The notes below the pieces were generated by a model that had not been told where the DNA came from, made no database searches, and was given only the letters and a program-made list of their open reading frames with translations. 32,000 nt of DNA from Desulfocapsa sulfexigens DSM 10523 (GTDB taxonomy: Bacteria; Desulfobacterota; Desulfobulbia; Desulfobulbales; Desulfocapsaceae). Location: the NCBI RefSeq assembly GCF_000341395.1, contig NC_020304.1, positions 2,820,001 through 2,852,000 of the forward strand, in the 5' to 3' direction. Positions 1 to 32,000 of this stretch are shown here, piece by piece (positions within the stretch are counted from its first letter, which is position 1; each line of letters starts with the position of its first letter). The position numbers were made by a program, and so were the translations under genes.

Positions 1-2
1 TC

Positions 3-224
3 AAAAAAAGGTGCGTGGAGGGTACAGGAAAGTCTGTTATTCTTCAGTGTGTGGGCAATTTTTTTGAATTCATCCTCTGATTCTTCGTAGAGACAAAGAC
101 CTTCCAGGCCAATTTCAGGTTGAATGCCATGTTGCAGAAAGAGATCAAGGTAGCGATTCTTTAACTCATACCAGGGGGCATTTACGAAACAGCGTGGGGT
201 GATATGTTTGTATTTTGCTTCCAT
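3..224 (-). CDS. N-terminal fragment of a probable xylose-isomerase-like TIM-barrel (sugar phosphate isomerase/epimerase family) protein; runs off the window edge
   Basis: Not in the ORF track. My translation of the minus strand from ATG (224-222) gives MEAKYKHITPRCFVNAPWYELKNRYLDLFLQHGIQPEIGLEGLCLYEESEDEFKKIAHTLKNNRLSCTLHAPFFD, open to position 3. The ATG lies 1 nt after the stop (226-228) of the upstream gene. The pattern ending in LHAPF-D resembles the AP-endonuclease-2/xylose isomerase TIM-barrel family. The family call is tentative. Confidence 0.45.
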   Translation of the reverse strand, partial: MEAKYKHITPRCFVNAPWYELKNRYLDLFLQHGIQPEIGLEGLCLYEESEDEFKKIAHTLKNNRLSCTLHAPFF

Positions 225-225
225 C

Positions 226-1839
226 TTAACGTTCACTCAGGTATTTGATCATTTGGCTCATACTTAATTTAATGCTCGAAGGTCCGGAGCGAATATAGAA
301 ATCCTCCTGCCTGCCTATGGAAAGGAAGACAGGACGACGAACCCGTTCACATTCAACAATACAAATTGTTTTGTCTTTGATGATGGCAATTTTGAGATGA
401 ATAAATCTGGTGAACTCTGCACCAATATGGGTGTTCAGTAGGTTTTTGAAGTGTAGTCGACACTTGTCTTCATTGTCAAAATTATCTGCCTCTGTGCCAA
501 GAATTGTTCCGGAATCATCCACTCCGATGAGAAGAATCCCCCCATCGCTGTTCATAAATCCGACTACGGTTTTCAGCCATGCTACCTCAATTTCTTTTCC
601 TGGTCTTCCGGAATTCAGGTTGGTTCGCATGGTGGATTTGAACTCAAGAGTGGTGGATTCACCGGCTCTGATGAGTGCTGCGACTTCAGTTTCATAGCTC
701 TGAGTGTTTATATGCTGCTGTGGCAAATCCTTTAACTGATAGCTGTACTTTCGAACAAGAAGGACTGTCATTAGAACAGCAAGTAGAAAAATAGAGCCAA
801 CAAGCAGAGCGAAGCGAATCCACTGCCGATGCAGGTCGGAAAAAATATCATCTGCAGGGATGATCACTGCGACCCAGATATCGGGGTTTGATTCGTGGAG
901 CTGGCTAAAGCCAAGCCACCAGTTTTTTCCGCCATTCCTGATGGAGAGTGGTTGGGTGGTCTGTTGTCTGTTTGTTCTGAGCAGGGTTCCCACTGTACTG
1001 AGAAGTTGTTCTGAAAGACTGACTTCTTCGACAGAGGCGCTAACTATTTTGTTTAATCGGTCTTTTCCTGAACTATTCAAGGGTATTCCTTCTTTGTCGT
1101 AGAGTACAATACGGCCGTTAGGGGTAATCTGAAGGTCTTCCAGAAAGGTCATCAGGCTTTGTGTGGTGAAAGAAACACCTGAGACATGGTTACCGTCCTT
1201 GCTGTTACGTATCTTCCACTGAAGGCTTGCTGTGATGACAGTATCTCCAGTCGTTTTCTGAAGATAGGGTTCTGTCATGAAAAATTTGGTGCTGGAAGGG
1301 GTGAGCATGGCACCCTGGAACCAGTTAGCAGTGGACATGGTGTAGCGTCTTTCGTTTACGGTCTCCTGGCCTTCAATCTTTCCGTCAACAAGGCGGGAGG
1401 TTGTGGCGTTACTTTTGTGGGATTCATCTACAAGCCATTCGTCATTGTGGTGAGAGAGTTGGAAACAGTTTTCGTTTGTATCGGCGATGGATATGGAATG
1501 GATGGTTTGTTGAATTTCCATAAGTGCCTGGAACTGGCTGGCGAGAATCTCAGGAGTCTGCATGTTGAACAGCCCGGCTTCCCCCCATTTTCCCAGTATT
1601 CTTAAAATATTTGTAAGTGGATCTGTATAAGATTGGAAATGTGCTGCGACCAGAAGGTTAGCCTTGCCTATAATAGAGGTTGAAACCTCACGCTGGGTTT
1701 TAACACCCTGGAGCATCACTATGGTGAGAATGGCACCGGATATAACGAAAAGGATAAGCAGGATATCACGAAGAAGACGTCTTTTGATATTTCGTGGACA
1801 TCCCCGTATCAGGCCGGAAAGTGTTGAAAATATAGGCAT
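226..1839 (-). CDS. Membrane sensor protein: N-terminal TM, about 300-aa extracytoplasmic Cache-like (double Cache sized) domain, second TM, C-terminal Schlafen/AlbA_2 (formerly divergent AAA_4) putative nucleic-acid-binding domain
   Basis: 537-aa ORF. TM1 is ILLILFVISGAILTIVML and TM2 is FALLVGSIFLLAVLMTVLLV. The region between them has a Cache-like NWFQGA motif. The C-terminus carries AlbA_2 hallmarks: ESTTLEFKS ... GFMNSDGGILLIGVDDSGTILG. There is no HTH, kinase, GGDEF or other output domain after it. Confidence 0.8.
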   Translation of the reverse strand: MPIFSTLSGLIRGCPRNIKRRLLRDILLILFVISGAILTIVMLQGVKTQREVSTSIIGKANLLVAAHFQSYTDPLTNILRILGKWGEAGLFNMQTPEILASQFQALMEIQQTIHSISIADTNENCFQLSHHNDEWLVDESHKSNATTSRLVDGKIEGQETVNERRYTMSTANWFQGAMLTPSSTKFFMTEPYLQKTTGDTVITASLQWKIRNSKDGNHVSGVSFTTQSLMTFLEDLQITPNGRIVLYDKEGIPLNSSGKDRLNKIVSASVEEVSLSEQLLSTVGTLLRTNRQQTTQPLSIRNGGKNWWLGFSQLHESNPDIWVAVIIPADDIFSDLHRQWIRFALLVGSIFLLAVLMTVLLVRKYSYQLKDLPQQHINTQSYETEVAALIRAGESTTLEFKSTMRTNLNSGRPGKEIEVAWLKTVVGFMNSDGGILLIGVDDSGTILGTEADNFDNEDKCRLHFKNLLNTHIGAEFTRFIHLKIAIIKDKTICIVECERVRRPVFLSIGRQEDFYIRSGPSSIKLSMSQMIKYLSER

Positions 1840-1896
1840 AGTGATTGTTTCGTAAACAAACAGATTGGCAGAGAAAACCTTAACAGGTTCAGGAAA

Positions 1897-3291
1897 CTAT
1901 TCCAGCTCACTGGTGCATAAGCGCAGGGAGATATAGCCAGCGATCCCTGCAAACAGCGATGCCGCAAGAATACCAATTTTTGCATTGAGCAGATGCTGTG
2001 CATTGTCAAATGCCAGGCCTCCAATAAAAATAGACATGGTAAAACCGATTCCTGCCAGCAGGCTGACACTTGCGATCATGGGAAGAGTAACACCATCCGG
2101 TAGTCGACTTAAGCCGATTTTAATTATCAGCCAGGAAAAGAAGGTGATACCTATAAGTTTTCCACCAATAAGTCCGCCAATGACGCCAATGGTCACCGGG
2201 TCTGAAAATGTCGTTCCAAGTGTTGAGAAATCAATGGGTATTCCTGCGTTAGCAAGGGCAAAAATGGGAATAATGAGAAAGGAGACCCATATATGGAGAT
2301 TATGCTCCATTCGTTGTAGCGGGCTTTCAATACAATGAACAAAATTTTCCATGGATTGGAGGAGTTTTTGCTGTTCACTGTTTTGCATAATGTGCCTGTG
2401 GTCCTCCTGAATAGTCTCGAATCTGGTGATTAACTGTCGCATTCGTCTGACAAACGGTATGGCATGACAATGGGAGTTGGCAGGAACGGTGAGGGCTGTT
2501 ATTACACCAGCAAGGGTTGCATGGATGCCCGATTCAAGCATTCCGAGCCACAAAAGCAGACCAAAGATTACATATGGCAGAGGGCGACGGATTCCTGCAA
2601 TGTTTGAAAGGAGGAGCATAACAAAGGCTAAACCTGCAAAGAGTAGTGCAAGGAGGTTTATCTTATCTGTGTAAAAGGCGGCAATGACCAGAACTGCGCC
2701 AAGGTCATCAACGATGGCGAGTGCCAGTAGAAAGCCAACGAGGGATCGTGGAATGCGCGATCCAAGGAGGGCAAGAACTCCCATGGCAAATGCAATATCC
2801 GTGGCCATGGGAACCCCCCAGCCAGCGAGAGCGTCACTGCCACTATTAATTGCAGCATAAATAAGAGCAGGAACAACCATGCCACCAATGGCTGCAGCAA
2901 TTGGCAAAATGGCCTGTTTGCGGTCTGCAAGCTCTCCAACCAGGATTTCCCGTTTGATTTCAAGACCAACCATAAAGAAAAAGAGGGCCATCAGGCCATC
3001 GTTGATCCAGTGCTGCAGAGAGTGGCTTATAGAAAAAAAATCACTGCCAATGGTGAATTTATGATGGAGTACTGCATCGTAAACCGGATACATTGCAGAG
3101 TTGGCTAAAACCAGTGCCCCAACAGTACAGCCCATAAGCAGTAATCCGGAGGACGCTTCCTTATGGACAAAATCTTCAAAGGGGGTGAGCGCCTGTTTAA
3201 AACTCCGTTGTATTGAATTGCCGTTCAAGACCTTTGAAAGGCAATTGGATGTGTCCTCTTCGTTTGAGAAGTGTTGGTCATTATCAGTCAT
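1897..3291 (-). CDS. nhaA: Na+/H+ antiporter NhaA
   Basis: HWINDGLMALFFFMVGLEIKRE and multiple TM segments are typical of NhaA. The ORF is open to 3366, but its first 25 aa (MMVIRFCYFLFW...) look non-native, so I chose the ATG at 3291 (MTDNDQHF...). The start is uncertain (3291 or 3366). Confidence 0.88.
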   Translation of the reverse strand: MTDNDQHFSNEEDTSNCLSKVLNGNSIQRSFKQALTPFEDFVHKEASSGLLLMGCTVGALVLANSAMYPVYDAVLHHKFTIGSDFFSISHSLQHWINDGLMALFFFMVGLEIKREILVGELADRKQAILPIAAAIGGMVVPALIYAAINSGSDALAGWGVPMATDIAFAMGVLALLGSRIPRSLVGFLLALAIVDDLGAVLVIAAFYTDKINLLALLFAGLAFVMLLLSNIAGIRRPLPYVIFGLLLWLGMLESGIHATLAGVITALTVPANSHCHAIPFVRRMRQLITRFETIQEDHRHIMQNSEQQKLLQSMENFVHCIESPLQRMEHNLHIWVSFLIIPIFALANAGIPIDFSTLGTTFSDPVTIGVIGGLIGGKLIGITFFSWLIIKIGLSRLPDGVTLPMIASVSLLAGIGFTMSIFIGGLAFDNAQHLLNAKIGILAASLFAGIAGYISLRLCTSELE

Positions 3292-3550
3292 GGGATCGTT
3301 GCACCTGTCATAAGGGGTATTGGGGTGTGTCCAAAAAAGGAAATAACAGAACCTGATCACCATCAAAACTCAGCTTTGCAACCCGGAGCTGTTTCGTGTC
3401 GATCATATGGGACGCCATAAACCCATCCATGGGAGCTCTACTGCGGACGTCCAGGCCGCAGATGCCCATATAATCGACCCGAAACAACTCCTCCTCATGC
3501 GGGTAGGCTGAGGATTGGTGTGATCAGGTAACAGAATGCTCATTTTCCTG

Positions 3551-4171
3551 TCATGGAGCCTTTTGGCTTGCTGTGAGTATTGTAATCCTTTCTGTGATTT
3601 CATCGGAAAGTTTTGCGAGCCCTCGGCTGAGAGCTTTTGCCAATGCATCAAATCCATCGTTTTCAGGAGGTATCTTGTAAATTGAGATTGTCTGATACAG
3701 CATATCCTTCCCGTTAGAGGCAAGAATCTTCCAGCGAACGGTCACAGAAGCATTACCATCGCTATCTTTTTCAAAATGGAGGAAGTTTGTAACGACTTGC
3801 AGACTATCCGGTTCCAGGGAATCAGGGAAAATATGGATTCCCTCTGCTCCAAACTCAAGACTCAGATTTGTGATAAGGGCAGTCGTCAGCATTTCCTTGA
3901 GATCACCAGCCCATCTGTGCTGTTCCTCGATGGTAAGAGAGTAGCTTGAGTTCTGGGTGACTAATTGTCCCTGGTCAAGAAACGAAGCGATGTGAATCGG
4001 CCCCACGAGTATATTAGTCAGGGGTTTGTCAGGAACGGCTGCTGTTTTCTGGTTAATGGGTCCCAGAGTGTAGTAATAGATGGGAAGTGGCTGTTTTATG
4101 CATCCGCCAGCCCAAAGAAGCAGGGACAGAGCTGACAGGAAAAAAATTCCAGGAACTATTTTATTGTTCAT
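3551..4171 (-). CDS. ABC-type transport auxiliary lipoprotein (PqiC/DUF330-like) of Mce/Mla-type systems
   Basis: Signal peptide with lipobox LLWAGG-C. A YYYTL motif follows directly, and the size (about 200 aa) is typical of the PF03886 family. It lies co-directionally downstream of MlaE/F/D-like genes. Confidence 0.75.
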   Translation of the reverse strand: MNNKIVPGIFFLSALSLLLWAGGCIKQPLPIYYYTLGPINQKTAAVPDKPLTNILVGPIHIASFLDQGQLVTQNSSYSLTIEEQHRWAGDLKEMLTTALITNLSLEFGAEGIHIFPDSLEPDSLQVVTNFLHFEKDSDGNASVTVRWKILASNGKDMLYQTISIYKIPPENDGFDALAKALSRGLAKLSDEITERITILTASQKAP

Positions 4172-4216
4172 ACCAGGTGAAAACTCCGATAATGTATTGT
4201 TGCAAAGAAAGCGTTA

Positions 4217-5665
4217 TCAAGCAGATACTACCCGATTTCTTCCATTCGCCTTTGCTTGATAGAGAGCCCTGTCGGCTTTGCCTATCAGCTTGTCTCTTGT
4301 GTCTTCCGGCTGATATTGTGCCACACCGATACTTACAGTTATAGGAAGTGTTTGATTCTGAGAGGAAGTCGGATTGTTTATTACTGCAAGTCGCAGCTCC
4401 TCTGCCATATTCGATGCTGTATCCAGAGTACACCCCTTCAGGAGCATGAGAAATTCCTCCCCTCCCCATCTGCATATTATATCTGTTTTCCGCAACCGGG
4501 ACGTAATGAGCCTGGCAAGATTTTTCAGTACAGCATCTCCAGCTAAATGTCCGTATGTGTCGTTGATTTCTTTGAAATGGTCGATGTCGAGTAACAGTAG
4601 CGACAGATTCTCGGGCTTCCGGCTTTGGTCGAGAAGGATAGGATTGACTAACAGATCCAGTGCCTGGCGGTTATAGAGACCGGTTAATTTATCTGTGGTG
4701 GCCATATGTTCGATATCTTCCTGGTAGGATGAAATCACGCGATTAATGATGAATAAAATGATGGTGGTAACAACTGCACAGAATAACAGATTGATAAGAA
4801 GGGTTTGAAGTAATTTGGCTGTTCCTTCCAGTTCACTCTGAATGACCACGAGATACCAGTCAAATTCTTTGATAAACCGGGTGTTCAGAGATATCGGATG
4901 TCCGTCTATTTTGGACTGTAAGGCAACTGTCTCGGTGGAAGTCATTTGAGTCAGAAACTCTTTGCTCTTGAGAAAGATGTTCAGTTGTGCTGTTTGTTGC
5001 TGGCGCTGTTTGTCTGAGGTGTTACTGAGTTTGATGTTTCCCAGGCGGTCAATGAGAAAAATATCTCTGTTATAGGTTTCCTGGTACTGGTCGATGAGTT
5101 TTTGAACTGCATCCACTGCCAACCCAACCCCGGTTGCACCAATAAAATTCCCCTTGTAATCGTGAACTCGATAATTGATAAAAACGGTCATGGTGTCGTT
5201 GTTTGCCTGATCAATGTCCACGTTGATCTCAAAGTCATCTGACATTTTTTGTACTCGAAAATACCAGGAATCACGTTCTTCAGCTTCCTGTACCTGTTTC
5301 ACAAGGCCATCGGGATGATAGTAATTTCGAGTCTGATCAGAGACGAAAAAAGACGTAATGGTGTTGTATGTTTGTTTGATTTCTGTGAGGTATCGTATGA
5401 CAGCATCATGGTTCTGTTCTTCATTGATTACCCAGTCCCGCAAAAAGGTATCTGATGCCATAAGGGAAGAGATAAAGATGGGGCGCAGAAGATCGCGTTG
5501 GATTTCTGAATAAACAGTATCGCTGGTGAGTGGTAATTCACCGTGAGTCATCTGATCTCTGAGAGAGGCTAGTGAGATGAAGTAGCTGGCCAGGCTGGTA
5601 AGCAGGAAACCTACTATCAATAGAATACTTAGAAATGTAATCAGATTTTTTTTATGTTTGAACAT
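4217..5665 (-). CDS. Diguanylate cyclase with periplasmic Cache-type sensor (TM-Cache-TM-GGDEF)
   Basis: N-terminal TM (LITFLSILLIVGFLLTSLASYFI), about 260-aa periplasmic region with Cache-like RDSWYF, and a second TM. The GGDEF domain has an intact GGEEF active site and an RxxD I-site (RKTD) five residues upstream (RKTDIICRWGGEEF). Confidence 0.92.
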   Translation of the reverse strand: MFKHKKNLITFLSILLIVGFLLTSLASYFISLASLRDQMTHGELPLTSDTVYSEIQRDLLRPIFISSLMASDTFLRDWVINEEQNHDAVIRYLTEIKQTYNTITSFFVSDQTRNYYHPDGLVKQVQEAEERDSWYFRVQKMSDDFEINVDIDQANNDTMTVFINYRVHDYKGNFIGATGVGLAVDAVQKLIDQYQETYNRDIFLIDRLGNIKLSNTSDKQRQQQTAQLNIFLKSKEFLTQMTSTETVALQSKIDGHPISLNTRFIKEFDWYLVVIQSELEGTAKLLQTLLINLLFCAVVTTIILFIINRVISSYQEDIEHMATTDKLTGLYNRQALDLLVNPILLDQSRKPENLSLLLLDIDHFKEINDTYGHLAGDAVLKNLARLITSRLRKTDIICRWGGEEFLMLLKGCTLDTASNMAEELRLAVINNPTSSQNQTLPITVSIGVAQYQPEDTRDKLIGKADRALYQAKANGRNRVVSA

Positions 5666-5753
5666 GGAGGTGTAATATCCTGCCTGGTAGGTTTGCGTCA
5701 GGGCAAATACTTCTGGTCACCATAATCGGCTTCTGGGAACGTATGTGTGAATA

Positions 5754-6770
5754 TTACTCATTATGTTCAGCTTTACCAGGGTTTTGCAAACCAAAAATAA
5801 GGGTATCAGGGTTGCGGTGAATGAAATTACTGAGGGTTTCTAGTGATTTAGCTGTCTTTTCCAGCTGCTGCATGGCTTCTGTTAATCGATGGTACAGAGG
5901 TGAGTTGGGGCGGATGGTATTTTCTGCCTGGGCAAGAAGGGCGTCAGCATGCTCAAGTGTTGAGTCGATATGGGTGTTCAGTGATGAGACTACGTTATCC
6001 GCATGACCGGTGAGAGCGTTGAATTGTTCCAACCCGCCATCTATTTTATCGAGAATCGGGGTGACTTCGGTATCCAGTTTTGAAAGAAGTGAATTCAGGC
6101 TCCCAGTAGCAACGAGAAGCTCATCGAGCAACTGCTGGGTTTTTTTCTGGTCCAGGGTTTCGGCAAGACCTGAGCTGAGCTTCTCAAGAGAGGTCAATGT
6201 ACTGTTGAATTTCTGGTACAGTTCACCAAAATTTACGTCACCTATTACCTTTGAAAATTGCTGCATTTCGGAGGGGAGGGTGGGAATTTCAAAATATTCT
6301 CCCGTCTTATCCTGATACACGGCAACACTGTTTTCATAAAAGCCAAGATCTATATAGCGTTTCCCGGTGACAACACTTTTAAGCCTGAGTTTTGCTCTGA
6401 GCCCCTGCTTGCACATTGCCTCCATAAATGTGTTGATATCACCTTTGCTGTTTTCTCCATGGTCCTCAATGATCAGGGAAGAGTCAGCGTTCAGTGAAAT
6501 AAGAACAGGTATGATGATATCCTGGCTTTTTTCTCCATTGGCACGGATATGGATGTTGATATTCTTCACCTGGCCTATGGTGACCCCACGATAAGTAACG
6601 TCAGCTCCAATACTCAGTCCGTCAAGTGAGCCTTCAAAATACGTAATCATTAAATTTTCTCTGGCAAAAAATTTATTGCCGCCAAAAATAACAATGGCAG
6701 TCATAAAAAGAACAAGAGAGAGGATGACGAATATACCTATCATTACTGGTTGAATGCTTTTGTTTGGCAT
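5754..6770 (-). CDS. MlaD/MCE-domain substrate-binding protein of an Mla/Mce-type ABC transporter
   Basis: N-terminal TM anchor, an MCE-domain-like segment (GLSIGADVTYRGVTIGQVKNI), and a long helical C-terminal region. It is adjacent to MlaF- and MlaE-like genes. Confidence 0.85.
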   Translation of the reverse strand: MPNKSIQPVMIGIFVILSLVLFMTAIVIFGGNKFFARENLMITYFEGSLDGLSIGADVTYRGVTIGQVKNINIHIRANGEKSQDIIIPVLISLNADSSLIIEDHGENSKGDINTFMEAMCKQGLRAKLRLKSVVTGKRYIDLGFYENSVAVYQDKTGEYFEIPTLPSEMQQFSKVIGDVNFGELYQKFNSTLTSLEKLSSGLAETLDQKKTQQLLDELLVATGSLNSLLSKLDTEVTPILDKIDGGLEQFNALTGHADNVVSSLNTHIDSTLEHADALLAQAENTIRPNSPLYHRLTEAMQQLEKTAKSLETLSNFIHRNPDTLIFGLQNPGKAEHNE

Positions 6771-6783
6771 AACTGTGTGTTGT

Positions 6784-7554
6784 TCAGGGGGGATCAGTTA
6801 AGGATAGAGTTCGGCTCAAAAATTGCCGTACTTTTATATTGTTACTTTCTTTAGCAAGAATTCCGGGGTTACCGGTTGCGAGCATTGTGCGTGTCTCTGT
6901 GTCAAGGAAGACTGAATCATCGGCGAGTGCAAAAATTGATGGCAATTCATGGGTGACGATAATGATGGTGGCTCCCAGGCTGTCGCGGATTTCCAGGATA
7001 AGGTCATCCAGCATCTTTGAACTGATCGGATCAAGACCTGCTGATGGTTCATCAAAAAAGAGAATTTCGGGATCAAGGGCAATGGCTCTCGCAAGTCCCG
7101 CACGTTTTCTCATTCCTCCACTTATTGAAGATGGTGGATATTTAGCAAAACCTTTCAGGCCGACCAGTGCAAGCTTCAGTTCCACAATCTCTGCAATAAG
7201 TTTAGGGGAAAGGTCTGTGAACTGCTGTAATGGCAGTGCAACGTTCTCACCAACGGTCATGGAACTCCAGAGTGCTCCCGATTGATAGAGAACGCCACAC
7301 CGTTGCATTCGCTGAACCCTGGATTGGTGTGAACTTTTCCAGAAATTTTCTCCTGAAAAGAAAATATCACCCTCTGCTGGACGTTTAAGTCCCGTAAGAT
7401 GTCTTAGGAGTGTGGATTTTCCACATCCTGATCCTCCCATTATTGTAAAAATTGCACCCTTCTTGATACTGAAAGTAAGGTTCTGCTGCAGAATGAAATC
7501 ACCATAGGCCATGGTTAAATTTTGGACTTCAATGATGGCTTTTGAGGGTGTCAT
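6784..7554 (-). CDS. ABC transporter ATP-binding protein (MlaF-like)
   Basis: Walker A GGSGCGKST, ABC signature ISGGMRKRAGLA, Walker B ILFFDEPSAGLD, H-loop VTHEL. Confidence 0.95.
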   Translation of the reverse strand: MTPSKAIIEVQNLTMAYGDFILQQNLTFSIKKGAIFTIMGGSGCGKSTLLRHLTGLKRPAEGDIFFSGENFWKSSHQSRVQRMQRCGVLYQSGALWSSMTVGENVALPLQQFTDLSPKLIAEIVELKLALVGLKGFAKYPPSSISGGMRKRAGLARAIALDPEILFFDEPSAGLDPISSKMLDDLILEIRDSLGATIIIVTHELPSIFALADDSVFLDTETRTMLATGNPGILAKESNNIKVRQFLSRTLSLTDPP

Positions 7555-7560
7555 GTCCGC

Positions 7561-8682
7561 CTAAATCCCAATAACGTTGAAGAAGAAGGTGAAACCGGCA
7601 TCGGTGATCACAATAAGAACAATGGCTGTTACTACGGCAGATGTTGTTGCCTTGCCGACGGCGTCGGCACTGCGTCCACAGTGCATCCCCTTAAGGCAGC
7701 CACAGAAGGCAACCAGGTATCCGAAAACCACGGATTTAATCATTCCAACCAGGAAATGGTTGAGATGAATGGCATTGATGGTCTGTTCGTAATACAAAAC
7801 CGGACTGATATCGAGAGAGAGGCAGCCAATGAAGAAACCACCGAGTATTCCAATAAAGTCGGCACAGATTGCCAGAAGAGGCATCATAATGATAAGGGCA
7901 GTCAATCGTGGCAGCACTAAAAAATCAAGAGGATTGATCCCCATGGTTTGTAGTGCGTCGACCTCCTCATTTACCTGCATGGTGCCAAGTTGGGCAGCAT
8001 AGGAGGCACCCGTTCGACCAGCCATGATGATGGCCGCCATCATTGGTCCCATTTCTCTGGTCATGGCAAGACCGACAAGGTTTGCTACGTAAACGTCAGC
8101 CCCAAACATCTTCAGCTGGACAGCCCCTATAAAGGCCAGGGTGAATCCAACCAAAAATGAAATGAGCGCTACAATTGGAAGAGCTTGAGGACCACAATTG
8201 TAGAGAAAAAAACTCAGATCTTTCTTCAGAAAACGGGCTCGTCCAGTAAAAAAACGAATATAGGATAAAAGGATTTCTCCAGTAAACGATAGCATTTCTA
8301 TGGATTGCTTCCACAGTTCAATAACATGCATGCCGATTTCGGCGAGTATTCCAGGGTTGTTTAATGTGTTATCTGGAGGGGCGAGATTTTTTTTAAGAGT
8401 GAGTTGTAGAAGCTTGCGAACACCGGAAGGCAAGCCTTGTGTATCAACGGGAATGGCATGGTTCTCGGCAATTTCAGTAATACGGGAGAGTTCAACAAGA
8501 AATCTGCTGTCCCACTCAAGCAAGTGCTTGGTATTAAAAGAAATGGCTTTTGTCTGGGGAGTGAAAAACTGGGCGATATCAGGGAGCGCACAGGGTTCAA
8601 CTTGAATGGTCCAAGAACCAAGGAAGGTTAGACAAAGTGTGTTGAAGTTATGCTTTGCCTGCAGGGAGCAATCTGGGGTCAT
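7561..8682 (-). CDS. MlaE-family ABC permease with N-terminal STAS/MlaB-like extension
   Basis: Conserved MlaE core (GPMMAAIIMAGRTGASYAAQLGTMQVNEEVDALQTMGINPLDFLVLPRL), preceded by about 110 aa of soluble STAS-like sequence. Confidence 0.9.
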   Translation of the reverse strand: MTPDCSLQAKHNFNTLCLTFLGSWTIQVEPCALPDIAQFFTPQTKAISFNTKHLLEWDSRFLVELSRITEIAENHAIPVDTQGLPSGVRKLLQLTLKKNLAPPDNTLNNPGILAEIGMHVIELWKQSIEMLSFTGEILLSYIRFFTGRARFLKKDLSFFLYNCGPQALPIVALISFLVGFTLAFIGAVQLKMFGADVYVANLVGLAMTREMGPMMAAIIMAGRTGASYAAQLGTMQVNEEVDALQTMGINPLDFLVLPRLTALIIMMPLLAICADFIGILGGFFIGCLSLDISPVLYYEQTINAIHLNHFLVGMIKSVVFGYLVAFCGCLKGMHCGRSADAVGKATTSAVVTAIVLIVITDAGFTFFFNVIGI

Positions 8683-8730
8683 TGGACTATATCCATCGGA
8701 GTCACTGTCTGTCCTGGGACGAAGCTGTTT

Positions 8731-10098
8731 TCAGCGAGAGGAACGCAGGAGACGAAAATGCAGCAGACAGGTGGCAGTTATTAGTGAAAGTATCCCGATA
8801 AGATACCATGGAAAGTAGTAAATGGATAGTCTGAAAGCTTCATTTTCAATAAGAGAGACAGTGAAATCAGGGGAAGCTTTGCTTACCGAATCGCGTAGAT
8901 TAGCTATAATTCCAGCGTAAAAAATCCCTATGAATCCATATGCCGCATTAAATGCGAGTCCCTTATAACTGAGGACGGTTGCACGCTGGTGTGGTTCAGC
9001 GATCTGATTCAGATAATGACTGGTGAAAAATGAGGTGAGCATCATGGTTACAAATATCAGTGCCATGGGGAGTATGCCAAGGATAGGGGTGAAAAAAGTC
9101 AGGCCCCATAGTGAGAGGAGGGCGAGGCCTCCGACCAGGGCGACGTTAACCGTAGGGCCAAAATGTTCAACCATGGCTCTGGCAATTCGTGGCACAACAA
9201 GACCAAGCATCGCAATACAGGAACCAATCACACCAAAACTTGCTTCGGGGAGATCAATGATCCGGTAGTACTGACTGGTCATGGTGACAAGCATGCGAAG
9301 CACATGGTCAAAACTCATCCCGAAGAGAATAACTGCCAGGGCCGTAGGAGTATGGAGAATCCAAGCACCAGCATTCAGTGTTATCCTGCTGACGTCCTGT
9401 ATCCTCTTCAATGCAGTGCTTGCAAGCGCTGGTTTGTTTTTGTCTGTGACGGGATCATGCATCCCCATGGTGGTGAAGAGGGTTAGAATGCCGAGGCCAA
9501 GTGTAAGATATATGGGGAAGCGCATGGTGACCTGCTGGTCAAGTTCAACCTGTAGTCCTAACCAGTGCAGGCCGCTGTTTACAGTGTCGGGTGAATAGAC
9601 CAATGCTCCAATGGTCATGGTGATGATGTAAAAGAAATTACGTACCCGCATCTGAACATCTAAAACTTTCGGCCAGTCCTCAGGGTCTCCTTCTGCCACA
9701 AGGGTGTCGTAAGCCATCGCTTCGTCGGCACCACTGGCAAGGGCCTCTGCCAGGCCACTGAGAATACGGTTAAGAAGAAATGCACCGAAGACGAGTTTAC
9801 TGTTCCCCAGAGGGACAAAGGACAGGAGCATCATTTCAGCGATCATCAGCAGACTAGTGGTGACCAGGAGGCGTTTTCTCCCAATAAGGTCGGCAAGTGC
9901 CCCGGATGGTACTTCAGCAAGTACGATGGTGAAAGCCCACACCGTATTGAGCAGGGCAAACTGTTCAATGCTTAGACCATAATCCAGGAAGAGAATTGTG
10001 AAAACTGGATAATAGAAGCGTACATTGAAGAATGCACGAAAGGCAATAAAACGCCTTACATTGGAAAAGGTAAAGGGGGAGTGGCTGGAAAAGTTCAT
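8731..10098 (-). CDS. MFS transporter
   Basis: 455 aa with about 12 predicted TM segments. MFS-type loop motif GALADLIGRKR between TM2 and TM3. Confidence 0.85.
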   Translation of the reverse strand: MNFSSHSPFTFSNVRRFIAFRAFFNVRFYYPVFTILFLDYGLSIEQFALLNTVWAFTIVLAEVPSGALADLIGRKRLLVTTSLLMIAEMMLLSFVPLGNSKLVFGAFLLNRILSGLAEALASGADEAMAYDTLVAEGDPEDWPKVLDVQMRVRNFFYIITMTIGALVYSPDTVNSGLHWLGLQVELDQQVTMRFPIYLTLGLGILTLFTTMGMHDPVTDKNKPALASTALKRIQDVSRITLNAGAWILHTPTALAVILFGMSFDHVLRMLVTMTSQYYRIIDLPEASFGVIGSCIAMLGLVVPRIARAMVEHFGPTVNVALVGGLALLSLWGLTFFTPILGILPMALIFVTMMLTSFFTSHYLNQIAEPHQRATVLSYKGLAFNAAYGFIGIFYAGIIANLRDSVSKASPDFTVSLIENEAFRLSIYYFPWYLIGILSLITATCLLHFRLLRSSR

Positions 10099-10186
10099 AC
10101 CCCATCATGTGCAGCATAGCTCTGTTTGTCAAGAATTTCCAACTGTACTGAAAAGATTGATGTCGCGTTCCGACAGCAATATTGCG

Positions 10187-10202
10187 TGCTCTTTCTGTGC
10201 CA
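10187..10202 (-). promoter_or_regulatory. Weaker sigma54-type -24/-12 candidate facing the MFS gene
   Basis: The minus strand reads TGGCACAGAAAGAGCA, with GG-N10-GC spacing correct. The -12 element is AGC rather than the conserved TGC. It lies about 90 nt upstream of the MFS ATG at 10098. Confidence 0.3.
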
Positions 10203-10379
10203 CGATCCTATCTGTAAAACCTGCAACACTTTCGTAGTGAAAATACAGCGAAGATGCGTGTCGCAGGCGCCTTGAACACCAAAAGTGTTGCGTTGGATGA
10301 AAAGGAAGCCTTCGTTAAAATTATAGTAAAAACAAGTTAGTAAATGGTTTTTGCTGCTTTTCTGTTTGTTTGTGAAAAT

Positions 10380-10395
10380 TGGCACTGATAATGCT
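10380..10395 (+). promoter_or_regulatory. Sigma54 (RpoN) -24/-12 promoter candidate
   Basis: TGGCACTGATAATGCT matches TGGCAC-N5-TTGCW with exact GG-N10-GC spacing and a conserved TGC at -12. It lies about 50 nt upstream of the ATG at 10444 and is preceded by an AT-rich tract. Confidence 0.5.
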
Positions 10396-10443
10396 CTATC
10401 CAATATAAGAAATATAAGATTATAAAGAAATATGGAGGACGTC

Positions 10444-10638
10444 ATGGCTGTCGAAACAAAAAGTACTACTCAAAAACAGAGTGATGTCGGATATGAAACT
10501 TCAAGTTTTGCTCTGGGGACCGGGATGGTTCTGGCAGCCCTTGTGGGGATATGGGGAGTGATTTGTCTACTGAGTGCTTTCGCTACTGTTGGTCCTTTAA
10601 ATGTGATCAAAGGATATCTCTCAGCTTTGCTTGGATAA
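10444..10638 (+). CDS. Small (64 aa) single-pass membrane protein, unknown family
   Basis: GGAGGA lies 5 nt upstream of the ATG at 10444, inside the track ORF that starts at 10432. There is one hydrophobic helix (GMVLAALVGIWGVICLLSAFATVG). The translation-start context is nearly identical to that of the next gene. Confidence 0.6.
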   Translation: MAVETKSTTQKQSDVGYETSSFALGTGMVLAALVGIWGVICLLSAFATVGPLNVIKGYLSALLG

Positions 10639-10682
10639 AAAAACAATTGGTGTATTTAAAAATACTTTAACAGGAGAATGTC

Positions 10683-10985
10683 ATGGCCGAGAACAATTCA
10701 AAGACAGCAGGAAGAATTATTTTAGTGGCAGGGTTAGCAATGTGTCTCTGGGTTGGAGCTGCTCTTGTAAGCGCCCTTTCACAGGTCGGCTGGTCGGTCA
10801 GTACACTTGCCGGACAGTATATGGTTGCAGTCGGAATGGTTAAGCCTCTCCACACTCTGGTTGATTACTACACCCACATTAAAGGAATCGAGTATTTACT
10901 CTGTGTAGCATTTTTCGTTGCATTCCCGGTATTCTTTAAATATGTAAATAAGGCACCAAAAGCTGCAGCTACACTCAAAAAGTAA
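10683..10985 (+). CDS. Small (100 aa) membrane protein, N-terminal part paralogous to the preceding gene
   Basis: AGGAGA lies 5 nt upstream of the ATG. There are two or three hydrophobic segments. It shares the pattern W-x5-L-x-SA-x3-VG with the 64-aa protein and ends just before a terminator hairpin. Confidence 0.65.
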   Translation: MAENNSKTAGRIILVAGLAMCLWVGAALVSALSQVGWSVSTLAGQYMVAVGMVKPLHTLVDYYTHIKGIEYLLCVAFFVAFPVFFKYVNKAPKAAATLKK

Positions 10986-11024
10986 GAAAAATACTGGCTA
11001 AAAAAAGATAGTGCTTTCTTTTGT

Positions 11025-11070
11025 CCCTCTTGTTTATCAAAGAGACTCTTTGCTAAGCAAGAGGGTTTTT
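11025..11070 (+). terminator. Rho-independent terminator after the small-protein pair
   Basis: CCCTCTTG (11025-11032) pairs with CAAGAGGG (11058-11065), with an inner CAAAG/CTTTG stem, followed by TTTTT (11066-11070). Confidence 0.6.
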
Positions 11071-11280
11071 GTGGAATGGAGTTATTGTGAAGGATAGAAA
11101 AAAACGGATTAACAGTATGGGAAGGGGTGTTTTTGGGATGCTGGCAATCGGTACGTTGCCGATTCTCTTTATGAACCCAGGGCAATACTTCTTTGGTCTG
11201 ATTGTTTGCGGGGGACTTTCATTCGGTCTGGCTCATACCCTGGTCTGAGAGTTGAACTGCCAAATACCACAAAAATATTC

Positions 11281-12489
11281 TTATTGAAATTTCTCCTGAA
11301 TTGCACAGAGGACATCGGTTATTTCAAAAAATGCCTGGACGAGTTCAGGGTCAAAATGTTCGCCACTTTCTTTCTGAATGAGGTTATACACCTTTTCTTT
11401 TTCCCACGGTTCTTTATAACAACGGCTGGAGCTCAGAGCATCAAACACGTCAGCCAGGGCAACAATTCTGGCAGCCAGTGGTATGTCCTTTCCAGCCAGA
11501 GCCTGGTTAGGGCTATTTTTATCTGGAAAGTTCGTCAGGTTTGGATAGCCGGTACCGTTCCACTTTTGATGGTGATGAAGGGTTACTTCGTGGGTCATCT
11601 TATCGAGTTCCGTGGAAGTGCTGTTGAAAAGTTCGGCACCAAAAGTGGTGTGTTTTTTTATAATATTGAACTCATCCTTGGTGAGTCTGGCTGGTTTTTT
11701 TAAAATGATATCAGAAATGCCTACTTTCCCAGCATCATGGGTCATGGCTGCCAGGCTGATAAGGTCTCGGAAATGATTTATTTCTGAGTCAGGTAGCCCT
11801 TTTTTTTTGGCCCAGCGCTGATAGATTTCAACACTGAATGCTGAAACCCGCTGGACATGAGCCCCGGTTTCTTTGGGATCATGAAGAGACGCCATTTTCA
11901 CCATGCGAAGGATGGTCTCGCGGTTCAGTATACCATGTTCAATAATCATTGAGGCACTATTAGCAAAAAGGCAGGCCATTGTCTTACTTCTTTCAGAAAA
12001 GACAGAGGTTTGTCCCTGTTCATTCTGAGCGTTTATAAGTTGTATTACACCAACAAGTGAATCATTAGAGGTGAGAAGAGGGATGGTGAGAGATGAAGCT
12101 GTGTGGTAGTTATTTTCTTCGTCGAAGGAAGGGTTGAAACTATAAGGTACGGTGGCAGGAATTTGATAGGCGTCATCAATTGAAACCGTCTGTTTAGTCT
12201 GGGCGCAGTAGCCAACGATTGTGTGACTGTCGATGGGAAGTGTCATTTTAGCATACTGGGCAGCTCCGGCTCCATTTCTTCCAAAGAGGGTGTCGTTTTG
12301 GACATGGTTGAAAACAAGAGTGTCATTTTTAACAAGATAGATGGAACCGGCATCAGCATTGGCAAGTTTACGGGACTCGAAAAGGATTCGATCAAGAATC
12401 ATATCCATCCCTTTGAGTTGATTGAGGGAACGAATAATTTCAAGAACAGAGTTGACAGTATTGGTATCTGGTCGCGTTGTTGTTTCCAT
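11281..12489 (-). CDS. GAF-domain HD-GYP phosphodiesterase (predicted c-di-GMP hydrolase)
   Basis: N-terminal GAF-like region (ADAGSIYLV ... SLVGVIQLINAQ). HD-GYP motifs are AAMTHDAGK, HHHQKWNGTGYP and ALADVFDALSSSRCYK. I chose the ATG at 12489, which has GGGG 6 nt upstream and lies 20 nt after the cyclase stop. The track ORF extends to 12543, overlapping the cyclase. Confidence 0.9.
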   Translation of the reverse strand: METTTRPDTNTVNSVLEIIRSLNQLKGMDMILDRILFESRKLANADAGSIYLVKNDTLVFNHVQNDTLFGRNGAGAAQYAKMTLPIDSHTIVGYCAQTKQTVSIDDAYQIPATVPYSFNPSFDEENNYHTASSLTIPLLTSNDSLVGVIQLINAQNEQGQTSVFSERSKTMACLFANSASMIIEHGILNRETILRMVKMASLHDPKETGAHVQRVSAFSVEIYQRWAKKKGLPDSEINHFRDLISLAAMTHDAGKVGISDIILKKPARLTKDEFNIIKKHTTFGAELFNSTSTELDKMTHEVTLHHHQKWNGTGYPNLTNFPDKNSPNQALAGKDIPLAARIVALADVFDALSSSRCYKEPWEKEKVYNLIQKESGEHFDPELVQAFFEITDVLCAIQEKFQ

Positions 12490-12509
12490 ATCACACCCCT
12501 GTCTTTTTT

Positions 12510-14645
12510 TTATTTTGAAGTCAGTGCCCAGACTCCCTCCCATTGCGGTGGCGGATTCTCCTGAAGAACTTTACATTTGTTAAGATATTTTATAGCCGAT
12601 GGGTCTTCGTCTACTATTGTATTGAATTGAATCACAGCGGATTCAAAATTTCCAATATAAAAATTCTGGAGAGCTTTTGAGAAAGTTTCTAGAGTTTTTT
12701 TCTTTTTCTGATATTCAGAAGGTAAGAAGGGTTCATAAACTCGAATTGGAATTTTCTTTCCAACAACGGTTAAATTTGCAAGTTCCCGACAGAAGAAGGT
12801 GTTGTTTAAGAGTTTATAGGTGGATTCGGAAATCATTGTATAGCTGTCAAATTGCTTGTTGGCGCCCTCAAGCCTTGCAGCAAGATTAACAGCGTCACCG
12901 AGCATGGAGTAGTCGAAACGATTTGTTGAGCCAAGATTCCCGACAACTGCTGAGCCCGAATTAATGCCGATGCGCATATGCATTTCATGGCCACATTGTT
13001 TTAGAAACAGTGGGCGCAATTCCTTCAGTCGCTTTTGACAACGTAATGCGGCAGATACTGCCCGTACCGCATGATCAGGAGTTTCTAAGGGTGCGTTCCA
13101 AAAAGCTATTATGGCATCACCTTCGTACTTATCAATCGTTCCCTCTTCCTCAAGGATTATATCTGTCATAGCCGAGAGGTAGTCGTTCAAAAGCTCGATC
13201 AGTTGATCAGGTTCGAGATTTTCAGAGATAGAGGTGAATCCTTCAAGGTCTGAAAAGAAAATAGTCAATTCCTTACGATCCCCCCCGAGTTGCAATCTGT
13301 CAGGATCTTCTATGAGTTGTTCGATAACATATGGGCTTAGATAATGGGCAAATGAATGTTTGATAAAACGCCGTTTTCTCCCTTCCTGCATATAACTGAT
13401 CAAAAAGCTGAGAATGATGGTTCCTCCCACGGAGCATTCAAAAGGAAGTATTTCAAAACGAAATCCGATGAAAAAGAGAAAAAAAGACAGAGCAGGCGGA
13501 ATGAGAAGAAAGAACAATGCAATGATCGTCATATATATCGGACTTGAAAAATAAGCGAGAAGGAGACCAAGGAGAATGGTACTGAAACTCAAAACAAGGA
13601 TTTTGAGATTTTGACTTAGAGGGCTGATAAAATCATTGTTCAGGAGATTGTCGAGAAAAGTTGCATTGATTTCTACCCCGGAGAAAATAGCACCTACCGG
13701 GGTTGGGCGAAGATCAAAAAGACCTGGTGCGGAAAAGCCAAAGAGTACATATTTTTTCCTTAGTTGTCGATTGATTGCAGGATCTGTGTGTTCGCCATCT
13801 CTGTAGAGCATTTCATCTTTAATAAGAGTTGCGGCACTTATGCGGGTGTAGATCCCTGGCGGACCCCGGAAACGAACCAGGGCCTGCCCGGATATGTTCA
13901 TCGGGATCACAGCATCACCAACGCTGAGATGCTGATTCAGAAGAGAAACTTCCGTATCGGGATGAGCGGCAAGATATAAGCCAAGCCCAAGAGAGGGGAG
14001 TGGAATACCGACTGCGAAGACCAGTGGATGGAGAGAACGGTAAATACCATCTTGATCTGGATCATGATGAACATTGCAGAGAACAGCGGCGTTTTGGGCG
14101 ACTTCCGGGATGGGCATGGTGAGGAAGTTGTACGAAGGTGTATTGTCTGTTTTTTTGACAAGCGTGGCTGTGGTTGCAAGGGAAGGAAGTGGAATGTCAT
14201 CTGGCCATGTGGAGAGTTTTCCGTGGATGTTGCCAGGAAATATTGAGCCGGCTGCAAAATTTTTACTCTTCGCAATAGCTGTGCCGAGTGCAGTATCGTC
14301 AGAGACCCCAAAGCTTGACGATTCGGTAAAAAGGACATCAAAACCAATTCCCCTGGCCTGATGCCGATTAATGGTATCCAGGATGGCACCATAGAGTTCA
14401 CGGGGCCAGGGCCAAGAGATGCCCATGTTTTTCTGGGCCCATTCCAGGCTTTGCTGGTCGACCAGTACAATAGTGATATCCTCACTACGAGGAGAAGGCG
14501 AAGCCAGCATCATACTCTGAGTATCCCAGACTTTGTTTTCCCAGGCAGTAAGCATTCCCGATTGCCAGATGGCTATAGCAAGAAGAATGCTTACACCTGC
14601 TGCCCCAAACGCCTGAAATAATCTGTTCCTTCTTTTATTTTTCAT
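12510..14645 (-). CDS. CHASE2-sensor class III adenylate cyclase
   Basis: N-terminal TM followed by a CHASE2-like periplasmic domain (ITIVLVDQQSL ... WPWPR ... GFDVLF), then three TMs. The cyclase core has metal Asp residues (FSDLEGFT, GDAIIA), substrate-specifying Lys (DKYEGD) and Asp (FDYSMLGD), and Asn/Arg (VNLAARLE). The K/D pair predicts ATP as substrate. The start overlaps the M48 stop as ATGA. Confidence 0.92.
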   Translation of the reverse strand: MKNKRRNRLFQAFGAAGVSILLAIAIWQSGMLTAWENKVWDTQSMMLASPSPRSEDITIVLVDQQSLEWAQKNMGISWPWPRELYGAILDTINRHQARGIGFDVLFTESSSFGVSDDTALGTAIAKSKNFAAGSIFPGNIHGKLSTWPDDIPLPSLATTATLVKKTDNTPSYNFLTMPIPEVAQNAAVLCNVHHDPDQDGIYRSLHPLVFAVGIPLPSLGLGLYLAAHPDTEVSLLNQHLSVGDAVIPMNISGQALVRFRGPPGIYTRISAATLIKDEMLYRDGEHTDPAINRQLRKKYVLFGFSAPGLFDLRPTPVGAIFSGVEINATFLDNLLNNDFISPLSQNLKILVLSFSTILLGLLLAYFSSPIYMTIIALFFLLIPPALSFFLFFIGFRFEILPFECSVGGTIILSFLISYMQEGRKRRFIKHSFAHYLSPYVIEQLIEDPDRLQLGGDRKELTIFFSDLEGFTSISENLEPDQLIELLNDYLSAMTDIILEEEGTIDKYEGDAIIAFWNAPLETPDHAVRAVSAALRCQKRLKELRPLFLKQCGHEMHMRIGINSGSAVVGNLGSTNRFDYSMLGDAVNLAARLEGANKQFDSYTMISESTYKLLNNTFFCRELANLTVVGKKIPIRVYEPFLPSEYQKKKKTLETFSKALQNFYIGNFESAVIQFNTIVDEDPSAIKYLNKCKVLQENPPPQWEGVWALTSK

Positions 14646-15553
14646 ACCCCCTTCATTGCGGCCTGAAAACGTGAAATGCGTGATGGGTCGGTTTTTAGTT
14701 TGTCCTCTTTTCCAATAATATTACTGATGTCTTCTATTCTACTCTCCGGGCTAGGATGGGTTTTTGCAAAATCCATTCCTCCGGGTTTAAGATTCTTTTT
14801 CATAACTTTCAGCATTTCAATAAGTCCCTGACCGTTATAGCCTACTCGTTGCAGTATCATAACAGCTGTCTCATCTGCCTCAGTTTCAAACGAACGGGAG
14901 TAACCACTGCTTATCATAGTTGAGGTGATGTCTCCTATTGAATCTTCAAAGGTGTTGGTTAAACTGGCAATGTCTGAGTTCGCAAAATTTTTGGTTCCCT
15001 CAAGGGCCAGAATTGAAGTTGCTTTGGTGATTCTGTCCTTTTCGATGGACTGCAGACCATGCTTGTGCTGGACATGAGCTATTTCATGGGCCAGAACAGC
15101 TGCGAGTGAATTTTCATCAGAACAGCATTTCAACATTCCGCGAGTAACAAAAATGAGACCTGAAGGAGTGGCAAAAGCATTGATTTCAGGAGAGTCAAGA
15201 ACCATAAAGTGATATCCGTCGTAGAGTTCTGGCAGGTCTGAGAAGCGGGATAATGTCTGTCCCAGAAGGTTGATATAGGAAATGGTCGGAGCATGTTCAT
15301 AGGGCTGAAATTTTTCAAGAACGATGGCTCCAATAGTTCGACCGATATAGTACTCCTGTTCTGGGGTGATATCTTCCAAGGCCTTGGAAACTGCATTATA
15401 ACTTTTCGTTGCTGAATCGACATACTTCGTTGCCGAATTTAAGGCGGAGGATATGTCTCCAAAACCAAAGCCCTGGAGAAGCATGGACGAAGCGGTTAAA
15501 CCCGCACCTGTGAGGCCTATACGGAGGAAACTTCTTCTATTCATGTTCTTCAC
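14642..15553 (-). CDS. M48-family zinc metalloprotease with twin-arginine (Tat) signal peptide
   Basis: HEIAHVQHKH (HExxH), downstream ETEADE and THPSPESRI as in peptidase M48. The N-terminus NRRSFLRIGLTGAG fits a Tat motif. The GTG start at 15553 has GGAGGT 6 nt upstream and overlaps the preceding stop as GTGA. Confidence 0.88.
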   Translation of the reverse strand: MKNMNRRSFLRIGLTGAGLTASSMLLQGFGFGDISSALNSATKYVDSATKSYNAVSKALEDITPEQEYYIGRTIGAIVLEKFQPYEHAPTISYINLLGQTLSRFSDLPELYDGYHFMVLDSPEINAFATPSGLIFVTRGMLKCCSDENSLAAVLAHEIAHVQHKHGLQSIEKDRITKATSILALEGTKNFANSDIASLTNTFEDSIGDITSTMISSGYSRSFETEADETAVMILQRVGYNGQGLIEMLKVMKKNLKPGGMDFAKTHPSPESRIEDISNIIGKEDKLKTDPSRISRFQAAMKGV

Positions 15554-15969
15554 ACTTCACCTCCTGTAGGATGGAGATTACCGGCCTTGAGGAAGGCTTC
15601 AATTTCTTCCTGGGAAACAGAGCTTTTCTCCATTTTATCCACCATATTAAAATTGGCGTTTGCATTCCGCTGGCGAAACTTTTTCTCAACCTGCCGGTTA
15701 AAACCTTTACCGGCGAGGGCTATTTCATCGGAATCAGCAGCTTTAGAGATATCGCCGGCATGGGGTTTGAGTACAATCTCTTTAGTGGTCATGGCGGAGC
15801 TGTGCAGCCATCCCTGATTCCCTCTTGCATCGACCTTAAGCCAGGAATCTTTGGTTTCCAGAACAGCTAAGCGGTCACCATAATGGACAGTTGATATGAT
15901 TTTTCCGAGAAAAGAAGGACTCTTTCGCAGTTGACTGCTTCGTACTTGAACACTTTGACTTGTCGTCAT
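15550..15969 (-). CDS. Bacterial SH3-domain protein, no recognisable signal peptide
   Basis: VQVRSSQLRKSPSFLGKIISTVHYGDRLAVLETKDSWLKVDARGNQGWLHSSAM is SH3b-like (SH3_3 type). It is the first gene of the overlapping four-gene cassette. Confidence 0.7.
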   Translation of the reverse strand: MTTSQSVQVRSSQLRKSPSFLGKIISTVHYGDRLAVLETKDSWLKVDARGNQGWLHSSAMTTKEIVLKPHAGDISKAADSDEIALAGKGFNRQVEKKFRQRNANANFNMVDKMEKSSVSQEEIEAFLKAGNLHPTGGEV

Positions 15970-16103
15970 AAAATCCTCTCCCTTATACGTAGAAATGTAA
16001 TGAAGTTATTTCTATTTGTATCATGTTCTGTATTGGAGAGCAAAAAACAACAGGAAAAAAAGTTTGGGTGGGGGAGGGAAGTGTTGTCAGGCCGTACTGT
16101 GAG

Positions 16104-16147
16104 CTGCTTATTTCTTCACTACTCACAGGCAGTGGAGAAATAAGCAG
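16104..16147 (-). terminator. Strong hairpin downstream of the MscS-family gene (possible terminator, no U-tract)
   Basis: Perfect 12-bp inverted repeat: CTGCTTATTTCT (16104-16115) and AGAAATAAGCAG (16136-16147). It lies 27 nt after the stop at 16174. No T-run follows on either strand. Confidence 0.4.
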
Positions 16148-16173
16148 TATTGAAGCTTTGCTATCAGGGATTT

Positions 16174-18495
16174 TTATGATTTTGTCTTTTCATTAGTTTT
16201 CTCTTCTTCCTGCTGTTGTAACAGAGCAGCCGCTGCTCCTGCTTCAAGAATTTTTTTGTTTTCTTCCGTGATGTTTGCTGTTTCAGGTAGTTCAACAATA
16301 ACTTTTCGATGGGCATAATGGATGCCCTTGGCGGCAAGTGCCTCGGAAATTCTGCGGTAGGCCTCTCTCTGAATGACAAATTGAGTTCCTGGCTGTGCCT
16401 TGAACTTAACCCTTATAATCATGACAGAGCCCGTGATCTCTCTTACACCTGCAGATTTGACAGGTTGAATAAAGTCATCTTTGAATTCGTCATCGGCGAG
16501 CATTGCCTGGCCAACTTTCTTGATGATCTTACGAATCTGGTCGATATCTGCATCGTAGGAAAATTCAAGATTAAATTTAACAATTATACCACCGCGCATA
16601 AAGTTGGTGATGGAACCGAGTTCGCTGTGAGGGACGATTTGAAGCATGCCCCGGTGGTGGCGAAGCATGACATTACGAAGGCTTATGGATTCGACGGCTC
16701 CTGAGACTGAACCCGCCTGAATATACTCTCCGACGCGGAAAGCATCGTCGAGGAGATAGAAAAAGCCTGAGAAAACATCACTTACCATCTTTTGAGCACC
16801 AAAACCAATGGCAAGGCCAACAACCCCTGCGCCGGCAAGCAGTGGCCCAATATCAACACCCATTGAAGAAAGGATTACCAGTGTTACCATCACCAGTAAG
16901 GTGGATGCGATAAACTTACGGAGCATGGGAAGCAGGGTAAAACTTCTCCCCCTGGTGGCAGCACCACCCCATTCATCATCATTTTCTTCCTTTTCTTCGT
17001 CAACTGGCATGGTTTCAAGGATCTTTTTCTCTATATAGCTGGAGGAAAATTTCCACACGGTTAAACCCAGGGCAACAGCTATGAGCGACTGAAATACTGC
17101 TTTGGTGATATTGGTGGCATAGGGGATATACACATTCCATAAGCTCAGTGTCCAGACCAGCAGTGTTACCAGAATTGAAAGGCTCATAAAGCGGGATGTT
17201 GTAACATAGAGTTTACGTTCCTTTTCCTTTGCAACAAGGATACTTGCCTGTATTTCTCTGCTGGCAGAGTCTTCGTCCTCATGATTATACATTCGCAGGG
17301 TGTTGATGGAAACCCGGACAATCCATTGGCCAAGACCATTAAAAATAACAAAGAGTGGAAGGATTGTCAGGCTCATAAGAAATGCAGAATTACCACGTTG
17401 CACACCTGTGAGCTGGTCTCCAAGCATAATGATCCAGATAATAAGGACATAGAGAATAGTGGGGACGTGCCAGAACTGGGCAAACTGCTCAACCACCCAG
17501 TTCCGTGTCCCGTTCTGGTCGCTTTTATCAAGGATACGATTTGCAACATAGTGACGACTGCGCATAATCATAAGCACAATGACGAAAACAAGAAAAGTTG
17601 CGATAATCATGGCCGTTGATTGCACAGCTGTTTTACTGAGTCCCAGTTCCCGTTGTAAGGCAAGAAACATAATTGCAGTAAAGATATATGAACAAAGAAA
17701 GAGGGTTGCCCTATGAACTGTAGCAGCCGTTATGTCATCAAAGGGCAAAACCCGAAGGGCGGCAGAGCCTGGAGAACTGAGTATACGGGACAACTGGGCA
17801 AGAAGACGATAAAAAAGAATAGAAAAAAGCAGGGCAAGAAAGACGTAGCGTAATGGAGAGTAGTCAGTACCCGGCAGCATAAAAAAGAAAAGGAGAGCAG
17901 CCGTTGCGAAAACGAAAATATGGACCAGAGAGGGGATGGAGAGCATAAGGCCAGCGATAAAGCGCATGGGGCCGTCGAGTACTGGAATGGCTTTTTCTTG
18001 AAACTGTTTTCTGAAATTAGCAGTGAAACGACGGGTAAAGTATTCACTTCCCCAGGCGGCTCCAAATATTCCAAAAAGCATTGCCAGAGAAAGTATAAAA
18101 TTTCCTAAACTCCCCCTGCCGACTTTTCTCGCAACTATGAGGTAATCGCCGGGAAAACTGCTAAGACGGGAAAGGAAACTGCTCGACTTTTTCTTTCTAT
18201 TTTCACCTTCGTCCAGTAGATGGAGCCATTTGGCAGTCTTTCCAACAAGGCCGCCAGTTTTTTGTGGAGCACTGGTAGAGGGCGTAGGATTACTTGTGAG
18301 TTCTGATATCAGCAAACTGCGAACCTGTTCGTCGCTCATCTTGGCAAGAACAGAGCCAATCTGGTCTGGAGCAACTCCCTTAAGTCTTCCACTTTCAGCA
18401 GCTGTCTCTTCAACAGCTGCAAGGGGTGCTGGGGAGAGCATGGTAAGAGAGATTGCCAGCAGGCAGAAATAGAGAAAAATGCTATATCTTTTCAT
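16174..18495 (-). CDS. Large mechanosensitive ion channel, MscS family (MscK/MscM-like architecture)
   Basis: Signal peptide, periplasmic N-terminal region and multiple TMs. The MscS core is GFGAQKMVSDVFSGFFYLLDDAFRVGEYI, followed by a beta/alpha-beta C-terminal domain. Confidence 0.9.
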   Translation of the reverse strand: MKRYSIFLYFCLLAISLTMLSPAPLAAVEETAAESGRLKGVAPDQIGSVLAKMSDEQVRSLLISELTSNPTPSTSAPQKTGGLVGKTAKWLHLLDEGENRKKKSSSFLSRLSSFPGDYLIVARKVGRGSLGNFILSLAMLFGIFGAAWGSEYFTRRFTANFRKQFQEKAIPVLDGPMRFIAGLMLSIPSLVHIFVFATAALLFFFMLPGTDYSPLRYVFLALLFSILFYRLLAQLSRILSSPGSAALRVLPFDDITAATVHRATLFLCSYIFTAIMFLALQRELGLSKTAVQSTAMIIATFLVFVIVLMIMRSRHYVANRILDKSDQNGTRNWVVEQFAQFWHVPTILYVLIIWIIMLGDQLTGVQRGNSAFLMSLTILPLFVIFNGLGQWIVRVSINTLRMYNHEDEDSASREIQASILVAKEKERKLYVTTSRFMSLSILVTLLVWTLSLWNVYIPYATNITKAVFQSLIAVALGLTVWKFSSSYIEKKILETMPVDEEKEENDDEWGGAATRGRSFTLLPMLRKFIASTLLVMVTLVILSSMGVDIGPLLAGAGVVGLAIGFGAQKMVSDVFSGFFYLLDDAFRVGEYIQAGSVSGAVESISLRNVMLRHHRGMLQIVPHSELGSITNFMRGGIIVKFNLEFSYDADIDQIRKIIKKVGQAMLADDEFKDDFIQPVKSAGVREITGSVMIIRVKFKAQPGTQFVIQREAYRRISEALAAKGIHYAHRKVIVELPETANITEENKKILEAGAAAALLQQQEEEKTNEKTKS

Positions 18496-18537
18496 TATGG
18501 TTACACTATATATTTGACAGGTATAGTTGAGGTGGTA

Positions 18538-21500
18538 TTATTTTTCTTTCGGTGGAAAAAGTCGTTCGCTGCTGCTCTGAATAACCTTATAAAACACCGG
18601 CACAAAGAGTACTGCCAGAAAAGTTGCGGCAATCATCCCACCAAAAACAGCGGTGCCAAGGGCCTGACGAGAGGCTCCTCCTGCCCCATTGGCGATCACA
18701 AGTGGGTAAACTCCTAAAATAAAGGCAAATGATGTCATAAGGATAGGGCGGAAACGGAGTCTTGCCGCTTCCATGGCCGCATCAAAAATGGACATCCCTT
18801 TTTTCTCACGTGCCTCAACTGCAAACTCTACAATGAGAATGGCATTCTTACAGGCAAGGGCAATGAGGAGCACAATACCTATCTGGGTGTACACATTGTT
18901 ATCCATTTGACGTACCATGAGGGCGATTACGGTTCCAAGAAGTGCCAGCGGCACAGCAAGAATAACACCAATGGAGATTGACCAGCTTTCATACTGGGCG
19001 CAGAGTACCAGGTAGACAAGAGCGATGCAGATGGCAAAAATTGGGCCGGGATTGCCGGCATTTTTTTCCTGATACGACATGCCAGTCCATTCTGACCCCA
19101 TGGAGTTTGGTAGAACACGTGCTGCCGTCTCTTCCATGGCATTCATTGCCTGACCAGAACTGAAACCGGGAGCACCTGTACCGGTAATTGTCGCCGTGGG
19201 ATACATGTTATAACGGGTAATGATTGCAGGGCCAAATATTTCTTCAACGGAAAGCAGCGTCCCAAGAGGTATCATTTTATCGTCACTGGATCGAACCTGG
19301 AGTTTGGCAATATCCTCCACATTGGATCTGGCATCATCCTGTGCCTGGATGTTAACCTGGAAGGTACGGTTGAATTTGTTGAAATCATTAACATATGAAG
19401 CCCCAAGGAAGGCCTGCATGGATCCAAATATCTCGGAGAGCTGGATATTCAGGGTTTTGGCCTTGGTGCGGTCTATATCTGCAAAGAGCTGGGGGACATT
19501 GGCCCGAAATGTTGTATAGGCCGAGGAGATAATCGGGTCTTTTACTCCTGCCGCTGAAAGGTCATTTGTTATTTCCTGCAGGGCGGGTAAACCAATTCCT
19601 GCCATATCTTCAACCTGCAACTGGAATCCACCGGCATTTCCAATTCCGGAAATAGGTGGAGGAGGAAATTGTATAATAATCGCTTCCTTAATTCGGCTTC
19701 CAGCTCCTGCCATCTGCATCAAGATATGCTTCATGTCATGTCCGTTGGGGATCCGCTCGGCAAAATCTTTGAAAACCACCCACAGAGCAGCACCATTTGA
19801 CATTCCGGCACCGTCAAGAAGGGAGTAACCTGCAACTGAAATGACATCTTTTACACCATCCATGGTTCTCAGTGCGTCTTCGAGTTCCTTGACCACGGCC
19901 TGGGTACGTTCAAGGGATGAGGCATCGGGTAACTGGACGGCATACATGGCATATCCCTGATCCTCTGTGGGGATAAATCCCGTGGGCAGGCCGGTAAAGC
20001 CAGTCCAGGCAGCAACCGCTATACCTGCAAAGAGAACCATGGTGATAAGGGAGCGGCGTACCATAAGATGGACAATGGACTCGTAGGCATTCCGTGATTT
20101 GTCGAACATGGCATCAAACCAGCGGAAGAAGATCATCTTCTTTTTGGGGGTGGGCCGCAGGATAATGGCACACAGGGCAGGGCTGAGAGTGAGGGCATTG
20201 ATGGATGAGAAAAAAGTGGAAGCGGCAATGGTCAAGGCAAACTGTCTGTAAAGCTGGCCGGTTATCCCACCGAGAAAGGCGGTTGGGACAAAAACTGCCA
20301 GGAGTACCAGAGTGGTCGCGACGATGGGCCCGGTCACTTCCTCCATGGCGGCAAGAGCACCTTCTTTGGCGCTCATTTTGTGCTCATCCATATTTCGCAT
20401 GGTGTTCTCCACTACAACAATGGCATCATCAACAACGATACCGATGGCAAGCACAATACCGAAAAGAGTGATCATGTTGATGGAAAACCCAATCAACCCC
20501 ATTGCGGCAAAGGTTCCAATAAGGGATACTGGAATAGTGATCACAGGGATAAGGGTTGCCCGCCAGTCCTGAAGAAAAACAAAGATAACAACGAGGACTA
20601 GAACAATGGCTATCCAAAGTGTTTCTTCAACCTCCGCAATGGCTTCTTCAACAAAGAGAGTGGTATCAAAAGGGATTTTATATTCAAGATCGGGCGGAAA
20701 GGATTTTTTTAATTCCTCCATTTTTGCGGCAATCTGTTCTTTCAGGGCAATGGCATTGGCCCCTGGCAACTGATAAATCATCATCAATGCATTTTCATCA
20801 CCATTGAGCCTGGTGTCATAGTTGTACTCCTTTGACTGCATCTCAACCCGTGCAATGTCTTTGATACGGGTGAGCTTTCCTCCAGATCCCTGTTTTACAA
20901 TTATGTCGCCAAATTCCTCAGGGCTGTTAAGGCGGCCAAGAGTATTTACGGTGTACTGAAAGGCCTGGCCGGATGGGGCAGGTGGCGCACCAATCTGCCC
21001 TGCTGCCACCTGGACATTCTGCTCACGCAGGGCGGCGGTGACATCACTGGTAGTCAGGTCTCTGGAACGCAGTAAATCCGGGTCGAGCCAGATGCGCATG
21101 GAGTAATCCCCAGCGCCAAAGGCGGCAACATCGCCAACACCAGCTATTCTTGAAATTTCGTCTTTTAAACGGAGTGAGATATAGTTACTGAGATAATACT
21201 TGTCATAGGTTTTGTTGGGTGATGTAAGTGTCACCATCAATACAATAGAGTTCGATCGTTTTTTGGTGGTGACCCCGATATTTTTTACTTCCTGAGGGAG
21301 AGCCGCCATGGCAATGGCAACACGGTTCTGTACCAGAACTGCTGCCATATCAGCATCCGTCCCCGTTTCAAAGGAGACGGTAAGATTGTATGTTCCCGAA
21401 TTGGTGGAGGTGCTGGACATATAGATCATTCCTTCCACACCATTCACCTGTTGTTCAATGGGTGCTGCGACGGTATCAGCAATAACCTGAGCATTGGCAC

Positions 21501-21651
21501 CGGGATAGGCAGTTGAAACCTGGACAGTGGGAGGGGCAAGCTCGGGGTACTGGGCGATGGGGAGTCCGGTAAGGGTCACTCCTCCTGCCAGTACAATGAT
21601 GAGAGCAATAACGGAGGCAAAAATAGGGCGATTGATGAAAAAACGACTCAT
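18538..21651 (-). CDS. RND multidrug efflux permease (HAE1, AcrB/MexB-like)
   Basis: 1037 aa. Canonical N-terminus [23 protein letters not shown] and 12-TM RND organisation with two large periplasmic loops. Confidence 0.96.
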
Positions 21652-21747
21652 GAGATATATCTCTTAGGCTAGATTGATAATCGCAATATGGGTTACTCTT
21701 TTCACTGTCAGGAAGATGACAGTGATCGTAATGGACTGGAGTGGATT

Positions 21748-22887
21748 TCAGTTTTGAGCTGTTTTGGGAGTCACTTTTGCGCCGGGTCGCGCACGCTGAA
21801 CACCATTAACAACGACCATATCATCCTTAATTATGCCTTTACGAATTACGCGAAATCCGTCAACAAGGGCACCAATTTCAACCGGTTTATACTCAACGGT
21901 TCCATCAGCAGTGACACCTAACAGATAACGCCCACGCTGATCGGAAGAAAGGGCAATTTCCGGTACCAGCAGGGCATCTTTTTCAACATGGGTAGGGATT
22001 CTAATTTTGGCAAAGAGTCCTGGTATGATATAGAGGTCTTTGTTGTCGAATTTTGCCCGCGTCAGGATTGTTCCCGTTGAAAGATCTACCTGGCTGTCGA
22101 GATAGTCACTTACCCCACTATATGGGTAGTTGGAGTCATCACCCAGTCCCAGTTCCACAGAAACGGGATTTCTTGTGATGTCATTTATCCCCTGTTCTTT
22201 GAGGTGTCTTTTGAAAAGCATCAGTGAGCGTTCATCCATATTGAAATAGACGTAGATCGGGTCGTAGTTAACCAATGTTGCAAGAAGGGTTTTATCACCC
22301 GCACCTACAAGGTTTCCATTATCAACAAGATTCCTGCTGATAAGGCCACTCTCAGGGGCATAGATTCTTGTGTAGGAGAGCTGCAATTTTGCTGAAGTCA
22401 GCTGAGCTTGAGATTCCAGAATCTGAGCCTGGGCTATACTAAGTTCGGCCTTCGCTTCGAGAACGGCGAGTTCGCTTACAGCCTTTTCTTTGTAAGCGCT
22501 TTCCTTCCGTTTTAATGTTGCTTCTGCCAGTTTAAGCCTTGCTTCTCTGGTTTTAAGATCTGCCTCTGCTTTTGCAACATCAGCCTCAAAAGGTTTGGCG
22601 TCAATGTTGAAAAGAAGATCTCCTTTTTCCACCAGTTTGCCTGGTTCAAAGGAGAAACTCTCGAGATATCCTTCAACTCGGGCACGGAATTCTATCTCTT
22701 TTCGTGCTTCTGTGTATCCCGTGAAGTAGATGTAGTTTGTGACATCCCTGACTGTTGGATTAGCAACAGTTACCTCAGGAGGGGGAGGGGGCGCTGGTGT
22801 CTGCTGTTGTTGTTCCTTGCATCCTCCTGTGAGGAGGGCGCTGAGACATATGGTCAAAATCAGAAAAAAGGAAATTGAATTTTTCAT
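21748..22887 (-). CDS. RND efflux periplasmic adaptor (MFP, AcrA-like) lipoprotein
   Basis: I chose the ATG at 22887, which gives MKNSISFFLILTICLSALLTGG-C (lipobox). The protein has coiled-coil hairpin and beta-barrel regions typical of HlyD/AcrA adaptors. The track ORF extends to 23007, overlapping the OMF gene. Confidence 0.9.
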   Translation of the reverse strand: MKNSISFFLILTICLSALLTGGCKEQQQQTPAPPPPPEVTVANPTVRDVTNYIYFTGYTEARKEIEFRARVEGYLESFSFEPGKLVEKGDLLFNIDAKPFEADVAKAEADLKTREARLKLAEATLKRKESAYKEKAVSELAVLEAKAELSIAQAQILESQAQLTSAKLQLSYTRIYAPESGLISRNLVDNGNLVGAGDKTLLATLVNYDPIYVYFNMDERSLMLFKRHLKEQGINDITRNPVSVELGLGDDSNYPYSGVSDYLDSQVDLSTGTILTRAKFDNKDLYIIPGLFAKIRIPTHVEKDALLVPEIALSSDQRGRYLLGVTADGTVEYKPVEIGALVDGFRVIRKGIIKDDMVVVNGVQRARPGAKVTPKTAQN

Positions 22888-22903
22888 AATAGTGTGTGGA
22901 AAA

Positions 22904-24373
22904 TTATTGTGGGAGTTCGCTGTGGCGCTCAGGCTGAGTGGTCCAGCCACCGGCAAGAGCTTTATAGAGACTGACCAGTTGAACAGCAGCATCGCCTCTG
23001 GCAGCATCCTGATTACTTTCAGAATTCAGTAGAGAGCGCTGGGCATCGAGTACGTCCTGGAATGGGGTAAGACCATCTTTGTAAAGTTTGATCGACATGC
23101 TCACAGTCTCTTTGGAGGCCTGTACGGAGTGGTTTAAGGCCTCGAGTCGGAGGCGCTGTTCATGAAATCCACTTAAGCTGTCCTCAACCTCTTTGATGGC
23201 GTTTAACATGGTTAGTTCGTAGGAGTAGAGAGCCTGTTCTGTTCTGGCATCCTGAACGGCAATATTCTGTCGTATGCGGTCCATGTTAAAAATGTTCCAG
23301 TGAAGAGAAGGACCAATACCATAGACTGTACTGGCAGAATTAAAGAAATTCCCGGCGTCTAAGGAGGCAAGTCCAAGTGAACCAACCAGAGAAAAACTGG
23401 GGTAGAGATCTGCTGTTGCAACGCCAATACGTGCAGTCTGGGCGGCGATTTTCCGTTCGGCGAGCTTTACATCGGGTCTCTGGCGGATACGTTCAGCGGG
23501 AATTCCAACAGTCAGTTCGGCGGGAGGAACTGGTATTGGTCTGACTGTGCTGAATTCCTGGCGGAGGATGTCGGATGGTTGACCAGTAAGGACACTGAGC
23601 GCTGTGATATTTTTCTGTAGAGCTATCCGCAACAATGGGAGTTCGGCTTCAGTGCTGGCAAGCTCACGTGTTGCCTGAGCAACGTCGAGATAGGTCGCAA
23701 TGCCGTTTTTGTAGCGAACTTCCGTAAGGTGCAGCATGTCCTGCTGTGATGTGATGTTCTTTTTCGTTGTTTCCAGTTGTGCCTGGAGAGTACGCATCGA
23801 AAAATAATTTACTGCGATTTCAGCCCTGATGCTGATCAGGACATCATTATGATCCTCCCAGGATGCCTGGTACTCGGCAGTGGCAGCTTCAATGGAACGC
23901 CTTATCCTTCCAAAGAGGTCAATTTCCCAGCTGGCATCGGCTGAAAAAGCATATTTTGTCTCTTCACTGGTTGCCAGGGGATTAACGTTTTCACTCTCCT
24001 TGGCCCAGGTAACAGCACCGTCTGCATCAATCTCAGGATAGAGACCTGAGCTTTCAATGCCGAGTGAAGCACGGGCTTCTTTAACCCGTGCAAGGGCCAT
24101 TTTAATGTCAAAGTTGTTCTGTTCCCCGAGACGTATCAGTGAGCTGAGCTGAGGGTCATTAAAGATGTCCCACCAGTGGCTGAGATCGGTCTGTTCGAAA
24201 CGGACTCCGGGATAGATGATGCTGCTTATCTGAACAGAAGAGGTTCCCTTTGGGGCTTGATAATCGGGGCCAACCATGCAGCCAGAAAGACTCAAGGTGA
24301 GGGTGAGAAGACCATAGAGTATAGAGCGTTCATAATTCCTGTCTGGAGGGTGTTTATCGAATATGATGGACAT
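22904..24373 (-). CDS. Efflux outer membrane factor lipoprotein (NodT/OprM family)
   Basis: Lipobox LSLSG-C followed by MVGPDYQAP, a hallmark of the NodT family, and tandem TolC-like repeats. Confidence 0.93.
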   Translation of the reverse strand: MSIIFDKHPPDRNYERSILYGLLTLTLSLSGCMVGPDYQAPKGTSSVQISSIIYPGVRFEQTDLSHWWDIFNDPQLSSLIRLGEQNNFDIKMALARVKEARASLGIESSGLYPEIDADGAVTWAKESENVNPLATSEETKYAFSADASWEIDLFGRIRRSIEAATAEYQASWEDHNDVLISIRAEIAVNYFSMRTLQAQLETTKKNITSQQDMLHLTEVRYKNGIATYLDVAQATRELASTEAELPLLRIALQKNITALSVLTGQPSDILRQEFSTVRPIPVPPAELTVGIPAERIRQRPDVKLAERKIAAQTARIGVATADLYPSFSLVGSLGLASLDAGNFFNSASTVYGIGPSLHWNIFNMDRIRQNIAVQDARTEQALYSYELTMLNAIKEVEDSLSGFHEQRLRLEALNHSVQASKETVSMSIKLYKDGLTPFQDVLDAQRSLLNSESNQDAARGDAAVQLVSLYKALAGGWTTQPERHSELPQ

Positions 24374-24441
24374 TGAATGACAAAAGTTGAGTTTTGTAAA
24401 AGGATCAAAGAACCCTGCGCCATTGAACAGGATGAAATTGT

Positions 24442-25140
24442 TTAGTAGGAGACTTTGGTGGTTTTTAATTTGGATTGTTCAGCCATTGTTGTTCGCAGTG
24501 CATCAGCCTGTGGATTATGTGTTGTGTTTCCTATAATGATGTCAGCAGGAGAGACTTTTTGCTTGTAGTAGGCGGCATTCCATTTGTCACGAGGGTTTAC
24601 GATTGCTCCTTCTATGGAAACCCCCAAAAATGCCCCCTTGGATCGTGCAAAGGCTAGGATATCAGCGGTGGCAGCTTTTGCTCCTTGTCCCAGGGGCCCG
24701 GCGGCAACGGTTACATCGGCACCGAGTTTAAAAGAAGTGCTGAGCATGGAATCCATACCCTTGTCTGTCATGACCATGAGGACAATCTCCGAGGCCTCAC
24801 CACCAATCTGAAGACCGAAGGAGACGGCGCCCATGGAATAGAAAACGGGGTAGCTCCAGATATTTGTTTTCATATCCCGGGAAAGTAAAACCCCTGAACC
24901 ACCTGACCCACCGATAAAGAAGCCAGCCTTCAGCATTTGAGGAACAATGAATACCGCCTTGGCATATTGAATATTGTGTTGAAACCACGTCATTTCCGGG
25001 TCATCGCCAAAACTCTTCATAAGGATTGTAGATTGATCAACGAGTGCCTGGATATCAGTATAATCATCTGCTGAAGCTGTACTGATCTGACAAGAGAAAA
25101 TTGTGAAAAGAAAGAAGGACAGCAGCTTTTTGGTTAACAT
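24442..25140 (-). CDS. Secreted SYLF (Ysc84/DUF500) lipid-binding domain protein
   Basis: Signal peptide (FLFTIFSCQISTASA). GFFIGGSGGSGVLLSRD ... SFGLQIGGEASEIVLMVMT ... GAFLGVSIEGA is the repeating pattern of SYLF domains. Confidence 0.75.
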   Translation of the reverse strand: MLTKKLLSFFLFTIFSCQISTASADDYTDIQALVDQSTILMKSFGDDPEMTWFQHNIQYAKAVFIVPQMLKAGFFIGGSGGSGVLLSRDMKTNIWSYPVFYSMGAVSFGLQIGGEASEIVLMVMTDKGMDSMLSTSFKLGADVTVAAGPLGQGAKAATADILAFARSKGAFLGVSIEGAIVNPRDKWNAAYYKQKVSPADIIIGNTTHNPQADALRTTMAEQSKLKTTKVSY

Positions 25141-25322
25141 AAAGACCCCGCTGGTTTGTGCACTAAACAGTCGCTGGAGCTATGAAGACAAGATATTGTC
25201 TGCTTAGAAAAATATCGTCAAATACACTCTAAGTGACTATAGTGGATAGCATTTACTAATGTCAAATACTTTACCTGTTATTAATAATCAAGATCAAATT
25301 GGTCTTGGGAGGGAATACTATT

Positions 25323-26045
25323 ATGGTTCCACTGAAAGAAGAGGTCCTGCTTGGGATCTATGAAGAATTTGAAAGGTGGGTCGATGAAGATCTTGCCTGT
25401 AAAAAAGGTTGCGCCACCTGCTGTACCCAGAATGTTGTGATTACAGCCGTTGAGGGAGAGTTCATCCATCGCTTTATCTGTGAAAAGGGCATGCAGGAGT
25501 GGTTTGCTGAAAAACTTCAGAAAAAGGCACAGACGAGAAGGCCTGAACTTACAACTAACGGTTTTGCTGCCGCTTGTCTTGAGGGGAAGGATGTGGAGCC
25601 GGATTCCTATGGCAGCAGTGAGCCCTGTCCGTTTTTGGAAAATGACTGTTGCACCATTTATGAGGTGAGGCCATTTTCCTGTCGCTGTTTTGCCTCCACT
25701 GTAACCTGCCGTCCAGGGATTCCGGCACTCATTGGAGAGCAGTATCTCTCAGCTTCAACAGCTGTAATGCAACTCATAGAGCATCTTGGCCAGGGTGAGT
25801 TTCTGGGGAATATGCAGGATGTTTTGCTGGCCCTTTGTGGGCTTCCTGAAAACCGAAAATATTTTGATCTTCTTCCTGCATCCATGTCTGACCAAGGGCT
25901 GGCAAATGTTGTAAAGGCATTGCCTTTGCCTGGTTTTCTTTTGCTTGAGGAAGAGATGGAAAAGGTGGCTCCTCTGCTTGAAGCTGTTTTTGCTCATACC
26001 TTAAAGGATGGCAGAACAATTGAAAGTATACTGAATAACCGTTAA
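25323..26045 (+). CDS. YkgJ-family cysteine-cluster (putative Zn/Fe-chelating) protein
   Basis: CKKGCATCC and CPFLENDCCTIYEVRPFSCRCF motifs. The ATG at 25323 has GGGAGGG about 10 nt upstream. The track start at 25299 is a TTG. Confidence 0.8.
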   Translation: MVPLKEEVLLGIYEEFERWVDEDLACKKGCATCCTQNVVITAVEGEFIHRFICEKGMQEWFAEKLQKKAQTRRPELTTNGFAAACLEGKDVEPDSYGSSEPCPFLENDCCTIYEVRPFSCRCFASTVTCRPGIPALIGEQYLSASTAVMQLIEHLGQGEFLGNMQDVLLALCGLPENRKYFDLLPASMSDQGLANVVKALPLPGFLLLEEEMEKVAPLLEAVFAHTLKDGRTIESILNNR

Positions 26046-26078
26046 TCGCTATTTCGAACTCAGGAGAAACAAAAAAAA

Positions 26079-26099
26079 CCCTCTTTGTATAAAAGAGGG
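26079..26099. terminator. Bidirectional rho-independent terminator between convergent genes
   Basis: CCCTCTTT (26079-26086) and AAAGAGGG (26092-26099), flanked by A8 upstream (26071-26078) and CTTTTTC downstream. Confidence 0.75.
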
Positions 26100-26148
26100 C
26101 TTTTTCTGCTTTAGAGAAAGGGGTACTGCTCAGGAGTGTTGCATTGTC

Positions 26149-27576
26149 TTACTTTGTTGCCATTGGATCGCCATCGTAGCCAAGAGCTTTCCAGTCCATA
26201 CGGTTACCACTTTTGTGGCAATCAAGGCATTTGAGAGCCTTTTCTTTTGGATCAACCTGATGGTTAATAGGCCAGTAGCTAGCGGTGGGAGCAAAATCAA
26301 AAGTTCCACTGTATTCAAGACCACTGACTTTCATGCCAGCAGCAGCTGCCTTGTTCCAGTCAAACTGAACCCAGAACGCATCGGGATCCCCTTTTGGTCC
26401 CCAAACTTTAGGCGTGATCAGGTAGTTGAATTTGGCGTCGTAGATCTGCTTTCCGGTGTGAATCTTGAAAGGCATGATCTTGGCATCGGGATCATTTTTG
26501 TCACCCTGAGGGGCATTAAGTATGGTTGTCTTGCTGGGGTCAATCTTGTCACCAATCATGTAGGTACTGGTTGTTCCATTGAACCAGGCATAGGTTGGCA
26601 CGACATTACTTTCGTAGGTGAATTGGCCCTTCTTGAAGATATAGACGGCATGTCCATGTTCTTTAACGACTTTTTTCTCCTTTGCCATTTCTTTACTTGT
26701 CGCAGCTTTTGACCAGTCCCAACTCATTTTAGTTCCATCAGCCTTGGCAAAATGTGCGATATGGCAGGTTTGACATGCTATTTTTTCCGCATGGGCATTG
26801 TACTTTGTTGCTGTTGGAAAATAACGATGTGGAGAACTGCCGTGGCAGTCAGTGCAGTCAAGAGTACTGCCGGGGCTTGCAGAAACTATGAGAGATTGCC
26901 CTGGAATGTCGTGACTGTCGGTCTTGTGGCATTGCTGACAGGTGAAGTTAAGTCCCTTGGAATCCATGTGTACATCCAGATCCTTGCTTGGATTTCGCAT
27001 GGAATTACTCATGTCTCCAGGTTTAACGTTATTTCCACCACCACCGTAGGCATGGCAGTTTATGCAGTTATCCCTGGTGGGCATACCTGCATTTTGGGCA
27101 ACTTTCACAAGATCAACGGGTTTTTTGTCCATGCTTTCAACGCCGGTGAAACCAGCTGGCATTCCTGCTCCTGCACCCGGTTTTTTGTAAGTTCCCGTGG
27201 TGTCATGACAGACCAGACAGTCAACTCTTGACTCATCACTGAAATCAAAAGAGCCATCTTTCCAACCATAACCAACATGACAACTTGTACAGCGTGGTTC
27301 GTTGGACCCTACCGAGACACAAAAATTGTTGATCGCATTTTTTTTCCCGCGTGACACTGTACCTTTTCCAGGGACGGTCTGCATTTTCTCCCAGGTCCAG
27401 TGAGTGGTTGCCATAACTTCTTTGGCAGCGTCTTCATGACATTCAAGGCATGTTGCTGTTACTTCCATGGGGGTTTCAAATGGACCTTCGATCTGGTCGT
27501 GGTCATTGGCAAACCCCTGGGTGCTTCCAATGAGTGCTCCCAGGGCAGCCATTGAAATGATCGATACTTTCCTCAT
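26149..27576 (-). CDS. Periplasmic octaheme c-type cytochrome, tetrathionate reductase (Otr) family
   Basis: Sec signal peptide (AALGALIGSTQGFA). Exactly eight CxxCH motifs: CLECH, CTSCH, CLVCH, CINCH, CQQCH, CTDCH, CQTCH, CLDCH. The size (475 aa) and the N-terminal EGPFETPMEVTATCLECH ... THWTWE pattern fit Shewanella Otr-type proteins as I recall them. Confidence 0.88.
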   Translation of the reverse strand: MRKVSIISMAALGALIGSTQGFANDHDQIEGPFETPMEVTATCLECHEDAAKEVMATTHWTWEKMQTVPGKGTVSRGKKNAINNFCVSVGSNEPRCTSCHVGYGWKDGSFDFSDESRVDCLVCHDTTGTYKKPGAGAGMPAGFTGVESMDKKPVDLVKVAQNAGMPTRDNCINCHAYGGGGNNVKPGDMSNSMRNPSKDLDVHMDSKGLNFTCQQCHKTDSHDIPGQSLIVSASPGSTLDCTDCHGSSPHRYFPTATKYNAHAEKIACQTCHIAHFAKADGTKMSWDWSKAATSKEMAKEKKVVKEHGHAVYIFKKGQFTYESNVVPTYAWFNGTTSTYMIGDKIDPSKTTILNAPQGDKNDPDAKIMPFKIHTGKQIYDAKFNYLITPKVWGPKGDPDAFWVQFDWNKAAAAGMKVSGLEYSGTFDFAPTASYWPINHQVDPKEKALKCLDCHKSGNRMDWKALGYDGDPMATK

Positions 27577-27781
27577 TTTTCTCTCCTTCCTTAACGTGTA
27601 AAAAGTGATAAAATATAGCTGCAGAATGGTCTTGATTCAGGCACACCCCGATGCTCAAATACTGCGCCGACAAAGGGATGCAATGAAATTTAACCATTGG
27701 CTCACCTGCAAAACCTGCCGTGTGATCATGCAAAATGAATGCCGATTTGTAAGGAGCCGTTTTTCTGATAGAATAAAAAAA

Positions 27782-27835
27782 GTGTTAATGTGTCTCTGCT
27801 TAACGTTAACGTGCCTGTGTTAATCTTTTGTTAAC
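27782..27835. promoter_or_regulatory. Cluster of (G/C)TTAA(C/T) hexamers in the divergent cytochrome/U32 intergenic region (candidate regulator binding array)
   Basis: GTTAAT at 27784, CTTAAC at 27799, GTTAAC at 27805, GTTAAT at 27819, GTTAAC at 27830. GTGTTAAT is repeated at 27782 and 27817. TTAACGTG occurs at 27806 and again at 27591, next to the cytochrome RBS. Confidence 0.3.
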
Positions 27836-27931
27836 GGTTGTTGAAAGCAGATGTGTCTCAATTGATCCGAAAAGGAAAACATTCTATTGGTGTTCCTCCC
27901 CCTTGACATAAGTGAAACACAAGGCTTGTAT

Positions 27932-30346
27932 ATGCCGATGAAACCAAAAACACAAAATTATAGTAAACTGGAACTATTGGCACCTGCTGGTTCACTGCAA
28001 TCTTTTTTCGCTGCAGTCGAGAGTGGTGCCGATGCGGTTTTCTGTGGCTTGAAAACATTTTCCGCAAGAGCCAAAGCCAAAAATTTCACCATGGAGGAAT
28101 TGGTCGGACTGGCTGGGTATGCTCATAAGCTGAATAAAAAGATTTATGTGGCTCTGAACACCCTGGTGAAAGAGGATGAGCTGAGCGAACTTATATCTGT
28201 CCTCAGTGAACTGGAATATCTCGGTGTGGATGGTTTGATTATCCAGGATCTTGGTCTGTATCGGGTGGCCCATAAATATTTTCCGAAAATTCCACTGCAT
28301 GCATCCACCCAAATGGTCATTCACAATCTTGCCGGTGTTAAAATACTTGAAAAAATGGGCTTTGAAAGGGTGGTTCTGGCAAGAGAGTTGAGTCTTGCCG
28401 AAATATCCTATATTTCAGAAAACTCTAATCTTGAAATAGAACATTTTATTCATGGTGCCTTGTGCTATTCACTCTCCGGCCACTGTCTCTTTTCTTCCTA
28501 CATTGATGGCAGGAGCGGTAATAGAGGTCGTTGCATTCAGCCATGCAGGAGGAGATATCATCATGACAATGATTCTGGATTCTATTTTTCAACCAGTGAC
28601 CTTTCTGCCATTGAGCTGATTCCCAATCTTGCCAGTGCCGGAGTGATGAGCCTGAAAATTGAAGGTCGTATGAAGAGTCCCGAGTATGTGGCTGCTGTGG
28701 TTTCAGCCTATAGGACCGTTATTGATGCTGGCCCTGGTGATGAAAAGAATGCTGTAAAACGTGCTAAAGAGCAGTTGGAAACGGCAATGGGCAGAAAAAG
28801 TACTTCTGGTTTTCTCCATGGGCCAGGCAGTGCTGAAATCCTTATGCCTGCTCGCAAAGGAGGGATTGGTAGAATTATTGGCCGGGTCGAGCGACTTCAT
28901 GGGGATACTGTTTCATTTAAAACATCTGGCCGTATTCAAATAGGTGACAGACTGCGTATTCAGCCAGGAAATGACAGAGCCGGACAGGGATTTACTGTTA
29001 GGACTTTGTTTCTTAAAAACAAATCCTCCAGCGTTGCAGAAAAGGATAGTTTTGTTTCCATAACCCTTCCTAAGATCATAACTAAAGGAAGAGTGAGCGT
29101 CGGGGATCTGGTTTTTATGCTTGTCAGTGGTCAGTCATTTACCATGAGTGAGGAAGCATGTTTGAGAAAAATAAAAACAGCACCTGTTCCGGCCCGGAGC
29201 ATTAATCTGTGTATTCAATGCAATGAAGCGGATTCTATTTTCACGGTCATGGCTGATTGTAACGGCAATGAAGTGGTGAAGGTATATCCTGTGGATATGG
29301 TTCCTGCCAATAGATCACCCTTAAAAAAAGAGACGCTATTAAAAATCTTCTCTCAGACGGGACATCCTGAACTGGTATTGGAAAACCTTAAAGCAAAAGA
29401 TTTACCATCAGTAGTTATAAAACCGAGTCGGTTAAAGGAAATACGACGCGATTTCTATGCAATGCTTGATGGGATCCTAAAAAAAAGACACAGGAAAGAT
29501 GCGAATCAACGATTATGTGTTGTTCAGAGTGATCTTTGTGTTCCAGGAAACCTTCAGAACAAACCTGCAAGCAGCCAGTTATATATTGTTACGGACCAGC
29601 AGGATGATCTCCATGTGGTAAAAGACCATCCTGACCTGAAATTTATTTTTCCGTTACGCACTGAATTCCTTGAAGCGGCTTTAAAGGTACCTTTGTCTCT
29701 GGGTGAAGAAAAAAAACGATTGTTTTGGGATCTCCCGTCCGTGATTTTCGATGATGAGTGGTCAAACCTTCAACAACTGGTAGATAGGGCGGTTGTTGAA
29801 GGTTTTTCAGGCTTTCGATTCAACAACCTGTCTCATTTTGAACTGGTTAGAAGTGTGAGGGATGGGTACTTTATCGCCGGGCCGTGGCTTTATGCATTAA
29901 ATAGTCAGGCGATAGACGCGATTGAGGAACTTGGTGGACGATGTTTTTCCCTGTCCATCGAGGATGACAGGGAGAATCTGAGTTCCTTGCTGCAGGGAAA
30001 GACCTTGGGAAAACAGTTGGTGACAGTTTATAGCCCGGTGGATCTTTTCACCTCCCGTATTGCCCTTCCTGTAGAAGAAAAAAATGGAGTTTTCCTGAAG
30101 AATGACAGGGGCGAGAAGTTACATCTCACAGTGAATAGGGGGCTGACCATTACTCAGGCAGACAAAGCCTTTTCTCTCATTGGTTTGATTTCAGAGCTCC
30201 AGGAAATGGGATGTTGTAATTTTGTCTTGGACCTACGGGGAACTGGGCTGGCAACTCCAGGAGGGCAGGAGATTATGATGGCCTATGCTGAAGATAGAAC
30301 TATTCCAGGCACCATTCTGCTAAACTATGAAAAAGGGTTGATCTGA
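27932..30346 (+). CDS. Large U32-family protein (peptidase U32 / RlhA-TrhP-UbiU-like Fe-S enzyme family) with long C-terminal extension
   Basis: LELLAPAGSL ... GADAVFCGL N-terminus typical of U32. Cys cluster CYSLSGHC-x15-CIQPC (C-x6-C-x15-C-x3-C), and SLKIEGRMKSPEYV. I chose the ATG at 27932. The track start at 27887 is a TTG, and the ATG at 27938 is also possible. Confidence 0.88.
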   Translation: MPMKPKTQNYSKLELLAPAGSLQSFFAAVESGADAVFCGLKTFSARAKAKNFTMEELVGLAGYAHKLNKKIYVALNTLVKEDELSELISVLSELEYLGVDGLIIQDLGLYRVAHKYFPKIPLHASTQMVIHNLAGVKILEKMGFERVVLARELSLAEISYISENSNLEIEHFIHGALCYSLSGHCLFSSYIDGRSGNRGRCIQPCRRRYHHDNDSGFYFSTSDLSAIELIPNLASAGVMSLKIEGRMKSPEYVAAVVSAYRTVIDAGPGDEKNAVKRAKEQLETAMGRKSTSGFLHGPGSAEILMPARKGGIGRIIGRVERLHGDTVSFKTSGRIQIGDRLRIQPGNDRAGQGFTVRTLFLKNKSSSVAEKDSFVSITLPKIITKGRVSVGDLVFMLVSGQSFTMSEEACLRKIKTAPVPARSINLCIQCNEADSIFTVMADCNGNEVVKVYPVDMVPANRSPLKKETLLKIFSQTGHPELVLENLKAKDLPSVVIKPSRLKEIRRDFYAMLDGILKKRHRKDANQRLCVVQSDLCVPGNLQNKPASSQLYIVTDQQDDLHVVKDHPDLKFIFPLRTEFLEAALKVPLSLGEEKKRLFWDLPSVIFDDEWSNLQQLVDRAVVEGFSGFRFNNLSHFELVRSVRDGYFIAGPWLYALNSQAIDAIEELGGRCFSLSIEDDRENLSSLLQGKTLGKQLVTVYSPVDLFTSRIALPVEEKNGVFLKNDRGEKLHLTVNRGLTITQADKAFSLIGLISELQEMGCCNFVLDLRGTGLATPGGQEIMMAYAEDRTIPGTILLNYEKGLI

Positions 30347-30771
30347 CTTTTGCTGTCAAAGAATTTCTGGAGGGAATGAGAAATGTATTTTTCCACTTCC
30401 TTCAGACTTGTGTATACTATCACTTTGAAAAAAGAATTGCCGGCAATCATGGCGGACAGGGAATTGTTTTTATTGTTACGAAACAGGCAGAGGCAGGGGA
30501 TGTTGAGCTTTTCAGCAACAGCAAGCTCGTAGCCAACACCGAGTGATGGTGTGGAGACCTCAGCTATGAGCAGGTCGGCCTCTTCAAGCCATCGCATATC
30601 GCGAGCGTATATTTCTTTTTCGGAGAGAGACTGCTCTTCCTGCAGGAGTGTCTCATCTCCAACATGTTCAGTAAGAACCGTCCCCCGTGACTGAAGAAAC
30701 TCTATTATATTACGGTATATTTCAGCGTCATCACGACCACCGCGGATGGCACCCGCAAAGTAAAAATTCAT
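30325..30771 (-). CDS. 2'-deoxynucleoside 5'-phosphate N-hydrolase (DNPH1/Rcl-like, nucleoside 2-deoxyribosyltransferase superfamily)
   Basis: YFAGAIRGGRDD ... GTVLTEHV ... PSLGVGYEL ... LCLFR ... LSAMI aligns block-for-block with mammalian DNPH1 as I recall it (SIRGGRED, GTVLTEHV, PSLGVGYEL, LCLFR, LSAMI). The 3' end overlaps the U32 gene by 22 bp. Confidence 0.82.
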   Translation of the reverse strand: MNFYFAGAIRGGRDDAEIYRNIIEFLQSRGTVLTEHVGDETLLQEEQSLSEKEIYARDMRWLEEADLLIAEVSTPSLGVGYELAVAEKLNIPCLCLFRNNKNNSLSAMIAGNSFFKVIVYTSLKEVEKYISHSLQKFFDSKSQINPFS

Positions 30772-30786
30772 TGTGTTAAGAAAAGA

Positions 30787-31872
30787 TTATTCCGATTCCA
30801 TTTCGGCAAGAAATCTCCGCCTCCACCCGATTTTCTGGCGTGAGGTGGAGGTTGAGCTGTGTCGTATGCATTGCAAAAGCTCACTTTTGTTACCAAGGAG
30901 GGCAGGGTCTATGCCGCTGACATCGCTTTTCAGGGTAATATAGTCCTGCAGACCGGTGAGCGCTTTTTTTTCTTTGGTACTCAGTTTGGGGACAGACAGG
31001 AGGGGAGGGCACTCTTCTGTAGGCCGTTGCAACCCTTTATTTACAAGTTGAATCAGGGTGTCTCCGTAGGTTTTGACACTTTTTACAGATATTCCTTCGC
31101 ATTGTTCTAAGGTGTCGGGACTTGTCAGTCGTTCTCTGGCTATAGAGAGAAGCACGGTATCTTTTATGATGTGACCGCGCGGACGATTTCTGTGTCTCGC
31201 CTCCGCTTCTCGCCAGGCGGCTAACTCCTGAAGTATTGCCAGAGACTGTGCCTCAAGACCTCCTGCTCCCTTTATCTTTGTGTAACGTTCTTCATCTGTG
31301 ACACCAAGGTAGCTTGCCGGGTTGTCTAGTCTTTGCAGTTCTTCTTCCAGCCAGGGGAGCGTTTCAGGGAGGACGCGGGCAAGCAGGAGAACACGTACAG
31401 CTCGCAGGTATCGGACATCATCCATTGCATATAATGTCTGCTTTGAGTTCAATGGCCGCTTGAGCCAATTGGTACGTGTCTCGGTTTTTTCAAGTTTGAT
31501 ATCAAGAAGTAATTCGATCAGGGCTCCGAGGGAAAGTGTAGAGGTGAACCCTGCAAATCCGGCCGCTAATCTGGTGTCAAAAATATTTTTGGGATCTTTG
31601 CCAGTTGCAGTACGCAGGATCGTAAGATCTTGAGGGGCATCGTGAAATATTTTGACAACTGATCTGTCAGCGAGTAATTCTCCTAATGGGGAAAGATCGT
31701 CTAAAGCGCAGGGATCGATGAGGAAACATTCCTCATTGGAAAGTGCCAGCTGAATAAGCCCAAGCTTGGGATAATAGGTCTTTTCCCATACGAATTCTGT
31801 ATCAAGGGCTACTGCGTTTGTTTCCTGGGCCCGTTTTATAAGGGCTTCTAGAGCTTCTGGTGTTGTAATCAT
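30787..31872 (-). CDS. rnd: Ribonuclease D (3'-5' exonuclease plus HRDC)
   Basis: DEDDy exonuclease motifs (ALDTEF, HDAPQDL, YAMDDVRYL), followed by an HRDC-like region (ILQELAAWREAEARHRNRPRGHIIKD). Length is about 360 aa. Confidence 0.92.
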   Translation of the reverse strand: MITTPEALEALIKRAQETNAVALDTEFVWEKTYYPKLGLIQLALSNEECFLIDPCALDDLSPLGELLADRSVVKIFHDAPQDLTILRTATGKDPKNIFDTRLAAGFAGFTSTLSLGALIELLLDIKLEKTETRTNWLKRPLNSKQTLYAMDDVRYLRAVRVLLLARVLPETLPWLEEELQRLDNPASYLGVTDEERYTKIKGAGGLEAQSLAILQELAAWREAEARHRNRPRGHIIKDTVLLSIARERLTSPDTLEQCEGISVKSVKTYGDTLIQLVNKGLQRPTEECPPLLSVPKLSTKEKKALTGLQDYITLKSDVSGIDPALLGNKSELLQCIRHSSTSTSRQKIGWRRRFLAEMESE

Positions 31873-32000
31873 TTGATATTGTCACATAGGAATGGAGTAT
31901 ATTGCACGCTAAAATTTATATTCGCAACTAGCCATATAGATCGAGAAAATACAAGGATTAAACGGTAATTTTGATTTTTTATATTTTAAAACGTATAGGG

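Follow-up and report, generated by a model that had tools for sequence, protein, structure and literature searches.

In the prokaryotic protein Cash (CbCash), a ligand-induced rearrangement of the oligomer switches a Schlafen nuclease that cleaves tRNA loops; cA4 from type III CRISPR is recognised in the cytoplasm by the Csx15/CARF-like sensor domain of this soluble, defence-linked protein (PMC13462974). The 537-aa protein described here, which matches a Desulfocapsa sulfexigens DSM 10523 protein at 100% identity, resembles Cash in that a prokaryotic single-lobe Schlafen domain with the E-x4-[DE]-x-K motif and a domain sensing a small molecule are joined directly in one chain. Unlike Cash, it carries an extracytoplasmic dCache domain, two TM helices and a C-terminal Schlafen domain of putative activity; a Pfam search found no Csx15/CARF-type domain in it. 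Cash thus provides a known case in which a sensor controls a Schlafen nuclease via oligomer rearrangement. The mammalian Schlafen RNases and SAMD9/9L are tRNA/rRNA-directed translation shut-off enzymes. Slfn13, SLFN11, SLFN12, SLFN14 and SAMD9/9L share with our protein the fold (Foldseek E of ~1e-5 to 1e-4) and the positions of the acidic triad, with an identity to mammalian Schlafen/SAMD9 of 12-21%. They differ from it in having two lobes per chain (a pseudo-dimer) or a large multidomain build, and in being soluble and interferon- or stress-regulated.

The TM–dCache–TM topology and the sensor fold are shared with the dCache_1/dCache_1AA receptors (PctA, Tlp3, Mlp24; histidine kinases, cyclases, Ser/Thr kinases). 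The outputs listed for such receptors are MCP, kinase, GGDEF/EAL, cyclase and phosphatase, and nuclease is absent (PMC8915833). Unlike the dCache_1AA receptors, the 537-aa protein has a nuclease-type domain, and A171 and S223 occupy the positions where Arg and Asp are essential. The AlbA_2 fold is also found in soluble proteins of the DIP2311/3lmm type (AlbA_2 + ATPase-like + HTH) and in DUF262–AlbA_2 fusions, which are cytoplasmic, multi-domain and often located beside R-M or BREX systems; the Cache–AlbA_2 family, unlike these, has no ATPase, HTH or DUF262 and is anchored in the membrane behind a sensor. ToxR and CadC have an N-terminal winged helix and one TM helix. As in the 537-aa protein, where contact with nucleic acid is putative, one polypeptide senses on the periplasmic side and interacts with nucleic acid in the cytoplasm, with no phosphorelay; the 537-aa protein, however, has a second TM helix, carries its output at the C-terminus and lacks a wHTH. 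In the eukaryotic ER stress sensor Ire1, a sensor on the far side of the membrane controls a cytosolic endoribonuclease (kinase + KEN RNase) through oligomerisation; the logic is shared by analogy only, since the folds are unrelated, there is no homology and our protein has no kinase. The end points usually attributed to bacterial transmembrane signalling are kinases, chemoreceptor arrays, nucleotide cyclases and DNA-binding domains. A nuclease-ended receptor would add a further output class, namely direct post-transcriptional RNA control from outside the cell. In the family described here, an outside signal may directly control RNA cleavage.

Domain layout and the periplasmic sensor

The gene was analysed in a window of 32,000 nt, meaning the whole stretch of DNA under study, and its features are listed in Table 1. 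The ATG position is common to the full-length homologues. The protein starts with a short tail in the cytoplasm, followed by TM1, a double-Cache domain of 298 aa in the periplasm, TM2, a 29-aa linker and one SLFN_AlbA_2 domain. Kyte-Doolittle analysis (19-residue windows >1.6) gave peaks only at ~residues 20-48 and 338-365, corresponding to two TM segments. The positively charged flanks PRNIKRRLLRD (before TM1) and RKYS (after TM2) fit an N-in/C-in topology that places residues 45-342 on the outer side. In the AlphaFold model, TM1 lay inside a long helix (19-87) and TM2 overlapped a helix spanning 329-364. Among the 79 species-level homologues used for all conservation counts, L22, R24 and D25 of the tail were kept in 74-76. 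The linker, in which a Pfam search found no domain, had a mean identity of 52%, with Y365 present in 78/79 and P373 in 76/79; its stretch 369-376 was modelled as non-helical with low confidence. Searches with Pfam and NCBIfam (E≤1) detected no HTH, HAMP, HisKA/HATPase_c, MCPsignal, GGDEF/EAL or Guanylate_cyc domain in the protein. The sequence-only reading had described an extracytoplasmic Cache sensor joined through two TM helices to an AlbA_2/Schlafen domain that stands alone in the cytoplasm and lacks a conventional output module, and had picked out the motifs ESTTLEFKS and GGILLIGVDDSGTILG. Both motifs were found in the protein, and Pfam, AlphaFold and Foldseek confirmed this architecture exactly.

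Table 1. Features of the gene, its protein product and its neighbours, in window coordinates
Feature	Coordinates	Strand	Basis
Complete gene, TM–dCache–TM–AlbA_2 protein, 537 aa	226..1839	−	ORF list; ATG start, stop codon 226-228
N-terminal cytoplasmic tail, residues 1-24	1768..1839	−	Basic; conserved R-L-L-R-D; charge fits cytoplasm
TM1, ~residues 25-44	1708..1767	−	Kyte-Doolittle windows >1.6 beginning at residues 20-30
Double-Cache (dCache_1-like) sensor, residues 45-342	814..1707	−	Partial Pfam, profile vs PDB, Foldseek
TM2, ~residues 343-364	748..813	−	Kyte-Doolittle windows >1.6 beginning at residues 338-347
Juxtamembrane linker, residues 365-393, YSYQLKDLPQQ...	661..747	−	Conserved; without HAMP or coiled coil
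Schlafen/AlbA_2 domain, residues 394-537	229..660	−	PF04326; model; conservation
Putative catalytic motif E394-x4-E399-x-K401 (ESTTLEFK)	637..660	−	Aligns with rSlfn13 E205/E210; CbCash-like pattern
D442, third putative catalytic acid (second D of GVDD)	514..516	−	Aligns with rSlfn13 D248
nhaA (Na+/H+ antiporter), upstream neighbour	1897..3366	−	Na_H_antiport_1 (Pfam), E=1.4e-146
AP_endonuc_2 (xylose-isomerase-like TIM barrel) gene, 5' part, downstream	1..224	−	PF01261

The Pfam dCache_1 profile (PF02743) matched residues 162-270 only partially, over profile positions 89-204, and its score of 30.4 bits missed the gathering cut-off of 45 bits; a precomputed PF02743 call was present in many homologues. 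The family profile matched solved dCache ligand-binding domains with E=2.5e-10 (7w0w) to 1e-7, and PctA with 6.5e-8. The AlphaFold model (pLDDT 80) was matched by Foldseek to Tlp3, PctA, Mlp24 and others (E=1e-8 to 1e-10), with a target TM-score of up to 0.68, and all matches to the periplasmic part were dCache ligand-binding domains. The proposed Cache domain was therefore upheld by its predicted ligand-binding fold and by remote homology, although not by Pfam at its own cut-off, and we consider the assignment solid as judged from profile and model. We then compared the positions of the dCache_1AA motif (Y121, R126, W128, Y144 and D173 in PctA numbering; pattern YxxxxRxW[YF]...Y...D). The corresponding residues of the 537-aa protein were Y166, A171, W173, Y192 and S223; Ala and Ser thus take the place of the essential Arg and Asp. 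In PctA, R126A and D173A cripple binding (PMC8915833). The complete motif occurred in 48/79 homologues, all outside the Desulfocapsa clade, and the alignment indicated that it is lost in the Desulfocapsa clade to which the 537-aa protein belongs. An origin of the sensor as a local duplicate of the nearby dCache–GGDEF protein (4217-5665) was also considered, and the comparison gave no meaningful similarity.

The Schlafen/AlbA_2 domain and its proposed function

The cytoplasmic domain was matched by Pfam SLFN_AlbA_2 (PF04326) at residues 394-525 and over profile positions 1-117 of 118, with E=4.9e-20 and a score of 72.7 bits where the cut-off is 25.3, a highly significant result in line with the original AlbA_2 assignment. 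For the C-terminal model (pLDDT 88), Foldseek returned 19 PDB matches with E<1e-3, and the next match had E=0.23. All 19 were SAMD9, SLFN5/11/12/13/14 or DIP2311 folds, the top one being the SAMD9 AlbA_2 domain crystallised with DNA (7ksp). The model was thus matched by Schlafen-fold structures alone, and the domain as modelled is a Schlafen single-lobe fold; both Pfam and the model gave a single lobe per chain.

In the search for conserved acidic residues, E394 and E399 aligned with the rSlfn13 acids given in Table 1, and the correspondence of D442 to D248 was obtained by both single-sequence and profile alignment. E394, E399, K401 and D442 were invariant in 79/79 homologues, and the neighbouring D441 varied freely. 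Mutation of E205, E210 and D248 in rSlfn13 abolishes tRNA/rRNA cleavage (PMC5862951). In CbCash, the Mg2+ centre is formed by E17/D22/K24 in the pattern E-x4-D-x-K (PMC13462974). The E-x4-E-x-K of our protein fits the CbCash-type E-x4-[ED]-x-K, with K401 corresponding to K24; this comparison concerns the motif pattern given in the paper, and a PDB sequence search returned no prokaryotic Schlafen structure. The invariant basic residues include K401, R405, K415, K423 and R517. Collectively, the alignments suggested that the putative RNA-cutting site of the Schlafen domain is intact. The E/E/K/D constellation is frequent across AlbA_2 domains, so neither activity nor an RNA substrate is proven by it. 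Some Schlafen-fold proteins act chiefly as nucleic-acid binders, and SLFN5 is without the RNase activity of its relatives.

Two functions had been offered for the protein from its sequence, a ToxR-like DNA binder and a signal-regulated RNA-targeting effector. The effector is favoured here, because the catalytic residues are invariant and no HTH or winged helix was found. According to the disfavoured option, AlbA_2 would bind DNA or sequester RNA uncut at the membrane, and the ligand would alter transcription, for example of the adjacent transporter operon; we consider this rather unlikely. The NCBI product name is 'HTH domain-containing putative transcriptional regulator' and homologues are named 'putative DNA binding domain-containing protein', but the protein stops with AlbA_2, Pfam gave no HTH or Trans_reg_C match, the sole NCBIfam match was at noise level (E=0.14; 11.6 bits, cut-off 330), and the separate HTH modules of the soluble AlbA_2 'regulators' are missing. 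The best structural match is DNA-bound, a bacterial DIP2311-type structure also matches, and the many invariant basic residues would suit nucleic-acid binding; the three acids and the lysine, invariant next to a variable D441, are however the signature of a catalytic site and not of a binding surface.

As judged from the alignments, the model and the analogy to characterised nucleases, the most likely function of the 537-aa protein is that of an endoribonuclease. We give an even chance to the fuller proposal that it is a ligand-regulated, membrane-tethered endoribonuclease, that is, a one-component receptor with a nuclease output and a lobe-pairing switch. The periplasmic double-Cache domain would bind a small ligand, in a pocket that carries the amino-acid motif in most members; where the motif is replaced, in the Desulfocapsa clade, the neighbouring genes suggest a ligand possibly tied to ion or osmotic status. 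The signal would then pass through TM2 and the short conserved juxtamembrane segment to one Schlafen/AlbA_2 lobe with the full putative metal-dependent site (E394, E399, K401, D442). The linker is predicted to be partly unstructured, so the path of the conformational signal is not evident from the model. In characterised Schlafen nucleases, structured RNA can be clamped only by two lobes or by an oligomer, and dCache receptors are dimeric; by analogy, we infer that the ligand may re-pair at least two cytoplasmic lobes. At the membrane, this re-pairing would start or stop the endonucleolytic cleavage of tRNA, rRNA or other structured RNA and would thereby tune translation or growth. Because an RNase that is always active at the membrane would be toxic, tight regulation is to be assumed.

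A bolder and more tentative version, which we regard as possible though not probable, follows the logic of Ire1: the dCache domain would directly gate a Schlafen tRNA/rRNA endonuclease, mostly in response to amino acids and retuned in the Desulfocapsa clade. If true, extracellular nutrient or ionic conditions would set translation capacity without a second messenger, phosphorelay or transcription factor, and a Schlafen nuclease would have a housekeeping, non-immune role in bacteria. Since 48/79 members carry the universal amino-acid-binding motif, it can be tested directly whether the sensing of amino acids is tied to the cleavage of tRNA, and the family is tractable, with one gene, ~530 aa and well-predicted soluble domains.

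Family spread and genomic context

The family comprised at least 430 clusters at 50% identity (E≤1e-30) and was found in Desulfobacterota, Gammaproteobacteria, Myxococcota and Calditrichia. In the best 150 of the 430 clusters, the domain was located at the extreme C-terminus of ~480-566-aa proteins or of N-truncated fragments thereof. Alternative architectures were sought among the shorter matches, which were N-truncated fragments of the same layout except for one odd protein (P0125); the sequences thus pointed to essentially a single architecture. The mean identity of the AlbA_2 domain was 68% (minimum 53%), compared with 27% for the sensor. A conserved output joined to a divergent sensor suggests a highly conserved target and a diversifying sensor. 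A literature search found no paper on a Cache+Schlafen, AlbA_2+dCache or Schlafen+transmembrane architecture, in agreement with the earlier statement that no characterisation was known.

Bacterial Schlafen/AlbA_2 domains have, to our knowledge, been interpreted so far as immune effectors. An anti-phage or abortive-infection role, in which an envelope event or infection molecule is sensed and a toxic Schlafen nuclease acts on host tRNA or incoming nucleic acid, is nevertheless quite unlikely for this family. Its distribution over distant phyla is patchy, yet the effector domain is 53-86% identical between phyla, unlike fast-evolving defence genes, and the synteny is stable throughout one genus-level clade. 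The nearest plasmid AlbA_2 domain (41% identity) belongs to a DUF262 fusion that has a type I R-M gene next to it, whereas searches of 72,556 plasmids and 50,697 phage records yielded no full-length copy of the family. PADLOC gave only a weak partial match to the Schlafen part of pAgo (E=0.0011, 14.8 bits), no cas genes were detected in the window or related loci, and the 149 flanking ORFs taken from 59 diverse loci contained only isolated single matches to specific defence models. Both in the window and in the homologous loci the surroundings are of a housekeeping or envelope type, and most members carry a nutrient-type (amino-acid) motif, which also argues against defence. The family thus represents a conserved, chromosomal, non-defence Schlafen case with an intact putative active site.

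Neighbouring genes

All-against-all clustering of 595 flanking ORFs identified no universally conserved neighbour, which fits a self-contained sensor-effector. nhaA was directly upstream in 24/87 loci, confined to the Desulfocapsa clade plus a small number of Desulfobulbales relatives, and the TIM-barrel gene was downstream in 20/87 loci, all of them in the Desulfocapsa clade. The TIM-barrel gene is therefore a conserved neighbour within this clade and not family-wide, and neither gene was retained as a family-wide functional partner. In Desulfobacterota, unrelated ion transporters or channels (NhaA, CPA2, MscS) recur directly upstream. Such tight linkage in several lineages could mean local regulation, in keeping with a ToxR-like regulator, but there is no family-wide neighbouring operon and the gene is not arranged divergently from its neighbours. 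The same linkage could be read as the sign of a degenerate or structural fusion, in which AlbA_2 would be a dimerisation or anchoring module, for example with the adjacent transporter, and would have no nucleic-acid function; the conserved N-terminal tail and juxtamembrane motifs could then be protein-contact sites. We regard this as highly improbable, given that the Schlafen active-site residues are the most conserved positions and that the majority of loci have no transporter neighbour, and we know of no precedent for a purely structural AlbA_2 fusion.

Rfam and tRNA scans of the window returned nothing, and promoter and terminator scans of positions 1-4400 gave counts not above those of shuffled sequence. 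The sole promoter-like site close to the gene ends only after the ATG and is thus uninformative on the gene's own promoter. On the public contig, nhaA is called at 464 aa, so its true start is probably internal to the ORF, and the full-contig product of the TIM-barrel gene is a 268-aa PF01261 protein. The close spacing noted from the sequence was reproduced: the nhaA stop ends at 1897 and the ATG lies at 1839, a gap of 57 nt in which no terminator-like site was seen, and the TAA at 226-228 is followed by one G and the TIM-barrel ATG at 224 (TAA-G-ATG). As read from this spacing, co-transcription of nhaA, the sensor gene and the TIM-barrel gene is plausible.

Topology, folds and family of the receptor

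The ATG-started ORF at window positions 226-1839 (− strand) encodes a 537-aa protein that was 100% identical to a Desulfocapsa sulfexigens DSM 10523 protein, and its translation contained both motifs quoted in the sequence-only reading, including ESTTLEFKS. Hydropathy analysis revealed exactly two segments of TM strength, and the basic residues flanking their cytoplasmic sides placed residues 45-342 outside the membrane and residues 365-537 inside. No Pfam domain was found in the protein beside SLFN_AlbA_2 and a partial dCache_1, and the NCBIfam and PADLOC searches returned noise only. NCBI names the identical protein 'HTH domain-containing putative transcriptional regulator', which was unsupported, as an HTH was not detectable. 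The names of homologues vary ('ATP-binding protein', 'RNA-binding domain-containing protein', 'putative DNA binding domain-containing protein').

Features of the window protein and the ion transporters beside its gene in Desulfobacterota (L-numbers denote related loci on public contigs, with positions within the locus)
Feature	Position	Detail
TM1	residues ~25-44	hydropathy
TM2	residues ~343-364	hydropathy
SLFN_AlbA_2	residues 394-525	Pfam E=4.9e-20, 72.7 bits, cut-off 25.3
dCache_1, partial and sub-threshold	residues 162-270	Pfam 30.4 bits, cut-off 45
Long helix	residues 19-87	TM1 into periplasm; full-length model
Two PAS-like α/β modules	periplasmic part	full-length model
Helix including TM2	residues 329-364	full-length model
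Short low-confidence stretch	residues 369-376	full-length model
Compact α/β domain	after the 369-376 stretch	full-length model
NhaA	window 1897-3366	directly upstream
CPA2 Na_H_Exchanger with TrkA_N	L033:4373-5992, L039:4303-5982	upstream, gap of few nt or overlap
MscS	L043:3547-5964	upstream, gap ~18 nt
CLC	L087:3472-5559	upstream
OAD β Na+ pump	L038:4182-5696	upstream
MscS and NhaA	L040:7582-9894, 10181-10502	downstream instead of upstream

A full-length AlphaFold2 model was built from a 69-sequence alignment (mean pLDDT 80.4). When the periplasmic part of this predicted model was searched with Foldseek, all of the top 50 PDB matches listed were dCache ligand-binding domains, including Tlp3, PctA/B/C, Mlp24, TlpA/Q and histidine-kinase sensors (E=1e-7 to 1e-10, target TM-score ≤0.68). 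Independently, the family profile matched dCache domains of known structure at the sequence level (7w0w, E=2.5e-10; PctA, E=6.5e-8). Both sets of matches indicated that the modelled sensor half is a genuine double-Cache domain, despite the single sequence falling below the Pfam threshold. For residues 356-537, modelled separately (pLDDT 88, pTM 0.79), 19 PDB matches reached E<1e-3, and all 19 were Schlafen/AlbA_2 folds: the SAMD9 DNA-binding/tRNase domain (7ksp, 9o0d), SLFN14, Slfn13, SLFN11, SLFN5, SLFN12 and the bacterial DIP2311 protein (3lmm). The next match had E=0.23. Hydropathy, Pfam and the structure matches thus bore out the layout proposed by the sequence-only reading, with a ligand-binding Cache fold outside, two TM segments and a lone cytoplasmic AlbA_2 domain at about 385-537.

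A word-indexed search yielded 475 homologues at E≤0.001; the best 120 of these were nearly all 505-551 aa long, apart from a few shorter fragments, and carried precomputed Pfam PF04326 annotations, many also PF02743. Scanning 1.84 billion cluster representatives exhaustively with HMMER, with the C-terminal 182 aa as query, yielded 5,553 AlbA_2 relatives at E≤0.001, 430 of them at E≤1e-30. The match lay at the C-terminal extremity in all of the top 150, of which 116 were 477-566 aa long, and 13 of the 14 shorter representatives inspected were fragments starting within the Cache domain or at TM2. These results indicated that this AlbA_2 subfamily occurs essentially only in the TM–dCache–TM–AlbA_2 architecture. 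One metagenomic representative (P0125, 385 aa) joined an unrelated ~170-aa N-terminus to the Cache end, TM2 and AlbA_2, and is either an assembly/frameshift chimera or a rare alternative architecture. In a species-representative genome collection, at least 178 species encoded a relative (the pattern-based scan gives a lower bound), including Desulfocapsa, Desulfobulbaceae, Desulfopila, Desulfosediminicola, Candidatus Competibacter, Sedimenticola, Chromatiales, further Gammaproteobacteria, Myxococcales/Polyangiales, Geobacteraceae and Calditrichia.

Conservation of the putative active site and divergence of the ligand pocket

Conservation was evaluated across 79 aligned homologues, distinct at the species level and taken from genome assemblies, and it was strongly asymmetric. 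Mean identity to the window protein was 68% in the AlbA_2 domain (minimum 53%), 52% in the juxtamembrane linker and 27% in the periplasmic domain (minimum 15%), so that the output is highly conserved and the sensor is diversifying. L22, R24 and D25, a motif in the N-terminal tail, were almost invariant, as were Y365 and P373 in the juxtamembrane segment.

Slfn13 is a tRNA- and rRNA-cleaving enzyme whose activity is lost or reduced when E205, E210 or D248 is mutated (PMC5862951). In a phmmer alignment with chain 5yd0_A, these residues aligned with E394, E399 and D442 of the window protein; the chain index equals the residue number plus 13, because the 366 residues comprise a 26-residue tag and 340 others. 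A profile-level alignment confirmed D442 as the D248 equivalent. CbCash, the first characterised prokaryotic Schlafen nuclease, uses E17, D22 and K24 with Mg2+ (PMC13462974), and their E-x4-[ED]-x-K spacing is the same as that of E394-E399-K401. Avs9 and SAMD9 have been described with three to four acidic residues at the equivalent site (PMC12680541). E394, E399, K401 and D442 were invariant in 79/79 homologues, and the adjacent D441 varied (D, N, A or E), a sequence pattern expected of a catalytic site. Equivalents of the conserved acidic catalytic residues that the sequence-only reading had proposed to look for were present. That reading had left two functions side by side, an RNA-targeting effector and a ToxR-like DNA binder. 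The former is favoured; a non-catalytic, ToxR-like nucleic-acid binder is disfavoured by the missing HTH and by conservation of the catalytic type. A purely structural module is unlikely.

The dCache_1AA amino-acid motif in PctA comprises Y121, R126, W128, Y144 and D173; binding is 61-fold weaker in R126A and abolished in D173A/D173N (PMC8915833). The family-profile alignment to PctA mapped these positions to residues 166, 171, 173, 192 and 223 (window ~1171-1344, − strand). The full [YF]xxxxRxW…Y…D motif was found in 48/79 homologues (e.g., L052, L056, L066), and since these retain it completely, the family founder was most likely an amino-acid sensor. At the five positions, the window protein carries Y, A, W, Y and S, and it is predicted to sense something other than amino acids. 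Throughout the Desulfocapsa clade (at least 51% identical), Arg is replaced by A, S or T and Asp by S, which suggests that the ligand pocket was retuned across the whole clade. The motif was wholly lost in a second small Desulfobulbales group. The replacement in the Desulfocapsa clade coincides with linkage to nhaA.

A receptor nuclease as the best-supported reading

The best-supported reading is a self-contained receptor with putative nuclease action. It rests on the topology, both folds, the full invariant Schlafen active-site constellation, the fixed architecture, and a conserved output with a diversifying sensor, together with the lack of a partner gene and of a conventional output domain. 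The protein may dimerise, like dCache receptors, and its single AlbA_2 lobe would have to pair to form an RNA clamp. Such pairing is suggested by Slfn13 (a two-lobe pseudo-dimer), SLFN11 (a dimer) and Cash, which is activated when filament formation aligns catalytic interfaces (PMC13462974). Ligand binding would reposition the lobes via TM2 and the conserved YSxQLKDLP segment, and the substrate may be tRNA, rRNA or another structured RNA. Predicted flexibility at 369-376 points to regulation through proximity or oligomerisation and away from a rigid relay by piston movement or helix rotation. The logic resembles that of Ire1, as an analogy only.

Both parts are of known kinds, namely Cache receptors and sensor-fused Schlafen nucleases, and the combination of Cache and AlbA_2 already appears in automatic domain annotations. 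Our literature search found no paper mentioning a Cache–Schlafen/AlbA_2 architecture. Recent surveys of prokaryotic Schlafen/AlbA_2 proteins describe cytoplasmic, defence-linked architectures only, and the outputs surveyed for dCache_1AA are chemoreceptors, kinases, cyclases, phosphodiesterases and phosphatases (PMC8915833). The architecture and the active-site conservation, which are secure, would surprise a signalling specialist; the function we infer.

Genomic context in the window and across the family

One base separates the stop of the window gene from the ATG of a gene that runs off the window; on the complete public contig, this downstream gene encodes an AP_endonuc_2 TIM-barrel protein of 268 aa. 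Upstream, a gap of 57 nt in which no terminator-like site was found separates the window gene from the end of nhaA (Na_H_antiport_1, E=1.4e-146). Both spacings agree with the sequence-only reading. The mechanical nhaA ORF (− strand) starts at TTG and has 489 aa; the gene itself probably begins at an internal ATG near 3291, because the public-contig gene has 464 aa and homologues align from residue ~20-40.

The − strand run of envelope and transport genes comprises MFS, MlaE, ABC ATPase, MlaD, dCache–GGDEF, ABC_trans_aux lipoprotein, nhaA, the window gene and AP_endonuc_2; farther upstream lie GAF–HD, CHASE2–cyclase, MscS, an RND efflux system and others. The dCache–TM–GGDEF diguanylate cyclase (4217-5665, −) is a second dCache_1 receptor, unrelated to the first, and its gene has the Mla-like ABC transporter genes on one side and the lipoprotein gene on the other; in locus L002, its place is taken by a Response_reg–GGDEF gene of opposite orientation. 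Overlapping genes at 11281-15969 (−) form a signalling cluster of GAF–HD (HD_5), CHASE2–adenylate/guanylate cyclase (711 aa), M48 peptidase and an SH3_3 protein. Between the MFS and GAF–HD genes, ~1.2 kb (10099-11280) of lower GC (0.41) lacks any long ORF and gave no Rfam or tRNA match; the ORFs that it does hold are small (68 and 100 aa), lie on the + strand and include hydrophobic segments.

Of 87 loci, 24 had nhaA as the immediate upstream gene and 20 had the TIM-barrel gene immediately downstream. These loci belong to Desulfocapsa and close relatives, plus one Desulfobulbaceae MAG in which nhaA lies 9 nt before the gene but the downstream genes differ. The TIM-barrel gene is thus a conserved neighbour within that group and not family-wide, and no partner gene common to all loci emerged when 595 flanking ORFs were clustered.

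An abortive-infection effector is disfavoured by genomic context, synteny, conservation and the nutrient-type motif. No defence genes were present in the window. For 149 flanking ORFs drawn from 59 diverse loci, PADLOC returned isolated single matches only (SspH, mad8, capP), and Pfam returned ordinary housekeeping families. The ZorB matches were generic MotB/OmpA proteins. By tblastn, no full-length copy was found in 72,556 plasmids and 50,697 phage records. The best plasmid AlbA_2 match (41% identity over 149 aa; S. meliloti pSymA, locus L088, CP140933.1 66375-68510) formed the C-terminal end of a DUF262 protein (711 aa) encoded next to a type I R-M subunit M gene. AlbA_2 usually occurs in such a defence setting, from which the family departs, and the match may reflect a defence-module origin of the family's output domain.

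The immediate upstream gene, in the same orientation, repeatedly encoded an ion transporter or channel in Desulfobacterota; these belong to unrelated families (Table), and several of the gaps are ≤20 nt. Proteins with at least 7 TM segments made up 9/109 immediate neighbours versus 7/300 more distant ones, a statistically weak difference (Fisher p=0.016). These results are suggestive, and consistent with a role tied to ionic/osmotic homeostasis in these lineages.

Nine loci of one gammaproteobacterial clade have the gene flanked by a pair of squalene/phytoene-synthase genes, with an amine-oxidase (HpnE-like) gene and an SDR gene coming next; this surrounding resembles an operon for squalene/hopanoid precursors, of which the gene seems to be part. 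The nine are L054, L066, L070-L072, L074, L075, L080 and L083 (e.g., L066:4889-5827, 8946-10328). In four other gammaproteobacterial loci (L057:7574-8776, L067:1375-2481, L076:7618-8835 and L078, − strand), a convergent CCA-adding enzyme/poly(A) polymerase-family gene (PolyA_pol head, RNA-binding and HD domains) lies just downstream, so that a tRNA 3'-end repair enzyme adjoins a putative tRNase, possibly by chance synteny.

Follow-up and report, generated by a model that had tools for sequence, protein, structure and literature searches.

The question raised by this locus is whether a compact gene cluster of Desulfocapsa sulfexigens DSM 10523 works as one signalling device and, if so, which of its genes belong to it. 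The window, i.e., the whole 32,000-nucleotide stretch that was analysed, carries on its minus strand four tightly packed open reading frames (proteins AGF79079.1 to AGF79076.1), encoding an SH3b-domain protein, an M48 zinc metalloprotease, a CHASE2 adenylate cyclase and a GAF-HD-GYP protein. A sequence-only reading of this DNA had described four close-packed genes on one strand with these domains, and the ORF coordinates, the Pfam assignments and our reading of the junctions bear it out. The argument below starts from what was observed directly, namely the domains, their intact motifs, synteny, the covariation of signal peptides and a variable reader slot after the cyclase.

The cassette features and the hairpin given here lie on the minus strand of the window. 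The SH3b gene (15550..15969) overlaps the M48 gene (14642..15553; AGF79078.1 / WP_228130079.1) by GTGA at 15553-15550, the M48 gene overlaps the cyclase gene (12510..14645) by ATGA at 14645-14642, and the cyclase stop codon (TAA, 12512-12510) is followed by 20 nt that include AGGGGTG and then by the ATG at 12489 of the last gene (11281..12489). Both overlaps, and the 20-nt gap with its Shine-Dalgarno sequence, are as previously described. RefSeq starts the M48 protein at ATG 15544 (WP_228130079.1, 300 aa; 303 aa if GTG 15553 is used), which turns the 4-nt overlap of the first junction into a 5-nt gap; the junction is tight in both models. The GenBank model of the last gene (AGF79076.1, 420 aa, start 12543) begins within the cyclase gene, and the 402-aa RefSeq model, WP_041916972.1, supports the start at 12489 that the sequence-only reading had used. 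GenBank names AGF79076.1 a 'CheY-like receiver...' protein, yet Pfam finds no receiver domain in it. Judging from the gene overlaps alone, the cassette is presumably transcribed as a single unit. A strong hairpin (16104..16147) is located in the 204-nt spacer between an upstream MscS-family gene (16174-18495) and the SH3 gene, with an RNA fold z-score of -3.3 for the spacer. The upstream transcription unit probably ends at this hairpin, in which case a separate promoter would serve the cassette; a scan of the locus for consensus promoters and terminators gave nothing above shuffled controls. The MscS-family gene carries no cNMP-binding domain, and its adjacency to the cassette is not conserved.

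The cyclase (711 aa, AGF79077.1) consists of a first transmembrane segment, a periplasmic CHASE2 domain (about residues 30-343; 13617..14558, delimited by alignment and AF2), three transmembrane helices, a cytoplasmic cyclase domain (residues 458-631; 12753..13274) and a conserved tail of about 70 aa. It belongs to the CHASE2 family (PF05226; 167 bits against a cutoff of 26.3, E 7.6e-49) and to the class III cyclases (Guanylate_cyc, PF00211; 79.3 bits against a Pfam gathering cutoff of 21.9, E 3.4e-22), and 2072 homologues at E<=1e-20 were found among the 8000 candidates scored. To our knowledge, no ligand has been assigned to CHASE2 since its description in 2003. The AF2 model of residues 1-430 (pLDDT 88.5, pTM 0.87) shows an alpha/beta CHASE2 domain flanked by helix 2-29 on one side and by 345-429 (helices 345-365, 369-393 and 399-429) on the other, and Foldseek returned no solved structural relative of this domain at E<=0.001. 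One loop of the domain (G303-A306-G308-L309-D311-L312-R313) is invariant but modelled with low confidence. In the cyclase domain, D466, D510, K506, D584, N587 and R591 are invariant in an alignment with 12 homologues (alignment A1); following what is established for class III cyclases, we take D466 and D510 to bind metal, K506 and D584 to specify ATP as the substrate, and N587 and R591 to stabilise the transition state. The catalytic set with its Lys/Asp pair is thus as intact as had been claimed, and from this pair the product is predicted to be cAMP.

The SH3b protein (139 aa) has an N-terminal SH3 barrel (residues 1-60), with a score of 35.2 bits against a cutoff of 27 that places it among the bacterial SH3 domains (SH3b, PF08239; Pfam SH3_3, 1.4e-8), and a C-terminal half peculiar to the family, in which E82-x-A-L-A-G-K-G-F90 is invariant. 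In the AF2 model the barrel has a pLDDT of about 90 and the C-terminal helices 50-74, and the invariant motif sits in a segment below 50, which is predicted to be flexible. By Foldseek, the model matches SH3b domains of peptidoglycan hydrolases (NlpC/P60 enzymes and endolysins). The D. sulfexigens protein has no signal peptide, and its ORF cannot be extended upstream. The M48 protein (Peptidase_M48, 117 bits, 1.1e-33) carries the HEIAH zinc motif and the E-x-EAD motif with the Glu ligand; these two and THP are at least 95% conserved among 71 homologues. Its N-terminal region (about residues 1-33; 15455..15553; MKNMNRRSFLRIGLTGAGLTASSMLLQGFGFGD) includes NRRSFLR, which fits the twin-arginine consensus, and a motif of the S/T-R-R-x-F-L-K type precedes a mildly hydrophobic region, as in Tat substrates (NRRSFLRIGLTGAGLTASS). 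The earlier description of a Tat-type M48 zinc protease therefore stands, and export by the Tat pathway is predicted from the signal motif. The protein has no lipobox cysteine, whereas most homologues have one when the N-termini are compared. The closest solved relatives are 3c37 (2.7e-19) and BepA (6sar/6ait). BepA and LoiP of E. coli are the nearest named families, sharing the M48 fold, HEXXH and a periplasmic or lipoprotein setting, but neither name fits: against BepA (NF052400) the protein scores 90.2 bits where 570 are required, with a match confined to the protease domain, and it stops at 303 aa without the C-terminal TPR domain; against LoiP (NF052399) it scores 55 bits where 365 are required, lacks the lipobox Cys and has a Tat signal.

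Which of the four genes belong together was addressed by a synteny survey of cyclase loci, 67 of them informative. In 58 of the 67, SH3 and M48, in that order, directly precede the CHASE2 cyclase gene and share its strand; in 63, both occur somewhere in the locus. These triad loci span at least 8 phyla and include Desulfobacterota, Spirochaetota, Verrucomicrobiota/Kiritimatiellae/Lentisphaerae, Planctomycetota, Fibrobacterota, Aminicenantes, Krumholzibacteriia and Proteobacteria. The four-gene order, in contrast, is confined to close relatives (loci L001, L085, L086, L089 and L090), whose GAF-HD-GYP protein or cyclase is 65-95% identical. Conservation of gene order, then, holds across phyla for SH3-M48-cyclase and among close relatives for the full set: the conserved unit is three genes, not four. 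The same order supports the notion, already put forward for the protease, that the CHASE2 cyclase has the M48 and SH3 proteins as its dedicated partners. Our literature search found no relevant paper naming CHASE2 together with M48.

As the D. sulfexigens SH3 protein has no signal peptide, placing it in the same compartment as the protease requires an extra assumption, i.e., Tat co-export. The survey speaks to this point. Among 68 classified loci, a signal-less SH3 protein is always paired with an RR-type M48 and never with a non-RR M48 (8 loci with L023 reclassified by eye, Fisher p = 1.7e-6; 7 loci by automatic count, p = 1.2e-5), and the D. sulfexigens locus and L085-L087 are further cases. 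The RRxFL motif is common to the M48 proteins of L001, L002, L006, L009, L018, L023, L029 and L085-L087. In the M48 tree the signal-less SH3 state falls into at least 4 separate subclades. At the same time, most Tat-type M48s group in a single broad clade of Desulfobacterota, which means that only a handful of events, and not 68 independent ones, underlie the covariation. Since signal-less SH3 proteins occur only with twin-arginine M48s, the pattern suggests co-export of an SH3-protease complex by Tat "hitchhiking". Such covariation is a rare signature in sequence data, and here it points to the hitchhiking of a non-redox protein pair.

Downstream of the triad, the gene content varies. In 25 loci a gene for a metallo-beta-lactamase-fold (MBL) hydrolase lies directly 3' of the cyclase, and in 17 of these it is followed by a cNMP_binding+MscS gene. 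The MBL protein is probably a cNMP phosphodiesterase, although it reaches only 39-42 bits against the NCBIfam cyclic-nucleotide phosphodiesterase model, far under its cutoff of 400. We considered whether the D. sulfexigens locus is itself a five-gene SH3-M48-cyclase-MBL-bCNG operon; the window holds no MBL homologue, and its sole MscS gene, the one upstream of the cassette, has no cNMP-binding domain. A GAF-HD-GYP gene follows the triad in the close relatives of D. sulfexigens and in a few other lineages only. In L087 and L014 it precedes SH3, in L046 and L022 it lies downstream, and of 84 cyclase loci surveyed just 4 have it as a neighbour. GAF-HD-GYP domains, in 21 loci as part of MBL-GAF-HD-GYP fusions, also adjoin cyclases of a second CHASE2 subfamily; this subfamily is without SH3 and M48, and a FecR-type partner occurs in it (L109). 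Orthologues at 55-66% identity are found without an adjacent cyclase (L091, L092, L129, L130 and L131), and those of cable bacteria (L129, L130) stand alone or adjoin HPr/PtsI genes. The link between cyclase and GAF-HD-GYP is therefore recurrent, as the second subfamily attests, but optional, as the orthologues without an adjoining cyclase make clear; coupling is not obligatory.

Whether the last protein could read cAMP depends on its two domains. The HD-GYP domain (about residues 200-383; nt 11341-11892; HD_5 1.5e-19, HD 1e-15) belongs to the PmGH family; the closest PDB match of the whole protein is PmGH of Persephonella marina (4mcw, E 2.4e-42; also 4mdz and 4me4), its best solved relative. 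The motifs ETGAH, HDAGK, KKH, HHH, DVFD and GTGYP align with PmGH residues. Since E-x3-H, HD, H, HH, D and GYP are all matched, and with them the Glu that marks trinuclear sites, the site is presumably of this type, capable of taking c-di-GMP to GMP, and the domain is a predicted c-di-GMP phosphodiesterase, apparently intact as had been stated. PmGH differs in having KPG where the D. sulfexigens protein has KPA, and the available PmGH text describes no cyclase context. The GAF domain (about residues 29-182; nt 11944-12405; Pfam 3.9e-12) belongs with the cNMP-binding GAFs by its closest relatives (PDE2/5/6/10, CyaB1/2): at E<0.001 it matches 12 distinct PDB sequences, of which 11 are GAFs of CyaB2 or PDE2A/5/10 and one is PmGH, and PDE6 is next at 0.0015. 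One further match, besides PmGH and the cNMP-binding GAFs, was at chance level. The domain belongs to a distinct subfamily, marked by an insertion and by degeneration of the NKFDE motif: N-K...F-x3-D-E reads N-A...F-S-E-R-S-K, with N and F kept and K->A, D->S and E->K replaced, and the Lys is absent from the entire CHASE2-linked GAF family. Reading of cAMP by this GAF is thus plausible, on account of its PDB matches, the cNMP-binding effector that follows the triad in other phyla and the occurrence of GAF-HD-GYP genes beside CHASE2 cyclases in at least 4 arrangements, but the degenerate motif weakens the earlier claim. The further claim that cAMP-to-c-di-GMP crosstalk through a GAF-HD-GYP protein was undescribed is mistaken. 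A GAF-HD-GYP phosphodiesterase for c-di-GMP that cAMP activates, Tlr0485 of Thermosynechococcus vulcanus, has been published (Enomoto et al. 2020), and Lcd1 and Bd1971 are related cases. The likeness to Tlr0485 lies in the architecture and in the proposed logic (cAMP on the GAF, then c-di-GMP hydrolysis); the D. sulfexigens GAF is of a distinct subfamily, and the available Tlr0485 literature makes no mention of a cyclase encoded beside it.

Taken together, we consider it probable that the cassette is one form of a modular pathway from the envelope to second messengers, in which the sensor is constant and the reader exchangeable. The sensor, common to many phyla, would comprise the SH3b protein, an active M48 zinc protease and the CHASE2 membrane adenylate cyclase. 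We infer that the SH3 and M48 proteins bind each other as a complex. In most lineages the two would be secreted separately, SH3 by a Sec signal peptide and M48 as a lipoprotein, and in the Desulfocapsa lineage the Tat-targeted protease would carry the signal-less SH3 protein across. In the periplasm the pair may act on, or with, the CHASE2 domain, most likely by regulated proteolysis of the flexible ALAGKGF segment of SH3 or of the conserved CHASE2 loop, and this event would set the activity of the cytoplasmic cyclase and hence cAMP. By analogy with Tlr0485, the GAF domain would bind cAMP and switch on c-di-GMP hydrolysis, so that envelope input would presumably lower c-di-GMP; in Desulfocapsa and its relatives this predicted route could govern attachment versus motility. 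In other phyla the reader would be the MBL-fold (probably cNMP) phosphodiesterase together with a cNMP-gated MscS channel.

Protease regulation of membrane signalling proteins is known from CpxP-DegP-CpxA and from the processing of PdeC by DegP/DegQ, where a protease and a small protein of the periplasm likewise set a membrane sensor with cytoplasmic output; the systems are not homologous, with HtrA as the protease there and M48 here, and here the output is a cyclase and the proteolytic gating is a proposal. Accessory envelope proteins encoded nearby are needed by other CHASE2 sensors as well: the Sinorhizobium meliloti cyclases CyaD1/CyaD2/CyaK, which share the cAMP output, rely on the outer-membrane protein NsrA, and a Burkholderia CHASE2 kinase relies on a LysM-FecR protein. 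The D. sulfexigens accessories are an SH3b protein and an active-type M48, with no beta-barrel or FecR. A bolder version is that SH3b, M48 and CHASE2 form an unrecognised pan-bacterial receptor complex, in which a preassembled protease-adaptor pair, betrayed by Tat hitchhiking in lineages whose adaptor lost its signal peptide, gates the cyclase proteolytically according to the state of the envelope or peptidoglycan. We offer this only tentatively; if true, it would be the first mechanistic handle on CHASE2 sensing and would give bCNG channels and GAF-HD-GYP enzymes a first physiological source of cAMP. In either version, the co-inherited protease/adaptor pair is a concrete, testable hypothesis for the control of one large CHASE2 family, and the outputs can be read from the triad operons themselves, which encode an MscS channel gated by cNMP, a probable phosphodiesterase for cNMP or one for c-di-GMP.

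The sensor could be read in two other ways. SH3 and M48 might be plain envelope housekeeping genes co-transcribed with the cyclase and without a regulatory link to it, as BepA and LoiP, relatives of the M48, are housekeeping proteases. This seems highly improbable given the order and tight junctions kept in at least 8 phyla, the M48 scores far under the BepA and LoiP cutoffs, and the family-specific C-terminal half of SH3, whose full-length profile matches about 380 clusters (50% identity) at E<=1e-30. Control might also run from the inside out, with the CHASE2 protein tethering or releasing SH3-M48 on a cytoplasmic or membrane cue, like LapD-LapG, and M48 as the output acting on envelope substrates. 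Strict synteny points to a physical partnership without giving its direction, the nearest solved relatives of M48 are envelope quality-control proteases (BepA), and the SH3b fold matches targeting domains of peptidoglycan hydrolases, all of which would suit such a scheme. The catalytic residues of the cyclase are invariant, however, whereas the LapD domains are degenerate, and in many phyla the genes after the cyclase encode dedicated cAMP readers and a probable phosphodiesterase, which makes cAMP the output of the module; we regard inside-out control as quite improbable and infer the opposite direction.

For the fourth gene, it is rather unlikely that GAF-HD-GYP is an unrelated neighbour whose GAF ligand is something else (GMP, GDP or redox state, for example) and whose position after the Desulfocapsaceae cyclase has no signalling meaning, the functional unit being the three-gene sensor and cAMP being read elsewhere, e.g., by Crp-like regulators. 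The stand-alone and HPr/PtsI-linked orthologues, the degenerate NKFDE motif, the 4 of 84 neighbouring loci and a Crp-type gene 6 kb from the cassette in L001 all fit this account, as does the absence from the literature of a known ligand for the PmGH GAF. It sits less well with the four genes staying together in L001, L085, L086 and L090 though all flanking genes differ, with the linkage recurring in other orders and architectures (L087, L014, L046, L022), with the 21 fusion loci of the separate cyclase subfamily, or with the Shine-Dalgarno sequence within the 20-nt gap. The protein might instead be the module's own cAMP phosphodiesterase, a GAF-regulated HD-superfamily enzyme like eukaryotic PDE2/PDE10 that provides cAMP feedback, not c-di-GMP crosstalk, and substitutes for the MBL hydrolase in this lineage. 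It does occupy the slot of the MBL hydrolase of 25 other loci and combines GAF with an HD-superfamily domain as those enzymes do. But the full HD-GYP domain has the GYP motif and the residues aligned to the c-di-GMP site of PmGH, characterised HD-GYP enzymes cleave c-di-GMP, pGpG or cGAMP, and MBL and HD-GYP coexist in fusion proteins, hence are not redundant, which makes such an enzyme a decidedly improbable candidate.

The preferred reading, a constant sensor with an exchangeable reader, bears on the bCNG channels as well. These are MscS-like proteins with a C-terminal cNMP-binding domain (Caldwell 2010; Malcolm 2012), and a 2026 review calls their physiological role poorly understood. A bCNG-type gene comes after SH3-M48-cyclase-MBL in the 17 related loci, whereas the D. 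sulfexigens window has none; its fourth gene occupies the slot right after the cyclase, which elsewhere is taken by the MBL gene preceding the channel.

The cassette consists of four genes on the minus strand, and the ORF positions and junctions given in the sequence-only reading agreed with the ORF coordinates and with our own reading of the sequence. The SH3 gene (15969..15550), encoding a 139-aa product that matches Pfam SH3_3, is followed by the M48 gene (15553..14642; Peptidase_M48, 1.1e-33), the cyclase gene (14645..12510; CHASE2, 7.6e-49, and Guanylate_cyc, 3.4e-22) and, last, the GAF-HD-GYP gene (ATG 12489..11281; GAF and HD_5/HD). All domains named in that reading (SH3, M48, CHASE2, cyclase, GAF and HD) were matched by Pfam. 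The junctions are GTGA, ATGA and a 20-nt spacer with AGGGGTG ahead of the ATG at 12489; with the RefSeq start of the M48 gene (ATG 15544), the first junction becomes a 5-nt gap, not a 4-nt overlap. An exact-match look-up identified the proteins as AGF79079.1 to AGF79076.1. In GenBank, AGF79076.1 (420 aa; 11281-12543, minus strand) begins 34 nt within the cyclase gene and carries the product name [quoted passage not shown]; Pfam detected no receiver (REC) domain in this gene and found a GAF domain instead. The GenBank start is an over-extension into the cyclase gene, and the RefSeq model of 402 aa, with which the earlier choice of 12489 agrees, is the better one. As an observation, the four-gene arrangement is confirmed.

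Both the protease and the cyclase look active. The cyclase residues D466, D510, K506, D584, N587 and R591 showed no variation in the alignment of homologues, which upholds the earlier claim of an intact catalytic set, and the HEXXH, E-x-EAD and THP motifs of the M48 protein were at least 95% conserved among 71 homologues. Each of the HD-GYP motifs (E-x3-H, HD, H, HH, D and GYP) aligns with its counterpart in PmGH, the GAF-HD-GYP protein of Persephonella marina (PDB 4mcw; E 2.4e-42), so that this domain, too, is intact at the sequence level, as had been supposed. According to a published survey of HD-GYP domains, a Glu among the metal motifs marks the trinuclear type; as the window protein has this Glu, it probably belongs to that type. 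Judged by these motifs, the catalytic sets of cyclase, M48 protease and HD-GYP protein are intact.

Homologues of the cyclase are numerous (2072 at E<=1e-20, with 8000 candidates scored). A scan with the cyclase alignment, restricted to one genome per species, yielded 80 loci with 37-54% identity (best segment) from Desulfobacterota, Spirochaetota, Verrucomicrobiota/Kiritimatiellae/Lentisphaerae, Planctomycetota, Fibrobacterota, Aminicenantes, Krumholzibacteriia, Gammaproteobacteria and Campylobacterota. Synteny was counted by comparing profiles of the window proteins with six-frame ORFs of the loci, 67 of which were informative, having enough upstream sequence. The SH3 and M48 genes lie directly upstream of the cyclase gene, in this order and on the same strand, in 58 of the 67, and homologues of both occur anywhere in the locus in 63. 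Independent gene calls with precomputed Pfam matches revealed the triad also in Desulfonatronum, Ca. Vecturithrix and several metagenomic contigs, the genes around it being unrelated in every case. The conserved unit is three genes, forming a constant SH3-M48-CHASE2-cyclase sensor. The proposal that the cyclase has a dedicated protease partner was thus well founded, as M48 and SH3 precede it directly in most loci, while the extension of the conserved unit to four genes failed: only the triad is widespread, and the fourth position is variable. This partnership of a CHASE2 cyclase with a protease and adaptor spans many phyla and was not found in the literature searched, where no relevant paper treated CHASE2 and M48 together (subscription-only papers lay outside the coverage).

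A few of the related loci show duplication or rearrangement of the accessory genes. The order is SH3-M48-SH3-M48-cyclase in L068 and SH3-SH3-M48-cyclase in L075, and two SH3 plus two M48 genes are located 2.5-6 kb downstream of the cyclase in L079.

The SH3 protein combines an N-terminal SH3b barrel with a specific C-terminal half, in which E82, A84, A86-G-K-G-F90 and E95 are invariant. A full-length profile at E<=1e-30 collected about 380 clusters (50% identity), a minority being long multi-SH3 proteins, and Foldseek matched only generic SH3b domains, with no match for the C-terminal half; the protein represents a family of its own. In the AF2 model, the invariant ALAGKGF motif lies in a low-confidence linker between the confident barrel and weaker helices, a predicted placement such as would be expected of a segment that binds a partner or is cleaved.

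Direct comparison of the loci revealed that the export signals of the two accessory proteins covary. Most loci pair an SH3 protein bearing a classical signal peptide with an M48 lipoprotein. The window SH3 protein has no signal peptide, and an upstream extension of its ORF is impossible; the same state was seen in the related loci L001, L002, L006, L009, L018, L023, L029 and L085-L087. Every signal-less SH3 protein has an M48 partner carrying RRxFL. Automatic counts for RR/no signal peptide, RR/signal peptide, non-RR/no signal peptide and non-RR/signal peptide were 7, 9, 0 and 52, and became 8, 8, 0 and 52 after L023 was moved by eye (Fisher p = 1.7e-6); L085-L087 are three further cases of an RR M48 protein with a signal-less SH3 protein. 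A neighbour-joining tree built from the mature part of M48 shows the signal-less state in at least four distinct subclades, with signal-bearing subclades between them, and also in a Lentisphaerales outlier. The simplest reading of this covariation is that the SH3 protein would be co-exported with M48 as a Tat hitchhiker, as is known for subunits of hydrogenase and DMSO reductase. Such co-export would imply that SH3 and M48 fold and bind each other ahead of export. In L006 and L009, the SH3 homologues are extended at the N-terminus by about 45 hydrophilic residues, rich in Lys and Glu, in place of a signal peptide, and the M48 partners are lipoproteins of the RREFL type.

The confident AF2 model of the CHASE2 domain (pLDDT 88.5, pTM 0.87) retrieved nothing from the PDB by Foldseek at E<=0.001, and hence gave no pointer to a ligand or a protease-like fold. 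An invariant loop at residues 303-313 (13707-13737, minus strand; GFSAPGLFDLRPTP), with G303, A306, G308, L309, D311, L312 and R313, coincides with the sole low-confidence segment of the model (residues 308-319) and is a candidate partner-binding or cleavage site. The cyclase domain is followed by about 70 conserved cytoplasmic residues (640-711; 12510-12728, minus strand), of which F655, G665, F674, D681, Y687, W702, G704 and the terminal K711 are invariant; this tail, to which Pfam assigns nothing, is a possible regulatory element.

What lies downstream of the cyclase is exchangeable and cAMP-related, as a Pfam census and then profile searches showed. Two families recur. One is an MBL (metallo-beta-lactamase-fold) protein of some 270 aa, encoded immediately downstream of the cyclase in 25 loci; the other, a bCNG-type channel protein of about 540 aa (MscS plus cNMP_binding), is encoded behind the MBL gene in 17. 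All 25 MBL proteins keep HxHxDH, and their resemblance to the NCBIfam model “cyclic nucleotide-degrading phosphodiesterase” is far below its cutoff. Together these make a five-gene operon, SH3-M48-CHASE2 cyclase-MBL hydrolase-bCNG channel, that turns up frequently in PVC, Planctomycetota, Aminicenantes and Krumholzibacteriia. Profile searches placed it in about 17 loci in all (L031, 8001-12484; also L034, L037, L039, L042, L044, L048, L052, L054, L056, L060, L061, L064, L065, L069, L070, L072 and L080). It is a candidate dedicated cAMP source for bCNG channels, the physiological role of which is described as poorly understood in a 2026 review.

Of the 84 profile-surveyed loci (the 80 scanned plus L001-L004), just 4 have a GAF-HD-GYP gene adjoining the triad. 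The four-gene order of the window is kept in the close relatives L001, L085, L086, L089 and L090, with different flanks in each; in L087 and L014, by contrast, the SH3 gene is immediately preceded by a GAF(-GAF)-HD-GYP gene. In the reciprocal test, a metagenome scan with the window GAF-HD-GYP protein, the matches beyond close relatives were MBL-GAF-HD-GYP proteins about 700 aa long, whose MBL domain is homologous over its full length to the free-standing MBL gene (E 1e-48 to 1e-76). These fusions directly adjoin, on either side, a CHASE2 cyclase of a different subfamily in 21 loci, none of which has an SH3 or M48 gene; linkage of cyclase and GAF-HD-GYP therefore recurs independently of the protease. 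Through gene fusion, the MBL domain ties the two kinds of reader position together. The published HD-GYP survey does not mention a lactamase-type fusion. This second module is found at L109 (6119-12837), where FecR and TPR/SlipAM genes come after the cyclase, and also in L112, L117, L093, L122 and L097, the last two with an SBP_bac_3-GGDEF-EAL gene behind it.

GAF-HD-GYP orthologues of about 400 aa are common in Desulfobulbales, and those of Ca. Electrothrix, Ca. Electronema, another MAG and contigs L091 and L092 adjoin no cyclase. An obligate linkage of the family to cyclases was rejected on these neighbourhoods; the linkage is optional. In Ca. Electrothrix and Ca. Electronema (L129, 6001-9801; L130, 6001-9609) a small ORF comes next, then HPr and a PEP-utilising enzyme I-like gene, an arrangement that hints at a different (PTS) input for the same family in cable bacteria.

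Whether the GAF domain binds cyclic nucleotides, as previously proposed, received a mixed answer. Its significant PDB sequence matches are the GAFs of CyaB2 (7e-13), PDE2A, PDE5 and PDE10, every one of them a cNMP binder; PDE6 falls just outside the 0.001 limit, and beyond these only PmGH and one match at chance level (E 0.67) were retrieved. On the other side, the NKFDE motif is kept only in part. The CHASE2-linked GAFs form a separate subfamily with an insertion. A role of the last cassette gene as cAMP reader is plausible. Crosstalk from cAMP to c-di-GMP had been called undescribed, but it is already known: published reports describe Tlr0485 as a cAMP-activated GAF-HD-GYP phosphodiesterase, Lcd1 as a cAMP-activated GAF-GGDEF enzyme and Bd1971 as a cNMP-dependent EAL enzyme. 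For operonic coupling of GAF-HD-GYP proteins to CHASE2 cyclases, no description was found in the literature searched.

The earlier interpretation, a protease-linked relay from cAMP to c-di-GMP, is partly supported. An SH3-M48 complex would modulate CHASE2, most likely through regulated proteolysis, by analogy with CpxP/DegP/CpxA, and cAMP from the cyclase would activate the GAF-HD-GYP enzyme and lower c-di-GMP. The fourth gene might instead be an unrelated neighbour, a reading to be set beside both its rare adjacency to the triad and the recurrence of the linkage in the fusion loci, and one that we regard as unlikely. That the SH3 and M48 genes are housekeeping genes merely co-transcribed with the cyclase is very improbable, given their shared order across phyla. 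Inside-out control, in which the protease would be the target, can be given little weight, and slightly less still can be given to the possibility that the HD-GYP protein is itself a cAMP phosphodiesterase. With the relay as the preferred reading, the cassette would be a variant of two known kinds of system, the accessory-protein-dependent CHASE2 cyclase and the cAMP-regulated c-di-GMP enzyme.

No Rfam family, and no riboswitch, was found in the whole window, and scans for consensus promoters and terminators gave counts not above shuffled controls, so that firm transcript boundaries were not obtained. A strong hairpin (16104-16147; z = -3.3) separates the SH3 gene from an MscS-family gene directly upstream on the same strand (16174-18495; 773 aa), and makes it likely that the cassette has its own promoter. 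As bCNG genes come after the same cyclase family in other phyla, this MscS gene was considered as a member of the system. It was rejected because it matches MS_channel_1st/2nd/3rd without a cNMP-binding domain, its adjacency is missing in L001, L085 and L086, and the hairpin lies between.

Further upstream (18538-25140 and 26149-27576, both minus strand) are an RND efflux system (AcrB-type pump, HlyD-type adaptor and OEP), a Ysc84-domain protein and a multihaem cytochrome; this neighbourhood is rich in envelope functions and is not kept in relatives. A dCache_1-GGDEF diguanylate cyclase (4217-5665, minus strand), 5.6 kb downstream of the HD-GYP gene, is a possible source of c-di-GMP for the cassette phosphodiesterase, and lies beside an Mla-like transporter (MlaD, ABC ATPase, MlaE and an auxiliary lipoprotein; 3551-8682). 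Finally, a 537-aa protein (226-1839, minus strand) with a weak, below-cutoff dCache_1 match and a C-terminal SLFN_AlbA_2 domain has an unusual, sensor-like architecture.
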